Shown here piece after piece: positions 1-64,000 of a stretch of DNA of 64,000 bases. Within the stretch, counting starts at the first letter, position 1. The number at the start of each line of letters is the position of its first letter. The DNA is from Elusimicrobiota bacterium (lineage in GTDB: Bacteria > Elusimicrobiota > Elusimicrobia > UBA1565 > JACRDR01): contig JACQBA010000013.1 in the NCBI GenBank assembly GCA_016194745.1, positions 320,822-384,821 of the forward strand, in the 5' to 3' direction. The notes below the pieces were generated by a model. It was not told the DNA's origin. It saw nothing but the letters and a program-made list of their open reading frames with translations, and made no database searches. A program made the position numbers and the translations under genes.

Positions 1-1
1 C

Positions 2-739
2 GTGCGCGCGTCCTACTACGATGAGGCGAAGGAGCAGGTCGACCATCTCTACGACGCCGGCGCGCCGAAGATCGCGGTGCTCTATCAGAACGACGCGTTC
101 GGGAACGCGGTGCTCGAAGGCGTCAAGAAGGCGATGAAGGCTCACGGCGCCGAGCCGGTCGCCTTGGGCTCCTTCCCGCGCGGAACGCTGGACGTCGATG
201 AGGGCATCAAGTCGGTGAAGTCGGCGAAGCCGGACGCCGTCGTGCTCGTCGGACCCTACGCGCCGCTCGCGGAGATCGTCAAGCGCGCGAAGGCCGGCGG
301 ATTTAGCCCCCTGTTCACCACCGTCTCGTTCGTTGGAACCGAGGCATTCATCAAGGCCTCGGGCAAGGACGGCGAGGGCACCGTGATCACGCAGGTCGTC
401 CCTCCGCCGGACCGGACGGACCTCAAGACCGTAGCCCTGTACCGCAAGCTCCTCAAGGAGAAGGAAAAGGACGCCGAGCCCAACTTCGTGAGCCTCGAAG
501 GCTTCGTCGACGCGATGGTGATGGTCGACGGCCTTCGCAAGGCCGGCAAGGACCTCACGCGCGAGGGCTTCATCGACGCGATCGAGACGATCAAGGACTT
601 GGACATGGGACTCGGCAAGAACCTGATGATCAGCTACGGACCGGACGACCACGAGGGCTTCAAGCAGCTCTATCCCACGGTGGTCAAGGACGGAAAGGCC
701 GTCGTGTTCACGGACTGGAAGTCCGTGCTGCCGAAATGA
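2..739 (+). CDS. Periplasmic substrate-binding protein (type-1 PBP, Liv/ANF-receptor-like), 5'-truncated by the window edge
   Basis: Translation is lysine/aspartate-rich and non-shadow, with PBP-like motifs ([26 protein letters not shown]). Its stop overlaps the MCP start (ATGA at 736-739). Confidence 0.6.
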
Positions 740-2277
740 CGAACATCGGCGGCATCAAGAAACTCGGGCTCACGGCGAAGCTGACGATTCCGTTCGCCTG
801 CATCCTTCTGACGACGGTAGCGGTGCTGGGCGGCGTATTCGTCAGCAGCAGCAAACAGAACCTCAACTCCAGCCTTCAGAAGAAGGGCGAGATCCTCGCC
901 CGCAACCTCGCGACCGCCTTGAGCGATCCGTTCTCCATGGGCGAATACGACCATATCCAGCGCCTCCTCAAGGAGGCGCACGACGCCGACACCGACATCG
1001 TCTACGCCACGGTGGTAGGACAGGACGGCAAGTGCATCGCGAGCACGGAAGAGAGCCTCAAGAACCAAACTCTCAACCGCACGGACCTCGAGCTGGCGGC
1101 GCTCAAGACGATGGAATTCACGCGCCGCGATACGCAGCAGCCGAGCATCTTCGAACTGGACACGCCGATCAAGTTCCAAGCGAACCGGCTGGGCGTGCTC
1201 CGCATCGGCGTCTCGACGTCGGCGGCCGACCGCGTGGTCTCTCGGGCGCAGGTCACGTTCACGCTCATCGGAGCCATCGCGCTCGTGCTGGGCGTGCTCA
1301 TCTACGTCTACGTCGCGCGGCGCGTCGCGGCGCCTCTCGTGGCGGCGGTGGTGCGTCTCGAGGAGCTCGCCGCCGGCGGCGCGGACCTGAACGTCCGCCT
1401 CCCCGTCGAGTCCGAGGACGAGGTCGGACAGCTGTCGAAGGCGTTCAACACGTTCCTGGACAGCTTGAGCCGGCTGGTGGACCAGGTCCGCGGCGCGTCG
1501 GAGCAGGTCGGCGGATCGAGCAAGACGCTGACCGAGATCACGCAGCAGTCCTCCGCAAATCTCAGCCAGTCCGTCCAAGTCATGAATCAGGTGTCGCAGA
1601 GCACGGGCCAGGTGGCGCAAAGCGCCCAACTCGTGGCCACGGCGACGCAGCAGGCCGGATCGAACGCCCAGCAGGGCGGAAAGCTCGTGTCGAAGGTCGT
1701 CGAACGCATGAAGCTGGCCGAAGCCTCCGTCGACGCCGCCGCGGGCTTCATCCATGAGCTTGGAAAACGATCCGACCAGATCGGCAAGATCGTCGACGTC
1801 ATCACGAAAATCGCCGACCAGACGAACCTTCTCTCGCTCAACGCGGCCATCGAAGCCGCGCGCGCGGGCGAGGCGGGCCGCGGATTCGCGGTCGTCGCCG
1901 AAGAGATTCGAAAGCTGGCCGAGACGTCCGCCGACAGCACCCAACAGATCACGAACCTGATCCGAGAGGTCCAGGACCAGACGCGCAACGCGATCCAGAC
2001 GACGGAGAAAGGCAACAAAGAGGTGGCCGAAAGCTACAAGATCACCTTGGAGGCCGAGAAGCTTTTCTCCGAGATCGCCCGAGAGGTCGGCCAAATCAAT
2101 ATGCAGATGTCCCAGGTCGCCTCCAATACCCAGCAGGTCGCGGCGTCGACCGAGGAAGCCACCGCCTCGAGCGAGGAGCAGTCCGCGGCGATCGAGCAGA
2201 TCGCCACGAACGCCCAAGAGCTGTCGCAGATCGTGCAGAAGCTTCGCTCGATCGTCGCGCAGTTCAGGACCGGCTGA
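736..2277 (+). CDS. mcp: Methyl-accepting chemotaxis protein (TM1, ~150-aa periplasmic sensor, TM2, HAMP, MCP signalling domain)
   Basis: Two hydrophobic segments flank a periplasmic region. HAMP is followed by a Q/S/A-rich methylation region and the conserved signalling tip ([32 protein letters not shown]). Confidence 0.9.
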
Positions 2278-2289
2278 GCAGGGTACGCG

Positions 2290-3375
2290 CTACGGTTTGG
2301 AGTTGATGCCGGCGAGCTTGCGCGGCGGATAGCCGACACGCACCCAGACCTCGCCGGTCGCGGTGAAGAGCTCCACGGTACGTCCCGTGACGCCTCCCAC
2401 GTCCTCCTCGAGGCAGCGGATGCCGGTCTTCTTGAACTGTTCGCGGGCCACTTCCATGTTGCGCTTGCCGACCTGCAGGTGCGGGTTGGCGAGCTTCGGG
2501 AACATGTTCGCGCCGCCGACGAGCCATCCGACCAAAGTGGCCGGGGACGCGTTGATGCGCTTGAGCAGCGCCGGGATGGCGATGTCCGCGTATTTTCCCG
2601 GCCTCGCCGAGACCGACTTGTCGACGGCGGAGGCCAGCGGCAGCATGACGTGCGCCAGGCCCCCGGTCTTCGTCTTCGTGTCGTAGAGGATGACAGCCAT
2701 GCACGAGCCGAGACTGGCCACCTTCAGGATCGACGGGCTCCGGGCGACTTGGACGTCGCCCATCGCGACGTCGATGCGCGACACCGGCGACTGAGCCATG
2801 AGCACGTCGACGTGGGCGACGGACTCGCGCGTCAGACACATCATGAAATAGCCCTTCGAGTTCCACCCGGGACAGATGATCTCCGCCTGGAAGACCACCG
2901 GCTCGCCGGGCGCCGCCGCCTGCGGAAGAAGCAGCATGTTCCAGATCGTGGCGAACGTGTCGCGCACGAGCTTCGGGGGCGCAGTGAAGATGTTGAGCGC
3001 GAGCGATCGAGAGGGCAGGCCGATGACGCCGCTTCCGAAGACGTTGCCGGCTTCCTCGATCGCCGAGCCGTAGAGGTCCTGCTTCTTGTCCTTGATCGGC
3101 TGCCCTTGCCCGATGAGCGTCGCCGCCAATCGATCGGCGTCCGCCTCGGGAAACATGAGCAGCATGTTCCCGTAGACGTCTCCGGTCAACCCCAGGAACA
3201 CCCCGGCCATCTGCGCCGTCGGCGACGCGAAGCCCGGAGGCCGTCCCTTCTCCATGACCGCCAGGTGGACGGGCGTGGGATGAAATGAGAGCCCGGGCGC
3301 CATGCGGGATAGCCCGTGTGAGGCGTAGATGAGTCCTTCGTTTAGAGTCTTCGAGAACTGATCAAGATTATTCAA
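2290..3375 (-). CDS. cheCD: CheC/CheX-like phosphatase domain fused to CheD chemoreceptor glutamine deamidase (TTG start)
   Basis: The N-terminal half has CheC-like motifs (EAGNVFGSGVIGL). The C-terminal half is CheD-like (LGSCMAVILYD...GGLAHVMLP). The reverse complement of the start region gives TTG-AAT-AAT-CTT (MNNL). Confidence 0.75.
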   Translation of the reverse strand: MNNLDQFSKTLNEGLIYASHGLSRMAPGLSFHPTPVHLAVMEKGRPPGFASPTAQMAGVFLGLTGDVYGNMLLMFPEADADRLAATLIGQGQPIKDKKQDLYGSAIEEAGNVFGSGVIGLPSRSLALNIFTAPPKLVRDTFATIWNMLLLPQAAAPGEPVVFQAEIICPGWNSKGYFMMCLTRESVAHVDVLMAQSPVSRIDVAMGDVQVARSPSILKVASLGSCMAVILYDTKTKTGGLAHVMLPLASAVDKSVSARPGKYADIAIPALLKRINASPATLVGWLVGGANMFPKLANPHLQVGKRNMEVAREQFKKTGIRCLEEDVGGVTGRTVELFTATGEVWVRVGYPPRKLAGINSKP

Positions 3376-5380
3376 AGAAGACTCTCACCTCGGCGTCGTG
3401 GTGAAGAGGAGAGGTAAAGCCCGCGCTCTCGCCGTTGATGAGAAGACGGAGCCGCTTGCCGGGCACGGCCGACAGATTCATCGGGACGTGGCGGAACAAG
3501 TCGAACAGCATGACCCGCTCGCCGGGACCCGCGGCCGGCTGCAGGACGATCTCCTCCCCGTTGAGGCGCACGCGCAGGGAGTTGAAAGGCAACGGCGCTT
3601 CGGGCAACGGCTCGGGAAACGGCAGGGACGGCTCCGACACGCTCACGTCGAGCTGGTCGCCGGCGCACAGCACCGAACTCCTGGACGCCGGAGCCCCGTT
3701 GAGAAGGACCTTCAGCGTCACGGACGAACTGTCGTGGCGATGGCCCCGCGAATGGTGCATGAACTTCTCGGCGGCCTCCCACGCGGTCGCCGGAGAGTCC
3801 CACGCGATGCGAGCGCGATCCGGGAGCTCCGCGTCCAAGTTGCAATGCGCGCCGTCCAAGAGCGCGTTCGGGAAGACCGTCTGCAGGTCCCCGTTGATGC
3901 GCACTTGGACCGCCGCCTCGGCGAGCGCCTCGCGCAGGGTCGCGATGCCCTCGGCCCCAGAGGAACCGGGTTCGAACTTGATCCGGTCGTTCTCGCGCAG
4001 TTCACGGTCCAAGCCCGCCGGCTGCCCGTTGACGGAGATGCGGCCCCGGCTGCCGGGGAATCCGCGCACGGCGCGCACCTTTCCATTCAACGTATACGTA
4101 CGCGCGGGACCGGGCCGGCCGTAAATCTGGTCGGGGGGCACGCCCGCGGCGACGAACGCCGCCTGCACCGTCAGCGTCGCCCCGCTGTCGAGCAGATGGA
4201 CCGGCTTCTCATTGAGATACACCCGGCGAAACCGCAAGCCCGCCTTGTCGCGCGCCACGAGAGCAATCCCGAGCGGCGTCACGGCCTGAGGCGTGCTCAT
4301 CGCGGGCGATGCCGACTGGATCGAAGGAGCGCGGAAACCCACTCTGTCCCGTTCGATGCCGAGAGCGTCCGAGATGGCGTCCTCGATGCCCGGCGTGAGG
4401 CTGCCTCCTCCCACGCAGACAACGAGCTGCGGCGCCTGTCCTCCCGCGAGATCAAGGATGTGCGCGGCGATCTGACGGGCCAGCTCCTTTACGGCCGGCT
4501 CCAGGCCGCGGCGGATCTCGGCGGGGGCGAAGTGCCTCGGACGATGGAAAAGGTCCAGCGCTTCGATCGGGCCCTCCGACGCCAGCGAGCACTTCAGGCG
4601 TTCGGCGGTGAAGAAATCGACGAGGCATTGGTCGCTGATCCGATCCGTCACGAAGTCGCCCGCCATCGGCACCATGCCGAACGCCCGGACGCGTCCTTCG
4701 CGGACGATCGCGATATCAGAGGTCCCCGCGCCGATGTCGACGAGCGCGAGATGGAAGCGGCGCAGCCCTTCGGGAACCGCCGCCTGCAAGGCCGCGATGG
4801 GCTCGAGCGTCACGCACAGGGCCTCCAAGCCGGACGCCTCGAGCACGCTGAAAAGACTGTCGAGCACGCGTCGCGGCAGGAACGTGGCCAGCACCTCGGC
4901 CTCGAGCGTCTCTCCGACGTGGCCGACCGGCTGCGATAGCGTCTCCCCGTCGAGCGAGAACCACGTCACGACGTAGCCGACGCATTGATGATACTGCGCG
5001 CTGGCGTCCGAGGGCCCGAGCTGCCGCTGGGCCTCCTGCAGCGCCTGCTGCACGCACCATTGGGAGTCCTCGGCGGTCACCTGCTGGGGACGCGCGAACG
5101 GGAGCTTGGCGCGCCCGCGGACGGTCTTGAGATTGCGTCCGGCGACCGCGACCGCCGCCTTGGTCGGGATTTTTCCGCAGCGCGCCTCCAGCGCGGCGAT
5201 CGTTTCGCGGACGACCGCCGCCACTCGCGGCACGTCCTGAATCTGCCCGGCGCTCATGGAGCGCGTCGGATGCTCCACGAGCTCCGCGTCGTCCACGACC
5301 ACGCCGTCTCCTTCCGCTCGGGCGAGCAGGCCCATCACCTTGCGCGTCCCGATGTCCAGCGCGAATATCCTTTCCGTCAT
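3368..5380 (-). CDS. FtsA/PilM/EutJ-like actin-fold (ASKHA) ATPase with ~290-aa C-terminal extension of tandem beta-grasp (ThiS/MoaD- or S4-like) repeats
   Basis: The N-terminal FALDIGTRKV is an actin-fold phosphate-1 motif. LALVDIGAGTSDIAIV and VVCVGGGSLTPGIEDAISDALG match FtsA/PilM phosphate-2 and adenosine motifs. The C-terminus carries 5-6 repeats with an hxhxhNGxxh...GDxhxh pattern. The ATG overlaps the cheA stop (ATGA at 5377-5380). Confidence 0.6.
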   Translation of the reverse strand: MTERIFALDIGTRKVMGLLARAEGDGVVVDDAELVEHPTRSMSAGQIQDVPRVAAVVRETIAALEARCGKIPTKAAVAVAGRNLKTVRGRAKLPFARPQQVTAEDSQWCVQQALQEAQRQLGPSDASAQYHQCVGYVVTWFSLDGETLSQPVGHVGETLEAEVLATFLPRRVLDSLFSVLEASGLEALCVTLEPIAALQAAVPEGLRRFHLALVDIGAGTSDIAIVREGRVRAFGMVPMAGDFVTDRISDQCLVDFFTAERLKCSLASEGPIEALDLFHRPRHFAPAEIRRGLEPAVKELARQIAAHILDLAGGQAPQLVVCVGGGSLTPGIEDAISDALGIERDRVGFRAPSIQSASPAMSTPQAVTPLGIALVARDKAGLRFRRVYLNEKPVHLLDSGATLTVQAAFVAAGVPPDQIYGRPGPARTYTLNGKVRAVRGFPGSRGRISVNGQPAGLDRELRENDRIKFEPGSSGAEGIATLREALAEAAVQVRINGDLQTVFPNALLDGAHCNLDAELPDRARIAWDSPATAWEAAEKFMHHSRGHRHDSSSVTLKVLLNGAPASRSSVLCAGDQLDVSVSEPSLPFPEPLPEAPLPFNSLRVRLNGEEIVLQPAAGPGERVMLFDLFRHVPMNLSAVPGKRLRLLINGESAGFTSPLHHDAEVRVFFE

Positions 5381-7149
5381 ACCAGCCCCCGCACGTCGAG
5401 GATAAGCACCACTCGGCCGTCGCCGAGAATGGTGCAGTTGCTCACGCCGCGCACGTGGCGGAGCAGTCCGCTCAGGTTCTTCATGACGATCTCCCGCCGG
5501 TCGACGACCTCGTCTACGAACATGGCCGCCTTGCCGCGAGCGACGCGGATGACTACGCCGTAGCCGCCTTCCGGGCGGATCCCTCCCTCGAACTCCGAGA
5601 GGCCGAACACCCGACGGACGTCCACCATGGGGACGACTTCCCCCCGCAGCGAGATGACCGGCGCCTTGTCGACGGTCTTCGTCATCACGACATCGAGCGA
5701 GACGAGCTCGAGCACGTCGGCGATGGGTAGAGCGAAGGTGTCTTTGCCGACGCGCACGAGCAGCGCTTGAATGATCGCCAAATTGAGCGGGAGGAACAGG
5801 GAGACCCGCGATCCCTTCCCCAGGGTCGAGACGATCTCGAGGCGTCCGTTGACGCTGTCGATCACGCGCTGGACGACGTCCATCCCGACGCCGCGGCCCG
5901 AGATTTCCGTGACCTTCTCCGCGGTCGAGAATCCCGGGTGGCAGACCACGTAGAGGATGTCCGCGTCGGACGTCCGCGCGGCCTCGTCCTCCGTCATCAC
6001 GCCGCGGCTCACGGCCAGCTGGCGGATGCGTGCCGGGTTCATGCCCTTGCCGTCGTCGACGACCTCGACCACGGCGTAGCCCTGGTCCCGGCGGGCGCGC
6101 AAGATGAGCTTGCCTTCTCCGGACTTTCCCGCCTTGACCCGCTCCTCAGGCGTCTCGATGCCGTGGTCGATGGCGTTGCGCAGCAGGTGCACGAGAGGCT
6201 CGTTGATGTTATAGAGGAGAAGCCGGTCGACCGAAATCCCCTGGTCCTGGATCTCGAAGTTGATCTTCCGCTTGAGCTGGTTCGACGTGTCGCGCACGAT
6301 GCGCCGATAATGCTCGAAGATCTCGGACACCGGCACCGTGCGCGTGTCGAGCGCCTCCTGCTGGAGCTGCTGGACGAGCCGCTCGAAAATCTTCAGCTCA
6401 TCCTCGATGACGCCGACGCGCAGCGTCTGCGCCTGCTGGATGAGCCTGGCCTTGGAAATCGTTAGCTCCTCGACCAGGTTCATGATGTTGTCGAGATGCT
6501 TGAGCCCGACGCGCACGGTGGTCCGCGACGAGGAATCCTCGGCGACCGCGGTGCCGGGCGCTTTCGCCTCGGGCGCGGGCTTGGGAGCCTCGGCAGCGGG
6601 CTTCGGCGGCTCGGTCTTGGCCGCCGGCGCGGGAGCCGCGGACGCGGGAGGCGTGAACGTCCCTCCCCAGGCCGCCTCGGGTGACACGGCGCGCGACTCC
6701 GGATCGGGCTTGGCGGGCGCGGGAGCCGCGGCGGCGGCGGCGGGAGCCGCGGCGTCTCCGGCGGCCGGGGCGGCGGCGGCGGCTTTGAGCCGCGCCAGCG
6801 CCGGAGCGATGTCGATCCCGAGCTCCTTGCCTTCCCGGACCTCCGCCAGAAGGCTGGCCAGCACATCCACGCACGCCAGCAGCGCATCGAACATGGCCAG
6901 CGTCGCCTTCCCTTCTCCTTTCGACAGCGGATCGAGGCAGTCCTCGACCGCGTGCGCCAGCTCGGTCATCTTCTGCAGACCCATCGTGGCCGCGTTGCCC
7001 TTCAGGGTGTGAACGTGCCGGAAGATGGCATGCAGCAGTTCGACGTTGCCGAGGTCCTTTTCCAGCTGCACGAGGGCCTTCTCGGTCTGCCCGAGGAGGT
7101 CCTCGGCCTCGCCGATGAATACGTCCTTGAACTCGGAAAAATCGGTCAT
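5377..7149 (-). CDS. cheA: Chemotaxis histidine kinase CheA (Hpt, Pro/Ala-rich linker, dimerisation, HATPase_c, CheW-like; no recognisable P2)
   Basis: The Hpt motif is HAIFRHVHTLKGNAATMG. The kinase core has NAIDHGIE, DDGKGM and GRGVGMDVV, and the C-terminus is CheW-like. The ORF track extends far upstream (874 aa of Arg-rich junk); the plausible start is the internal ATG at 7149, overlapping the cheB stop. Confidence 0.9.
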   Translation of the reverse strand: MTDFSEFKDVFIGEAEDLLGQTEKALVQLEKDLGNVELLHAIFRHVHTLKGNAATMGLQKMTELAHAVEDCLDPLSKGEGKATLAMFDALLACVDVLASLLAEVREGKELGIDIAPALARLKAAAAAPAAGDAAAPAAAAAAPAPAKPDPESRAVSPEAAWGGTFTPPASAAPAPAAKTEPPKPAAEAPKPAPEAKAPGTAVAEDSSSRTTVRVGLKHLDNIMNLVEELTISKARLIQQAQTLRVGVIEDELKIFERLVQQLQQEALDTRTVPVSEIFEHYRRIVRDTSNQLKRKINFEIQDQGISVDRLLLYNINEPLVHLLRNAIDHGIETPEERVKAGKSGEGKLILRARRDQGYAVVEVVDDGKGMNPARIRQLAVSRGVMTEDEAARTSDADILYVVCHPGFSTAEKVTEISGRGVGMDVVQRVIDSVNGRLEIVSTLGKGSRVSLFLPLNLAIIQALLVRVGKDTFALPIADVLELVSLDVVMTKTVDKAPVISLRGEVVPMVDVRRVFGLSEFEGGIRPEGGYGVVIRVARGKAAMFVDEVVDRREIVMKNLSGLLRHVRGVSNCTILGDGRVVLILDVRGLV

Positions 7150-8204
7150 CGGGGCGCGAGCTCCTCGACGCGCTTGACGCTCGCGACGATGGCCCCGGCG
7201 ATCTTGTCGATCGGCAGGATGTGGTCCACGAGGTTCGCGTCGGAGACCGCCTTGGGCATGCCGTAGACGAAGCTGGTCTTCTCGTCCTGGGCGATCGTAA
7301 TGCCGCCCCCTTCCTTGATCTTGCGCATTCCCTCCACCCCGTCCGAGCCCATGCCGCTCAGGACGACTCCGATGCAGCGCCGACCGTACAACAAGGCCGC
7401 CGTCGCCATGCTCGCATCGATCCACGGCTTGATGTTGATCGGCGACGCGTTCGTCGTGGACTGCCCCACCGCGCCCCAGCCGCCGCGCACCCACTCCACC
7501 TTGAGGATGTCGTCGCCGGGAGCGACGTACACGGTGCCCTCGACGAACACGTCGCCGGGATTGGCGACCTTGACGCTGATCTCGGAGATCGACGCGAGAT
7601 GAGACGTCATCTGGCGCGTGAAGGCGATGGGAAGATGCTGCACGATCAAGATGGACGCCGCGAGGTTCTTCGGAAGTTTCGGGACGATCTCGCGAAGGTG
7701 CACCGGACCGCCGGCGGAGGAGCCGATCACGACCATCGTCTTGGCGAGCGCGAGTTTCGCCGGCCTGGACGGCGTCTTGGAGAAAAAGGGTTTGAGCTTG
7801 GATTCGTCGATGCTGCCGACCTCGCGCACGCGCGCCACGAGCGCCTCGCGAAACTGAGCCGCGCTGCCCTCGGACTGAGTGGGCTTGACGATGCAGTCGA
7901 TGGCGCCGCTGTCGAGCGCGCGCATGGCGACGGCGCTCTCCGGCTGCGCGACCGAACTGAGGATGATCACGCGGCGGGAGTGCTCGTGGACGAGGTGCCA
8001 AAGGACCTCGAGGCCGTCCATGTCCGGAAGGATCACGTCGAGGGTCACAACGTCGGGATGGAGGGACGCCGCGAGGGCGATCGCCTCCTTGCCGGTTTTC
8101 GCCATGCCGACCACCTGGATCTCGGCATCGCTCTGGAGCGTCTTGGTGACGATCTCCTGCATATAGGTCGAGTCCTCGACCACCAGGACACGGACTCGCT
8201 TCAT
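7146..8204 (-). CDS. cheB: Protein-glutamate methylesterase CheB (REC + methylesterase)
   Basis: MKRVRVLVVEDSTYMQ...DVILPDMDGLEV is the REC domain. The methylesterase domain has GSSAGGP...QHLP and GMGSDG. The start was chosen at the internal ATG 8204, abutting the cheY stop. Confidence 0.9.
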   Translation of the reverse strand: MKRVRVLVVEDSTYMQEIVTKTLQSDAEIQVVGMAKTGKEAIALAASLHPDVVTLDVILPDMDGLEVLWHLVHEHSRRVIILSSVAQPESAVAMRALDSGAIDCIVKPTQSEGSAAQFREALVARVREVGSIDESKLKPFFSKTPSRPAKLALAKTMVVIGSSAGGPVHLREIVPKLPKNLAASILIVQHLPIAFTRQMTSHLASISEISVKVANPGDVFVEGTVYVAPGDDILKVEWVRGGWGAVGQSTTNASPINIKPWIDASMATAALLYGRRCIGVVLSGMGSDGVEGMRKIKEGGGITIAQDEKTSFVYGMPKAVSDANLVDHILPIDKIAGAIVASVKRVEELAPR

Positions 8205-8572
8205 GAAAGGACTTTCGTGATCGCCTTCTCGATCTCCGTCCAATCCACCGGCTTGTGCACGATCGCGGAGACGCCGAGCTCCTTCGCCTGATCGATCTCC
8301 GAGCTTCCGTAGAGCGCGCTCACCACCACGATCTTGGCTTTCGGATCCATCGCATACAGCGCCTTGATCGCCTCCACGCCGCCGCCGTCCGGCATGACGA
8401 TGTCCATCGTCACGACGTCCGGTTTCACCTTCTTGTACAGATCGACCGCCTCCGACGGCCCTGACGCAGACCCTACCACGTTGAAGCCGTGGGTCTCTAA
8501 CATACGCTGGAGGATCATGCGGGCGTACGTGGAATCATCGACAATGAGAACGCGGCGTGTTGAAGTTGTCAA
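8201..8572 (-). CDS. cheY: Chemotaxis response regulator CheY (TTG start)
   Basis: Single REC domain of 123 aa (VLIVDDSTYAR...DVVTMDIVMPDGGG...KIVVVSA). The start-region reverse complement reads TTG ACA ACT TCA. Confidence 0.85.
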   Translation of the reverse strand: MTTSTRRVLIVDDSTYARMILQRMLETHGFNVVGSASGPSEAVDLYKKVKPDVVTMDIVMPDGGGVEAIKALYAMDPKAKIVVVSALYGSSEIDQAKELGVSAIVHKPVDWTEIEKAITKVLS

Positions 8573-9405
8573 GAAACCTCCTGGTCGGAGTCGATTTTCG
8601 TGTAGATCTTGTGTTCCCTGTCGACCGTCTTGAAAATCCCATGCAGCAAGACGATCTCAGAGGCGCCCAGGATCAAGATGCCGCGAGGCGTCAGGCACCG
8701 GTGAAATCTGTGAAGGATCTGGTTCTTGGCGGGCGTTGTGAAATAGATCATCACGTTGCGGCACAAGATCAGATCGATGTGGTCGATCGGCGGGTGCGTC
8801 GCCAGGTCATGCCGCTTGAACTGGACCTTCTTCACCAGGCTGTCGGCTACCTGCACCTTGTCCCCGTGATCGCGGAGATACTTGGACCGGTAGTGGGCGG
8901 GCACCGCGGACATGGCCGCCTTCGGATAGAGGCCGGGCCGCGCGGCCTTCAGTTGCTCCTCGTTGAAATCGGTCGCCAGGATCTGGTACTTGAGACCGAG
9001 GGACGCGCGCTGCGTTACGTAGGAATCGACCACCATCGCGACCGTGTAGGGCTCCTGGCCGGTGGCGCATCCGGCGCTCCAGATCACCATGGGGCGGATC
9101 TGGGTTCCCGAGCGGGACCAGAGCCCGTCGAAGATAGGATTGAGCGTCTTCTCGGACAGCTCGTTGTCGCGAAAGAACCCGGTGACGTTGATCGTCAGGG
9201 AATCGATGAGCTTCTGGTATTCCACGGGCGTCTTTGCCAGCAGCCCCATGTAATCCTTGAACGTCCCGATCTGGTTGTGGCCCATCCGCGCCAAAAGCCG
9301 GCGCTCCAAGAACGCGTCGCTGTATTGGGACAGGTCGAGGCCCCGAGTATCGACGAGATGGCGTTTCAGCTTCTCCAAGTCCTCGGGTGCCAATAACGTC
9401 GCCAT
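8569..9405 (-). CDS. cheR: Chemotaxis protein methyltransferase CheR
   Basis: The CheR N-terminal helix domain is followed by a SAM-dependent methyltransferase domain (VTGFFRDNE, IWSAGCATGQEPYTVAM). Confidence 0.9.
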   Translation of the reverse strand: MATLLAPEDLEKLKRHLVDTRGLDLSQYSDAFLERRLLARMGHNQIGTFKDYMGLLAKTPVEYQKLIDSLTINVTGFFRDNELSEKTLNPIFDGLWSRSGTQIRPMVIWSAGCATGQEPYTVAMVVDSYVTQRASLGLKYQILATDFNEEQLKAARPGLYPKAAMSAVPAHYRSKYLRDHGDKVQVADSLVKKVQFKRHDLATHPPIDHIDLILCRNVMIYFTTPAKNQILHRFHRCLTPRGILILGASEIVLLHGIFKTVDREHKIYTKIDSDQEVS

Positions 9406-9415
9406 TGGATTGAGG

Positions 9416-9913
9416 TCAGCCAGCGGCTTTCTCCATGCTCTCCAGTAGCTTGCGCTCGATGTCGTTGAGCATCTTCGTCAAATCGATTAGGACCACCAGC
9501 CGGTCCTCCATCTTGCCGACGCCGTAGAGGAACTCGGCGTCCATCCGGGGAAGGGTCGACGGGACGGGGTCCACGGAATCGGACATGAAGCGCACGACGC
9601 CGCTGACCTCGTCCACGATCAAGCCGATGAGCTGCTCGCCCAAGAAGGAGACGATTACGCGCTGATTCGCTTCCTCGACCTTCCCTCCGGCCGTGATCTC
9701 GAAGCGCTCCTTGAGGTCGAGCAGCGGGACGATCTTTCCGCGGAGATTGAACACGCCCTTGATGAACTTCGGCATCCGCGGGACGTGGGTGACGCTGGAA
9801 TAGCGCGAGATCTCCTGCACCTGCGTGGCCGGCACCCCGTATTCCTCTATGCCGAGCTTGAAGATCACCCACTGCGAAGCCTGCACCGCCGTCTTCGGGC
9901 TCTTCTGATCCAT
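9416..9913 (-). CDS. cheW: Chemotaxis coupling protein CheW
   Basis: ~165-aa CheW-like domain (WVIFKLGIEEYGVPATQVQEI...FIKGVFNLRGKIVPLLDL). The ORF-track N-terminus (Arg/His-rich) was rejected; the start was set at the ATG at 9913. Confidence 0.85.
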   Translation of the reverse strand: MDQKSPKTAVQASQWVIFKLGIEEYGVPATQVQEISRYSSVTHVPRMPKFIKGVFNLRGKIVPLLDLKERFEITAGGKVEEANQRVIVSFLGEQLIGLIVDEVSGVVRFMSDSVDPVPSTLPRMDAEFLYGVGKMEDRLVVLIDLTKMLNDIERKLLESMEKAAG

Positions 9914-9915
9914 GC

Positions 9916-10329
9916 CTACCCCCTCGGCGGCAGAGCGATGAATTCCCGCAGTTTGGACTCGAGCCGATCCATGTGCAGCGGCTTGACCAAGTACCCGTTG
10001 GCGCCGCTTTCCCTGGCCTTGTCGACGTCCTTCACGCGGTCCGTGCCGGTGAGCATGATGACCGGGATCGTCCGCGTGTTTTCCCGCTGACGGAGAGCAA
10101 GCGTGGTGGCGAAGCCGTCCATCTGCGGCATCATCGCGTCGACGAGAATGAGATCCGGCTTCTGCTCCTCCGCCAGCTTCACGCACTCTTCGCCGCTGAG
10201 GGCCGTGAGCGAGTCGCACCCCAGCTGGAAAAGCATCGCCTTCGTGGTCTCGATGATCAGCGGCGAGTCGTCGACGTGCAGTACGAGAGGCTTTGTACGC
10301 TTCAATCCCAGCATCGATGCGAAGCCCAT
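9916..10329 (-). CDS. Single-domain response regulator receiver (CheY-like)
   Basis: REC domain only (LVLHVDDSPLIIE...DLILVDAMMPQMDGF...VIMLTG...K). Confidence 0.8.
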   Translation of the reverse strand: MGFASMLGLKRTKPLVLHVDDSPLIIETTKAMLFQLGCDSLTALSGEECVKLAEEQKPDLILVDAMMPQMDGFATTLALRQRENTRTIPVIMLTGTDRVKDVDKARESGANGYLVKPLHMDRLESKLREFIALPPRG

Positions 10330-10335
10330 GGTAGT

Positions 10336-11049
10336 TTACCCCACTTGCAGGATAACGGACACGCCCCCCTTCTTTTCATTGGAAATCGAAAGCGAACCGC
10401 CGTGTTCCATCGCGATCTTCCGGGCCCAGCTCAAGCCGAGGCCGCGCCTGCCCTGCTTGTTCGTGAAGAACGGCTGGACCGCGGACTCGAGTATCTCCGC
10501 CGACATAGGGTCTCCGGTATTATGGATCTCGATCGCCGCCTGAGAACCAGCTCCGGTCAGCGACACCGTGACGACGCCCCCCTTGCCGGCCAGAGCGTCG
10601 ACGCAGTTGTCGAGGATCTCCTTGATCGCGCGCGCGAAGAGTTCCTTGTCCATCTGCAGCGTCTTCGGGAAACCGGGGACGATCTTCCATTCGATCTTGA
10701 CCTTGGAGTCAGAACAGATAGGGTGCTGTCCCACGTGCTCCTTGAGCCACGGCTCCACGTCGATGTCCGTGGGTTCCAGGGACAAGGACTGCAGAAGATA
10801 GGATGCTTCTTCTATGTCCTTTAGCGCCTTCTCGGAAGCGTGCCGAAACTGGCCGATCATCTTCGGCGTCATGGTCGACGTGGTCTTGGGCATCATCTCC
10901 AAGCACTCGAAGAATCCGACCACCGCCCCAAGATTATTCCGCAAATTGTGAATAAAATAGCTCCAATCGAATTGGGGCGGCGGGTACGCTCGATTCGCAG
11001 TTTGGGTGCTCACGGGCAAGATTATAGCCTTGAAACGTATATAAATCAA
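10336..11049 (-). CDS. Soluble sensor histidine kinase (HisKA + HATPase_c, no TM or sensor domain detected)
   Basis: H-box FIHNLRNNLGAV. The ATPase core has N-box EILDNCVDA, HNTGDPM and G-box GLGLSWARKIAMEHGG. The N-terminus is translated from an AT-rich region, so the start is uncertain. Confidence 0.7.
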   Translation of the reverse strand: MIYIRFKAIILPVSTQTANRAYPPPQFDWSYFIHNLRNNLGAVVGFFECLEMMPKTTSTMTPKMIGQFRHASEKALKDIEEASYLLQSLSLEPTDIDVEPWLKEHVGQHPICSDSKVKIEWKIVPGFPKTLQMDKELFARAIKEILDNCVDALAGKGGVVTVSLTGAGSQAAIEIHNTGDPMSAEILESAVQPFFTNKQGRRGLGLSWARKIAMEHGGSLSISNEKKGGVSVILQVG

Positions 11050-11095
11050 TGCGGGAAAATTTGACCCGATTAGCCCTAAAGAGCTATGTATAAAT

Positions 11096-12151
11096 ATGGC
11101 CGGTCCGGTCCGAGTTTGGAACCCGCCGAACCCCTACCTTACCGAGCAGCGCGAGCTCCTCGGCGAGCCTCCCGCGACCGAGCTCGAAGTCTACGAGGAC
11201 AGCTCCCGCTCGGCGCTGACGAGCAACGACAGCCCGGACGTCGGCTTCCATTGGAGCGTCAATCCGTACCGCGGCTGCTTCCACGCCTGCGCCTACTGCT
11301 ACGCCCGCCCGACGCACGAATACCTCGGGCTGGGCGCGGGGACGGACTTCGACAGGAAGATATTCGTCAAGAAGAACGCGCCCGCCCTGCTGGAACAGGC
11401 CTTCCGCAAGCGCTCGTGGAAAGGCGAACTTGTAGCGTTCTCCGGCGTCACGGACTGCTACCAGCCGCTGGAAGCCGGCTACCGCCTGACTCGTAGCTGC
11501 CTGACGGTCTGCCTCAGCTACCGCAACCCCGCCGCGGTCATCACCAAATCGGCTCTCGTCCGGAGGGACGTCGACGTCCTGGCGGCCTTGGCGAAGGAAG
11601 CGTTCGCCCGCGTCCTGTTCAGCATTCCATTCATCGACGAGGACGCCGCCCGACTGATCGAGCCCGGCGCGGCGAGCATCCGTAAACGGTTCGAGACCAT
11701 GGAGATCCTCGCCAAGGCCGGAATCCCGGTCGGGATCGGCATCGCGCCGGTGATCCCCGGACTCAACGACTCGAGCATCCCGGCGCTGCTCAAGGAGGCC
11801 CGAAGCCGAGGGGCGACGACGGCGTTTCACCAGCTTCTCCGATTGCCCGGAAGCGTGCAGGAGGTGTTTCTCCACCGCGTCCGCGAGGCGATGCCCATGC
11901 GCGCGGGCAAGATCGAGCGGCAGATCCGGGCCGCGCGGGGCGGCGGTCTCAACGAAAGCCGATTCGGGCTTCGGCATCAGGGCAAGGGCAAGATCTGGGA
12001 CGCAATGGAGCAGACATGGAATCTTTGGACGAGGAAGCTGGGCTTCAATGAAGATCGCGCGGCGCCGGCCGACACGTTCCGCCGGCCGCCGGAAGCCGAC
12101 GCGGGACCGCAGATGGAGCTTTTCGCGCTCGACCCCAAGGAGTCCCGCTGA
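11096..12151 (+). CDS. Radical SAM protein, spore-photoproduct-lyase (SplB)-like DNA repair enzyme
   Basis: CFHACAYCY is a CX3CX2C radical-SAM cluster motif. Length and layout are typical of the SplB/DNA-repair-photolyase family. Confidence 0.7.
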   Translation: MAGPVRVWNPPNPYLTEQRELLGEPPATELEVYEDSSRSALTSNDSPDVGFHWSVNPYRGCFHACAYCYARPTHEYLGLGAGTDFDRKIFVKKNAPALLEQAFRKRSWKGELVAFSGVTDCYQPLEAGYRLTRSCLTVCLSYRNPAAVITKSALVRRDVDVLAALAKEAFARVLFSIPFIDEDAARLIEPGAASIRKRFETMEILAKAGIPVGIGIAPVIPGLNDSSIPALLKEARSRGATTAFHQLLRLPGSVQEVFLHRVREAMPMRAGKIERQIRAARGGGLNESRFGLRHQGKGKIWDAMEQTWNLWTRKLGFNEDRAAPADTFRRPPEADAGPQMELFALDPKESR

Positions 12152-12235
12152 GGCGCTTGCGTTTCCTTCCGTCGCGGACTTTCTGCTATGATGGCGTTGC
12201 CGAGGAACAATTCACGCATCAAAGGAACCTTCACC

Positions 12236-12907
12236 ATGAAGACGATCGCCTGCCTCATCGTGCTCGCACTCGGGCCTGCCGCGTACGCCAACGACTCCGG
12301 CGCGCCGCCCCAGACCGACGAGCAAAAGACACTCTACACGCTCGGCGTGATCCTGGGCCAAAACCTCTCGCAATTCGCCCTCACTCCGGCGGAGGTTCCC
12401 TACGTCGTGGCGGGCCTGCGCGATCAGGTCAAGGGCGTCAAGCCGGGCTTCGACCTGCAGACCTACAGCCCGAAGATCGAGCAGCTGCGCACGGAGCGCG
12501 CCAAGACGCGCGCCGCCGCCGAGAAAAAGAAGGGCTCCGCGTTCCTCGAGAAGATGGCGGCCGAGAAAGGCGCCAAGAAGCTCCCGTCAGGCGTCGTGAT
12601 GCTGACCTTGAAGGACGGGACGGGCGCCAGCCCCAAGGCGACGGACACGGTCCGTGTCCATTACGAGGGCACGTTCCTCGACGGCAAGACGTTCGACAGC
12701 TCCATACAGCGCGGCCAGCCGGCGGAGTTCCCGCTCAACGGCGTCATCAAGTGCTGGACGGAAGCGGTCCAGAAAATGAAGGTCGGCGGCAAGGCGAAGC
12801 TCGGCTGCCCCTCCGACCAAGCCTACGGCGACGAGGGACGACCCGGCATCCCGAGCGGCTCGACGCTCATCTTCCAAGTAGAGCTTCTCGACATCCTTAA
12901 GACCTGA
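12236..12907 (+). CDS. fkpA: Periplasmic FKBP-type peptidyl-prolyl cis-trans isomerase (FkpA/FklB-like)
   Basis: Signal peptide MKTIACLIVLALGPAAYA. The FKBP domain reads VRVHYEGTFLDGKTFDSS...AEFPLNGVIKCWTEAVQKMKVGGKAKL...PGIPSGSTLIFQVELL. Confidence 0.85.
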   Translation: MKTIACLIVLALGPAAYANDSGAPPQTDEQKTLYTLGVILGQNLSQFALTPAEVPYVVAGLRDQVKGVKPGFDLQTYSPKIEQLRTERAKTRAAAEKKKGSAFLEKMAAEKGAKKLPSGVVMLTLKDGTGASPKATDTVRVHYEGTFLDGKTFDSSIQRGQPAEFPLNGVIKCWTEAVQKMKVGGKAKLGCPSDQAYGDEGRPGIPSGSTLIFQVELLDILKT

Positions 12908-13959
12908 TGCGGTTCGCCGTCCTGCTGGCGGGCAGCCTCCTCACCGGGACCGTCTACGCGTCTCGCCCGTTGACTCCGCCCGCGCCCGAGTTCCCGAAGG
13001 GGCTGGCGTGGCTCAATTCCGAGGAGCTGTCGCTGCAGCGGCTGCGCGGACGCCGCGTCACGCTGGTCGCGTTCCTCAACGTCAATTCCCTCAACTCGAT
13101 CCGGACGTTCCCGGTCCTGAAGGCTTGGTGGGACCGCTACTCCCTGGACGGCCTCATGGTGATCGGGGTCCATACGCCCGAGTTCGAGGTCGGACGCGAT
13201 CCGATCTACGTCCGCAACGCCCTCAAGCGTTCGGGAATCCGCTTCCCGGTCACGCTGGACAACGATCGGAAGCTCTGGAAAGCCTATCAGAACGAGGGTT
13301 GGCCCGTGTTCTACCTCGTCGATCATCGCGGCCTGATCGTGCACGACCATCTGGGCGAGGGCAGCTATCGGGAGTTCGAGCGGGAGATCCTCAAGGCGCT
13401 CAAGCAATTGAACGGCTTCAAACCGCCCGAGTCCCAGAAGCTCGTCCCGGACCCGAAGACCGCCGACTGCGGGCTGGCGACCGCGATGGTGCCCGTCGGG
13501 CTGCAGAAAGGGGGGCAGAAGAGCCTCGAGGGAGTGCGCGAGCTTCGGCATATCCTGTCGTCCCTGCGCGACGGCGAAGTGTCCTACAAGGGGCGATGGA
13601 TCGTCGAACCGCAGGCGCTTCGCAACGACCGCGACAATCCGGGGTTCACGGACTTCATCCGGCTGATCTACCGCGGCGCGGAGTCCGCGGCGATCCTCGG
13701 GACGGCGACGGGCCGGCCGACCAAAGTCTACGTCAAGCAGAACGATCTTTGGCTGCACAGCAAGAACGCCGGACAGGACGTCCAGTGGGACGAGGACGAC
13801 CGCAGCTACGTCGCCGTGTCCGAACCGCGAATTTACTACCTTTCGAAAAACACCGATGACAACATGCAGGAGATCTACCTGTATCCCGCGGACGCCGGCG
13901 TGAAGGTGTCCGGATTCGACTTCTCGAACGCCTGCCAACTGAAGTACGAGCTCAAATAA
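12907..13959 (+). CDS. Secreted thioredoxin-fold (redoxin/TlpA-like) protein lacking the CxxC motif, with C-terminal extension
   Basis: Signal peptide present. The redoxin-like segment GRRVTLVAFLNVNSLNSIRT...GLMVIGVHTPEF has N-V-N-S where TlpA/ResA proteins carry W-C-x-x-C. Confidence 0.5.
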   Translation: MRFAVLLAGSLLTGTVYASRPLTPPAPEFPKGLAWLNSEELSLQRLRGRRVTLVAFLNVNSLNSIRTFPVLKAWWDRYSLDGLMVIGVHTPEFEVGRDPIYVRNALKRSGIRFPVTLDNDRKLWKAYQNEGWPVFYLVDHRGLIVHDHLGEGSYREFEREILKALKQLNGFKPPESQKLVPDPKTADCGLATAMVPVGLQKGGQKSLEGVRELRHILSSLRDGEVSYKGRWIVEPQALRNDRDNPGFTDFIRLIYRGAESAAILGTATGRPTKVYVKQNDLWLHSKNAGQDVQWDEDDRSYVAVSEPRIYYLSKNTDDNMQEIYLYPADAGVKVSGFDFSNACQLKYELK

Positions 13960-15089
13960 TGTCCGGCCGCGAAGGCGCATCCGACCGCCCCGTCCAGTTC
14001 AACCGGCAACGGCTCATCCAGTACTTCTTCTTCGGGGTCTTCCTGCTGCTGATCTACCAGGCCGTGCTCATGCTCTCCCCCTTCTTCGTGGCCATCTTGG
14101 GCTCTGCGATCCTCGCGATGATCGCCTATCCGCTCCACGCGCGCATCTCCAAGAAGCTGCCGCGCTATCCCAGCGTCGCCGCGGGGATCACGACCTCGCT
14201 CGCGGCGCTCACGATCGTGCTTCCCCTGCTTCTCTTCGGCTGGGTCTTCCTCAAGGAAGCGCCCAAGGTGTATCCGGCGGCCAAAACCTGGATGGACAAT
14301 CTCGAGCAGCTTCGCTCGGACCCCTCGAACTTCAAAGTTCCCGACCAGATCAAGGCCACGTGGGAAGGCGTCTCGAGCTTCATGCGCTTCTGGAAGATCG
14401 ACATCGAGGACATCTTCCTCAAGAACTTGGACGAGCTGAGCGAGAACATGTCGCATTTCGCCACTCTCCTGATTCGCAACATGGCCTTCGTCGGATTCAA
14501 TCTCATCGTACTCGTGTTCACGCTGTTCTTCTTCCTGCGTGACGGGCCGCACATCATCCGCCGCATCGTCGATCTCGTCCCGATGGCGGCGGACCACAAG
14601 CGCGTCATCCTCGAACGCATCCAAGACACTCTCTTCGCGGTCATCCGAGGCGTGCTGGTCGTCGCCCTGGTCCAGGGGTTCTTGACCGGCGTGGGCTTCG
14701 CCATGTTCGGAGTGCCGTTCCCCGTGCTTCTCGGGACCCTGGCGACGATGCTTTCCCCCATCCCGATCCTCGGCGCGGCCGGCGTCTGGCTGCCGGTGGC
14801 CGTCTGTCTGGCCCTGTCGGGCTCCGTCATGCAGGCGGTCTACGTCTCGCTCTGGTGCATGGTCATTGTCCACACGATCGACAACATCCTGCGGCCGCTG
14901 CTCATCGGCACCCACGCGAAAATCCCGATCCTGCTCTTGTTCTTTGGGCTCCTCGGCGGGATGAAGGTCTACGGCTTCCTCGGCGTACTCCTCGGCCCCG
15001 TCGTCATCGCGCTGCTCCTCGCCTTCATCAGCATCTACCAAGAGGAGTATCGCTGGCTGCTGCAGAGGCGCGAGACGGCGTCCGAATGA
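13959..15089 (+). CDS. AI-2E family transporter (PerM/YhhT-like permease)
   Basis: ~8 TM segments and family-typical layout (FFFGVFLLLIYQAVLMLSPFFVAILGSAILAMIAYPL...PILGAAGVWLPVAV). Confidence 0.8.
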   Translation: MSGREGASDRPVQFNRQRLIQYFFFGVFLLLIYQAVLMLSPFFVAILGSAILAMIAYPLHARISKKLPRYPSVAAGITTSLAALTIVLPLLLFGWVFLKEAPKVYPAAKTWMDNLEQLRSDPSNFKVPDQIKATWEGVSSFMRFWKIDIEDIFLKNLDELSENMSHFATLLIRNMAFVGFNLIVLVFTLFFFLRDGPHIIRRIVDLVPMAADHKRVILERIQDTLFAVIRGVLVVALVQGFLTGVGFAMFGVPFPVLLGTLATMLSPIPILGAAGVWLPVAVCLALSGSVMQAVYVSLWCMVIVHTIDNILRPLLIGTHAKIPILLLFFGLLGGMKVYGFLGVLLGPVVIALLLAFISIYQEEYRWLLQRRETASE

Positions 15090-15697
15090 GACGGCTGATA
15101 GCCGCCGCCGCCCTCGGCGCCGCCGCGTGCGCCTCGACGCCGAGGACCGTGGACGAGCCGCTGGTGGACGTGAGAACGGTCGCGAGCGGCGTTCGCGTCG
15201 ACATGCCCTACGCGACGGTCAACAACTTCACGCATCAAGTCCTGTATCCGGAGAGCCGCTGTTTGCTTCGGCAGTCGGTGGCCAAGCGCCTCGCGCTCGT
15301 GCAGGCCGATCTCGCCGCACGAGGACTGGGGCTCCTCGCGTGGGACTGCTACCGCCCGCTGTCCATCCAGCGCAAGCTCTGGGAGATCGTGCCCGATCCC
15401 AATTACGTGGCCGACCCGAAAAAAGGCTCGCGTCACAACCGCGGGGCCGCGGTGGACGTGACCTTGATCGACCGCGCCGGCGCCAGGCTCGAGATGCCGA
15501 CGGACTACGACGACTTTTCTCCGAAAGCGGCGCGGGACAGCCCCGCCTCCCCCGTCGCGACGGAGAACCGTCGACTGCTGAGCGAAACCATGGCCAAGCA
15601 CGGCTTCGAGGGGCTCAAGTCGGAATGGTGGCATTTCGACGCGAAGGGCTGGACCGTCTATCCTCTCGAGGACGTTCCGCTCTCCGCCGCCCGCTGA
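15086..15697 (+). CDS. ddpX: D-alanyl-D-alanine dipeptidase, M15D VanX/DdpX-like (lipoprotein signal)
   Basis: VanX-family motifs SRHNRGAAVDVTL and EWWHFD. N-terminal MRRLIAAAALGAAAC is a lipobox. Its ATG overlaps the stop of the AI-2E gene. Confidence 0.8.
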   Translation: MRRLIAAAALGAAACASTPRTVDEPLVDVRTVASGVRVDMPYATVNNFTHQVLYPESRCLLRQSVAKRLALVQADLAARGLGLLAWDCYRPLSIQRKLWEIVPDPNYVADPKKGSRHNRGAAVDVTLIDRAGARLEMPTDYDDFSPKAARDSPASPVATENRRLLSETMAKHGFEGLKSEWWHFDAKGWTVYPLEDVPLSAAR

Positions 15698-15700
15698 CCG

Positions 15701-16798
15701 ATGCCGCCGCGCCGACCGAAGCCGACCGTCCTCGTCCGCCTCCGCGCGAAAACGCTCGATGTCCCGCTGTCCGAGCCTTTCTCCATCGCTACGGCGACCC
15801 GCACCGAGGCGTCCAACGTTCTGGTCGAGGCGGTCCTCGCGGACGGCTCCCGGGGATTCGGCGAGTGCGCTCCGCTCTCCGGCTTCACCACGGAGACGCA
15901 GGCCTCCGCTCTCAAGTCCGCGCGCGGCGCGGCTGAATTTCTAGAAGGCCAGGACGCGGCAGCCTGGGAGCGCGTGTGCAGCATCGTCGAGGAGCGGCTG
16001 TCCGACCACCCGAGCGTGCGGGCCGGGATCGAGATGGCCGTATTGGACGCGTGGGCGCGCAGCCGGGGCATCCCCTTGTGGCGGTTTTTCGGCGGCGCGG
16101 AGTCGTCGGTGCGAACGGACGTGACCGTGACGATCGTGCCGCCCGACGCGGCCGCCCGCGCGGCGCGGCGCATCCTCGCCCTCGGCATCTCCACGATCAA
16201 GATCAAGGTCGGAAAGGACATGGACGAGGACGTCCGCCGGGTGGTGGCCGTGGCGGAGGAAGCGCCGAATGCGGACCTGATCGTCGACGCGAATCAGGGC
16301 TACGACGCCGCCCTCGCGCTGCGCTTTTTAGGCGAGCTCAAGCGCGCCGGGATCACGCCCGCGCTCTACGAGCAGCCCGTGCCGCGCGACGACTGGGACG
16401 GCATGGCCAAGGTCTCGCGCGACGGCAAGGTCCCGGTGGCGGCCGATGAGACCGTCTCCGGGCGCGCCGACGCCCTCCGAATGGCCAAGACCAAGGCCGC
16501 GGCGGTGGTCAACATCAAGTTCATGAAGTGCGGAATCCGAGAGGCGTGGGACATCGCCAGGATCTCGCGCGGGGCCGGCCTCAAGCTCATGATGGGCGGC
16601 ATGATCGAATCGCGGCTGTCGATGACCTGCGCGGCCCACTTCGCGGCCGGCATCGGCGCCTTCTCCTTCGTGGACCTGGACACGCCGCTCTGGTTCTCCC
16701 GCGACCCGATGCAGGGAGTGAGCATGGGAAGCGGCGGGCTCTACGACCTCTCCTCCGTCCGCGCGGGCATCGGCGTCGCCCCGAAGCGCGCGTCCTAA
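15701..16798 (+). CDS. Dipeptide (L-Ala-D/L-Glu) epimerase, enolase superfamily (MR/MLE family)
   Basis: MR/MLE-type N-terminal capping domain plus TIM barrel with KIKVGKD, IVDANQGYD and AADET metal ligands. Confidence 0.8.
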   Translation: MPPRRPKPTVLVRLRAKTLDVPLSEPFSIATATRTEASNVLVEAVLADGSRGFGECAPLSGFTTETQASALKSARGAAEFLEGQDAAAWERVCSIVEERLSDHPSVRAGIEMAVLDAWARSRGIPLWRFFGGAESSVRTDVTVTIVPPDAAARAARRILALGISTIKIKVGKDMDEDVRRVVAVAEEAPNADLIVDANQGYDAALALRFLGELKRAGITPALYEQPVPRDDWDGMAKVSRDGKVPVAADETVSGRADALRMAKTKAAAVVNIKFMKCGIREAWDIARISRGAGLKLMMGGMIESRLSMTCAAHFAAGIGAFSFVDLDTPLWFSRDPMQGVSMGSGGLYDLSSVRAGIGVAPKRAS

Positions 16799-16925
16799 GC
16801 GCCGGACACCCTTGTTAACTTGCGCTGAATACGGCGTTGCGTCAAGTTCTTAGGCCCTTGGACCCAATAGGCCCGCCTCCCGAGGGTCCTTGTCCATTCC
16901 CGTCGAGCGGTTCTATACTTGCCGT

Positions 16926-17405
16926 ATGACCCGCTACCCCTCGGTCCCGACGCTTCTAGCCTTGGCCTGCGCCCTCGCCGCCCCGGCCCTCGCCCTCGAA
17001 AGCAGCAATTGCTTCGATCGGTCCGCAGGCCGCTCCGACTGCTTCGACGCGGCGCCCGTCCGCGTCGCGATGGCGGATTTCTCAGCCCGCACGAGCCAGG
17101 CGTCCGCGGCAGCCGCCCCGACGCGCTCCTCGATCGCTGCCGCGCCCGCGGCCCCGTCCGCGCCCAGCTCTCCCTCCGCCGCCGAGGAACCGAAGGAAAA
17201 GGGCTTCCTACAGCGGTTCACCGAAGGCCCCTGGACCCAGCCGGCCATCGGCGGCGTCATCGGCGGCCTCATCATCGGCGGCATCTATTGGGCGACGGTC
17301 GGCGGCTTCGCGCTGACGACGGCGGCTCTCCTGCCGGCACTCGGATGGGCCGTGGGCGCCGCGATCGTCCTGACTCTGCTGTTCAAGTACTTCCAAGGCA
17401 AGTAG
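16926..17405 (+). CDS. Hypothetical secreted protein with Ala/Ser/Pro-rich linker and C-terminal Gly-zipper TM region
   Basis: Signal peptide MTRYPSVPTLLALACALAAPALA. The C-terminal hydrophobic segment is AIGGVIGGLIIGGIYWATVGG. A promoter-like TTGTCC-18-TATACT lies immediately upstream. Confidence 0.5.
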   Translation: MTRYPSVPTLLALACALAAPALALESSNCFDRSAGRSDCFDAAPVRVAMADFSARTSQASAAAAPTRSSIAAAPAAPSAPSSPSAAEEPKEKGFLQRFTEGPWTQPAIGGVIGGLIIGGIYWATVGGFALTTAALLPALGWAVGAAIVLTLLFKYFQGK

Positions 17406-17428
17406 CCGGCCGACCCGCTTCCTCTATA

Positions 17429-17458
17429 TAGCCTCCCGCGCGGGAGGCTATTTGCTTG
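17429..17458 (+). terminator. Rho-independent terminator (perfect 11-bp stem tagcctcccgcg/cgggaggcta + tttgcttg)
   Basis: Inverted repeat TAGCCTCCCGCGCGGGAGGCTA followed by a T-rich tract, directly after the stop of the 16926-17405 gene. Confidence 0.75.
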
Positions 17459-17468
17459 CACCCCCCCA

Positions 17469-17518
17469 TTGACAGGAATGGCGCGTCATGCTACACTATG
17501 CTTACCAACCGGTCAGTA
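17469..17518 (+). promoter_or_regulatory. Sigma70-like promoter (TTGACA-17-TACACT) with downstream imperfect palindrome taccaaccggtcagta (candidate TetR operator)
   Basis: -35 TTGACA at 17469-17474, 17-nt spacer, -10 TACACT at 17492-17497. A 16-bp palindrome (12/16 symmetric) at 17503-17518 lies just upstream of the TetR ATG at 17526. Confidence 0.55.
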
Positions 17519-17525
17519 GGCGAAT

Positions 17526-18155
17526 ATGAAAGAGCGACAAAGCACCGTCACCACCAAAGAACGCATCCTCCGGGAAGCGGAGCACTTGATCCACCTTCGC
17601 GGGTTCAAGAGCACGAGCTTGGATGAAATCGCTCGACGCTGCAAGATGACCAAGGCGAATCTCCTCCATCACTACCGCTCGAAGGAAGATCTGGGGCTCG
17701 CGGTCTTGGATTTCAAGATGGACTGCTATCGCCGCAGCTGCCTCGCCCCCTTGTTCTCGGGCAATCCGGATCCCGCGGAGGCGGTGACCAAGCTCTTCGA
17801 CATGGCGTCCTGCTTCCACCGCAGCAACGGCTGCCGCGCGGGCTGCTTCATCGCCAACATCGCGCTCGAGATGAGCGATTCGAGCGAGCGCTTCCGCGAG
17901 CGCGCCGGACAGTTCTTTCAAGAATGGGCGGACCGCATCGAGGAGACGCTGCGACTCGGAGACGGACAAGCCACTCCAGAGTCCACGGCGTTGGCCGAGG
18001 CGATCCTCTCGATGTACGAGGGGGCCGTGATGCTGGCGCGCACCAAGCGCGATCCCTCGGTCTTTGATCGCGTCGGGAAGGTGGCGCTCGAGCTTTTGTC
18101 GGACTATCGGCGGCGCATCGCGCCCCGTGCGCAGGAAATCTCACACAGGAGGTGA
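17526..18155 (+). CDS. TetR/AcrR family transcriptional regulator
   Basis: N-terminal HTH TKERILREAEHLIHLRGFKSTSLDEIARRCKMTKANLLHHYRSKEDL. Confidence 0.85.
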   Translation: MKERQSTVTTKERILREAEHLIHLRGFKSTSLDEIARRCKMTKANLLHHYRSKEDLGLAVLDFKMDCYRRSCLAPLFSGNPDPAEAVTKLFDMASCFHRSNGCRAGCFIANIALEMSDSSERFRERAGQFFQEWADRIEETLRLGDGQATPESTALAEAILSMYEGAVMLARTKRDPSVFDRVGKVALELLSDYRRRIAPRAQEISHRR

Positions 18156-18210
18156 AACGTATGGGACCGAAGACTCCCTGTGGTTGCTAGCAGACGAACC
18201 GTAAGATCAC

Positions 18211-18250
18211 AGAGGGAGCCGTCCAAGGACGGCTCCCTCTGACTTTTTCC
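18211..18250 (+). terminator. Rho-independent terminator (agagggagccgtcc-aagg-acggctccctct + gacttttt)
   Basis: Perfect 13-bp inverted repeat followed by a T-tract, after the TetR stop. Confidence 0.7.
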
Positions 18251-18255
18251 TCAAA

Positions 18256-18831
18256 ATGTCGTACTCTATGGATTCCATGACCGCACAGCGGCCGGGTCTT
18301 CCGGCTATCGACCGATCCACCGTGGGCGTCGCGGCCGCCGTCGCCGCGATCGGCGTCTATCTGTACTTTCATCCCGCGAACATCGCTCCTCGCACCGCCG
18401 AAGGGCTCCCCGCGCCCGGGCTCGTTCTCACCGATCTCTCGGGGCAGAAGGCGGCTCTGGGAGACTACAAGGGCAAGGTCGTGCTTCTCGACTTCTGGGC
18501 TACGTGGTGCGACGCCTGCAAGGAAGAGATGCCCGACTTGAAGAAGCTATATGCCAAGCTCCACCCTCAAGGCCTCGAGTTCCTGGCCCCGTCGATGGAC
18601 GAGGACGGCAAGAAGGTGGTCGTTCCCTTCGTGGCCGAGAACTCGATCCCGTGGCGCGTGCTATTGGCCAGCGAGGAGTCCGTGCGCGCGTGGAGCATCT
18701 ACGGGCTTCCCACCAAATTTCTCATCGACCGGAACGGAGCCATCGCGCACAAGTACGTGGGCGCCGTGGACACGGCCGAAATCGAGCGCGACGCACAAAC
18801 ACTGCTGAAAAAGGAGAACACCGCATCATGA
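18256..18831 (+). CDS. TlpA/ResA-like periplasmic thiol-disulfide oxidoreductase
   Basis: TM anchor then thioredoxin domain with WATWCDACKEEMP (CxxC). Confidence 0.8.
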   Translation: MSYSMDSMTAQRPGLPAIDRSTVGVAAAVAAIGVYLYFHPANIAPRTAEGLPAPGLVLTDLSGQKAALGDYKGKVVLLDFWATWCDACKEEMPDLKKLYAKLHPQGLEFLAPSMDEDGKKVVVPFVAENSIPWRVLLASEESVRAWSIYGLPTKFLIDRNGAIAHKYVGAVDTAEIERDAQTLLKKENTAS

Positions 18832-19823
18832 CACGACACGTCCGATTGGCCGCGGCTGCCGCCGCGGTTTGGTTCGCCGCCATGTCCGTCGCCTCCGCGG
18901 CGGAGGTCGACAAGAAGGCCCTCTACCGCCACCTCAAGAAGGTGTTCTCCGCGCCTCCCGGCGTCGAGTTCGAGCTGAAGGACTTGAAGCCCTCCTCGCT
19001 GCCCGGCTTTCAGAGCGGCAAAGTCGAGATCCGGTTCAAGAGCCGGGTGCAGACCCAGCCCATCCAGATCTCCAACGACGGCCGCTACTACGTCATGAGC
19101 GAGGCGCTGACCCTCGGTGAATCCAAGGTGCCGGGCCTCATCTCGACGCCCGAGAGCGACACCGACGGCCCTCAGATCCACATCACGAAGGACGCGAAGA
19201 TGCTTATCATCGGCGAGGTCCGCGACCTCTCAGTCGATCCGGACGCCGCGAACCTCTCGAAGATCAACATCAAGAACTCGCCGAAGCTCGGCAAGGCCGG
19301 GGCGCCGCTCATGTTCGTCGAGTTCTCCGACCTTCAGTGCCCGTTCTGCGCGAGCGCCCACCAGGCGCTCGACAAGGAATTGGTGAAGGCCTACGGCGAC
19401 AAGATCGTGTGGGTGTACAAGCACTTCCCCCTCACGAACATCCATCCGTGGGCTTACAGCGCCGCGGTGGCCACTTCCTGCGCCTACAAGCAGAAGCCCG
19501 ACTCGGTGTGGAAGGTCACGGCCGGGTTCTACGAGAAGCAGGAAGAGACCAACCCCGGCAATATCAAGGAACGGGCGATGACGTTGGCCAAGGCCTCGGG
19601 GCTCGACGCGAAGAAGTTCGAGACTTGCTTCGACAAGCAGGAATCGAAGGACCAAGTCGAGGCCGACATCGCGGAGGCGAAGGCCCTGGGCGTCAATTCG
19701 ACGCCGACCTTCTACATCAACGGACGCCAGGCGTCGGGGTTCCGGGACTTCTCGACTCTTAAGGAAACGCTCGACGATATGCTCGCCGAGAAGACCGGGA
19801 AGGCCGAGGACAAGGGCAAGTAG
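18828..19823 (+). CDS. DsbA-family thiol:disulfide interchange protein with N-terminal extra domain (secreted)
   Basis: Signal peptide MTRHVRLAAAAAAVWFAAMSVASA. DsbA-like core LMFVEFSDLQCPFCASAH...TPTFYINGRQ. ATG at 18828 is preceded by aaggag and overlaps the TlpA stop. Confidence 0.75.
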   Translation: MTRHVRLAAAAAAVWFAAMSVASAAEVDKKALYRHLKKVFSAPPGVEFELKDLKPSSLPGFQSGKVEIRFKSRVQTQPIQISNDGRYYVMSEALTLGESKVPGLISTPESDTDGPQIHITKDAKMLIIGEVRDLSVDPDAANLSKINIKNSPKLGKAGAPLMFVEFSDLQCPFCASAHQALDKELVKAYGDKIVWVYKHFPLTNIHPWAYSAAVATSCAYKQKPDSVWKVTAGFYEKQEETNPGNIKERAMTLAKASGLDAKKFETCFDKQESKDQVEADIAEAKALGVNSTPTFYINGRQASGFRDFSTLKETLDDMLAEKTGKAEDKGK

Positions 19824-19851
19824 CCTCGGACGCTTCATCGACGGCCCGCAC

Positions 19852-19894
19852 GCGGCCGGGTCCTGCGAACGCGGGACCCGGCCGCGGCGTTTTA
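19852..19894 (+). terminator. Rho-independent terminator (gcggccgggtcc ... ggacccggccgc + ggcgtttt)
   Basis: Perfect 12-bp inverted repeat plus T-tract, after the dsbA-like stop. Confidence 0.7.
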
Positions 19895-19899
19895 CGTCG

Positions 19900-19945
19900 T
19901 TGACGCGGGGCCCGCAAAACTGCGATAATTTGAAATCGTATTTCA
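19900..19945 (+). promoter_or_regulatory. Promoter (TTGACG-18-GATAAT) overlapped by 15-bp palindrome TGAAATcgtATTTCA (candidate Zur/Fur box)
   Basis: -35 at 19900-19905 and -10 at 19924-19929. The palindrome at 19931-19945 with 6-bp perfect arms sits between the -10 and the zupT ATG (19951). The regulator zur is the next gene. Confidence 0.5.
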
Positions 19946-19950
19946 ATTTC

Positions 19951-20757
19951 ATGAACGCCCTTCTCTCTCACGTCCCGACTCAAGTCCTCCTCGGCATCAT
20001 CGCCGGAGGGACGATCTTCCTAGGGCTGCCGATCGCGCTCCTGCCGGACATCTCCAGCCGAGCCAAGGGATTCCTCAACGCGATGTCGACGGGCATCCTC
20101 GTGTTCCTCCTCGTCGAGATCGTCGGGAAGGTCCTCGAGCAGCTGGAGGAGCTGTTCCAGTCCGCGTCCCACGGCTATCCCACGCTTCCCGACGCCCTGA
20201 CGTTCAGTTCGCTCCTCATCGTCGGGCTCGCGTTGGGCCTGCTCGGCATGGTGTACTTCGAGCAGGCCTATATCCGCGGCGGCAAGGACAAGACGCCGAC
20301 GCGGTCGAAGGCGCTCCAGGTCTCCATGATGATCGCCATCGGCATCGGGCTGCATAATCTGACCGAAGGCATGGCCATCGCCCAAGCCTACTCCTGGGGC
20401 GACCAGCGCCTGGCGCTTTTCCTCGCCATCGGCTTCGGCCTGCATAACGCGACCGAGGGATTCGGGATCGCCGCGCCGCTCTCCGGACAGCAGACGTACT
20501 GGAGCCGTCTTTGCTGGATGGGCCTCATCGGGGGAGGGCCGACGTTTCTCGGGACGATCGTCGGAAGCTATTGGCAATCGGACCCGTTCCGCATGTTCAC
20601 CTTCGGCCTGGCGGCCGGCGCGATCCTCTACATCGTGGGCGAGCTTCTCCATATCGGCAGGAGCCTCAAAGGAGAGGCGGTCGTCGAGATCGGACTTCTG
20701 GCCGGGTTCACGCTGGCGTTCGCCACCGAGATGTTCCTCGCGATGAACGGCGCATGA
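19951..20757 (+). CDS. zupT: ZIP family zinc transporter (ZupT-like)
   Basis: 8 TM segments with two HNxxEG motifs (GIGLHNLTEGMAIAQA, GFGLHNATEGFGIAAP). Confidence 0.8.
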   Translation: MNALLSHVPTQVLLGIIAGGTIFLGLPIALLPDISSRAKGFLNAMSTGILVFLLVEIVGKVLEQLEELFQSASHGYPTLPDALTFSSLLIVGLALGLLGMVYFEQAYIRGGKDKTPTRSKALQVSMMIAIGIGLHNLTEGMAIAQAYSWGDQRLALFLAIGFGLHNATEGFGIAAPLSGQQTYWSRLCWMGLIGGGPTFLGTIVGSYWQSDPFRMFTFGLAAGAILYIVGELLHIGRSLKGEAVVEIGLLAGFTLAFATEMFLAMNGA

Positions 20758-21236
20758 CCGCGGAAGAGCTGGAGTTTTTCCCCGCGGCCTCCCAAGGGGG
20801 CCCCGACTACGGCGAACGCATCCGAGCGGTGTTCGAGAAGCACCTGGTCAAGCAGGGCCTCAACCTGACGAAACAGCGCCTGCGCATCCTCGACTTCCTC
20901 ATCGCGGCGAAGCGCCATCTGGAACTCGACGAGATATACCTCGCGCTGCGCAAGCACGGGATCGGCCGGGCGACGGTGTTCCGCAGCCTGAAGCTCCTCG
21001 AGGAGTGCGGCCTCGTAGATCACGTCACCACCACGAAAGGCGCCTCGCGCTTCGAGATCAAGCTGGAGCGGCCGCACCACGACCATCTCATCTGCGTCGA
21101 GTGCGGGAACATTCAGGAGGTCCGCTGGCCGCAGCTCGAGAAGATCCAGGAAGAAACCTGCCGCAAGCTCGGCTTCGCCCCGACGTGGCACCGCCACGAG
21201 ATCTTCGGACGCTGCCGCCGCTGCGCGAAGGCGTAG
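20754..21236 (+). CDS. zur: Fur-family metalloregulator, likely Zur
   Basis: Winged-helix N-terminus, HHDHLICVECG and C-terminal CxxC (CRRCAKA). ATG overlaps the zupT stop (ATGA). Confidence 0.8.
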   Translation: MTAEELEFFPAASQGGPDYGERIRAVFEKHLVKQGLNLTKQRLRILDFLIAAKRHLELDEIYLALRKHGIGRATVFRSLKLLEECGLVDHVTTTKGASRFEIKLERPHHDHLICVECGNIQEVRWPQLEKIQEETCRKLGFAPTWHRHEIFGRCRRCAKA

Positions 21237-21290
21237 CTCTGCATCGAGCGTCCTAGGCGTCCCCCGTCGATATAGGTATAATCCTCCCCC

Positions 21291-22517
21291 ATGTCCACCC
21301 ACTCCTCGACGGCGGCGAAGGCGAGCTGGGTCCCCGTCTGGCTCGCGGCCGCCGCGTGCCTCCAGTGGCTCCTCGTTCACGCGTTCACTCGCCACCTGGA
21401 GATTCCCTGGGTCCCGCTGCTCCCCGGAGTGGCGATCATCGGCGCCGCCTTCCTCGTGACGTGGGCGGCGGAAGCCGCCGAAGTCGAGTTGCCGCAAAGC
21501 CTCTCCATCGCGATCGTTGCCCTGATCGCCGTGCTGCCCGAGTACGCGGTCGACATCTATTTCGCCTGGTCCGCCGGCAAGAACCCGGTGTACACCTCTT
21601 ATGCCGCCGCGAACATGACCGGGGCCAACCGCCTCCTGATCGGCGTCGGCTGGCCGGCCGTCCTGCTGGCGGCCTGGTGGGCGCGCGGGACGAAGGACAT
21701 CCGGCTCTCCAAGCGCAACGCCGTCGAGCTCGTGACGCTGCTCGCCGCGACGCTCTACTCGTTCTATCTGCCGATCAAGGGGACGCTCTCGCTCGTGGAC
21801 ACCGCCGTGTTCCTGACGCTGTTCGCGGTCTACGGCTGGCTCTCCTCCCGCGCGGAGGTGGAGGCGCCGCACTTGGAAGGCATCGCCTTGCGCATCGCCG
21901 AGATGCAGAAGGGGCCGCGCCGCATGGCGATCGGCGGGCTCATGGTCTACGCCGCCGCGACGATCATGTTCGCCGCTGAGCCGTTCGCCGAAGGCATCCT
22001 CACCGCCGGGCGCGCGCTGCGCATCGAGGAGTTCCTGCTCGTCCAATGGCTCGCGCCGCTCGCGTCCGAAGCCCCCGAATTCATCATCGCCATGCTCTTC
22101 GCCATGAAGGGAAAGGCGGCGGTGGGCATGCGCGCGCTCGTCTCCTCGAAGGTCAATCAATGGACGATGCTGATCGGCATGCTCCCGGTCGCGTACAACC
22201 TCTCGGCCGGGCATCTTCACGGGATGCCGCTCGACACGCGGCAGGCGGAGGAATTCTTTCTCACCTCGGCGCAATCGCTCTTCGGGATGGTTCTCCTGAT
22301 GAACCTCGAGTTCACGTGGTGGGAGGCCGTCGCGCTCCTGGCCTTATTCTCCGGCCAGCTGTCCCTGCAGATCGGCCTGTCGCACGCCCATATGCACACG
22401 CACGCCCGCTACGGCTTCGCGGCCGGCTACATCGCGCTGTCGGTGGTCATTTTCATCGCGCAGGGCAGCCGCAGAAGCAACCTGCGCTCGCTGCTTGTCG
22501 AAGCCTTCCGGCGCTGA
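21291..22517 (+). CDS. CaCA family cation/Ca2+ antiporter (YrbG/Na-Ca exchanger-like)
   Basis: Polytopic membrane protein with two internal repeats carrying exchanger alpha-repeat-like GxxxxExP/SEAPEF motifs (LAPLASEAPEFIIAM). Confidence 0.55.
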   Translation: MSTHSSTAAKASWVPVWLAAAACLQWLLVHAFTRHLEIPWVPLLPGVAIIGAAFLVTWAAEAAEVELPQSLSIAIVALIAVLPEYAVDIYFAWSAGKNPVYTSYAAANMTGANRLLIGVGWPAVLLAAWWARGTKDIRLSKRNAVELVTLLAATLYSFYLPIKGTLSLVDTAVFLTLFAVYGWLSSRAEVEAPHLEGIALRIAEMQKGPRRMAIGGLMVYAAATIMFAAEPFAEGILTAGRALRIEEFLLVQWLAPLASEAPEFIIAMLFAMKGKAAVGMRALVSSKVNQWTMLIGMLPVAYNLSAGHLHGMPLDTRQAEEFFLTSAQSLFGMVLLMNLEFTWWEAVALLALFSGQLSLQIGLSHAHMHTHARYGFAAGYIALSVVIFIAQGSRRSNLRSLLVEAFRR

Positions 22518-22520
22518 GCC

Positions 22521-23069
22521 TCAGCTGAAGGACACTTTCGGGACCGCCTTCTCGCCCTCGCCGGCCTGGAAGAACTCCGCCGCGGAGAACCCGAAGGGGC
22601 CGGCCACGAGCCTTCCGGGGAAAACCTCCAGGCTGGTGTTGTAGTCCCTCACCACGGCGTTGTAGAAGCGCCGGGCGTTTTGCAGATCGTTCTCGATATC
22701 CTCTAGGCTCTTCTGCAGCCCGAGGAAGTTCTGGTTGGCCTTGAGGTCGGGATACGCCTCCGCGAGCGCGAAGACCGACTTGAGCGCCTGGGCGAGCCCC
22801 GCCTCCGCCTCGCCGCGGGCCGCCGGCGACGTCGCGGTCATCGTCTGACCGCGAAGCCGGACGACGCTCTCGAGGGCCCCCTTCTCGTGCGACGCGTAGC
22901 CCTTGACGGTCTCAACGAGGTTCGGGATCAAGTCGTACCGGCGCTTGAGCTGGGCGTCGATGTCCGCCCAAGCGGATTTGCTGCGCACGCGCAGCGTGGC
23001 CATGTTATTGAAGACTCCGATCGCCCAAATCGCCGCCACGACCGCGACACCAAGGAAAACCCACATCAT
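22521..23069 (-). CDS. lemA: LemA family protein
   Basis: N-terminal TM plus LemA domain (NNMATLRVRSKSAWADIDAQLKRRYDLIPNLVETVKGYASHE...RRFYNAVVRDYNT). Confidence 0.85.
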   Translation of the reverse strand: MMWVFLGVAVVAAIWAIGVFNNMATLRVRSKSAWADIDAQLKRRYDLIPNLVETVKGYASHEKGALESVVRLRGQTMTATSPAARGEAEAGLAQALKSVFALAEAYPDLKANQNFLGLQKSLEDIENDLQNARRFYNAVVRDYNTSLEVFPGRLVAGPFGFSAAEFFQAGEGEKAVPKVSFS

Positions 23070-23085
23070 ATGCGCCTCCTATCCG

Positions 23086-25008
23086 TCACCAGCCTCCGCC
23101 TCCCCCTCCGCCGCCGCCGCCGCCCGACGAGCCGCCGCCCCCGCCGCCGAAGCTCGAGCCCGAGCTCTCGCCCGGAGCCGTCGACGACGACGAGATGGCG
23201 CTCGAGACCGAGTCGCCGATGTGAGAGCAGAAGGACGGCGAGCCGTAGCTGTCCCAGCGGCGGCCCGAATACCACGCGGGCTGATACGGCTGCCCGTCCT
23301 GCCCGGCTTTCGCCAGCACGTCCGCGAAGCGCTCCGCCCATTGATGCTCCACGTCGAGCGCGAGCGCGTACGGCAGATACTTCTCGAACATCGCGGGCGT
23401 CCGGTCGACGGGATACAGGACGTTCAGCCGGTCCTTCTCCGTCGCGGCCAAGAACATCTTGAAGCCCTCGATCTTGTCCATCAGGGCGCGCCCGGCCAGC
23501 GTCGGTGCCTTCAGGAGATGGTAGAAAAGATAGTTCATCGCGGCGAGGGCCACCGCGAACAGGGGCAGCGAAATCCCGACTGGGCCCATCACGAAGAAGA
23601 CGACGGCCGCCTCGCCCAGCGTGAACGGGACGAAGAACAACGAGAGGAAGAGGAGCTTCGCGTAGTCCCCCGCGGCGCCTGTCGCGGAGGCGTGGCTCCA
23701 CTGAAGCATCACGGTACGTCCGAGTGCGGCGACTCCCAAGGTCCACCCCGTGAGCACGACGCACACCATCAGGGCCGCCGGGGTCTCCTGCGCCTCGGTG
23801 GCGAGCGCGGTCAAGAGCAGCCCCGCGATCGACATGACGAGCCCTCCGGCGAAGTAATGGATATTGGTGATGAAATAGAGCGTCTCGTTCCTGGACTTCA
23901 GGATCTGCTCGAGCCCCGAGACAGCCATGGCGATCGGGGCGTGGTTCGACTGTTTGAGAACGATCGAGTCGCGGCCCGCGAAGAGGGAGGAGGCGATCGC
24001 CTTTTCCTCGTCGTTGAGCACGCCGTAGTCTCCGACCTTGGTCAGCGTGTACTCGCGGCTGCTTTCCTCCATCTTGAGGAAGCCCTTCACGGCCATGTTG
24101 ATGAGCGTGGCGCCGAAGATTTTTTCGTCGTAGCCCATCTGTGAGATGAAGCGGGAGCTCCCCGGCGACACGCCCTTGGGGGGTTCGTATATGGCCATGA
24201 TGCTCCCCGCCTCGGGGTCCTTCCCGAACTTGGACCATACGAGCACGTAATAGCCGAACACGAGCAGCACCGTCGCGGCGCCGGCGAGCGCGCCGCGGTT
24301 GTCCTTGAAAAAGTAGCGCGCTTTGTCGGCGAGGGGCGGCGGCGTGACGAACCCCTTGGGCCACGCGACGACGATCGTCATGCCTTCCGCGGGGCCGAGC
24401 GGGCGCGTCGTCTTGAACACGGGATGGCCGGCCTCGTCCGCGTCGAGGGCATAGGCCTGGTTCTTCGAGCCTTGGACGCCGGTATAGGCGTTTTTCTCCA
24501 AGAGCTTTTCCCCCGGAACGGGCACCTCCACGATCGCGACGGCTTCGTCGATCGTGAACATCCAGCCGTTGCCGGTCGCGTTCCAGTACAGCTCGTCGTG
24601 GTCCTTGAAGAACCCGAGCTGCCGGCTCGTCTCGTAGCCGAGCGTGTACATGTACTCGCCCGGCTGGAGCAGCACGTCCTTGCTCCCGATATAGACGCGT
24701 TCGCCGTTGCCGCGATGCTCGACGCGGTAGGGTTCCGGCGCCTCGTTCTTCTTCACATCGGCGACCCGGAACTCCACGTTGTAGTGGTGGCCGAGCCGGT
24801 CCTTATAGCTCGTGGGAAAGTCCCGGTAAATGCCGCGCTTGATCGCGCGGCCGGCGGCCCGGACCTTGATCGTCTCTTGGACGAACATCGAGCCGTCCGG
24901 GCGCACGGAGATGCGGCTCTCGAACTTGAGGATGCGCTCGTCCTGGGCGCGCGCGGGCGCCGCCCAGAGCAGCGCGAGAACGACCGCGGCCGCCTTCATC
25001 ATGCGCAC
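23086..25008 (-). CDS. DUF2207-family membrane protein (LemA partner) with C-terminal poly-Gly/Ser tail
   Basis: Signal peptide, large extracytoplasmic domain, 3-4 TM segments, C-terminal GSSFGGGGGGSSGGGGGGGGGGGW. Conserved LemA-DUF2207 gene pair. Confidence 0.7.
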   Translation of the reverse strand: MRMMKAAAVVLALLWAAPARAQDERILKFESRISVRPDGSMFVQETIKVRAAGRAIKRGIYRDFPTSYKDRLGHHYNVEFRVADVKKNEAPEPYRVEHRGNGERVYIGSKDVLLQPGEYMYTLGYETSRQLGFFKDHDELYWNATGNGWMFTIDEAVAIVEVPVPGEKLLEKNAYTGVQGSKNQAYALDADEAGHPVFKTTRPLGPAEGMTIVVAWPKGFVTPPPLADKARYFFKDNRGALAGAATVLLVFGYYVLVWSKFGKDPEAGSIMAIYEPPKGVSPGSSRFISQMGYDEKIFGATLINMAVKGFLKMEESSREYTLTKVGDYGVLNDEEKAIASSLFAGRDSIVLKQSNHAPIAMAVSGLEQILKSRNETLYFITNIHYFAGGLVMSIAGLLLTALATEAQETPAALMVCVVLTGWTLGVAALGRTVMLQWSHASATGAAGDYAKLLFLSLFFVPFTLGEAAVVFFVMGPVGISLPLFAVALAAMNYLFYHLLKAPTLAGRALMDKIEGFKMFLAATEKDRLNVLYPVDRTPAMFEKYLPYALALDVEHQWAERFADVLAKAGQDGQPYQPAWYSGRRWDSYGSPSFCSHIGDSVSSAISSSSTAPGESSGSSFGGGGGGSSGGGGGGGGGGGW

Positions 25009-25050
25009 GCAGTGTATCGGCGGGCCGGACGGTTGTCAAGAACGGCGCGC

Positions 25051-26025
25051 TCAGCGCGCGAACGGCGTGAAGGTGGCGGAGACGCCGAGCGTCGCGAGGA
25101 GCCGGCAGAACGTCCCGGCTTGCCTCAGCTTCTCCGCGTACTCGGCGCGGAGCGCGGCGCCGTCGCCGGCGAGATGGCGATCGAAGGCGTCCTTGGAATA
25201 GGGCGCGCGCAGCGACAGCGACGCTTCGCCCCACCCGTTCAAGAGCTCCGCGACGGCCGGCGCCCTCAACAGGTTCTCATAGAGCTGCTTGCCCCTCGCG
25301 TGCCGGCCGGTCTGCAAGTCGCGGGCCGTCGGAGAGACGGCCGCCTCGTAGATCTGTCCGTATTGATTGAGGTCCTGGACGCCGCGCGACGCCTTCGCCC
25401 GGTCCGAGGCCCAGTACGTCCAGTAGCCCGCGGGCGTGAGAACGATGGCCACGGTCCGCCGCGGTCCGTCTCCATGGTAGCGGCCGTCCTGCGCCACGAT
25501 CTGCAGGTCCCATAAGCTCGGCGGCGTCATGCCGAAAGCGGGAACGGCTCCCCGCGACGCTTCCTCGATCTGGCGCTGAAAATCGGCGGGCGACAGGCGC
25601 CGCCGGGCGACCGCGGCCGCGTCGTTGAACATGATCTCGTCGCCTTGATAGGCGGCGTCCGCGAAGACGCGGAGGCGGTTCAGAGGGTGCGTGTGGACGA
25701 CCGCGAGCTCCGCCGCATCGGGGTCGGCCGATGCCTCGTCCACCTTCTCGGGCGCGACGTGCGCCTCGGCCTCTCCGCCCTCGGACAACAGCGTGACGCG
25801 GCAGGTACCGTCCCGCATCTCCTTCTGGATGAAGCCGACCTCGTTGCGCTCGACCGACGCGATCTTCGAATATTCGTCGGCGAGCGCCTCGACGCAAGGT
25901 ACGGCGGGACCGAGGCGGCCTTTTTCCAGGATCCGCCGCATCACCGGGTGGTTCTCCGAGACCGCGGGCTCCGCCGCGCGCGCGAAAGACGCGGGCAGGA
26001 TCGCGGCGAGCATCAGGGCGCGCAT
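25051..26025 (-). CDS. Hypothetical secreted protein
   Basis: Start chosen at MRALMLAAILPASFARAAEP (signal peptide). The upstream part of the track ORF would overlap the tRNA. Confidence 0.45.
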   Translation of the reverse strand: MRALMLAAILPASFARAAEPAVSENHPVMRRILEKGRLGPAVPCVEALADEYSKIASVERNEVGFIQKEMRDGTCRVTLLSEGGEAEAHVAPEKVDEASADPDAAELAVVHTHPLNRLRVFADAAYQGDEIMFNDAAAVARRRLSPADFQRQIEEASRGAVPAFGMTPPSLWDLQIVAQDGRYHGDGPRRTVAIVLTPAGYWTYWASDRAKASRGVQDLNQYGQIYEAAVSPTARDLQTGRHARGKQLYENLLRAPAVAELLNGWGEASLSLRAPYSKDAFDRHLAGDGAALRAEYAEKLRQAGTFCRLLATLGVSATFTPFAR

Positions 26026-26163
26026 CCCGAAAGCATGCCAGCGCCCTCGAGGGAAGACCAGGGTCGGAGGGCCCAGCGCGGTGCTGGCCCTAACGGCGCA
26101 CGGAGGGCTAATTGAGCGCCCGACGGAATTTTGATAGGATACGTTCCTAGACGTCCTTCCAAC

Positions 26164-26235
26164 GCGCCCGTAGCTCAATGGATAGAGTACTAGCCTGCGA
26201 AGCTAGGTATATAGGTTCGATTCCTATCGGGCGCA
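26164..26235 (+). tRNA. tRNA-Arg, anticodon apparently GCG (no encoded CCA)
   Basis: Acceptor stem GCGCCCG/CGGGCGC (same as E. coli tRNA-Arg), D-arm GCTCAATGGATAGAGT, anticodon arm CTAGC-CTGCGAA-GCTAG, T-arm ATAGG-TTCGATT-CCTAT. Confidence 0.75.
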
Positions 26236-35664: not shown

Positions 35665-36849
35665 CTAAATCTTGCCTACGTACAGCTCGCGCCAGAGGCG
35701 GTAGTACTCCTTGAGATAGTCCTCGTAGCCCGGCTGGAGGGATACGCCCTTGAAGTCGAGGATCGCGAGGGAGCGGGACATGACGACGTAATCCCGGCCG
35801 CGCCCCGTCCGCGTGTCCCAGCGCATCGCGGGATAGTAGCCGGATGGGATGAACCGCGCGCTGAGCGCCTGCCGGATCCCCTCCGGATCGCGGGCGTCTG
35901 CGAGCAGCTCCAAGTAGCGCACACCCATGCCCTCGAGGCATGCGGCCGCGTGCTCGAGGAGTTGGCGCAGCTCCAAGGTCAGCGAGTACGCGCCCGTGAA
36001 CACGCAATGGCCGTCCTTGGCCGAGCGGTAGAGATAGACTTCGGTGCGTCCGTCGGGACTGACGAGCAGCAGGTTCGGCTCGTGGAACGGGAAGAAATCG
36101 AGCGAGAGTTTTCCCGCCGCCTTCGTCTCCGCCCAGCGCCGCAGGATGAACTTGGACGCCTGCAGGACCTCGAAGGCGAGCGGCGTGCCGTCGACGCCGT
36201 CGAGTAGGAGCGGGAGGTCCGCGTACTCCGCCTCGTCGATGCCGGACTCGCGGCGGACGATCGAGAAGAAGGGCTTGAGCGAGAGCGGCAGGCAGGGAGT
36301 CCCCTCGCGGAACTGCATCACGCCCGGCGCGAAGCGTACCGCGAGCGTGTGCGTCTCGGACTTGTAGACCTTGTGGACGTTGGGGAACACGCCGAGCTTG
36401 AGGAACCCGGCCTTCTCGGCGAGACGCTGCGGGCCGAGACTCACCGTGCGCACCGTCGCATAGGTGGTGCGGGCGATCTGGTCCTTCCCGCTCAGGATCT
36501 CGAGGCCGGCCACCATGAGCTTTTCGGCCACGTCGCAGCGGCGGTAGTCCTCGGCCACGACCGCGCCGAACGCCTTGGCGAGACGCACCTGCCGGTCGAC
36601 GTTGAAGAGCAGGCTGCCCACCACCTTGCCCTCGGCGCGCGCCAGAAGCCAGACGTAGCGGTCGCTCTCAATGGCCTGCTGGCACTCCTGCGGATTGTAG
36701 ACGAGAGAAAAGGGGTAGCTTCCGCCGTAGACGAGATGGTAGAGCCAGCGGATGCCGAGGACGTCGTCAGGAACGGCGGGGCCGATCGTGATCGCCCGGC
36801 CGTCCGACAGACGGATATCCTCCGACGGAGGGCGCTCGGCGAGCTCCAT
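35665..36849 (-). CDS. GNAT-family acyltransferase, tandem two-domain architecture
   Basis: The N-terminal GNAT core is DVAEKLMVAGLEILSGKDQIARTTYATV...AGFLKLGVF, followed by a second ~180-aa domain. Confidence 0.55.
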   Translation of the reverse strand: MELAERPPSEDIRLSDGRAITIGPAVPDDVLGIRWLYHLVYGGSYPFSLVYNPQECQQAIESDRYVWLLARAEGKVVGSLLFNVDRQVRLAKAFGAVVAEDYRRCDVAEKLMVAGLEILSGKDQIARTTYATVRTVSLGPQRLAEKAGFLKLGVFPNVHKVYKSETHTLAVRFAPGVMQFREGTPCLPLSLKPFFSIVRRESGIDEAEYADLPLLLDGVDGTPLAFEVLQASKFILRRWAETKAAGKLSLDFFPFHEPNLLLVSPDGRTEVYLYRSAKDGHCVFTGAYSLTLELRQLLEHAAACLEGMGVRYLELLADARDPEGIRQALSARFIPSGYYPAMRWDTRTGRGRDYVVMSRSLAILDFKGVSLQPGYEDYLKEYYRLWRELYVGKI

Positions 36850-36903
36850 GACGCCTCATTATAGCCAATTCTCCGTCGAGAAAGACGCGTTTCGCGGCGC
36901 GTC

Positions 36904-37326
36904 TCAGCACATGAAGCGGCCGAGCGGCAGCCCGCCCATCGATACGATCACCGGGATGTCCGCGAGACAGGAGACGACGATCCCCCGCACTCGCCAGCCG
37001 CGCGCGCCGCCGGAATGCCCCCACAGGAATCCGCTGGGGCCGGAGTCCCGGACCAGGAGCCCTTCGATGATCCCCCACTCCACCCAGCGCACCGGCACGT
37101 AGACCATGAGGTAGATCAAAGGCTCGCTCCTCACGATCTGGACGGCGACGAAGCTCGCCAAAAACCAGATCAGGACGCCGAAACCAAGACCCATCGAGAG
37201 GCGCAGCAGGCCGAGCCCAAGCGCCGCGCGCGCGCTCGGCGTCTCCTGCGGCCGAAGGGCTCTCAGTCCGACCCAGCACCAGCCGGAGTAGACGGCGAAC
37301 TTCAAAGCCGCGTAGATCCACGTCAT
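36904..37326 (-). CDS. Small integral membrane protein (140 aa, 4 TM)
   Basis: Only the C-terminal part of track ORF 36904..37878 is hydrophobic and protein-like (MTWIYAALKFAVYSGWCWVG...). The ATG at 37326 overlaps the upstream stop. Confidence 0.45.
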   Translation of the reverse strand: MTWIYAALKFAVYSGWCWVGLRALRPQETPSARAALGLGLLRLSMGLGFGVLIWFLASFVAVQIVRSEPLIYLMVYVPVRWVEWGIIEGLLVRDSGPSGFLWGHSGGARGWRVRGIVVSCLADIPVIVSMGGLPLGRFMC

Positions 37327-38093
37327 CGCTTGCCTCCGTTCAGCGCGCGAAGCACTTCCTCGTTGCTCGTCATCGGATAGCCGGACGCCGGCGCCGCCTC
37401 GGTGCGGGCGACGCAGCGCACGCCGAAGTCGCCCCCGGCGGGAGACGCGTTGCTGGAGGCCGACGTCGAGAAAAGCCCCATCGTCTCGAGCCGCATGTCC
37501 GGGACGAAGACCGTCGCGTACCAGCGCCGACGGCTCGCGAAGTCCTCGACGGCGGACAGCAGCCCAGCGTTCTTCGCCTTGAGGTACTCGGCCATCGACG
37601 GAAGCGCCCAAGTCCCCTCGGGCGCGGCCGCGGCGCACGCCGCTTTCGCCGTGCGCCAAGACGCCTCCGAGTAGTCCGGCAATACGGTCTCCAAGGGAGC
37701 GCCCCACACGAGTCCGGTAGACGAATCGAGCCATGCCGGGCGTCCGGCGACTTGTCCCGCCCGGACAGCGCCGCCGCCCGGTCCCGGCTCGAACGCGGCG
37801 GCAGTCTTGAATCGGTCGAGCATCGCGCTCCGGTACGCCTCCTTGGCGCGGCTTACTCTGATATCCTCCGCGATCCAACGATTACGGCGGAGGGCGGAAG
37901 CACCCTGCTCCTTGAGAACCGCGGCGAGAGGATTATCGGGCCAGGGGACGGACAAGGCGAGCGCGAATGCGCCGGAGATCAGCGCCGCGGCGTAGAGGCT
38001 GCGCCGGGCGTCAAAAACAAATGGATACAGGACGTAGAATGAAATGCCGAAGGCGGCCGTGACGAGAAGAGCGCCGAACAGCGCGACGGGCAT
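37323..38093 (-). CDS. Membrane-anchored hypothetical protein
   Basis: Two N-terminal TM segments and a soluble C-terminal domain, co-directional with the LuxC/LuxE/GNAT genes. Confidence 0.45.
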   Translation of the reverse strand: MPVALFGALLVTAAFGISFYVLYPFVFDARRSLYAAALISGAFALALSVPWPDNPLAAVLKEQGASALRRNRWIAEDIRVSRAKEAYRSAMLDRFKTAAAFEPGPGGGAVRAGQVAGRPAWLDSSTGLVWGAPLETVLPDYSEASWRTAKAACAAAAPEGTWALPSMAEYLKAKNAGLLSAVEDFASRRRWYATVFVPDMRLETMGLFSTSASSNASPAGGDFGVRCVARTEAAPASGYPMTSNEEVLRALNGGKR

Positions 38094-38128
38094 CTGGCCA
38101 TGATATCAAAGCCGAACACGCGCCGCGC

Positions 38129-39211
38129 CTAGTCGCCCTTCAACGCGGCGCGCAGCGAGGCGTCCTCGGCGACGAGGTCCTTCACGCCGACTCCGTAGCG
38201 GGCCCGGAAAAACGCGTCCACAAGCTGTTCTTCCTTTGCGCCGCTCAGGACGATGCGGGCATACTCGCGCCAAGTGAGGTTCGGGGACGCCGCCGCGTTG
38301 GCGAAGCGCTCGCGCAGGGACTTGCGCACCTCCTCGTCTCCGTATGTCAAGCGCAGCTCGACGGCCGGAGTCCGGAGGTTCGAGGCGAGGACGTCGCTCA
38401 AGGCCACGTAGTCCCACACGGACGGACGGTACAGCTTGCGGAAGAAGTTCACGACGATGTAAGGATCGGCGATCGCCCGCGCTTGGGCGTCGAGGCGATC
38501 AGGGTCCGAGGGCCACGACGCGGCAAGCACTCGCGGGAACACCGCCGCGTTGTCGTGCGTGTCCATGAAGGACCAGGCCGCGCCTTCGCGGAAGCTGACG
38601 ATCCGGCGCACGCCGGCGTCCGACCCGCTCTCCGAGAGCAAGATGCCGACCGCCTTCACGTCGGCGTACGTCTCGTGATACGTGGAGTAACCGTTGACCT
38701 TGGGGCCGTCCCCGTCCGGGGTCCGGAAATACTCGAGGTGCACGAGGTCGGACGCGATCCGGTTGGCGCGGTCGCTCAGCGCCGGGAATGGCTTGAGGTC
38801 TTTGGGGTTCGCGTAGAGGTGGCAGTGAGCGAGCTCGTGGTACATCACGAAGCGGAAGAGGAACTCGTCCTCGAAGCCGTTCTTGCGCATCCCCTTCTCG
38901 TCGATGAATACGTCGCAGCGGTTCTTCGCGAAATCGTAGAGGACGTAGGCGGAAGCGTTCTCGTAGTCCGGGTTTTCGTTCATGTGGAAGGCGACGTCGG
39001 CGCGCAGGTGGCCGGCCTTGCGCAGACGCGCGTCGATCGCCTTCGCCCGCGCGAGGAAAGGATGCTCGACCGCGGCTCCGGAGACTCTGGGGACTTCCAC
39101 GACGGCGGGACGGAGGAAGGTGCGGACATCGGTCGGCAAGGACGGAAGCCCGGCGCTCCAAGCGGAGGGCGCGGCGAAGACCAGCGAGACGAGCAGGGGA
39201 GTCCGGTTCAT
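38129..39211 (-). CDS. Secreted protein with HExxH motif (putative zinc metallopeptidase)
   Basis: Start at MNRTPLLVSLVFAAPSAWSAG (signal peptide). Motif FVMYHELAHCHLY. Confidence 0.5.
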   Translation of the reverse strand: MNRTPLLVSLVFAAPSAWSAGLPSLPTDVRTFLRPAVVEVPRVSGAAVEHPFLARAKAIDARLRKAGHLRADVAFHMNENPDYENASAYVLYDFAKNRCDVFIDEKGMRKNGFEDEFLFRFVMYHELAHCHLYANPKDLKPFPALSDRANRIASDLVHLEYFRTPDGDGPKVNGYSTYHETYADVKAVGILLSESGSDAGVRRIVSFREGAAWSFMDTHDNAAVFPRVLAASWPSDPDRLDAQARAIADPYIVVNFFRKLYRPSVWDYVALSDVLASNLRTPAVELRLTYGDEEVRKSLRERFANAAASPNLTWREYARIVLSGAKEEQLVDAFFRARYGVGVKDLVAEDASLRAALKGD

Positions 39212-39471
39212 GCGGACAGCTTGGCCCGAAAGGCCTAGGCCCGCAAGGCACGAAGGGCCTACTCGTTGTTTAGGCGGAAAGTCAGGGGTTCTTGGATGGC
39301 CGCTGCAGCGCGACAGGTTCGACGGCGCGCACCTGCGCCGAAAGGGGCGCGGCGAGCGGGACAAGGGCCAGAGCGGCGGCGAGATTGCGCGCGATCATCC
39401 TATGAGATGATACCGCCGCCGCCGGACGAGTACCAGTGCCGCAGGGCTAGGTCGGAAGGAGTGCGATGGGC

Positions 39472-40113
39472 CTATCTGGGCGCGCCGCACTCGGCGCAGA
39501 ATTTGGAGCCCCCGGCCAACGGCGCCTTGCACTTCGAGCAGGCCGAGGGATCGGCGACGGGCTTGCCGCATTCCGGGCAGAATTTGCCGCCGCTCAGCGC
39601 GGCTCGGCAGTGCGGGCAGGCGGCGGCAGACTGCTTCGAGACGTCCATGTCGCCGACCAGATCGGCGTCCTGCGCCTTTTTCTGCAGTTGCGAGGCGACG
39701 GCGGACTTGAGCGCGTCGGCCTGCGCCGCGGCCTTCTCCTCGGTCAGATCGGGCGCGCATTGCTTGCACATAGACGCCGGCTCGTTCCAACAGACTTCCG
39801 GGCAGATCCAGTGGCCGCAGCGGCGGCACTGGCGGAAACGGGGCTTGATCTCCTCGATGGCGCCGGCGAAGGCCGAGTCCCACGCCTTGCCTCGCATCGC
39901 ATCCTTGAGGTGATCTCCCGCCCGCGCCGCCTGCCCGAACGCGCCGCCGAACATGTCGGCCGCGGCTCCCAAGAAGCTCGTCGCGATCCCCAGCTTGTTG
40001 GCGGCGTAGCTCGAGCGGAAGCCGTTGCCGCACTTATCGCAATGGAACTCAAACTGGTAGCCCTGGTTGTTGGAATGGTCCGTGTAATTTTTGGTGAACG
40101 CGATGGAGGACAT
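39472..40113 (-). CDS. Double zinc-ribbon protein
   Basis: CDKCGN...CRRCGH...CKQC and a C-terminal CPHC...CPECGKP...CSKC...CAECG. Confidence 0.5.
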   Translation of the reverse strand: MSSIAFTKNYTDHSNNQGYQFEFHCDKCGNGFRSSYAANKLGIATSFLGAAADMFGGAFGQAARAGDHLKDAMRGKAWDSAFAGAIEEIKPRFRQCRRCGHWICPEVCWNEPASMCKQCAPDLTEEKAAAQADALKSAVASQLQKKAQDADLVGDMDVSKQSAAACPHCRAALSGGKFCPECGKPVADPSACSKCKAPLAGGSKFCAECGAPR

Positions 40114-40192
40114 AGCCCAAATATTATCCGAGTTCCCACGCCTTGTCCAGGGCGTCATTGACACGGGGACGGGAGCGGGCTACCCTGCACGG

Positions 40193-40960
40193 ATGAGGCG
40201 TGTCGCCGCGGCGCTGCTCGCGGCTTTCCTTGCCCCAGCTCAAGCCCTCGCCGCCGACGTCGGCGTCGTCCTCCTGCACGGGAAGGAGGGAAGGCCGAAT
40301 GGTTACACCAAGCCGGTCTCCCAAGGGCTCGAGGAAAAGGGCTACATGATCTCCACCCCCGAGATGCCTTGGTCCAAAGCGCGCATCTACGACGCGACGT
40401 TCGAGGAAGCCATGGTCGAGATCGACCAAGCGGTCGAGGGCTTGAGAAAGAAGGGCGCCAAGCGCGTGATCATCGCCGGCCACAGCATGGGCGCCGGGGC
40501 GGCCCTCGGCTACGCGGCCTCGCGCGCGGGCGTCGACGGGGTGATCGCCTTGGCGCCCGGACACCTGCCGGAGACATACGCCTTCACGAGCAGGCTCGGC
40601 CAGGACGTCGCGCGGGCGCGCTCGCTCGTGGCCGATGGGAATGGAAAGGCGAGGCGTTCTTTCAACGATCTGAACACGGGAAAGTCGATGTCCGTCACGA
40701 CGACCGCCGAGATCTATCTCAGCTGGTTCGACCCCGAAGGCCGGGCCGTAATGCCGAAAGCCGCGGCCGCGTTCAAGGCGCCGACGCCGCTTCTCGTCAT
40801 CGTGCCCGCCGGCGACAAGGTGGACGAGGACTACTTCTTCGTTAAGGCGCCGCCGCACCCGAAGAGCAAGTTCCAAAGGATCTCGACGAGCCACGTCTCG
40901 CTGCCCCGCGACGCGGTCAAGCCCGTCGCGGATTGGCTCGCGACGTTGGACGCGAAGTAG
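40193..40960 (+). CDS. Secreted alpha/beta hydrolase
   Basis: Signal peptide MRRVAAALLAAFLAPAQALA; nucleophile elbow IIAGHSMGAGAA (GxSxG). Confidence 0.7.
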   Translation: MRRVAAALLAAFLAPAQALAADVGVVLLHGKEGRPNGYTKPVSQGLEEKGYMISTPEMPWSKARIYDATFEEAMVEIDQAVEGLRKKGAKRVIIAGHSMGAGAALGYAASRAGVDGVIALAPGHLPETYAFTSRLGQDVARARSLVADGNGKARRSFNDLNTGKSMSVTTTAEIYLSWFDPEGRAVMPKAAAAFKAPTPLLVIVPAGDKVDEDYFFVKAPPHPKSKFQRISTSHVSLPRDAVKPVADWLATLDAK

Positions 40961-40961
40961 C

Positions 40962-42017
40962 CTACGGGTCTACGCAGGCGAACGCCTCGCGGAAGCGCTC
41001 ATCGCCGAGGAGCGCCTTGGCCTCGGCCACGATGTGCGTCATCTTGAGATAGCCGTTGGCGCCCGAGTAGTACGCCTCGTTGGCGCCGACGCCCCCGCTC
41101 ATCTCGCCGTCGACGACGAACACGGCGTAGATGCCGAGCGCGCGGCCTTCCCCGTCGAATATCCCTCCGCCGCTCATGCCGGTGTAGCCGTCACTCGTGA
41201 CCCAGTGCATGCGGTCGCCGTAAAAGTCCGCCAAGATCCTGGCGATGCCGCCTTCGATCTTCGCCTTCGCGAGCCAGGCATTGCCGAAGAAGCCCCCGCG
41301 GCTTTTCGTGCCGCGCGTCACGTACTTCCGGCGCCCGTCGGAGGAATGGTGGTTGCGCTGGGCGGCGGCCGGGAACCCAATCCCCCAGATCGATTCCCCA
41401 TCCTTGAGCTCGCCCGTACGGACGCAAACGGCCTCGGCGGAGGGACGGCTCACCTTGACCAGCGCCCAGTCGGACTGATTGGCCTTGCGCTCCTGAAATT
41501 CCCGGAACTGCGCGTCGGTGTAGGAGCCGAAGTTCCGCGCCCGGGTGATCGCGGCGCCGCTGCCGGTCGCGACGATCCGCGCGTTCACGGGCTCGGCCGA
41601 TTCCGTGTTCAAGCGCAGGGACGCGTCCTCGCAGCGGAAGTCGTCCGGAATCTGCGACGCCGGGACGCGGTTCATGTAGAGGTGCCCGTCCGCCACCGCG
41701 CCGAACGCCTGCCCGTCCTTGCGGCAGTTCGTCACGCAGTGGAGCGCCGTGAGAAAGTAATTCCTCGAGACGTAAAAGCCGGTGCACGACGAGGGCCAGG
41801 TGAATCCGATGTTCCACGTCGCCTTCCACGGCTTCTGGAGCTTCGGGTGGCCGGCCTCCTCGAAGGAATAAAATCCCTCGCCGCTCTCGCGCGGCTGATT
41901 ATGGGGCACAAACTCCCCAAGGAAAATGCGGCTCCTCGCGTTGGCCTGCTCGAGAGTAGGACCCGCCGACGCCGGAATCACCAATGTGGAAAGAAGAAAT
42001 GCGGAAAGAGCGCCCAT
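40962..42017 (-). CDS. Secreted trypsin-like (S1 family) serine protease
   Basis: Signal peptide. Catalytic His context LTALHCV, Asp in DWALVKV, Ser in TGMSGGGIF. Confidence 0.7.
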   Translation of the reverse strand: MGALSAFLLSTLVIPASAGPTLEQANARSRIFLGEFVPHNQPRESGEGFYSFEEAGHPKLQKPWKATWNIGFTWPSSCTGFYVSRNYFLTALHCVTNCRKDGQAFGAVADGHLYMNRVPASQIPDDFRCEDASLRLNTESAEPVNARIVATGSGAAITRARNFGSYTDAQFREFQERKANQSDWALVKVSRPSAEAVCVRTGELKDGESIWGIGFPAAAQRNHHSSDGRRKYVTRGTKSRGGFFGNAWLAKAKIEGGIARILADFYGDRMHWVTSDGYTGMSGGGIFDGEGRALGIYAVFVVDGEMSGGVGANEAYYSGANGYLKMTHIVAEAKALLGDERFREAFACVDP

Positions 42018-42093
42018 ACGGACAGGATATGGCGCTAGTCCCTCCTAAAGAATGCGCCGGGAGACCTACCCGCGCCCCGGCAATCGGAACCGC

Positions 42094-42645
42094 CTAATGC
42101 GGGACTCCCTGCCTACATTCATGAACCGCGTCCGCGACGCCCTGGGCGGTCCAGTAGCGATCGATGACCGAGTCGATGCTGAGGACCGGCACGATCTCGA
42201 CGAGGCAGGTCGCCGGGCTCAATTGAACGACGACGAAATGGTGTTCGCGTATTCCCGCCTGACGCTCCACCGCGTCGATGGGCAGGATGAAGGAGTAGGG
42301 GACCTTGGTCCCGCCCTTCGCCTCCGTCAGCCACTCGACGTGGATCATCTCGATCTTCGGACTGCCCAGCTCGATATCGAAGCCGGGGATGTGAAGGACG
42401 ATCGTCGTCTCCTTGCCGTCCGGAGCGACGACCGTGACAGAGCGGTATCCCGACTCGCCCGAGAATTGGAGGGTGTAGCCTCCCGCCCCGGGGCAGTCCA
42501 TCCGCGTGTCGGTGCCGTCCGGCTGTCGAGGGTGCTTGCACACCCGCTCGTCGATCGAAGTGAACTGGCTGCCCGCCCATTCCCGCGCCTGGAGCGGACA
42601 CGCCGCCAACGCCAGGATGCCCCATGCCGCCCAATGGATTTTCAT
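42094..42645 (-). CDS. Hypothetical secreted protein
   Basis: Signal peptide MKIHWAAWGILALAACPLQA. Confidence 0.45.
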   Translation of the reverse strand: MKIHWAAWGILALAACPLQAREWAGSQFTSIDERVCKHPRQPDGTDTRMDCPGAGGYTLQFSGESGYRSVTVVAPDGKETTIVLHIPGFDIELGSPKIEMIHVEWLTEAKGGTKVPYSFILPIDAVERQAGIREHHFVVVQLSPATCLVEIVPVLSIDSVIDRYWTAQGVADAVHECRQGVPH

Positions 42646-42781
42646 GTATTTCCTCTCGCGGACATAATACACGGGCGGAAAGGGCGCGGTAAGCATCCAT
42701 CGGCCCCTGCGCGAGAGGGCACAAGGAGCCAGAAAGAGGATGGCGGGTTCGACGGCCTAACCGGGAAACGCGGTTTCCGGC

Positions 42782-44428
42782 TCAGCGTCCGGGGTTTCGG
42801 CCCCGCAGATCGAGGACCTTCGCGCGCTCGGCCTCGGGGAGCATCTCGTAGAGCTCTTCGAAGGCGGCGTTCGTCCAGCCGAAACCGATCTCGTTGGATT
42901 CGTAGCCGAAGCGGATACCGGCCGGGAGGTCCGACTTGCGGGTGACGACGTCATAGCGCGCCTTGATCGCGTGGTGCTCGACGAACTCGGCGAGGACCAT
43001 CGACAGGAAATTGACCGAAATGCGGTCGGCGTCCTCGTTGAAGCCGTAGCGCCGAAGCCCCTCGATCGCGATCATCTGCATGGGCGCCCAGCCGAAAGGC
43101 GCGTCCCATTGCTGCCCCGAGGAGTTCGTGCTCGTCATGAGCCCCCCGCGCCGCTCGAACAGGCGGAGGTTCCCGCGCACCCGCTTCGCCTGCTTCGGCT
43201 CGGCGATCCCCGCCCAGAGCGGGTAGAAGGTCGTGACGAAGGGATAGCGCCGCGGCTTGCGCGTCTCGTGATTGAAGTCATAATACAGCCCGTCCTTGTC
43301 GTCCCACATGAACGCGTTGACGAAACTACGGCGCTTCTTGGCTCGCGCGGCCCAAACCGACGCCGCGGTCGGGTTTCCGAGGATCGTCTGGATCTCCTCC
43401 ATCCCCGTTTCCGTCCGATAGAGGAGCGAGTTGAGGCACACCGGAGTCGTGTCGAGCACCTCCGCGTTGAACGGCCCAAATCGGTCGGAGGGGTTGAATC
43501 CCGACTCGCGCATCGATCGGTCGTTGCGGTAGAAGAGCGGGGTGAGGCGGCCCGAGTTCGCGTCGTAGAACTTGTTCGTCTGGAAGTCCGGGATCGTGTG
43601 CGTCTTCAAGTGTTCGGCCACGCGGTCGTAGTGCGTAAGACCCTTCGCGTCGCGCTCGCTCGAGACGACTTCCGGCGCCGGGCCATGCCCGGAGTCGAAA
43701 TAGCGCGAGAGCCCGTCCTTCGTCACGTGGTCCCCGCGCGTCCAATAGAAATAGTACGTCTCCATCGCCGGCACCGCGTTCTTGAGCCACGCCTTGTCGC
43801 CGGTCTTCTTGTAGGTGAGCAGGACCATCTCCGTGAGGAACGGCGGCTGCGACCGCGTGAGGTAGTAGGTGCGGTTCGCGTTGAGCACCTTCCCGTAGTG
43901 AAGGACTTCATAAAGGAAGTTGTCGGTCATCCCCTTGGCCAAGGCAAGCTCCCCGTCGCGGAGAAGGCCGACCAGGATGAAGTAACTGTCCCAGCCATAC
44001 ATCTCGTTGAAGCGTCCGCCGGGGACGACGTACGGATTGGGCAGATACAGGAGGCCGGGCGCCGGGATGACGCCGCCCGCGGGGAGGGGTTTGAAGCGGA
44101 TGCGCGTCAACTCCTCGGCCGGGACGGTCTGCTGAAGCCTCTTGGGCACCGTGAGGACGTCTTCCTCGGACGGGACGTAGACGACGGGCTTCTCGCTCTT
44201 CGCCAGGAACTTGGGATCGGCCGCGGCGCGCACCAAGGAGGCGGGCGAGCGCGTCAGCATGCTCCAGGCCTGGCGGATGTACGCGCGGATCTCGCTCAGC
44301 TGGGCGGACGTCGCGTAGGCGTTCGCCTCGACGGGGGTCGATGGAGGTTCGGCGCGGGAGAGCGACGCGGCGGCGCTCCACAGCGCGAGCACGAGCGCCG
44401 TCATTCCCCTCCGGTCCATGGGAGGCAT
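42782..44428 (-). CDS. treA: Periplasmic alpha,alpha-trehalase (GH37)
   Basis: GH37 signatures PGGRFNEMYGWDSYF and NRTYYLTRSQPP; signal peptide. Confidence 0.85.
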   Translation of the reverse strand: MPPMDRRGMTALVLALWSAAASLSRAEPPSTPVEANAYATSAQLSEIRAYIRQAWSMLTRSPASLVRAAADPKFLAKSEKPVVYVPSEEDVLTVPKRLQQTVPAEELTRIRFKPLPAGGVIPAPGLLYLPNPYVVPGGRFNEMYGWDSYFILVGLLRDGELALAKGMTDNFLYEVLHYGKVLNANRTYYLTRSQPPFLTEMVLLTYKKTGDKAWLKNAVPAMETYYFYWTRGDHVTKDGLSRYFDSGHGPAPEVVSSERDAKGLTHYDRVAEHLKTHTIPDFQTNKFYDANSGRLTPLFYRNDRSMRESGFNPSDRFGPFNAEVLDTTPVCLNSLLYRTETGMEEIQTILGNPTAASVWAARAKKRRSFVNAFMWDDKDGLYYDFNHETRKPRRYPFVTTFYPLWAGIAEPKQAKRVRGNLRLFERRGGLMTSTNSSGQQWDAPFGWAPMQMIAIEGLRRYGFNEDADRISVNFLSMVLAEFVEHHAIKARYDVVTRKSDLPAGIRFGYESNEIGFGWTNAAFEELYEMLPEAERAKVLDLRGRNPGR

Positions 44429-44470
44429 ATACCAGAAGAACCGTCCGGCGTCAAACCCCGGCCTCGACGG

Positions 44471-45226
44471 CTATGAAGCGGCCTTCGAAAAAAAAGGCAG
44501 GGCGTCGTCGCGCAGCGCCCACGCGGCCATCGACGCGGCGTGGTCGAGCTCTTCCAGGCTGGAGACGATGTAGTAACCGGGTTTGCTCGTCACGTTCACG
44601 AGGTTCGTCGAAGTCTGCGACTTGCCCGGGCGGTCCTTCTGCAGAAAAATATTCACGCTGACGCCCCCGTATTTGCTCCGGACGCAGGAAATCGCAATGA
44701 CGTCCTTTCGTCCGCCCTTCGTCCGAGAGAGCCGCCCCGCGGCCGGGTCGGCCGAGAACCCGGCGTCCTTCAAGACGGGGGCCACCTTCTCCGCCAGATA
44801 CCGCATGACGGTAGCCGGAGTCAGCTTCTTGGGATCCGACGACTTCTTGCGCCGAGGATAGGCGACCGTAATGACGCTCACGCCGGATCGCCTTTCGAGC
44901 TGCGACACGACCTCGCCCCAAGCGTATTTGTAGGGCGGCTTTCTACCCAGCTGCTTGGCCAGCCACCCGTCGTGCCACACCTTTCTCGCGTCTTCGTCGA
45001 AATTCAAGTCTGCCATGCAAAGCGTAAGCAAAACCTCACCGCTCGGCGGGAACATCGCGAGCACCGAGAGGTCCTTGCCGCCCGCCGCCACCTTTAGATA
45101 ACCGGGCACTCGAGCTGGGCTGAGCGGAGGCAGCGCGGCCCACTGAGCCGGCGTCAGATCGGGCCCCAACTTGAATTCCCCCGCGCTCACCACACCGGTG
45201 TCCTTGTCGATGGCCAGTTCGTTCAT
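44471..45226 (-). CDS. Hypothetical protein
   Basis: Lys-rich, non-shadow composition; no recognised motif. Confidence 0.4.
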   Translation of the reverse strand: MNELAIDKDTGVVSAGEFKLGPDLTPAQWAALPPLSPARVPGYLKVAAGGKDLSVLAMFPPSGEVLLTLCMADLNFDEDARKVWHDGWLAKQLGRKPPYKYAWGEVVSQLERRSGVSVITVAYPRRKKSSDPKKLTPATVMRYLAEKVAPVLKDAGFSADPAAGRLSRTKGGRKDVIAISCVRSKYGGVSVNIFLQKDRPGKSQTSTNLVNVTSKPGYYIVSSLEELDHAASMAAWALRDDALPFFSKAAS

Positions 45227-45235
45227 GCGCCAATT

Positions 45236-45931
45236 CTAACTTTTCCGAGTCGAGCGCCCAAGCGGCCGTCCGAAGCCCCGGAAGATCCAACCTCTGGCGA
45301 ACATCCGCTCGCCGTCTTCTTCGCGAGTCGCGTACCAGTCGTCGCGCGACGCTTCGATGACCCTGTACGTCCCCGACGTCTCGACGCTGCTGACGAGGGC
45401 GATGTGGGAGATCCATCCCGACCGGCTCCGGCTCATGAAAACCACGTCGCCCGGCTCCGGCGGTCCGTCTTCGTCGAGGCAGCCGTTGTGCTTGCAATAG
45501 GAATATAGATTCCGCGCTCTGCGATCGAAGTAGGGATCACCCGGGTTTCCGTCGCGCTTGCCGTAGTGACCGGGATGCGCTCGATAGTCCGCCTCCAGGA
45601 GCCTGCGGATCGATGCCCCCGCGTTTCTATAGGCGATCGTCGGGACGTCCATGCAGACGATGAAGCCCGCCCTTCCGCCGATGTTGTTGAGGTACCCCTG
45701 CAGAGGGTCATACCACACGCCGACCAGCTTCCGCGCCTCCGCCACGATCATTTTTCGGTCGACGTGCTTGTTCCAGGCGTCGGGTTCCTTGTTAGGACCA
45801 CGGTAGATTCGATTTCGCCCGACGGTCGCGAGCGCAATCCCTAGAACGAGAACGATGGAAGCGACGATTGCAATCGCCGGAGCGACCGATTTCGACGATG
45901 ATCGAGGCATGAGCCGCAGTTCCCTTTTCAA
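45236..45931 (-). CDS. Membrane-anchored putative NlpC/P60-superfamily (DUF1287-like) hydrolase
   Basis: N-terminal TM. Cys in GFIVCMDVPTIAY and His in GWISHIALV suggest a papain-like Cys/His pair. Confidence 0.4.
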   Translation of the reverse strand: MKRELRLMPRSSSKSVAPAIAIVASIVLVLGIALATVGRNRIYRGPNKEPDAWNKHVDRKMIVAEARKLVGVWYDPLQGYLNNIGGRAGFIVCMDVPTIAYRNAGASIRRLLEADYRAHPGHYGKRDGNPGDPYFDRRARNLYSYCKHNGCLDEDGPPEPGDVVFMSRSRSGWISHIALVSSVETSGTYRVIEASRDDWYATREEDGERMFARGWIFRGFGRPLGRSTRKS

Positions 45932-46001
45932 CCATACGTTCGATCGGTTCGGTTTATTTCAACGGGCGCGCCGGCGTTCGACCCAAGGGCTGAAAAACGG
46001 T

Positions 46002-46055
46002 AATGCCTGCAGATCGAATCGGCTCGACGTGCAGGCATCTCGTAAAGTGGTGGGC
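46002..46055. repeat. Direct repeat copy 1 (hairpin aatgcctgca...tgcaggcatc + aagtggtgggc), ~80% identical to 47265..47318
   Basis: Aligns with the sequence immediately 3' of tRNA-Val plus its last 8 nt (tggtgggc). Confidence 0.6.
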
Positions 46056-46228
46056 CGTGACAGACAATCTTAGAAACTGGTTTTGAAGCAAAGGCTCAAT
46101 AGAATCGCCTGGTTGCCCATTTTGAGGGGGAGTTCAGGACATTGCTCGAACCCTCCGGAGCTCTCGCTGATTTTTTAATGGAACTTTTTGGCGTCCCCAA
46201 TCGTATACATAATGGAGGACGTTAACCC

Positions 46229-46732
46229 ATGCAACCATCCCTTCCCGCGGAAACGCTTGAGCATCGAATCTATTTTATCCGCGGCCACAGGGTTATGCTT
46301 GATAGCCATCTGGCTGAACTCTATGGCGTTTCTACGGGCAACCTGAATAAGGCTATCACCAGAAATACCGATCGATTTCCCGACGACTTCATGTTCCAAC
46401 TCAGCACGAAGGAGTCTCAAATCTTAAGATTCCAAATTGGAAGCTTAAGATGGGGCAAGCATTCGAAATATCTTCCCCGAGTTTTTACCGAGCAAGGCGT
46501 GGCGATGCTTTCCAGCGTCCTTCGCAGCAAACGCGCGGTTCACGTCAACATTGGAATCATGCGCGCCTTCGTGAAATTAAGGCGTCTGGTATCTTCCTAT
46601 CCTGGTTTAGCGCGGCGATTGGACGAGCTGGAATCGAGATATGATGCGCAATTCAAGGAAGTCTTTGCGGCCATCCGAGGTTTGATGGCCTATCCAAAAG
46701 AACCCGGGCGGCGAATAGGATTCAAGCCGTAG
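46229..46732 (+). CDS. ORF6N-domain (KilA-N-like) DNA-binding protein, mobile-element associated
   Basis: IYFIRGHRVMLDSHLAELYGVSTGNLNKAITRNTDRFPDDFMFQLS matches the ORF6N N-terminal signature. It lies in a locally low-GC segment. Confidence 0.7.
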   Translation: MQPSLPAETLEHRIYFIRGHRVMLDSHLAELYGVSTGNLNKAITRNTDRFPDDFMFQLSTKESQILRFQIGSLRWGKHSKYLPRVFTEQGVAMLSSVLRSKRAVHVNIGIMRAFVKLRRLVSSYPGLARRLDELESRYDAQFKEVFAAIRGLMAYPKEPGRRIGFKP

Positions 46733-46748
46733 CGGCTCAATCGGATGG

Positions 46749-47171
46749 TTAGGCGACGTCAAGCCTCTGCCGCTTACCGATGACTACCTCGGTGATTGCC
46801 GCCTTCAGAGATTCTAGCTCGGGATGGACCCAAATACCCTTGGCAACTAATCCGCCGCCCATTCCACCAGAAACAGTTTCACCTACGGCGCCGCGCTCAA
46901 AAGAGATCCGAGCGGAAGTGGGGTCATTCCAGCCATGCGCATCGATGTCGATGAGCAAAGCTTGTAACGCCGATCCGCTACAGTTAACGCAGCCCACTTG
47001 GGCGACAGCATATATCTGGCCGCCGCCATCTCCTTCAAAAACAACGATCCCATCTGGATGGGCCTTCGCTTGCTCAAGCGTTTCGACGGCCTCGTAGGGC
47101 TTTCCTCCGGCGTCAGACATTAGACGCCGCAAGCCGCTTTCGTGATCTGGCAGGTGGTCCGGCTTATCCAT
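46749..47171 (-). CDS. Hypothetical protein (islet cargo)
   Basis: Located in the low-GC segment. No recognised motif. Confidence 0.4.
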   Translation of the reverse strand: MDKPDHLPDHESGLRRLMSDAGGKPYEAVETLEQAKAHPDGIVVFEGDGGGQIYAVAQVGCVNCSGSALQALLIDIDAHGWNDPTSARISFERGAVGETVSGGMGGGLVAKGIWVHPELESLKAAITEVVIGKRQRLDVA

Positions 47172-47264
47172 TTGTTCGCACGCAATTGCCTAAAGCGGTA
47201 ATTAATTGACCTGCATATCACTCCCAGCACAGATTTATTGCTCATCGCTCGAACCGAATAAGCA

Positions 47265-47318
47265 CAATGCCTGCAAATCGAAATTGATCGACTTGCAGGC
47301 ATCCTAACAAATGGTGGG
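47265..47318. repeat. Direct repeat copy 2, overlapping the 3' end of tRNA-Val and its downstream hairpin
   Basis: aatgcctgcaaatcgaaattgatcgacttgcaggcatc...aaatggtgggc. Confidence 0.6.
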
Positions 47319-47386
47319 CAGTACAGGATTCGAACCTGTGACCCCTGTCGTGTGAGGACAGTGCTCTACCGCTGAGCTAACTGCCC
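47312..47386 (-). tRNA. tRNA-Val (anticodon CAC), CCA encoded
   Basis: Reverse complement reads GGGCAGTTAGCTCAGCGGTAGAGCACTGTCCTCACACGACAGGGGTCACAGGTTCGAATCCTGTACTGCCCACCA. Anticodon loop is CTCACAC. Confidence 0.85.
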
Positions 47387-47468
47387 GAAAGCGGCGACTA
47401 GATTATAGCAATTCGGGCGCTCACCGGTTCTTGCGCGCCGGTGACCGGCCGCGTATGCTTATACGGCA

Positions 47469-48665
47469 ATGTCCCCCGTATTCCTCGCGGGCGCGCTGGC
47501 GGTCGCGGTGCTTCTCGTTTCGCCGGCGGCCGCCGCCGACGCTCGAAGCGCCGCCGAACGCATCGCGGAGGCTCCGCTGGGCCCCGGCAAGCCGTCGCTC
47601 ACCCGCGCCGAGGCCGAAGAAGACGCGGAGTTGCTCGCGACCGCCATGGAACGGGCGTACGCCGGACGCTTCGCGGTATCGACGACCTCCTGGACGAACG
47701 CTCTGCGCCATGTGCGCGGGGTCCCCGCCATCGCCTCGGACGACCGCCTCGCCGCGAGGGACTTCTGCGCCGCGGTCGCCGAGGCATTCGCCGCCTTTCC
47801 GGACCGGCACCTGACCGTCACTCTCGACAACAAGGCTTGCCGGACGATCCCCTCGAGACCTCGCTCGCGCGTCGGCGTCAATCTCGCGCGCTCCGCGAGA
47901 CGACGGTGGACCGTGGAACGGCGCAAGACGGGCGTGCGAACGTTCGGCATCATCGCGATCTCGTACTTTCCCAACTTCGCCGACCCTCGCTGGGACGGAT
48001 TTGAACAGGCGGTCGAGACGCTGCTCGACGCCGACGCGCTGGTGCTCGATATGCGGGGCAACGGTGGCGGCGATCCGACTCGAGGCCTGTGGCTCGTCCG
48101 GCGGCTCTACGGCGGAGAGCCTCCCTCTCCGGTCGCGCGCGACTTGATGATCGAGTCTCCCGAAGCGCAGGCGATGGCGATCGTCAGCCTGCGCCGCCAG
48201 CTCGCGCGATCGGGGACGGGCGACGTCGAGACATTCGTCGAGCAGCGGCTGGCGGACGCGAAGAGACGCTTGGCCGCACAGCTCAAGAATCCGGAGACAC
48301 GGACGCTCGAGCGGCGTCCCGAGCCCGGGGTTCCTTTTGATCCGAAGGCCGGATTCGCCCGGCCGGTGTCGGTCCTGATCGACTCGGGCTGCGCGTCCGC
48401 CTGCGAGGGCATGCTGACGGACCTCGAGGCGCATCCGTACGTCCGCACCGTCGGCGGCCGGACGGAGGGGTTGGTGCATACGCGCCGGGTCAGCGAATTC
48501 GTGCTGCCGAACAGCGGCATCGTCCTGAAGATGGCGACCGCTTACAGGGAATTCAAGGACGGACGGCACCTGGAGGGCGTCGGCATCGAGCCGCGCGTCC
48601 CGGTCGAAACCGGCAAGGACGCTCTCGACACCGCGTTGAGCGAGCCGCCGGCAGCCGCTCGTTGA
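47469..48665 (+). CDS. S41-family peptidase (C-terminal-processing/tricorn-core-like), secreted
   Basis: Signal peptide; S41 motifs LVLDMRGNGGG and SVLIDSGCASACE. Confidence 0.7.
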   Translation: MSPVFLAGALAVAVLLVSPAAAADARSAAERIAEAPLGPGKPSLTRAEAEEDAELLATAMERAYAGRFAVSTTSWTNALRHVRGVPAIASDDRLAARDFCAAVAEAFAAFPDRHLTVTLDNKACRTIPSRPRSRVGVNLARSARRRWTVERRKTGVRTFGIIAISYFPNFADPRWDGFEQAVETLLDADALVLDMRGNGGGDPTRGLWLVRRLYGGEPPSPVARDLMIESPEAQAMAIVSLRRQLARSGTGDVETFVEQRLADAKRRLAAQLKNPETRTLERRPEPGVPFDPKAGFARPVSVLIDSGCASACEGMLTDLEAHPYVRTVGGRTEGLVHTRRVSEFVLPNSGIVLKMATAYREFKDGRHLEGVGIEPRVPVETGKDALDTALSEPPAAAR

Positions 48666-48890
48666 TTCCTTACCGAGGCGCCGCCGGGGTCAATCCAAGC
48701 GAGACCTCGATCGACCCGGAGACCGTCGACGGCGTTCGCCGCGCAAGGCGACGCAAGGAGCAGCCCCGCAACGGCGCTGCGGATGGCTCGAAAGAGGACC
48801 CTCATCGCCGAAGAGCATAGGATACGGTCTTTACTTTACTATTACAGGCCGTCCATGGAACGGAGGCGCGAGTCGGGATATCCTGACCGC

Positions 48891-49676
48891 ATGAGGAACG
48901 CGTCCGCCGGAATCATTCTCGCGTCCGCACTCGCGCTGCTGGGCTGCCAGACGGTCCCCTACTCGCACCGTTCGCATCTCGTGCTCGTCCCGGCGGGCGA
49001 AGAAGCGGCGCTCGGGGAGAGCGAATACCGGAAGGCGCTGGGTGAGGCGAAGCTCTCGACCGACCAGGACGCCGTCGCCTTGGTCCGCCGCGTCGGCGAG
49101 CGGCTCGCGCGAGCGGCCGAGAAGCCGGACTTCAAGTGGGAGTTCAATCTGATCGACGACCCGAAGACCGTAAACGCGTGGTGCCTCCCGGGCGGCAAGG
49201 TCGCGGTCTACTCCGGCATCCTCCCGATCGCTAAGGACGAAGCCGGCCTCGCCGTCGTGATGGGGCATGAGATCGCGCACGCCTTGGCCCGCCACGGGTC
49301 CGAGCGCATGAGCCAGGGCCTCGTCGCCCAGCTCGGCGGCGTCGCTCTCGCCGCCGCCATGGCGAGCAAGCCCGAGGCGACGCAGCAGCTCGCGCAGCAG
49401 GCGTACGGTTTCGGCGCCACGGTCGGCGTGCTGCTTCCCTACAGCCGCACGCAGGAGAGCGAGGCGGATCACATCGGTCTCATCTTGATGGCCAAGGCCG
49501 GCTACGATCCGACGGCCGCCGTCGGTTTCTGGGAGCGGATGGCCTCGTCGTCCGGCGGGAAGGAAGACCCCCTGCAGCGCTACCTTGGCACTCACCCTAC
49601 GCACTCGGACCGGATCGCGAAGATACGCGAAGAACTGCCGGAGGCGTTGGGGTACTATAAGCTGGCGAGTCACTGA
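48891..49676 (+). CDS. M48-family zinc metallopeptidase lipoprotein (BepA/YfgC-like)
   Basis: Lipobox ASALALLGCQ. Motif VVMGHEIAHALARH with a downstream ESEADHIG third ligand. Confidence 0.8.
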   Translation: MRNASAGIILASALALLGCQTVPYSHRSHLVLVPAGEEAALGESEYRKALGEAKLSTDQDAVALVRRVGERLARAAEKPDFKWEFNLIDDPKTVNAWCLPGGKVAVYSGILPIAKDEAGLAVVMGHEIAHALARHGSERMSQGLVAQLGGVALAAAMASKPEATQQLAQQAYGFGATVGVLLPYSRTQESEADHIGLILMAKAGYDPTAAVGFWERMASSSGGKEDPLQRYLGTHPTHSDRIAKIREELPEALGYYKLASH

Positions 49677-49792
49677 TTCCGCAGGAAAATCCTATAAAGT
49701 TCGCGGCGGCCCGCAGAATTGGAGTGGTCCCTTGGGCCCATTCGGCAGGTTCCCCTTGTGCCCTTGGGGGCAAGCGCGCGCGCGCATAATAT

Positions 49793-50683
49793 ATGGCAAT
49801 GCCCCTTTTCGAAACGCGGGGCCGGACCTTGTTCGCTCTTATTGGGAGCGTCGCTTTCATTTTCTCAAGCCCCGCCGCGGCGATCGAGACCGGCTTCATG
49901 CGGCCGGCCGAGAGCACGCTCTACGTCCCTTCCATCGGCGGTGCGCCAGTCGAGGAATTGGTCCAGCATCGACCCCTCGCGCCCCAGAATATCATCGCCA
50001 AGCAGGAGATCGAGGCGGCCCAGAGATACCCGAAAGACAAGATGATCATGTCGATGGAGGAAAGCCGGCGCTGGAGCATCCTCGAAGACTGGCATGCGGA
50101 CTTCGTCGTGGCTCCCGCGAGGAAGCCTTTCGGCAAGGTCGAGTTCATCGAGTACCGGAAGGCGAAGGGCCTGTCGCTGGATTTCGCGCGCTCCCAGGTC
50201 CGGAGCTACGACGCGCTCATCGTCAAGGCCTGCGCCGACGCGAGCAGGGACCCTTCGCTTCCGGACCTCGTCCGGAGCGTCATGTTCATGGAAAGCGCGC
50301 TCGCGGGGCCCGCGATGTCCTTTAGCGTCGACATCATCACGCGGGTCGGCGGCGATAGGATTCGCGCGTTCAGCTATCCGCCGATGCGAATCAAGGCGTA
50401 CCACTGGGCGGCGCTGCTGCCCCCGGGCGCCGACTTCAACAATACCGAGCACAACGTCAAGGCCGGCGCCATCCTCCTCGCCCGCATCCTCGCGCGCTTG
50501 CGCGAGCCCTCAATCGCCGCCGCGGCCACCGTCTACTCCTACACCGGCGCGGAGTTCGTCAGCGAGTACGGCGGCGCGGTGGCGTATGTCCATCGGACGA
50601 AGCCCTGGACCAACGGCTTCGGCGAGCTCTACGGCTCGAACGAGCCCCCCGACTTCCCGCCGATCGGGATTCCCGCGCCCTGA
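49793..50683 (+). CDS. Putative lytic transglycosylase (SLT/lysozyme-like domain) protein
   Basis: Signal peptide. VMFMESALAGPAMS (catalytic Glu-Ser context) ... NTEHNVKAGAILLARIL. Confidence 0.45.
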   Translation: MAMPLFETRGRTLFALIGSVAFIFSSPAAAIETGFMRPAESTLYVPSIGGAPVEELVQHRPLAPQNIIAKQEIEAAQRYPKDKMIMSMEESRRWSILEDWHADFVVAPARKPFGKVEFIEYRKAKGLSLDFARSQVRSYDALIVKACADASRDPSLPDLVRSVMFMESALAGPAMSFSVDIITRVGGDRIRAFSYPPMRIKAYHWAALLPPGADFNNTEHNVKAGAILLARILARLREPSIAAAATVYSYTGAEFVSEYGGAVAYVHRTKPWTNGFGELYGSNEPPDFPPIGIPAP

Positions 50684-50733
50684 TCCGGCGTCTCGGCGCG
50701 CACGGTCGCCGCGCATGGACATTCCGTCGACGA

Positions 50734-51498
50734 ATGTTCCATAATGGCCCTATGACCCCTTTACTGAAGCGCTCTTCCGCCTCGATCCTCGCCGCACTCG
50801 CCGTCGCCATCGTCGCCGGGACGGCCGGCGCGACCGCCTTCGGCGACTTCAAGAGCAACGTCAACCTCGGCAACTTGAAGCCATTCGCGCTCGACATCGG
50901 CGGCGTCCTGGGCGGCACGAACTTCCACTCCGGCCGCTCGCTCGGCATGCCGGGCTTCGACGTCGGCGTCGTCGGCACGATGCAGCTGCGTCCCGACCGC
51001 GACGACACGATCCTGCGCAACGCGGGCGTGCAGCGCTTCGGCATCCCGATGATCCAGGCGGAGATCGGCCTCCCGTTCAACTTCGACGTGATCGCGCACG
51101 GCATGTCGGCCCAAGGCGCGCGCGTCTTCGGCGGCGGCCTGCGTTACGGGATCCACAAGAGCGGCGTCCTCTCGGTCCTGCCCGACGTCGCGGTCTCCGT
51201 CTTCGGCGACAAGCTGAACCACGAGTTCTTCAACGCGACGCACTTCTCGGGCAACGTAGTCGCCTCGTTTCACCTCCCGATCGTGCATCCCTACGTGGGC
51301 TTCGGCTACGACGTGACGAAGGCCACGGTCGGCGCGGCCACCGCCGCCGGCGTCGTCGGCGGCTCCGCGACGGCGCGCGGGACGCGGCTCACGGCCGGCG
51401 TCGACGTCTCTCCCATCCCATTCCTCCACGCCTACGGCGCCTACAATCTGCTCCACGGCCTCCCCGGCATCGACCTCGGACTCGGCTTCCGGTTCTAA
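50734..51498 (+). CDS. Putative outer-membrane beta-barrel (porin-like) protein
   Basis: Signal peptide. Gly-rich alternating strands; ends GLGFRF (C-terminal Phe). Confidence 0.5.
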   Translation: MFHNGPMTPLLKRSSASILAALAVAIVAGTAGATAFGDFKSNVNLGNLKPFALDIGGVLGGTNFHSGRSLGMPGFDVGVVGTMQLRPDRDDTILRNAGVQRFGIPMIQAEIGLPFNFDVIAHGMSAQGARVFGGGLRYGIHKSGVLSVLPDVAVSVFGDKLNHEFFNATHFSGNVVASFHLPIVHPYVGFGYDVTKATVGAATAAGVVGGSATARGTRLTAGVDVSPIPFLHAYGAYNLLHGLPGIDLGLGFRF

Positions 51499-51521
51499 GT
51501 GCGGGGATCCGCGGCCCGACG

Positions 51522-52103
51522 ATGAAGATATACACGAAAACGGGCGACAAGGGGGAAACGGGACTCTGGGGCGGCGAGCGCGTTTCCAAGACGCACCCGC
51601 GCGTACTCGCCTACGGCGACGTCGACGAAGCGAACAGCGCCGTGGGCGCCGCCATCGCCGCGCTCCCGGCCGGCAGGACCTTCGCCGCTTTCAAGACCTC
51701 GCTGAACCGCGTGCAGGAGGAACTCTTCGTGGTCGGCGCGCTCCTCGCGACGCCCGCCCATCGACTGGACAAGCTCGCCGCGCCCTTCGACAAGGGACTC
51801 GGCCCCGACGCCGCGGAGCGCCTCGAGCGCGAGATCGACGCGATGACGGCGGACCTGGAACCGTTGAAGCGCTTCATCCTTCCGGGCGGCTCGCAGGCGG
51901 GCTCGCTCCTCCACCTCGCGCGGACCGTCTGCCGGCGCGCGGAGCGCCAAGCGGTAGAACTTTCCTCCACCGATCCCGTCCCCGACGGGATTATCGTCTA
52001 CCTTAACCGGCTGTCCGATTTCCTCTTCACCGCCGCGCGCTGGGTCAACCGGAAGGAAAAGCGCCCGGAGACCGAGTGGGTCGGCCTGGCCAAGAAGCGC
52101 TGA
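51522..52103 (+). CDS. pduO: ATP:cob(I)alamin adenosyltransferase, PduO-type
   Basis: The N-terminal MKIYTKTGDKGETGL is a canonical PduO-type motif. Confidence 0.85.
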   Translation: MKIYTKTGDKGETGLWGGERVSKTHPRVLAYGDVDEANSAVGAAIAALPAGRTFAAFKTSLNRVQEELFVVGALLATPAHRLDKLAAPFDKGLGPDAAERLEREIDAMTADLEPLKRFILPGGSQAGSLLHLARTVCRRAERQAVELSSTDPVPDGIIVYLNRLSDFLFTAARWVNRKEKRPETEWVGLAKKR

Positions 52104-53074
52104 TGCCCGAGACGGTCGTCGAAGTCCGCGAGCTGTCGCACCGTTATCCCGAGCGCACGAAGGACGCCGCGCCGCGGGCGGCGCTCGACGCCGTCTCCTT
52201 CGACGTGCGGCGCGGCGAGCTCTTCGGGCTCCTCGGCCCCAACGGCGGCGGCAAGACGACGCTGTGCCGCATCTTGACGACCACGCTCGGCGCCTCCGGC
52301 GGAACCGCCTCGATCCTCGGCCGCGACGTCGCGAAGAATCCCTCGGCCGCGCGCCGCGCCTTCGGCGTCGTCTTCCAGAGCCCGAGCTTGGACAAGCGCC
52401 TGAGCGTGCGGGAGAACCTGACGCATCAGGGCCACCTGTACGGATTGAGCGGCAGCACGCTCGCCAAGCGCATCGACGCCATGCTGGAGCGCGTCCGCCT
52501 TCGCGACCGCGCCGACGACCGCGTGGAGCACCTGTCGGGCGGGCTCAAGCGGCGCGCCGAGCTCGCGAAGGCGCTGCTCCACGAGCCCGAGCTCCTCATC
52601 CTGGACGAGCCCACGACCGGCGTCGATCCGGGCGCGCGCGTCGACATCTGGACGTACCTCAAGGAGCTCCGCGACAAGCAGAAACTCACGATGATCGTGA
52701 CGACCCACTTGATGGAGGAAGCCGACCGCTGCGACCGTCTCGCGATCCTGAGCCGCGGCAAGCTCGTCGCGATCGGCTCTCCGGACGCGCTCAAGGGCGA
52801 GATCGGGGGCGACGTGATATGGGTCAAATGCAAGGACGCCGACCGCCTCGCGGCCCAAGTGCGCTCCAAGTTCGGCGTCTCGGCCGCGGCCGTCGACGGG
52901 GCCCTGCGCGTCGAGCGCCCGAACGGGCACGAGTTCGTCCCGGAACTGGTCGAGGCCTTCCCGGGCCAGGTCGAGTCGGTCACCCTGTCCAAGCCCACGC
53001 TCGAGGACGTCTTCATCCGCCGGACGAACCACCGCTTCTGGTCCGAGGACGCCCTTGAGGAGGCGCGCGCGTGA
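52103..53074 (+). CDS. ABC transporter ATP-binding protein (ABC-2/NodI-like exporter)
   Basis: Walker A GPNGGGKTT, signature LSGGLKRR, Walker B LLILDEPTTG. Start overlaps the pduO stop (TGATG). Confidence 0.85.
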   Translation: MPETVVEVRELSHRYPERTKDAAPRAALDAVSFDVRRGELFGLLGPNGGGKTTLCRILTTTLGASGGTASILGRDVAKNPSAARRAFGVVFQSPSLDKRLSVRENLTHQGHLYGLSGSTLAKRIDAMLERVRLRDRADDRVEHLSGGLKRRAELAKALLHEPELLILDEPTTGVDPGARVDIWTYLKELRDKQKLTMIVTTHLMEEADRCDRLAILSRGKLVAIGSPDALKGEIGGDVIWVKCKDADRLAAQVRSKFGVSAAAVDGALRVERPNGHEFVPELVEAFPGQVESVTLSKPTLEDVFIRRTNHRFWSEDALEEARA

Positions 53075-53847
53075 GCCGCTACCTCCTTTCCGTGGCGACG
53101 CTCTGGCACCGCGAGGTGAAGCGGTTCTACCGCGAGCGGGCCCGCGTGATCGGCGGCTTCGCGCCCCCGCTCGTATTCTGGTTCCTGATCGGCTCGGGGC
53201 TCGGAAACTCCTTCAGCGGCCCGGGGCTGCCGAGCGGGACGACGTACCTCCAGTACTTTTTCCCAGGGACGATCCTGCTCATCGTCCTTTTCACGGCCAT
53301 CTTTTCCACGATCTCCGTGATCGAGGACCGGCACGAGGGCTTTCTGCAGGCAGTCCTCGCCGCGCCCGTCCCGCGCTCCTGCATCGTGCTGGGCAAAGTG
53401 CTCGGAAGCGCCACGATCTCCTGCAGCCAGGGGCTCGCGTTCCTGGCCCTGGCGCCGGCGGTCGGCCTGCCTGTGCGCGCGGAGCTCCTGCCGTTCGTCC
53501 TGGCGGAGCTCGTCCTCGTCGCGATCGGCTTGGCGGGGCTCGGCTTCTGCCTCGCCTGGACGCTCGATTCGACGCAGGGATTCCACGCGGTGATGAACCT
53601 CTTCCTCATCCCGATGTGGCTTCTGTCGGGGGCGCTGTTTCCCCCCGCCGGCGCGCCGCGGTGGCTGAGGCTCGTCATGGCCGGCAATCCGGTGACGTAC
53701 GCGGTCGCGGCGCTTCAGCGCGGCCTGCTGCAAGGCGGAGGCGGCGACGGCCCGAGCGCGGCGACATGCCTCGCCGTGACGGGAGCGTTCGCGCTCGCCA
53801 TGATCGCCGCGGCGTCCGCGGCGGTGGGCCGCTCGGCCAGGAGCTGA
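53071..53847 (+). CDS. ABC-2 family transporter permease
   Basis: 6 TM segments. Overlaps the ATPase stop. Confidence 0.8.
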   Translation: MSRYLLSVATLWHREVKRFYRERARVIGGFAPPLVFWFLIGSGLGNSFSGPGLPSGTTYLQYFFPGTILLIVLFTAIFSTISVIEDRHEGFLQAVLAAPVPRSCIVLGKVLGSATISCSQGLAFLALAPAVGLPVRAELLPFVLAELVLVAIGLAGLGFCLAWTLDSTQGFHAVMNLFLIPMWLLSGALFPPAGAPRWLRLVMAGNPVTYAVAALQRGLLQGGGGDGPSAATCLAVTGAFALAMIAAASAAVGRSARS

Positions 53848-53848
53848 C

Positions 53849-54670
53849 ATGTCCATATTCCGCGAGCCGATCGATTGCCTCTACCGCTTCGAGACCTATC
53901 CCGCGCGGACCGAATCGTCCGGCCTGCGCACGATCGCCTACGCCGCGCTCCTCGCCGCCGTCGTCGCCGCCTGCTCGACCGTCGCCCTCTATCTCCAGAT
54001 CGCGCCGACGATCCGCCAGGCGATCGACTGGGCCGGGCGCACCATCCCCGAAGTCTCGCTCGAGGACGGCGTCGCGACGACCGCCGCCGCGGAACCGCTC
54101 ACGCTGACGCCGCCCTCGGACGTCGGCGGGGCGATCCGCATCGACACCGCGCGGACCGAGCCGCCGACGCACGCGGAGATGGCGAAAGAGGGCTGGGTCG
54201 TGTGCTTGACCAAGCACGCGGCCTACGTGAAAATGCACGAGCGGCTCGACGAGTACCGCTACTCCCACGTGCGCGGCAAGCACGTCGTGCGCCTCGACGC
54301 GAGCTTCTTCCGCTCGATCGGCAGGCTCGCCTCGTTCACGGTCTATCCGGGCTTCTTCCTTTTCACCTGCGTGATGTACACGCTCTGGGCGCTCGCCGCG
54401 GGCTTCCTGTACTCCGTGATCGGGATTGTGCTGAGCGCGGTCTCGGGCAAGGGGCTGTCCTACGAGGTGCTCTACAAGCTGGCGGTCTTCGCGCAGACGC
54501 CGGTCATGGTGCTCCAGGCGGTCCTGGCCTTCGCGCCGGTCTCGCTCGCCCCCGTGCGCGCCCTCGCGGTCGCGAGCCTGCTCGTCGGCGCCTACATCGG
54601 ACTCGCCATCCGGCATTACCCGGACCCGGCCCAGCAGCCCGAGTCCGACTCCGACGACGATCAACCCTAG
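53849..54670 (+). CDS. DUF1189-like polytopic membrane protein
   Basis: One N-terminal TM, soluble loop, then 3-4 TMs. Acidic C-terminus ESDSDDDQP. Confidence 0.45.
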   Translation: MSIFREPIDCLYRFETYPARTESSGLRTIAYAALLAAVVAACSTVALYLQIAPTIRQAIDWAGRTIPEVSLEDGVATTAAAEPLTLTPPSDVGGAIRIDTARTEPPTHAEMAKEGWVVCLTKHAAYVKMHERLDEYRYSHVRGKHVVRLDASFFRSIGRLASFTVYPGFFLFTCVMYTLWALAAGFLYSVIGIVLSAVSGKGLSYEVLYKLAVFAQTPVMVLQAVLAFAPVSLAPVRALAVASLLVGAYIGLAIRHYPDPAQQPESDSDDDQP

Positions 54671-54751
54671 GGTTCGGGGTACGGAGTCCGGGGGATCGGA
54701 GTGCGGAACGCCCCTTCATACGGGGCCGCCCGGACTCCGATCGCCGATAAT

Positions 54752-54913
54752 CTATTCTTGTACCAACAGGATTGGAATCCCGTCGCGGACGTCGTAAGAA
54801 CGACCGCACGCGGAACAGCTGAGGCGGGAGGCGGGCTCATCGAAGGCGAGCGGCATCTTGCAGGCGGGGCAGGCGAGGATCTTGAGGAGCGCCGGGTCGA
54901 GCGGCCGGCTCAT
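54752..54913 (-). CDS. Trm112/UPF0434 (YcaR-like) zinc-ribbon protein, 53 aa
   Basis: Not in the track (under 60 aa). Minus-strand translation is MSRPLDPALLKILACPACKMPLAFDEPASRLSCSACGRSYDVRDGIPILLVQE. The ATG overlaps the tldD stop. Confidence 0.65.
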   Translation of the reverse strand: MSRPLDPALLKILACPACKMPLAFDEPASRLSCSACGRSYDVRDGIPILLVQE

Positions 54914-56274
54914 GCGACCATGAGGTCCGCGACGCGGAAGGTCGGGGACGCCATCCGAGTGAAGAAGGAAAGATCGTCGGCCACCCCATCGACGCGCTCG
55001 AGGATCTCGAGGACGTTTCCCGCGAGCATCGCGCCGCGCACCCCGTGCGTCAACTCCCCGTTCTCCACGGCGATTCCGGAAAGTCCCACCGAGAAGGCCC
55101 CCGAGACCGGGTCGGCCGTGTGCATGCCCATGACCTCGAGCACCAGGATCCCGTCCCGCGTGTCCTTGAGCAGCGCCTCGCGGGAGATCGTTCCCGGCTC
55201 CAGATAGAAGTTGGACGCGGACGGGGACGGCGTTCCTTTATAGGACGCCCTGCCCGCGGTCCCATTGGAGGCGCGGCCGTCCTTGCGGGCCGTGTAGGTG
55301 TCGTAGTAGAACTCCTTGAGAACGCCGGCCTCGATCATGCGCTTGCGCCGCGTCGGCACGCCCTCGTCGTCGAACGCCGCCGTCGCGATGCCGCGCTCGA
55401 GCCACGGGTCGTCGACCAAGGTGACCCGGGAGCTCGCCACCGCCGCCCCGAGCTTTCCCCTGAACAAGGACTTGCCCCGCTGCACCTGGTCCGCCGACAA
55501 CGCGCCGGCGATGAGCTCGAGGAATTCCCCGGAGACCCAGGGATCGAAGAGCACCGCGCGCCGCGCCGTAGGCGGCTTCCGCGCGTCCAAGAGGGCGCCC
55601 GCGCGCCGCGCCGCGTCGCGCGCCGCCCTGTCGAAATCGACGTCGGAGTAGAAGCGGCCGACGGAGGAGCCTCCGCCCAACTGGACCTGCGAGCCTCGCT
55701 CCGCCACCGCGGCGAGCCCCGCGCTGCAGTGGCTGCCTCCCTCGATCGCCCGCACCCCGCGGGTGTTGACGATGGCGACTTCGCTCCGGCTCTCGCCGTA
55801 GCTGAGGCGCAGGACATGCTTAACGCGCTTGTCCTCGGCCAAGGCCGCGGCCTGCATGCCCTCCATCCGCGGCAGCTGCTCCTCGAGCGGACGGACGAAC
55901 AAGGCCGGGTCGGACATCGACGGCGCCATCGCGGCGACGCGCTCGGCCGTGGACTCCCCGGACGGCAGCGCGCGGTGCTCGTCCGGCGGGATGAACGGGA
56001 GCTGGTCCAAGACCTGCCGGAACACGTGCTCGAGGCCCGCCGAGCCCAAGCCTGCGGAGAACGCGAAAGCCATGCGCCCCTCGCTCAAGACTCTCAGGCC
56101 GATCCCCTCGTCCTGCGATTCCTGGAGCGTGTCCATGCGACCGTCGCGCATCTCGACGCTCCGCTCCTCGCCGCGAGAGAGGAAGAGTTCGGCCTCGGCG
56201 CCCTTGGGCAGCCGCGCCTTGATCCAGCCCAGAGCTTTGTCCGCTGTCTCGAGGAGCGGCGCCGGCGCGGTCAC
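54910..56274 (-). CDS. tldD: TldD/PmbA-family metallopeptidase
   Basis: Family-wide similarity across the length, including the C-terminal ...GVLVLEVMGMHTADPVSGAFSVGLSGIAVENGE. Probable GTG start at 56274, overlapping the upstream small-ORF stop (GTGA). Confidence 0.8.
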   Translation of the reverse strand: MTAPAPLLETADKALGWIKARLPKGAEAELFLSRGEERSVEMRDGRMDTLQESQDEGIGLRVLSEGRMAFAFSAGLGSAGLEHVFRQVLDQLPFIPPDEHRALPSGESTAERVAAMAPSMSDPALFVRPLEEQLPRMEGMQAAALAEDKRVKHVLRLSYGESRSEVAIVNTRGVRAIEGGSHCSAGLAAVAERGSQVQLGGGSSVGRFYSDVDFDRAARDAARRAGALLDARKPPTARRAVLFDPWVSGEFLELIAGALSADQVQRGKSLFRGKLGAAVASSRVTLVDDPWLERGIATAAFDDEGVPTRRKRMIEAGVLKEFYYDTYTARKDGRASNGTAGRASYKGTPSPSASNFYLEPGTISREALLKDTRDGILVLEVMGMHTADPVSGAFSVGLSGIAVENGELTHGVRGAMLAGNVLEILERVDGVADDLSFFTRMASPTFRVADLMVA

Positions 56275-56501
56275 GGCCGCACCGACGGGTTCGTCGCCGT
56301 GTACGTCATGTACAGGAACAGGAAGGAGAGAAGCAGGAAAAACATCCCCCACTTGCGCCGCTCGAGCGCTATGTGGGCGTCGTTCAAGAGATACTCCCGG
56401 ATCAACGCGTTCATGCGCTCGATCAAATCGGGACGATAGAGGTATCCCAAACCCAGGAAGAAGAATGCAATCCCAACGGAGAACTTAAATAGCGGACTCA
56501 T
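56271..56501 (-). CDS. Small two-TM membrane protein (76 aa)
   Basis: Hydrophobic helices FSVGIAFFFLGLGYLY and GMFFLLLSFLFLYMTY. Codon usage is lower-GC but its ends are exactly coupled to pth and tldD. Confidence 0.45.
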   Translation of the reverse strand: MSPLFKFSVGIAFFFLGLGYLYRPDLIERMNALIREYLLNDAHIALERRKWGMFFLLLSFLFLYMTYTATNPSVRP

Positions 56502-57079
56502 GCCGGATCGTCACCCGATGAATTATACTTGTTCATCGCGGCCTCCACGCCCTTGCTCGACGCAAGCTCGACGGCGGCCCTCGCGTCCTCGAGCACCTTG
56601 TCGATCGTCTTGCGCTCCTCTTTGCCGAACGCCTTGAGCACGATGTCCATCGCCTCGGCTCTGGTCCCCGCGGCGCGGATGCCGATGCGCAACCGGGGCA
56701 CCTCCTGCGTGCCCAGCATCTCGAGGACCGACTCCATGCCCCGGTGGCCGCCGGAGGAGCCCTTCAAGCGGATGCGGAGCTTGCCGAGCGGCAGGTCGCT
56801 GTCGTCGTAGCAGACCAGGACGTCGGCCGGCGGAATCTTATAGAAGTGGGCGAAGCTCTGCACCATGCGGCCCGAGAGGTTCATAAAGGTCAGGGGCTTG
56901 ACGAGATGGACGGCATCCGAAAAGGACGCCTTCGCATGCTCGCCAAGCCCCGGGACCTTCCAAGGCCTGTAGCCCTCGCCCGCCGCCAGTCCGTCCACCA
57001 GCATGAAGCCGACGTTGTGGCGCGTATCCGCGTACTTCGGGCCGGGATTGCCCAATCCAACGACCAGTTGGATCGGCAA
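56498..57079 (-). CDS. pth: Peptidyl-tRNA hydrolase
   Basis: MPIQLVVGLGNPGPKYADTRHNVGFM. Confidence 0.9.
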   Translation of the reverse strand: MPIQLVVGLGNPGPKYADTRHNVGFMLVDGLAAGEGYRPWKVPGLGEHAKASFSDAVHLVKPLTFMNLSGRMVQSFAHFYKIPPADVLVCYDDSDLPLGKLRIRLKGSSGGHRGMESVLEMLGTQEVPRLRIGIRAAGTRAEAMDIVLKAFGKEERKTIDKVLEDARAAVELASSKGVEAAMNKYNSSGDDPA

Positions 57080-57085
57080 TGCAGT

Positions 57086-57823
57086 CTACTTGCCGGCCTC
57101 TTTCTTCTTGTCGCCGGCAGCCGCGGCGGGAGCGGCGGCCTTCTTGTCGCCGGCCTTCGCCTCGCCTTCCGCGCCTTCCTCGTCCTTCTTGCCCTTGGCG
57201 ATGACCTCGGGCTCCGCCGCCGCGGCCGCGCCTTCGGCGCCTGCCGCGGGCGTCGCCGCTTCCTCGGCGGGGACGAAGACGCTCACGACGAGATGGTCCG
57301 CCGCGTCCAAGACCTCGATGCCTTCCGGCGTCTTGATGTCGCTGACCTTCAGGCTCTCGTTGACCTCGAGGCGGCTCACGTCGACGTCGATGCGCTGCGG
57401 GATCTCGGTCGGCAGACAGCGCACGCGGAACTCGCGGAGCACGTGCTCCAGGATGCCGCCGTGCAGCTTGACGCCGGGCGCCTCGCCGATGACGTGGAGC
57501 GGAACCTTGACCTCGATCTTCTCCTTCAGAGAGATCCGCTGGAAGTCCGCGTGGATCGGCTGGTTGCTGACCACGTGCCGCTGCAGTTCCTTCAGGATTA
57601 CCGTGTCCTCGCCCTTGGGATGCTTCAAATGCAGGATGGCGTTGGCGCCCCCGGTCTTCGTCGCCGCGAGAAGCTCCTTCTCGTTGACGACGACGGAGAC
57701 GGGCTCCTTTTTCCCGCCGTAGACGACCCCCGGGATCATCTTCGTGGCCCTGAGGCCCGAGAGCTCCTTCTTGTTGCTCTTGCCGTTCTCGCGCAGTTGC
57801 GCGTTCAGTTGAATCTCTTTCAT
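57086..57823 (-). CDS. rplY: 50S ribosomal protein L25 / general stress protein Ctc, with K/A/E-rich tail
   Basis: RENGKSNKKELSGLRATKMIPGVVYGG. Confidence 0.9.
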   Translation of the reverse strand: MKEIQLNAQLRENGKSNKKELSGLRATKMIPGVVYGGKKEPVSVVVNEKELLAATKTGGANAILHLKHPKGEDTVILKELQRHVVSNQPIHADFQRISLKEKIEVKVPLHVIGEAPGVKLHGGILEHVLREFRVRCLPTEIPQRIDVDVSRLEVNESLKVSDIKTPEGIEVLDAADHLVVSVFVPAEEAATPAAGAEGAAAAAEPEVIAKGKKDEEGAEGEAKAGDKKAAAPAAAAGDKKKEAGK

Positions 57824-57946
57824 GACTTACGTCCTCCGCTTGTCTTGGTTCCGAGTGCCGAGAAAAGACAAAACGCCGGAAGACGGCAAGCCTTGTCCGC
57901 CACGCCTCGAACCGCTGTTGGTTTCATTTCGCTTCATGGAAATTGT

Positions 57947-58897
57947 CTAGACGAAAAGCTCGCTGATGGACTCCCCGTGGTGGTTGCGCCGGATCGCCTC
58001 GCCGAGCAGTTTGGCGATCGACAAGATCTTGATCTTGGAGGAGCCCTCGGCGTGCACCGGGATCGAATCGGTGAGCACCATCTCGCTCAGGCTCGACTTC
58101 TCGACGAGGTCCACGGCCGCTCCCGAGAGCACCCCGTGCACGCACGCCGCGAAGACCTCGAGCGCGCCCTTCTTCTTGATCTCGTTGGCCACCTTCGTCA
58201 GCGTGCCGCCGGTGTCGATCATGTCGTCCAAGATGACGCAGTTCTTGCCCTCGACGTCGCCGATGACGTTGTAGATCGATGCTTCGTTCGGCCGCGGGCG
58301 GCGCTTGTCGATGATGACCAAGGTCGCGTCCAGCCGCTTGGCGAAGGCGCGCGCGCGTTCGACGCCGCCGACGTCGGGCGAGATGACGGCGAGGTTCTTC
58401 AGGTTCTTCCCGCGGATGTACTCCAGGAAGACGGGCGCCGCGTAGAGGTGGTCGAGCGGGATGTCGAAGAAACCCTGGATCTGCGCCGCGTGCAGATCGA
58501 CCGTGATGACGCGATTGGCCCCCGCGCCCGTGATCAAGTTCGCGACCAGCTTCGACGTGATCGGCACGCGCGGCTCGACCTTGCGGTCCTGGCGGGCGTA
58601 GCCGTAGTACGGAATGACCGCCGTGATGCGTCCCGCGGAGGCGCGGCGCAGCGCGTCGGTCATGATCAGGAGCTCCATCAGATTCTCGTTCGCGGGCCGG
58701 CAAGTCGACTGGATGATGTAGCAGTCGCAGCCCCGCACGTTCTCCTGGATGTGCACGTTGATTTCGCCGTCGGCGAAGCGGCCGATCTGAGACCGCCCGA
58801 CCGCGATGCCGATGTGCTTGGCGATGTTCTCGGCGAGGGGCCGATTCGAGTTGCCGCTGAAGAGACGGATCGAGCGGTACAGCTTCCCCGCGGACAT
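57947..58897 (-). CDS. prs: Ribose-phosphate pyrophosphokinase
   Basis: LFSGNSNRPLAENIAKHIG N-terminus and PRPP-binding loop VLIIDDMIDTGGTL. Start set at the internal ATG. Confidence 0.9.
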   Translation of the reverse strand: MSAGKLYRSIRLFSGNSNRPLAENIAKHIGIAVGRSQIGRFADGEINVHIQENVRGCDCYIIQSTCRPANENLMELLIMTDALRRASAGRITAVIPYYGYARQDRKVEPRVPITSKLVANLITGAGANRVITVDLHAAQIQGFFDIPLDHLYAAPVFLEYIRGKNLKNLAVISPDVGGVERARAFAKRLDATLVIIDKRRPRPNEASIYNVIGDVEGKNCVILDDMIDTGGTLTKVANEIKKKGALEVFAACVHGVLSGAAVDLVEKSSLSEMVLTDSIPVHAEGSSKIKILSIAKLLGEAIRRNHHGESISELFV

Positions 58898-59033
58898 CTC
58901 GAGCGACGCTGGATGCTCCGCCTTTGCCGCGTGCGCGACCACGGTCGCGGCGCCCCGCGCGGACGACGCCTTGCCCGACGCGTGCTTGGCCTGAGAAACG
59001 GATCTTGTCCCACTGGCGCTCATGAGAGTTCTC

Positions 59034-60425
59034 CTACGACTTGTTGACCTGCCTTGCCCGTGCGATCGCGAGGACGCCGTCGGGGACGTCCTCGGTGATC
59101 GTCGAGCCCGCTCCGATCTTCGCGCCCCGGCCGACGGTGACCGGCGCCACGAGATTCACGTTCGACCCGATGAAGGCCTTGGCCCGGATGACCGTCTTGT
59201 TCTTCGTCTCGCCGTTGAAGTTGCAGGTGATGGTCCCCGCGCCCACGTTGACGTCCTCGGCGATGTCGGTGTCTCCGATGTAGCTGAGGTGCGGCACCTT
59301 GGAGCCGAAGCCGATGCGCGAGGCCTTGATCTCGGTGAAGTTGCCGATCTTCGCCCGGGGCCCGACGACCGTGCCCGCGCGAAGGTTCGCGAAGGGGCCG
59401 ACCGTCGACTTCTCGAGGATGCGCACGGCCACCGCCTGCGTGAAGCGCAGCTCGCAGTTGTTGCCGACCTGCGTGTCCTCGAGGTAGCTGTAGGGGCCGA
59501 TCTTGCACTCGCGGCCGATCTTCGTCTTGCCCTTGAGCACCACGCCGGGCTGGATGATCGTGTCGCGCTCCACCTCGACGTCGGTGTCGACGTAGGTGTG
59601 GGACGGGTCCACGACCGTCACGCCCGACAGCATCAAGCGGTCCAGCGCGCGGCGGTTGAGGACCCGCTCGACCTGGGAGAGCTGGATGCGGCTGTTGACG
59701 CCGAGGACTTCCTCGGGCGTCGAGCTCATGAACGCGGTGACGCGGCCGCCCTTGGAACGGATGAGTTCGAGCGCGTGCGTGAGGTACTGCTCGCGCTTGG
59801 GGCCCGTCGGCTTGATCTCCTTCAAGGCGTCCATGAGCAGCTGCGTCTCGAAGCAGTAGGCGCCGGAGTTGACCTCGTTGATCGCCGCTTCCTTCGGCGA
59901 CGCCTCGGACTCCTCGACGATCTTGACGACGTCCCCGAGCGGGCTGCGGATGATGCGCCCGTAGCCGCGCGGGTTGGCGAGCTTGGCGGTGAGCAGCGTG
60001 ACTTGGCACTTCTGCTCGCGGTGGTAATTGACCAGCGCGTAGAGCGTCTCGTAGGTGAGGAGAGGCGTGTCGCCGCAGATGACGACGGCCGTCTGGAACT
60101 TCTTCAGGAACGGCACCGCCTCGAGCACCGCGCCGCCCGAGCCCGTGGGCGACTTCTGCCGGATGAACGTCAGCGGGCGGTTGAAGGCGTGGCTGCGCGC
60201 CGTGTCCTGCGTCTGCTTCTGGACGTCGTCGGCCTGATGGCCGACCACGATCCCGATGCCGCTCGGCTTGAGCGCGTTCGCCAGCCGCAGGATGTAATAG
60301 ACGAGCGGCTTGCCGCCGGCCGGATGCAGCACCTTGGGGAGCGAGGATTCCATCCTCGTGCCCTCTCCGGCCGCCAAGACCAAGACGCAAAGTCCTTCCA
60401 GCTTTCCCGTTCCTTTCTTCGCCAT
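59034..60425 (-). CDS. glmU: Bifunctional GlmU (GlcNAc-1-P uridyltransferase / GlcN-1-P acetyltransferase)
   Basis: N-terminal LVLAAGEGTRM nucleotidyltransferase domain; C-terminal left-handed beta-helix hexapeptide repeats. Confidence 0.9.
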   Translation of the reverse strand: MAKKGTGKLEGLCVLVLAAGEGTRMESSLPKVLHPAGGKPLVYYILRLANALKPSGIGIVVGHQADDVQKQTQDTARSHAFNRPLTFIRQKSPTGSGGAVLEAVPFLKKFQTAVVICGDTPLLTYETLYALVNYHREQKCQVTLLTAKLANPRGYGRIIRSPLGDVVKIVEESEASPKEAAINEVNSGAYCFETQLLMDALKEIKPTGPKREQYLTHALELIRSKGGRVTAFMSSTPEEVLGVNSRIQLSQVERVLNRRALDRLMLSGVTVVDPSHTYVDTDVEVERDTIIQPGVVLKGKTKIGRECKIGPYSYLEDTQVGNNCELRFTQAVAVRILEKSTVGPFANLRAGTVVGPRAKIGNFTEIKASRIGFGSKVPHLSYIGDTDIAEDVNVGAGTITCNFNGETKNKTVIRAKAFIGSNVNLVAPVTVGRGAKIGAGSTITEDVPDGVLAIARARQVNKS

Positions 60426-60478
60426 GCGTTTCATCCCCGAATCGCGGTTTTCGTAGAGATCAAGCAAGTTCCCGGGCC

Positions 60479-60549
60479 TGGATTCGAACCAGGAAACCCA
60501 GCTCCAAAGGCTGGTGTGTTACCGTTACACCACCCGGGAGTATGCCCGG
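60479..60549 (-). tRNA. tRNA-Gln (anticodon TTG)
   Basis: Reverse complement reads TCCCGGGTGGTGTAACGGTAACACACCAGCCTTTGGAGCTGGGTTTCCTGGTTCGAATCCAGGCCCGGGAA. Anticodon loop is CTTTGGA. Confidence 0.8.
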
Positions 60550-60554
60550 TGCAG

Positions 60555-60857
60555 TCATGCATCGTCGTCTCCGGCGCCCGCGGTACGCGCGTGCGCGCCG
60601 GGTTTCTTCGCTTCCGTCTCGTACGCCGCCAAAATCCTATCCTCGAGCATTTTCCGGTAATCCGCCGTGATCGGGTGCGCGATGTCCTTGTACGTCCCGT
60701 CCGCCAGCTTCCTCGACGGCATGCATAGGATGAGCCCCTTCGTCCCCTGTATGATCTTCATGTTCCGCACCACGAACACGTGGTCGAACGTGACGGTGAC
60801 GAACGCCTTCAGCTTTTCCTCGTTCCGGAGATGGACCCTGATTTCGGATATTTCCAC
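60555..60857 (-). CDS. spoVG: SpoVG family protein
   Basis: MEISEIRVHLRNEEKLKAFVTVTFDHVFVVRNMKIIQGTKGLILCMPSRK. Confidence 0.85.
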   Translation of the reverse strand: MEISEIRVHLRNEEKLKAFVTVTFDHVFVVRNMKIIQGTKGLILCMPSRKLADGTYKDIAHPITADYRKMLEDRILAAYETEAKKPGAHARTAGAGDDDA

Positions 60858-60906
60858 TAGAACCCCTGGCCAAAGCTGCTCTTCGAAAACAGGTTCCCGC
60901 CGCGAG

Positions 60907-61812
60907 CTACCCCATGCAGCACGTCAAAAAAACCTGCCACGGATAGTTCGAAAGCCGCGTCCTGACCCGCTCTCCTTCCTCGTGCGAACCGACGAACCCG
61001 AAGACGGAAGAGCCGGACCCCGACATCAACGTCCCACGGGCGCCCAGTTGGGTCAAGATGCGCTTTGCCTGCCCGACTTCCGGATGGGCCGGCAGAACCG
61101 CCTCTTCCAGACGATTGAAAAGCAGGCCGTCCCACTCCGAAATCGGCCTGCCGCCGCCTAGCTTTTTTGACAGTGTACTAAGTTGCGAAAGACGGGTCAA
61201 TACGTCGGAGCGGGAGGGCCGGTTGAGGGCCTTATAAACGCCCGCGGTCGGGATGGCGGATCCTGGGTAGACCAGGATCATATACGGCGGCGCTTTGGCC
61301 ACGGAAAGGCCCTTTAGGCGTTCCCCGATGCCCTGTCCGAGGCAGAACGGCTCGTCTTGGAGGAAGAACGGGACGTCCGCGCCCAGGGAGGCCGCGATCT
61401 TCTTCATCGAGGCCATCGCCTGCGCCTTCGTCTTCTTCGTCGCCCCGGGCCCGAACGCCCGGTGCATCCCGACGAGAGTCCCCGCCGCGTCCGAGGAGCC
61501 GCCGCCCAGGCCCGCCCCGACCGGGATCGATTTCTTGAGCAAGAGCCGCACGCCCGCCTTCACGTTGAACTCCTTGCGAAAGGCCGCCGCCGCCCGGAAG
61601 ACGAGATTGTCCTCGCCCGCGGGGACGACGGCGCCGTTGCCCTGCTCGACCGTCAGCTGGATCGGCCCGGTCTCGAGCGATTCGACCTCGAGCGAGTCGA
61701 AGAGATTGATCTTGGCGAATATGGTCTGCAGCAGATGGTACCCGTCGCGGCGCTTGCCGGTCACCTCGAGGAAGAGGTTCACCTTCGCCGGGCACTGGAT
61801 CTTAAGGATCAT
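60907..61812 (-). CDS. ispE: 4-diphosphocytidyl-2-C-methyl-D-erythritol kinase
   Basis: GHMP kinase motifs KVNLFLEVTGKRRDGYH and PVGAGLGGGSSDAA. The ATG overlaps the tadA stop. Confidence 0.85.
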   Translation of the reverse strand: MILKIQCPAKVNLFLEVTGKRRDGYHLLQTIFAKINLFDSLEVESLETGPIQLTVEQGNGAVVPAGEDNLVFRAAAAFRKEFNVKAGVRLLLKKSIPVGAGLGGGSSDAAGTLVGMHRAFGPGATKKTKAQAMASMKKIAASLGADVPFFLQDEPFCLGQGIGERLKGLSVAKAPPYMILVYPGSAIPTAGVYKALNRPSRSDVLTRLSQLSTLSKKLGGGRPISEWDGLLFNRLEEAVLPAHPEVGQAKRILTQLGARGTLMSGSGSSVFGFVGSHEEGERVRTRLSNYPWQVFLTCCMG

Positions 61813-62246
61813 CGGCCGATGTCCTCGTCCCAGAGCTTCGGGTTCTTCGCGATGAAGTCGCGCATCATCGCCGCGCACTCGCCGTCGTCCAAATCCACGA
61901 CCTCCACGCCGCGCTCGCGCATCCACGCCGCTTCTCCGGGGAACGTGCGCGACTCGCCCGCCACGACTTTCTTGATCCCGAACTGGACGACCGCCCCCGC
62001 GCACAGCGCGCAGGGCATGAGCGTCGAGTAGAGCGTGGTGCCGCGGTAGCTCCCGATGCGCCCCGTGCGGCGGAGGCAGTCGATCTCCGCGTGAGTGACC
62101 GGGTCGCCTTCCTGCACGCGCCGGTTGTGCCCGCCGCCCAAGACCTTGCCGTCTTTCACGAGCACCGAGCCGATCGGGATGCCGCCTTCGGCAAGTCCTC
62201 GCCGCGCCTCCGCGACCGCGGCGTCGAGGAACGGGTCGCGGGCCAT
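61809..62246 (-). CDS. tadA: tRNA-specific adenosine deaminase
   Basis: Deaminase zinc motifs HAEIDCLRR and PCALCAGA. Confidence 0.8.
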   Translation of the reverse strand: MARDPFLDAAVAEARRGLAEGGIPIGSVLVKDGKVLGGGHNRRVQEGDPVTHAEIDCLRRTGRIGSYRGTTLYSTLMPCALCAGAVVQFGIKKVVAGESRTFPGEAAWMRERGVEVVDLDDGECAAMMRDFIAKNPKLWDEDIGR

Positions 62247-62247
62247 C

Positions 62248-64000
62248 TCAGGGATGGCCGCCGGCGGGCGGCGCCGGGTAGCGTACGGTCGGCGACGACA
62301 GGCGCAGCGAGATCGAGAACCCCTTGCCCTCGATCTTCAAGAACCACGGCAGGTGCCGCCCGTGATCGGCGTGGTAGTCGTCGAGCGACAAGCGCAGGGC
62401 GAAAGCGCCCGTCGACTTCACGCCCTGCAGCCGCAGGTTCGCGTCGTCGACGAAGAGCTGCCGCGACGGCGCGGCGATCCAGCGCGTGCGCCAGCCCTTG
62501 TGATACGCCGCCGGGCGCTCGTCGAAGACGCGGCCAGAGAAGAAATCGCACAAGGACCGCATGCTCTCCAGAATCGCCTCGTGCACCGCGTCCGGATTCA
62601 AGCCCTCGAGCGGGAGCTTGTCCATGTAGAACGAGCCGTCGGGCGAGAGTTCGGCGCGGAAGATCGGCACGAACAGAGGGCCGAGCAGCTCGAGCTTGAG
62701 CCGGCCGGGGGCCACGTACGTGAGGAGGCCGTTGAAGGTGAACGTCCTGTCGGCGATCGTGCCGGTGATCTCGGCCACGGAGCCGACCCGCTCCGCGCCC
62801 CCGTGGAGCTTTTTGAACTGCTCGGAGAGGCGCGCGCCGAGCTCCTCGGCGGTCATGCGGGATTCGAGCTCGGCGACTTTCTTCTGGAGCCTCTCGATGG
62901 AGGGATCGTGGGACAGCGCGGTCCTCCACGTCGACCACGCCGTCAGCGCGTTTCCTTGGGCGTTCTGAGCGTCGCCGAAATGCTCGAGCACCGCGGGGTC
63001 CTCGGGCGAGTGCTTGAGGGCTTGGTCCAAGTGCTTCATCGCCTCCGGCACGTTGCCTTGCTTGAAGTACGACCATCCGAGGGAGTCGAGATAGGCGCCG
63101 TTCGCCGGATCGAGCTCGACCGCCTTGCGGATGTAGCCCTCGGCCTCCTGCAGCTTGAGGCCGCGGTCCGTCAGCGAGTAGCCGAGATAGTTGAGCGCCG
63201 AGGCGTCGTTGGGATGCTCCTTGAGGAGCAGCTTGAACTCCGCCTCCATCTCGTCGACGCGGTTCAAGCGCTCGAGGAGGGTCGCGAGCTGGAACCTGGG
63301 GTCCCGCGCCGTCGGCGTGCGCTTCAGGATCTCCTGCAGGAGGGCCACGCCGCGCTCCGACTGCTTCAAGTCGTCGTAGCCGAGCGCGAGGAAGTAGGCG
63401 ATCTCGTTGTTCTCCGGCCACTTCGCGTGCGCCGTCTCGAGGACCGCGACGGCTTCCTTCAGCCGGCTCGCCTGGGTCAGGTAGTAACTCAGGCGCAGCG
63501 GCAGCTCCGACTCCTCGCTCAGCGCGGAGCTGTCCGCGAGGTAGCCGGCCGCGCGGCCGAAGTCGCTCCGCTGCTCGGCGAGGATGGCGAGCCAGAGGCA
63601 CGCGCCGGGATTCTTCGGATTGATCGCCTTCGAGCGGGCGAAGTAGGTCTCGGCCGCGTCGAGCTCCTGCTTCAGGTAGTGGATCTCGCCGACATGGTTG
63701 AGGAGCGTGACGTTGTCCGGCTCGCGATCGAGCAGCGCCGCGTAGATGCCCAGGGCGGCGTCGGTGTCGTGCTTGACCTCGTAGAGGTGCGCCAGCGTGT
63801 AGCGGGCCTGGAGGAAATCCGGCTCGAGGCTCGAGGCCTGCTTGAGATGTCCGATCGCCTCCTCGGTCTTGCCGAGGCGCTCGTCGACCAAAGCGATCTG
63901 GAAGTGCGCCTCGGCGCCGCGCTCGGGATTGGCCGAGAGGTAGTCCTCGAAGTACTTCTTCGCTTTGTCGGGCGACTGCGCGTTGAGGAGGTTCCCCAAG
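62248..64000 (-). CDS. TPR-repeat protein with C-terminal LolA/DUF4292-like domain, N-terminus beyond window
   Basis: Multiple TPR motifs (ALNYLGYSL..., AYLDSLGWSYFKQGN...). The track ORF runs to the window edge without a start. Confidence 0.6.
   Translation of the reverse strand, partial: LGNLLNAQSPDKAKKYFEDYLSANPERGAEAHFQIALVDERLGKTEEAIGHLKQASSLEPDFLQARYTLAHLYEVKHDTDAALGIYAALLDREPDNVTLLNHVGEIHYLKQELDAAETYFARSKAINPKNPGACLWLAILAEQRSDFGRAAGYLADSSALSEESELPLRLSYYLTQASRLKEAVAVLETAHAKWPENNEIAYFLALGYDDLKQSERGVALLQEILKRTPTARDPRFQLATLLERLNRVDEMEAEFKLLLKEHPNDASALNYLGYSLTDRGLKLQEAEGYIRKAVELDPANGAYLDSLGWSYFKQGNVPEAMKHLDQALKHSPEDPAVLEHFGDAQNAQGNALTAWSTWRTALSHDPSIERLQKKVAELESRMTAEELGARLSEQFKKLHGGAERVGSVAEITGTIADRTFTFNGLLTYVAPGRLKLELLGPLFVPIFRAELSPDGSFYMDKLPLEGLNPDAVHEAILESMRSLCDFFSGRVFDERPAAYHKGWRTRWIAAPSRQLFVDDANLRLQGVKSTGAFALRLSLDDYHADHGRHLPWFLKIEGKGFSISLRLSSPTVRYPAPPAGGHP

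Follow-up and report, generated by a model that had tools for sequence, protein, structure and literature searches.

Gene organization of the chemosensory locus

The window—by which we mean the whole 64-kb stretch of DNA analysed, from an Elusimicrobia MAG—carries a set of chemosensory genes at positions 2–11049 (Table 1). Two plus-strand genes, encoding a periplasmic binding protein and a chemoreceptor (MCP), converge on a tightly packed, translationally coupled minus-strand operon of nine genes transcribed in the order histidine kinase (HK), receiver (RR), CheW, CheR, CheY, CheB, CheA, an FtsA-like ATPase (termed FtsAL) and a CheC-CheD fusion (CheCD). The intergenic gaps within the operon are 6, 2, 10, −4, −4, −4, −4 and −8 nt, so that the FtsAL gene shares 4 nt with the end of cheA and 8 nt with the beginning of cheCD. 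An earlier note, made from the sequence alone, had described a self-contained Che cluster, and all the genes it named were recovered with Pfam and NCBIfam; the binding protein and MCP, however, are encoded on the other strand and run towards the operon rather than with it.

Table 1. Coordinates of the genes and regulatory elements of the chemosensory locus (window positions).
Feature	Position	Strand	Basis
Peripla_BP_6 LivJ-like periplasmic solute-binding protein, C-terminal two thirds	2..739	+	Pfam PF13458 1.6e-30, profile positions 116-342
MCP, transmembrane chemoreceptor	736..2277	+	Pfam HAMP and MCPsignal; PDB alignments
CheC-CheD fusion, 361 aa (NCBI call: 337 aa)	2290..3375	-	PDB 2f9z_C CheD 4e-22, 2f9z_A CheC 2e-4; NCBIfam
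FtsA-like ATPase with tandem ubiquitin-like (beta-grasp) tail (FtsAL), 670 aa	3368..5380	-	AF2 model, Foldseek
CheA, 590 aa: P1/Hpt, linker, P3, P4, P5	5377..7149	-	Pfam Hpt, H-kinase_dim, HATPase_c, CheW
CheB methylesterase with N-terminal receiver	7146..8204	-	Pfam; NCBIfam PRK00742 325.7 bits, cut-off 293
CheY single-domain receiver	8201..8572	-	Pfam, NCBIfam
CheR methyltransferase	8569..9405	-	Pfam CheR_N and CheR
CheW coupling protein	9416..9913	-	Pfam CheW 2.6e-36
Second single-domain receiver (RR2)	9916..10329	-	Pfam; ~52% identical to stand-alone 138-aa receivers of sister cluster L008
Soluble DHp+CA histidine kinase core	10336..11013	-	Pfam HATPase_c; start uncertain, GTG 11013 or TTG 11049
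Candidate operon promoter TTGATT-17 nt-TATAAT	11021..11049	-	10/12 match to sigma-70-like consensus

The operon and the convergent gene pair together encode every core and adaptation component. MCP, CheW and CheA are encoded together, as in a Che system, and CheR and CheB are accompanied by candidate methylation/deamidation sites in the receptor, i.e., TATQQAGS (302), SNTQQVAA (463) and ASSEEQSA (477). The MCP itself comprises two TM segments, a periplasmic domain of ~130 aa, a HAMP domain and a signalling domain with arms of ~19 heptads (~38H), the C-arm being 134 aa long. Its start is overlapped by 4 nt by the stop of the binding-protein gene, which is cut by the window edge (the 5′ part falls outside) and the product of which matches the Leu/Ile/Val-binding protein PDB 4kv7 at 8e-31. 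Catalytic motifs are intact: His47 in CheA, Ser/His/Asp in CheB (read from the sequence), Cys/His in CheD and one CheC site. CheY, the TTG start of which is preceded by AGGAGG, keeps the DD pair, the D57-like aspartate and the S and K residues, with Ile where Tyr106 would be. The candidate promoter sits in the divergent intergenic region, which is AT-rich and 82 bp long—the scan returned three sites against 1.4 expected—and its −35 hexamer coincides with the TTG at 11049 that had been taken as the kinase start; the kinase more likely starts at the GTG at 11013.

CheA, the CheC-CheD fusion and the kinase/receiver pair

The phospho-acceptor His47 of CheA lies within an HTLKG motif that is invariant in the aligned relatives. 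An Ala/Pro linker of ~100 aa (residues 105–206; 37% Ala, 19% Pro) takes the place of P2, and the earlier description of this CheA as P2-less was confirmed by three approaches: Pfam gave no P2 match at E≤0.01, phmmer against the PDB gave none either—a related CheA does match the T. maritima P2 structure 1u0s—and the domain is absent in an alignment with P2-bearing relatives. As a distinctive mark, however, the feature does not hold, because P2 is missing from more than half of CheAs, even when searched for with HHpred (PMC10782961), which makes a P2-less CheA ordinary.

The CheC-CheD fusion was likewise substantiated, with both halves matching PDB 2f9z and 14 such fusions available for alignment (A2). 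The N-terminal, CheC-like domain keeps the second phosphatase site alone (S-x3-E-x2-N-x22-P: E107, E108, N111 and P134), in line with the D/S-x3-E-x2-N-x22-P motif of CheC/CheX/FliY phosphatases. This site reads SAIEEAGN followed after 22 residues by P, and its E107, E108 and P134 are invariant in the 14 fusions, whereas the first site has degenerated. The C-terminal CheD deamidase retains GSC (as LGSC) and AHVMLP, both of which can be aligned with T. maritima CheD (2f9z_C) and are also invariant in this set, across which an N-terminal extension is conserved as well. Fusions of this kind are rare—about 20 full-length proteins among 24 matches in a word-indexed search of 5.8 billion proteins—and they share contigs with FtsAL.

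The kinase is an orthologue of the kinase half of REC-HK hybrids found in the sister clusters L001, L004 and L008, minus the receiver (alignment A3), and is thus a truncated derivative of these hybrids. It retains the H-box (FIHNLRNN), N-box, F-box and G2 box, and its G1 box reads NTGDP where the orthologues have DTGEG. The earlier note had called it a soluble, sensor-less HisKA/HATPase kinase; the HATPase_c domain and H-box agree with this description, but no Pfam HisKA match was obtained. Moreover, the HK and RR genes are the first two of the operon rather than a pair at its end, and their proposed role as an output phosphorelay is weakened by this position, by the lost receiver and by the altered G1 box. 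Because the N-terminal receiver has been lost and NTGDP replaces DTGEG, kinase activity appears doubtful, and the main output is unlikely to run through this kinase.

FtsAL combines an FtsA fold with a ubiquitin-like tail

An AF2 model of FtsAL (pLDDT 86.7) was compared with known structures using Foldseek. The best matches were FtsA structures (TM 0.81–0.86, E 1e-28), followed by PilM structures (TM 0.65–0.78). Residues 1–380 adopt the FtsA fold, with a model consistent with an FtsA-type 1C subdomain, and the nucleotide-binding motifs (phosphate-1, phosphate-2 and adenosine) are invariant in alignment A1—in agreement with the actin-fold ATPase originally proposed. The C-terminal part, modelled at pLDDT 85, consists of ~290 aa of tandem ubiquitin-like (Ubl) domains matching multi-ubiquitin proteins, USP7 HUBL and TGS; this array ends in VRVFFE, and such a tail was found almost only in the FtsAL family. 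A search for natural fusions between FtsAL and Che domains gave none.

FtsAL shares with FtsA the actin-like fold and the nucleotide-binding motifs, but the Ubl tail stands where FtsA carries a C-terminal amphipathic membrane helix. Assignment as FtsA proper was rejected on this ground, on a TIGR01174 score of 104.5 bits (below the cut-off of 175.85) and on its neighbours, which are che genes rather than dcw/ftsZ. Assignment as PilM was rejected as well: weak PilM_2 and TIGR01175 matches were obtained, the latter at 50.9 bits, far short of the cut-off (133), and of the pilNOPQ neighbours expected for such a protein, neither pilN nor pilO is present in the window.

FtsAL is encoded with CheA and CheC in several bacterial lineages and in Methanolobus

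In at least 18 loci, we found FtsAL linked, mostly by direct adjacency, to genes for CheA and for a phosphatase of the CheC type; the loci come from Elusimicrobia, Omnitrophota, Methylomirabilis, Planctomycetales, unclassified bacteria and Methanolobus, where several species carry the module. The FtsAL gene immediately follows that for CheA, and CheC or CheCD adjoins it, in 12 genome or MAG loci (L001, L004, L005, L007, L008, L009, L019, L037, L039, L062, L063 and L060, the last cut at its 5′ end so that CheA is not visible, but still counted). Five metagenome loci also tie FtsAL to che genes (L089, L091, L093, L094 and L121), at a CheA-FtsAL distance of ~1 kb in L091 and 3.4 kb in L093. The order CheA-FtsAL-CheC recurs in one genus of archaea and in five or more bacterial lineages, although the remaining che genes are extensively rearranged, and the CheAs of these clusters share 33–50% pairwise identity. 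In a neighbour-joining tree, the che-linked FtsALs cluster apart from the Bacillota homologues. Most homologues (in Bacilli, Clostridia and Thermotogae) have no che linkage; those of Bacilli sit between aroA/ccpA and ytxJ/murC, and the Syntrophomonas homologue adjoins mreB. Therefore, FtsAL has a function that does not need Che proteins. The earlier note had treated the actin-like ATPase as incidental, but the comparative loci reveal it as the lineage-defining component. FtsAL with its ubiquitin-like tail is the unusual part of the cluster—uncharacterised, and undescribed as a che accessory.

Relationship to known chemosensory systems

F1 is the class of CheC/CheD-containing systems of archaea, Firmicutes and Thermotoga, featuring a 44H chemoreceptor and a P2-bearing CheA, and the ACF class is defined by the MiST class-specific HMMs of Wuichet and Zhulin. 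In our analysis, CheA and CheY scored best against haloarchaeal NCBIfam models and CheC/CheD against Thermotogales models, all below the curated cut-offs; at the sequence level, these below-cut-off affinities seem F1-like and do not point towards the ACF class. The F1 components of B. subtilis, T. maritima and archaea (MCP, CheW, CheA, CheY, CheB, CheR, CheC and CheD) are all present here, and the relatives L063 and L039 have a T. maritima-like P2 and an MCP of 44H length. The window cluster differs from F1 systems in its fused CheC-CheD with one CheC site, the Ala/Pro linker replacing P2, the ~38H MCP, the FtsA-like/poly-Ubl ATPase between CheA and CheCD, the extra kinase/receiver pair and the lack of motility genes nearby.

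Two further comparisons are informative. ParA-like array-positioning ATPases are known from che clusters, e.g., PpfA in R. sphaeroides and ParC in Vibrio. These are, by analogy only, likewise NTPases of a polymer-forming superfamily within a che operon; they have a Walker-type ParA fold, whereas FtsAL has an actin/Hsp70 fold, and no ParP-like partner is present in the window cluster. A histidine kinase gene inside the che cluster, in turn, recalls R. centenum Che3 (CheA3 to the REC-HK CheS3 to CheY3) and M. xanthus Che3/CrdS. CheS3, the receiver of which is phosphorylated by CheA3, is a REC-HK hybrid like the orthologues in L001, L004 and L008 (PMC3868531). In contrast, the window kinase lacks a receiver and its G1 box is degenerate, the window CheA is not a CheA-REC hybrid, and CheC and CheD are present.

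Possible outputs of the pathway

The absence of flagellar, pilus and motor genes nearby, as originally noted, was borne out among the 33 ORFs surveyed across 11–64 kb of the window (53 kb) and beside the closest relative, L089; neither flagellar or archaellar genes nor CheF occurred within 10 kb of any locus examined. Judged by this neighbourhood, the cellular output is not flagellar, and type IV pili are the best candidate. A specific version of the latter idea, in which FtsAL is a PilM-like cytoplasmic platform through which the Che proteins regulate pilus assembly or retraction, draws on L005 and L007, where a pilM-N fusion, pilO, one further gene and a secretin gene lie directly upstream on the same strand, followed by cheW...cheA-FtsAL-cheC. 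In the loci from Omnitrophota and Planctomycetales, FtsAL is followed by a gene of the ComFB family, the members of which have links to competence and pili; Elusimicrobia are generally non-flagellated and pilus-rich, which we also count in favour, together with the PilM matches described above. However, FtsA is clearly the better structural match and the PilM score falls far under its cut-off, pil genes were found neither in the window nor in L089, a PilN-like partner gene is absent, and the architecture differs from the known Pil-Chp/Tfp class; we regard this version as possible but rather unlikely. A similarly guarded view applies to an ACF-type pathway, in which CheA would feed a two-component phosphorelay through the adjacent kinase and receiver and control gene expression or development rather than motility. 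The lack of motility genes nearby, the REC-HK hybrid at the same position in three sister clusters, the case of L001—where, with no stand-alone CheY, CheA to REC-HK is the sole visible route—and the R. centenum CheA3-CheS3 precedent (PMC3868531) all speak for it. The truncated window kinase with its NTGDP box, predicted to be of doubtful activity, speaks against it, as do the presence of CheC and CheD, the F1-like affinities, the lack of any DNA-binding or enzymatic output regulator in the operon and the absence of the kinase from the Omnitrophota, Methanolobus and Methylomirabilis versions of the cluster.

We consider it improbable that the system serves ordinary motility chemotaxis (flagellar, or archaellar in Methanolobus), with FtsAL only an array-positioning or partitioning factor analogous to PpfA/ParC. 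The full adaptation set, the stand-alone CheY and the presence of CheC and CheD are as in F1 motility systems, relatives possess the T. maritima-like P2 and 44H-length MCP, and the module is carried by several Methanolobus species—a genus in which M. tindarius is motile. Nevertheless, the loci examined lack flagellar and archaellar genes and CheF within 10 kb, and CheY has Ile at the Tyr106 position. That FtsAL is a housekeeping cytoskeletal protein present in the operon by chance, with no signalling role, would fit the location of most homologues outside che clusters (next to aroA/ccpA-ytxJ/murC or mreB), but the recurrent adjacency and order, the start/stop codon overlaps at both gene ends and the separate tree group of the che-linked copies make this very unlikely.

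Proposed mechanism and implications

The explanation we favour, and consider probable, is that the locus encodes a single functional chemosensory system and that this system belongs to a derived lineage with F1-like affinities, the signature of which is FtsAL encoded together with CheA and a CheC-type phosphatase. In the mechanism proposed, the LivJ-like binding protein would load the MCP, which would control CheA via CheW; P1 of CheA would then phosphorylate CheY, CheB and probably RR2 directly—a transfer that, without P2 docking, should be slower. CheR, CheB and CheD would adapt the receptor via its QQ/EE sites, and the CheC half of the fusion would dephosphorylate CheY-P. The covalent CheC-CheD link would hard-wire the CheY-P/CheC/CheD feedback known in B. 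subtilis and T. maritima. FtsAL is predicted to bind nucleotide and, like FtsA, probably self-assembles, with its approximately four ubiquitin-like domains acting as putative protein-docking modules. Being produced together with CheA and CheC(D), FtsAL would most likely tether both into a nucleotide-dependent assembly that either organises or positions the signalling complex or is the very structure on which CheY-P acts.

More speculatively, FtsAL could be a core accessory, overlooked until now, of a chemosensory class that spans phyla: an actin-family polymer that, with a CheC-type protein, forms a CheY-P-responsive output or scaffold. We put this forward as a tentative and less than likely proposal. 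If true, it would mean that the target of a Che pathway is a cytoskeletal filament, not a rotary motor or transcription factor.

Gene organization of the che cluster

The che cluster of the window is real and complete, and all of its signalling and adaptation components are present and intact: every gene that an earlier note had read from the sequence was recovered in database searches. A minus-strand operon, running from a kinase gene to a gene for a CheC-CheD fusion (CheCD), converges on a plus-strand pair encoding a binding protein and a methyl-accepting chemotaxis protein (MCP). The operon also contains a second single-domain receiver (RR2) and an FtsA-like ATPase with a ubiquitin-like (Ubl) tail (FtsAL), and the distances between its consecutive genes, from the kinase to CheCD, are 6, 2, 10, -4, -4, -4, -4 and -8 nt. 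A candidate sigma-70-like promoter with a 10/12 match (TTGATT-17-TATAAT, 11049-11021, minus strand) was found in the AT-rich divergent intergenic region. Since the TTG listed as the kinase start codon belongs to the -35 hexamer of this promoter, the kinase more likely starts at GTG 11013; this codon lies so near the predicted point of transcription initiation that the mRNA may have no leader or a very short one.

Genes of the che cluster in the window and ComFB-family genes following FtsAL at other loci (L handles)
Locus	Feature	Position	Strand	Basis
Window	LivJ-like periplasmic binding protein, cut by the window edge	2-739	+	Pfam, NCBIfam, PDB sequence searches
Window	MCP; start overlaps the binding-protein stop	736-2277	+	Pfam, NCBIfam, PDB sequence searches
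Window	CheC-CheD fusion	2290-3375	-	Pfam, NCBIfam, PDB sequence searches
Window	FtsA-like ATPase (FtsAL), 670 aa, HY078_11845	3368-5380	-	Pfam, NCBIfam, PDB sequence searches
Window	CheA	5377-7149	-	Pfam, NCBIfam, PDB sequence searches
Window	CheB	7146-8204	-	Pfam, NCBIfam, PDB sequence searches
Window	CheY	8201-8572	-	Pfam, NCBIfam, PDB sequence searches
Window	CheR	8569-9405	-	Pfam, NCBIfam, PDB sequence searches
Window	CheW	9416-9913	-	Pfam, NCBIfam, PDB sequence searches
Window	Receiver RR2	9916-10329	-	Pfam, NCBIfam, PDB sequence searches
Window	Kinase	10336-~11013	-	Pfam, NCBIfam, PDB sequence searches
L019 (Omnitrophota)	ComFB-family gene directly after FtsAL	12123-12437		Pfam, E ~1e-27
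L060 (Planctomycetales)	ComFB-family gene directly after FtsAL	1981-2244		Pfam, E ~1e-27
L037 (Omnitrophota)	ComFB-family candidate directly after FtsAL	12299-12562		ORF size and position only
L009 (Omnitrophota)	ComFB-family candidate directly after FtsAL	7973-8236		ORF size and position only

A Pfam survey of 33 ORFs between 11 and 64 kb detected no flagellar, pilus or motor genes, in agreement with the earlier reading. A mobile element or RNA feature was likewise ruled out, as the window holds just three tRNAs, all distant from the cluster, and Rfam gave no other match. Elsewhere in the window (31967-36849, minus strand), the genes for a 977-aa fusion of a LuxC acyl-CoA reductase with an AMP-binding domain, for a LuxE acyl-protein synthetase and for a GNAT-containing protein follow one another. 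This stretch is the most GC-rich of the window (0.71-0.73 vs about 0.65); it may represent a fatty-aldehyde/alcohol or lipid-modification cluster and was possibly acquired horizontally. The GC content drops to 0.57 at 46000-48000, around a tRNA-Val (47312-47386, minus strand) beside a block of secreted peptidases (S41, M48), and this dip may mark an island boundary. Additionally, 22521-25008 (minus strand) holds paired genes for LemA and DUF2207 membrane proteins, a two-gene module of wide occurrence.

CheA architecture and the CheC-CheD fusion

The window CheA comprises Hpt, dimerisation, HATPase and CheW-like domains. Pfam (E<=0.01), PDB phmmer and alignment with P2-bearing relatives all failed to reveal a P2 domain in its linker. 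Compared with the PDB, the CheA of a related Methanolobus cluster did match the P2 structure 1u0s of T. maritima. An alignment of 12 sequences shows that, where the Methanolobus, Omnitrophota and Methylomirabilis CheAs carry their ~90-residue P2 block, the window CheA has a linker that is 37% Ala and 19% Pro. The absence of P2 proposed in the earlier note thus stands, but not its noteworthiness: according to a survey of CheA architectures, >50% of CheAs lack P2 even by HHpred, with AlphaFold placing a disordered linker in the P2 position (PMC10782961). P2 loss being this common, it carries little weight as a distinguishing feature of the window CheA.

The CheC-CheD fusion is rare: a word-indexed search across 5.8 billion proteins retrieved 24 matches (~20 of them full-length, 340-391 aa), several of which share a contig with an FtsA-like gene. 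Residues 52-150 of CheCD align with T. maritima CheC (2f9z_A, 2e-4), and the C-terminal half aligns with T. maritima CheD (2f9z_C, 4e-22), with the catalytic Cys and His kept. The second CheC active site (E107, E108, N111, P134) is the only one conserved across 14 fusions; the first is degenerate. In the public annotation (HY078_11840, 337 aa) the start codon is placed 24 codons too far downstream; we favour a 361-aa protein because 13 homologous fusions conserve the N-terminal extension, and the TTG start of this longer reading overlaps the stop of the upstream gene. Given that T. maritima CheC and CheD occur together in one structure (2f9z), the fusion renders their partnership obligatory.

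Fold and family of the FtsA-like ATPase

An AlphaFold2 model of FtsAL (pLDDT 86.7, 24-sequence alignment) places residues 1-380 closest to FtsA (TM 0.81-0.86, E ~1e-28), with PilM second (TM 0.65-0.78). The phosphate-1 (D9, G11, T12), phosphate-2 (D215, G217, G219, T220, D222) and adenosine (G324, G325) motifs are invariant. Sequence scores for the FtsA and PilM families fall well under their cut-offs, and database names for the family are inconsistent, ranging over FtsA, PilM and rod-shape protein.

The last 290 residues, modelled separately (pLDDT 85), form a string of ~4 small beta-grasp domains whose structures most closely match bacterial multi-ubiquitin proteins, the tandem Ubl domains of USP7, ISG15, di-ubiquitin and TGS domains. 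This tail is almost confined to proteins of the same architecture (~650-740 aa; 523 representative clusters at E<=1e-3). A search of 1.84 billion representative proteins with the tail as query retrieved family members only, besides one CoaE fusion, and no fusion to Che domains. Our literature search, which was of incomplete coverage, found no report of che clusters with an FtsA-like or actin-like protein, nor of an FtsA-beta-grasp fusion.

Distribution and genomic context of FtsAL

The association of FtsAL with che genes extends well beyond the window. In L001, another Elusimicrobia MAG, the order is REC-HK (a receiver-kinase hybrid), CheW, CheA, FtsAL, CheCD and MCP, with similar arrangements in L004 and L008. 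In two unclassified MAGs (L005, L007), pilM-N, pilO and a secretin gene immediately precede cheW-mcp-cheR-cheY-cheB-cheA-FtsAL-cheC(-cheC-cheD). Clusters with a P2-bearing CheA, a ~205-aa CheC, FtsAL and cheR in this order, so that CheC separates CheA from FtsAL, occur in Omnitrophota (L009, L019, L037), Methylomirabilis (L063) and Methanolobus (L039, L062). Genes of the ComFB family, which is linked to competence and pili and to cyclic-dinucleotide binding, directly follow some FtsAL copies (see table). Metagenome contigs add five further loci (L089, L091, L093, L094, L121), with CheA and FtsAL separated by ~1 kb in L091 and ~3.4 kb in L093. The closest relative is L089 (FtsAL 51% and CheA 62% identical), which shares the inverted-MCP arrangement and is flanked by housekeeping genes.

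FtsAL homologues of Bacilli, Clostridia and Thermotogae mostly lack che linkage, and in a neighbour-joining tree the che-linked FtsALs form a group separate from those of Bacillota and Thermotogae. The Bacilli gene (700-aa FtsA-like/poly-Ubl) occupies a conserved slot in L013, L020, L023, L027 and ~15 other loci, with carriers including Brevibacillus, Sporosarcina, Kurthia and Oceanobacillus. By sequence reading, it is bordered by aroA, ccpA and acuC at one end and by ytxJ, ytxG/H-like genes and murC at the other. The unlinked Bacillota contexts (aroA, ccpA, ytxJ, murC, mreB) are housekeeping surroundings and uninformative as to function.

Archaeal FtsALs are found in many cultured Methanolobus species, and their nearest relatives are those of Omnitrophota at ~40% identity, which suggests a bacteria-to-archaea transfer. 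The Methanolobus cluster (L039, L062; 5.7-16.7 kb) encodes four CheC paralogues, CheD, CheA, CheB, CheR, CheY and FtsAL, with no CheF, CheW, MCP or archaellum genes within 10 kb. Methanosarcina che2 regions were unsupported as carriers of the module, the named archaeal homologues listed being from Methanolobus only.

Class affinity and output route

Several features point to an F1-like (CheC-CheD type) ancestry of the window cluster. The best NCBIfam matches, all sub-threshold, were the haloarchaeal CheA model (424 bits vs 341 for the E. coli type), the haloarchaeal CheY model and the Thermotogales CheC and CheD models; moreover, CheC and CheD are present, and P2-bearing relatives with an MCP of 44H heptad length exist. 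The Elusimicrobia branch is derived, having lost P2, fused CheC with CheD and shortened its receptors (~38H in the window). Receptor class as a shared lineage marker was rejected, since MCP heptad lengths vary among clusters (roughly 38H, 40H, 44H).

As to output, the earlier note had taken the kinase/receiver pair as a sign that the output feeds a phosphorelay rather than a motor. At the position of the window kinase, L001, L004 and L008 encode REC-HK hybrids of 348-355 aa, whose kinase half is orthologous to it. RR2 shares ~52% identity with the stand-alone L008 receivers. A relay from CheA to REC-HK is plausible for these relatives: the L001 cluster has no stand-alone CheY at all, and R. 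centenum CheA3/CheS3 offers a precedent (PMC3868531). For the window itself the proposal fares worse, as its kinase lacks the ~100-aa receiver of its orthologues and has NTGDP vs DTGEG in the G1 box, albeit with the H, N, F and G2 boxes retained; it looks degenerate, which makes it a weak candidate for the principal output. Based on the pil neighbours in L005 and L007, type IV pili lead the candidates for the output. Separately, tgt and queA of L089 flank a gene for a stand-alone receiver-Hpt protein (8852-9568, minus strand); this protein, encoded a few kb away from the L089 che cluster, could be a phosphorelay intermediate.

Proposed mechanism and significance

Judging from their translational coupling, the binding protein probably presents its ligand to the MCP; L089 has a PAS-type MCP instead. 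Phosphoryl groups would pass from the P1 domain of CheA to CheY, CheB and perhaps RR2 with no P2 docking. The QQ/EE sites of the MCP at 302, 463 and 477 would be the targets of CheR, CheB and CheD, and the CheC half of the fusion would dephosphorylate CheY-P. The best-supported interpretation is that FtsAL belongs to the che system and partners with CheA and a CheC-type protein, where it might serve as a nucleotide-dependent scaffold or effector assembly with its Ubl domains as docking modules.

What the earlier note underrated is this CheA-FtsAL-CheC module, found across phyla, along with the rare fusion of CheC to CheD, which constitutes natural genetic evidence for a CheC-CheD complex acting as a unit. 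Chemosensory systems are classed by accessory proteins such as CheC, CheD, CheV, CheX, CheZ, CheF and ParA-like positioning factors. Conserved next to CheA/CheC in Elusimicrobia, Omnitrophota, Methylomirabilis, Planctomycetales and Methanolobus, FtsAL, as an actin-fold ATPase with a Ubl tail, would add a structurally new type of component. With the module in cultured Methanolobus and an unlinked paralogue in culturable Bacilli, experimental study is feasible, and the FtsAL module could show how Che pathways are wired to non-flagellar outputs.

Follow-up and report, generated by a model that had tools for sequence, protein, structure and literature searches.

A putative integrase-less mini-island carrying an ORF6N gene next to tRNA-Val in an Elusimicrobiota genome

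We analyzed a 64-kb stretch of DNA from an Elusimicrobiota bacterium (here called the window, at its full length), in which a low-GC segment of about 1.3 kb lies against the 3' end of a tRNA-Val(CAC) gene. The question this locus raises is whether the segment was inserted at the tRNA gene and how a segment without a recombinase could have come to be there. The original prediction, in which it was the remnant of a tRNA-targeted integrative element, is partly supported. The explanation we favor, with a probability of roughly 0.55, is that of a horizontally acquired mini-island at the tRNA-Val(CAC) 3' end (approximately 46047 to 47311), with att-like junctions and without an integrase.

Composition and repeats at the tRNA-Val boundary

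The segment is compositionally foreign. GC content between the repeats described below ranged from 0.47 to 0.56, compared with 0.60 to 0.72 outside them, and the predicted drop was borne out by the overall values (island, 0.517; flanks, 0.670). The same holds for third codon positions (GC3 of 0.554 for the ORF6N gene and 0.574 for a 140-aa open reading frame [ORF], versus 0.85 to 0.93 for most host ORFs). The foreign DNA starts immediately 3' of tRNA-Val(CAC) (47312 to 47386, minus strand), which is intact and encodes its CCA (ARAGORN; Rfam tRNA, 71.5 bits, full length). Upstream of the tRNA is a putative extended -10-like motif, TTGCTATAAT (47402 to 47411, minus strand), of a type also found upstream of the tRNA-Val genes in four related loci (L005, L170, L171, and L254).

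A repeat search returned a single outstanding family, a 57-nt ungapped direct repeat of 77% identity (46002 to 46058 and 47266 to 47322) that encloses about 1.2 kb. Local alignment of the boundary regions gave a score of 24.5, about 16 standard deviations above the mean of 1,000 dinucleotide shuffles (mean, 8.6; standard deviation, 1.0; max, 16). The repeat that had been described as ∼54 nt long and ∼80% identical, with one copy at 47265 to 47318, is real, but its coordinates were off by about one base and its length is slightly greater. In each copy, a stable 15- to 16-bp hairpin is joined by a spacer to TGGTGGGC, the terminal 3' sequence of tRNA-Val(CAC), which in the distal copy reads TGGTGGGCCGT. 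The proximal copy does overlap the tRNA, covering its last 11 nt without gaps rather than the 8 nt first proposed, and about 17 nt with one indel.

Both copies contain an inverted repeat with 15-nt arms (written ATGCCTGCA..TGCAGGCAT) and a 6-nt loop. The proximal hairpin (47267 to 47302, minus strand) lies immediately 3' of the tRNA and gave a terminator-like match in a terminator scan. Folded as minus-strand RNA, it reached -28.7 kcal/mol (z = -7.2); the distal hairpin (46003 to 46038, minus strand), which has one C-C mismatch in this form, reached -24.3 kcal/mol (z = -5.7). Four nucleotides past the distal hairpin is a T-run (AAAAA on the plus strand; 45993 to 45997, minus strand; fold input ending ...GCAUUACCGUUUUUCAG), and the hairpin and T-run lie about 85 nt upstream of the start of a CHAP/DUF1287 gene (45910). 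By its appearance, the distal hairpin with its T-run looks like the original intrinsic terminator. The loops differ between the copies at 4 of 6 central nucleotides (ATCGGC versus AATTGA), and the spacers differ as well; with an identity of only 77%, the repeats are therefore not fresh junctions. A Xer/dif-like or lox-like core, which the 15-6-15 layout might recall, was rejected as a working site on the basis of the same four central differences and the lack of a recombinase.

The hairpin adjoining tRNA-Val(CAC) is also present, in an orthologous position 3' of the tRNA, in L171 and L254; no second hairpin was seen in either locus. Thus, it probably acts as a terminator-type hairpin of the tRNA, and it is not specific to the island. 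Of the 57 repeat nucleotides, 46 fall beyond the tRNA, an uncommon arrangement for an att site in a tRNA gene; an inserted element would have to have brought along a terminator copied from the host lineage.

The distal repeat runs into a tRNA-3'-end-like fragment (46047 to 46064, minus strand, ...GTCTGTCACGGCCCACCA). The first 12 nt of this fragment, TGGTGGGCCGTG, are the same as those at the 3' terminus of tRNA-Val(TAC) in L005 and differ from the adjacent tRNA-Val(CAC), so the noncoding leader that starts here is probably no copy of the resident tRNA and arrived with the element. The idea that the distal repeat is a whole decayed tRNA gene was rejected, as a convincing alignment is confined to the final ∼17 nt.

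Genes and regulatory sequences of the segment

The ORF6N gene was found where it had been called (46229 to 46732, plus strand). Its 167-aa product, named in NCBI "ORF6N domain-containing protein [Elusimicrobia bacterium]," matches Pfam PF10543 (ORF6N) over residues 13 to 97 (1.5e-31; 108.9 bits versus a cut-off of 27.8). The protein is made up of this domain and a C-terminal region of ∼70 aa only; Pfam recognized no catalytic domain in the 167 aa. It also matches PHROG 4792, "anti-repressor" (1.3e-24), and three PADLOC models of the candidate single-gene phage-defense family PDC-S05, the best being PDLC04856 (7.8e-52). A PDC-S05 representative with a Virulence_RhuM domain lowered the plating of phages T7 and T5 about 1,000-fold in Escherichia coli (bioRxiv 10.1101/2024.09.26.614923); because the tested protein had the RhuM domain, this result carries over to the ORF6N protein of the window only by inference. 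Defense-type genes neighbor some of its relatives (AbiEii in L168; RVT_1 and SIR2_2 in L256).

This family does not answer to the description of ORF6N genes as typical of phage or ICE regulatory regions: in the great majority of cases its members stand alone on a chromosome, and few occur in phages or plasmids. Pattern matches numbered more than 600 in a genome scan and more than 600 in a metagenome scan, whereas we found 92 relatives in IMG/VR (the closest 57% identical), 5 in GenBank phage records, and 25 in plasmids, all of them below 60% identity. No phage genes were found near the island. A phage or satellite origin was rejected given the distance of these viral and plasmid relatives and the absence of the leader motif from IMG/VR.

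The second gene (46749 to 47171, minus strand) had been called a hypothetical on the opposite strand, and its 140-aa product indeed has no Pfam, PHROG, NCBIfam, or PADLOC match. Yet, judging from an alignment with its five homologues (43 to 52% identity; 39 invariant columns), the ORF is a real gene from a rare uncharacterized family with the motifs EGD.GGQIYAV and SGGMGGG. It is cargo specific to the window locus.

The conserved noncoding leader upstream of ORF6N (46047 to 46165, plus strand) has nhmmer homologues in L168 (3351 to 3475 and 4086 to 4219) and L254 (4021 to 4140), with E values from 2e-35 to 1e-16. Its start, TGGTGG, is common to the window, L168 (twice), L254, and L170. Two motifs were identified within the leader: an imperfect palindrome, TCTTAGAAACTGGTTTTGAAG (46068 to 46088), that appears to resemble a half-site of the palindrome inside the gene, and a box, GAGTTCAGGACATTGCTCGAAC (46130 to 46151, plus strand), conserved across loci. 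The box is present upstream of ORF6N once in the window, L006, L170, L171, and L254 and twice in L168, and an inverted copy abuts the tRNA in L254 (17/20 identity); across 1.5 Mb of other loci, its core 10-mer was counted 12 times. The box might be a decayed copy of a tRNA; the similarity is patchy (p = 0.005 to 0.3, depending on the locus). A promoter-like motif, GGAACTTTTT-N-CGTATACA (46180 to 46209, plus strand), is conserved in all seven close loci and is followed by the ribosome binding site GGAGGA (46214 to 46219, plus strand). This motif resembles the ECF-sigma -35/-10 consensus and may be a promoter of that type; a sigma-70 promoter scan gave nothing at these positions.

The leader was rejected as a structured or tRNA-like RNA, as RNAalifold found no conserved structure and Rfam at E<=5 gave only the real tRNA, and the interpretation of CCAGTTTCTAAGATTG as a decayed T-arm was dropped because the sequence is conserved in L168 and is like a half-site of the ORF6N palindrome. 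That palindrome is 31 nt long (ATCTTAAGATTCCAAATTGGAAGCTTAAGAT, 46421 to 46451) and lies in the coding sequence, where it encodes ILRFQIGSLRW. In the ORF6N family at large, approximately 70 to 85% of the genes have a covarying DNA palindrome with 10- to 18-bp arms within the coding sequence, and a repeat of it in the promoter is frequent.

ORF6N genes beside tRNA-Val in other genomes

Seven independent loci had ORF6N genes of at least 75% identity, and in six of them (the window, L005, L006, L170, L171, and L254) the gene lies 3' of a tRNA-Val gene, in convergent orientation and 11 to 579 nt away. In the five loci other than the window, this distance is 11 to 480 nt and the loci are non-syntenic; no flanking genes were common to any pair of loci by tblastx. 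In L005 the ORF6N gene is wedged between tRNA-Val(TAC) and tRNA-Asp, and in L006 it lies between copies of another 23-nt hairpin repeat, clear of the tRNA. The seventh locus, L168, has an ORF6N gene that is 89% identical and is without a tRNA; its leader of about 115 nt is directly repeated on both sides of the gene. In all six loci measured, the ORF6N gene was 10 to 17 GC points below its host. No convergent tRNA-Val was found beside ORF6N genes of 66 to 71% identity (L256 and L259), and among 160 distant homologues only one had a tRNA of any kind within 300 nt, with no convergent tRNA-Val. The proposed targeting of tRNA-Val gains support from the five non-syntenic loci.

Comparison of the sequences indicates that ORF6N similarity does not track tRNA type. 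The tRNA-Val(CAC) genes are identical within two groups (window and L006; L170, L171, and L254) that differ from each other at 4 positions. The window ORF6N is 82% identical to those of L170, which has the other tRNA-Val(CAC) sequence, and L005, which has tRNA-Val(TAC), but only 75% identical to that of L006, whose tRNA is identical to its own. The most similar pair is L171 and L254 (83%), which also share the tRNA and the hairpin.

The prediction that no integrase remains proved correct: the island holds two genes, neither of them a recombinase, and the annotation shows no such gene for ∼5 kb to the left or to the right. Moreover, Pfam searches found no integrase among 17 ORFs of the window, including those beside its other two tRNAs, and none was found at the related ORF6N loci. 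No relative sharing the S41 peptidase flank of the window was found in genome contigs, a homology search returned the identical protein only, and Logan contigs from the same samples begin inside the tRNA. Neither an integrase-bearing relative nor a circular junction was found. The description of the segment as decayed is thus not upheld; because the same minimal integrase-less module recurs, independent decay is a poor account of it. With no empty site, helper integrase, or circular junction found, mobility is inferred only from comparative anatomy.

Origin of the segment and its relation to known systems

In the mini-island explanation, the conserved core would be a cassette of ∼0.7 kb comprising a leader that starts with a copy of the tRNA-Val 3' end (TGGTGGGCCGTG...), a promoter, and the ORF6N gene; in the window genome, the cassette would also have brought the 140-aa gene and a copy of the tRNA terminator hairpin. 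The two 57-nt repeats would be the left and right att-like junctions, with the common core GCCCACCA corresponding to the tRNA 3' end. With the hairpin next to it, the tRNA would have a terminator again, and the distal hairpin with its T-run would most likely be the original terminator, moved 1.26 kb away. Site-specific recombination may have placed the segment at the tRNA 3' end, with a recombinase encoded elsewhere, as for cis-mobilizable elements and satellites. The ORF6N gene may be retained for a benefit to the host (defense) and may autoregulate through palindromic operators. Against the mini-island explanation stand the 77% identity of the repeats with their different loops and spacers, the 46 repeat nucleotides beyond the tRNA, the other hairpin repeat around ORF6N in L006, and the lack of a second hairpin in L171 and L254. 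An old single insertion followed by vertical descent is possible, because the tRNA-Val(CAC) genes are near-identical and perhaps belong to one Elusimicrobiota lineage.

It is also possible, though we think it rather unlikely, that the linkage of ORF6N to tRNA-Val(CAC) is ancestral and vertically inherited and that the distal repeat, rather than being an att site, arose from the tRNA tail and terminator by local duplication, perhaps together with the arrival of the 140-aa gene. This explanation would account for the near-identity of the tRNA genes, for the same hairpin following the tRNA in the window, L171, and L254, with the window's proximal hairpin by eye the closer one to that of L171, and for the joint presence of tRNA, hairpin, and closest ORF6N pair in L171 and L254. 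Further, the most GC-rich ORF6N gene is found in the most GC-rich host (L006), which suggests long residence, and no recombinase was found at any locus. On the other hand, a non-essential ORF6N gene has stayed within 11 to 579 nt of the tRNA despite the lack of any common flanking gene, and the GC3 of the island is still ∼0.3 below that of the host genes. The gene also occurs beside another isoacceptor in L005 and without any tRNA in L168, its similarity is incongruent with tRNA type, and the distal fragment matches a TAC-type acceptor end and not the resident tRNA.

Bacteria commonly have families of intergenic hairpins, and the two hairpins could be dispersed REP-like or terminator copies that flank two genes by chance and have nothing to do with an insertion. 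The stable hairpin makes up most of the repeat, and the ORF6N gene of L006 has another hairpin pair around it. However, we consider this improbable: the 15-mer hairpin arm has four matches in the 64-kb window (0.31 expected), all within these two hairpins at the island locus, and in 261 fetched loci (∼1.5 Mb), which include copies of the window locus, all other occurrences of the motif are beside tRNA-Val(CAC) in L171 and L254/L255. Dispersed copies, which would have spoken against the original prediction, were not found in these sequences. Moreover, the repeat does not stop at the hairpin but takes in the spacer and the tRNA 3' end, and its boundary coincides with the point where the leader shared with L168 and L254 begins.

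We regard as very improbable a self-mobile one-gene element whose ORF6N protein directs its own insertion beside tRNA-Val with the box and palindromes as recognition sites: the cassette recurs without a recombinase gene, an inverted box abuts the tRNA in L254, and palindromic sites are conserved in and around ORF6N-family genes, but ORF6N/KilA-N domains are not known to be anything other than DNA-binding modules (Pfam description; reportedly also Iyer, Koonin, and Aravind, 2002), the 167 aa hold no catalytic domain, the 160 distant family members have no tRNA association, and neither target-site duplications nor consistent terminal inverted repeats were found across loci.

A broader speculation, to which we give little credence, is that this subclade consists of unrecognized minimal, recombinase-less elements of the tRNA-Val 3' end, in which ORF6N recognizes its own palindrome and box sites, and possibly tRNA-gene-like DNA, for insertion, maintenance, or defense, and that the whole ORF6N/PDC-S05 family has an in-gene self-operator.

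The conserved in-gene palindrome, with its frequent repeat in promoters, suggests a candidate DNA site for the ORF6N protein, which would make the mechanism of an uncharacterized, very widespread family directly testable. The mini-island itself is best regarded as a routine case of tRNA-linked gene flux with one recurrent habit, adjacency to tRNA-Val. A candidate one-gene defense module (PDC-S05) would travel or persist tied to tRNA-Val in Elusimicrobiota, and the segment offers a concrete case in which to study how cargo without a recombinase comes to sit at tRNA genes.

Compared with known systems, the segment resembles the islands and prophages that target tRNA genes (tyrosine integrases, P4-type), for which sublocation classes were reportedly set out by Williams in 2002, in its site at a tRNA 3' end, its intact tRNA, a repeat that contains the tRNA 3' end, its foreign composition, and its cargo, which other genomes likewise have beside this tRNA species. 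It differs from them in having no integrase, a size of only 1.3 kb, repeats that are only 77% identical, and just 11 to 17 repeat nucleotides in the tRNA, with 46 downstream in the hairpin. The CIMEs, known from work on ICESt1/St3 of Streptococcus thermophilus as att-flanked, recombinase-less islets derived from or mobilized by ICEs, are similar in their att-like flanking repeats, small size, lack of recombination and transfer genes, and presumed recombinase in trans, whereas for the segment no integrase or ICE whose att sites match was identified and mobilization is putative. With PDC-S05 it shares the three model matches, a solitary gene, and defense-type neighbors in some relatives, but its protein consists of ORF6N and the C-terminal region where the tested representative has Virulence_RhuM, which makes it a candidate defense gene only. 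The phage anti-repressors and KilA-N/ORF6N regulators (PHROG 4792) have the ORF6N domain in common with it; the subfamily of the window, however, is rare in phages and has no phage genes nearby. Finally, REP/BIME hairpins and integron attC sites are likewise imperfect palindromes around a gene cassette, but the hairpin of the segment was not dispersed in the sequences searched, it lacks the attC core GTTRRRY, intI was not found, and the repeat takes in the end of the tRNA.

Composition, repeats, and genes of the island

The island beside tRNA-Val(CAC) (47312-47386, minus strand; intact, CCA encoded) is a segment of ~1.2 to 1.3 kb bracketed by direct repeats. Its low GC content, part of the original prediction, was borne out: GC fell to 0.47 to 0.56 between the repeats, and GC3 was 0.55 to 0.57 in both island genes versus 0.85 to 0.93 in nearly all host ORFs. 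In each of the six loci where it was measured, ORF6N GC content was 10 to 17 points lower than that of the host. Left of the island, a 251-aa hypothetical and a CHAP/DUF1287 gene (44471-45931) had GC3 of 0.75 to 0.80, below the host norm; the tRNA-distal side may carry older accessory DNA.

The repeat copies (46002-46058, distal; 47266-47322, proximal) were 77% identical over 57 nt, with an alignment score of 24.5 versus 8.6 ± 1.0 in shuffles. The predicted repeat is thus present, with a length of 57 rather than 54 nt, a proximal start at 47266, and a tRNA overlap of 11 to 17 rather than 8 nt. The proximal hairpin (47267-47302; stem, 15 to 16 bp; -28.7 kcal/mol as minus-strand RNA) lies directly 3' of the tRNA and also scored as terminator-like. 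The distal copy, 1,264 bp beyond, comprises a hairpin, an 8- to 9-nt spacer, and the tRNA tail TGGTGGGC(C/A)GT. The distal hairpin resembles a complete intrinsic terminator, being followed by ACCGTTTTT on the minus strand, and lies ~85 nt upstream of the CHAP/DUF1287 gene, in the same direction.

The island holds two genes, whose products are labeled "MAG: ... [Elusimicrobia bacterium]" at NCBI. The first (46229-46732, plus strand) encodes an ORF6N-domain protein (Pfam, 1.5e-31) that also matches PHROG 4792, "anti-repressor," and, by PADLOC, the candidate single-gene defense family PDC-S05 (7.8e-52). A PDC-S05 representative reduced T7 and T5 plating ~1000-fold in E. coli (bioRxiv 10.1101/2024.09.26.614923); because that representative had a RhuM domain, we can only infer that the result extends to the island protein. 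Defense-type genes occur near some homologues, namely a reverse transcriptase with SIR2_2 (locus L256, 678-3401) and AbiEii (locus L168, 1946-2761), consistent with the PADLOC label. Most members of this very large family are chromosomal. Of more than 8000 proteins scored, the best 120 were 61 to 100% identical and came from Elusimicrobia, Deltaproteobacteria, Nitrospira, and others; genome and metagenome scans each gave at least 600 matches. Counts in mobile DNA were lower by comparison: 92 relatives in IMG/VR (≤57% identity), 25 on plasmids, and 5 among GenBank phage records.

The 140-aa product of the second gene (46749-47171, minus strand; HY078_ locus tag) belongs to a rare family, with five homologues and 39 invariant columns. 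It matched no family or fold in our searches and was absent from all other ORF6N loci examined. No recombinase was found in the island, within ~5 kb on either side (precomputed Pfam), or among 17 window ORFs scanned, and over that range the earlier statement that no integrase remains holds.

Recurrence beside tRNA-Val and origin of the island

We compared seven independent loci with ORF6N identity of at least 75%, the window included. In the window, 579 nt separate the ORF6N stop codon from the tRNA-Val(CAC) 3' end. In L005 (82% identity), the cassette is wedged between tRNA-Val(TAC), at 11 nt, and tRNA-Asp, 113 nt upstream of the ORF6N start. L170 (82%) has tRNA-Val(CAC) at 66 nt, and the tRNA-Val lies at 73 nt in L171 (77%), 480 nt in L254 (77%; Elusimicrobiota GCA_038059415.1), and 222 nt in L006 (75%; Elusimicrobiota GCA_033875325.1); the window's hairpin adjoins the tRNA in L171 and recurs in L254. 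L168 (89%) has no tRNA. The tRNA and ORF6N were convergent in 6/6 tRNA loci. No tRNA was nearby in the next two homologues (71% and 66%), and of 160 distant homologues a single one lay within 300 nt of a tRNA of any kind and none beside a convergent tRNA-Val. ORF6N similarity does not track tRNA type: the window protein shares 82% identity with its L170 and L005 counterparts and only 75% with that of L006, whose tRNA is the window's. By tblastx, no flanking gene was common to any of the close loci, the window included, and none of the seven had an annotated integrase. This recurrent association of one ORF6N subclade with tRNA-Val appears to be unreported in the searchable literature and is of modest general surprise.

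Some loci had further repeats. A different hairpin-forming direct repeat flanks ORF6N in L006 (5906-5928 and 6619-6641; 23 nt, 91% identical, no tRNA overlap). Upstream of tRNA-Asp and tRNA-Val(TAC) in L005 (893-918 and 1613-1636) are common 12-nt and 14-nt blocks, including a -10-like motif, TGCTATACT; their swapped order may point to a rearrangement associated with the arrival of ORF6N between these tRNA genes.

The window and L168 share a conserved DNA stretch that begins exactly at TGGTGG (46047), extends over ~120 nt as far as a box, GAGTTYAGGACNNTNYTYGAAC (46130-46151), then covers a promoter-like motif, GGAAC(T/A)(T/A)TT-N13-14-CGTATACA, and enters the gene. We read this motif (46180-46209), kept in all close loci, as resembling ECF-type rather than sigma-70 promoters, and the gene may be stress-induced. 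The noncoding leader (46047-46165), in which no conserved RNA structure was found, occurs twice in L168, as a ~115-nt direct repeat with one copy on each side of ORF6N, and once in L254; it is shortened in L170 and L171, and L006 has the box alone. Its first 12 nt in the window, TGGTGGGCCGTG, equal the 3' end of the L005 tRNA-Val(TAC) gene, whereas the adjacent tRNA-Val(CAC) has TGGTGGGCAGTA. The distal tRNA-like fragment is therefore no copy of the resident gene and, judged by this match, is probably element-borne.

In L254 only, 20-nt inverted repeats bracket the ORF6N segment: 5120-5139 (minus strand) is an inverted copy of the box at 4083-4102 (17/20 identical) and adjoins the discriminator base of tRNA-Val(CAC), which there lacks an encoded CCA. 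The box and its preceding G-run (window, 46122-46172; equivalents in L006, L168, and L254) resemble, in patches, two separate parts of tRNA-Val, acceptor/T-stem and anticodon-stem/D-arm (P = 0.005 to 0.02 per locus), and may derive from a tRNA copy that decayed and lost an internal segment.

We give a probability of roughly 0.55 to an integrase-less, tRNA-Val-associated island. Insertion at the 3' end of tRNA-Val, with GCCCACCA as the core, is the most economical account; the distal hairpin and T-run would then be the terminator that the host had originally, the element would have brought the proximal hairpin and spacer, and the leader would be the element's att arm. Several features fit this account less well: the repeat is mostly outside the tRNA, its copies share only 77% identity and differ in their hairpin loops, the L006 gene has a different repeat around it, and we found neither an integrase nor an empty site or circular form. 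Its main competitor is vertical descent, within one Elusimicrobiota lineage, of an old insertion or an ancestral linkage; this would explain the near-identical tRNAs and common hairpin, but it seems unlikely given the complete lack of synteny, the still-foreign GC3, the TAC-type tRNA fragment, and loci L005 and L168. REP-like coincidence of the hairpins is a weak and improbable explanation, as the hairpin occurs within the 64 kb at the island locus only and, in the 261 other loci compared (about 1.5 Mb), only beside tRNA-Val(CAC) or in copies of the window locus; self-mobility driven by ORF6N is more improbable still.

A palindrome inside ORF6N genes

The window ORF6N coding sequence contains a 31-nt palindrome (46421-46451), and most of ~260 ORF6N-family loci from many phyla have a palindrome at the equivalent codon-aligned position. 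These palindromes are perfect or near-perfect, span 27 to 35 nt, and are always centered on the same base; arms of 10 to 18 bp with at most one mismatch were present in 181 of 249 nonduplicate loci to ~85%, depending on the scoring used. Across 13 pairs in 107 distinct sequences, 91.5% of cells were Watson-Crick in register, versus 71% in shuffles and 26 to 44% once the partner was slid. Both sides had changed in 310 cells (105 expected), a count reached by 0/500 shuffles. The encoded peptide varies along with the arms (LRFQIGIL, LRCQFGTL, LRSQIVTL, LISQNAIS).

A second palindrome of this class often lies 30 to 90 nt upstream of the start codon, and palindrome density was six-fold enriched near the gene (0.40 per kb within 400 nt versus 0.066 per kb farther off). 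These second, sometimes third, copies (consensus, ~TTGAGGTCACAAATTGTGACCTCAA) occupy the promoter region or lie just downstream of many family genes; examples, measured from the ORF6N start or stop, are at -36 (L126), -10 (L033), -216 (L141), -63/-32 (L027), -94/+58 (L259), and -76 (L256). G-U pairs are almost absent from the arms; this and the promoter copies favor a site in double-stranded DNA. In the simplest case, the palindrome would serve the ORF6N protein as its own operator, and the promoter-region copies suggest autoregulation via paired operators. Our literature search found no paper describing the in-gene palindrome, which is possibly worth more than the island finding.

Relation to known systems

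On the evidence of the 64-kb window and the loci compared, the island is neither an integron cassette nor a REP element. Its ORF6N gene belongs, by HMM, to ORF6N/KilA-N and to PADLOC PDC-S05. Without an integrase, the island falls outside complete integrative elements; cis-mobilizable elements need a helper, and for the island this would be a recombinase encoded elsewhere. The island works like a tRNA-targeted genomic islet, and its closest match is to cis-mobilizable, att-flanked, recombinase-less elements.
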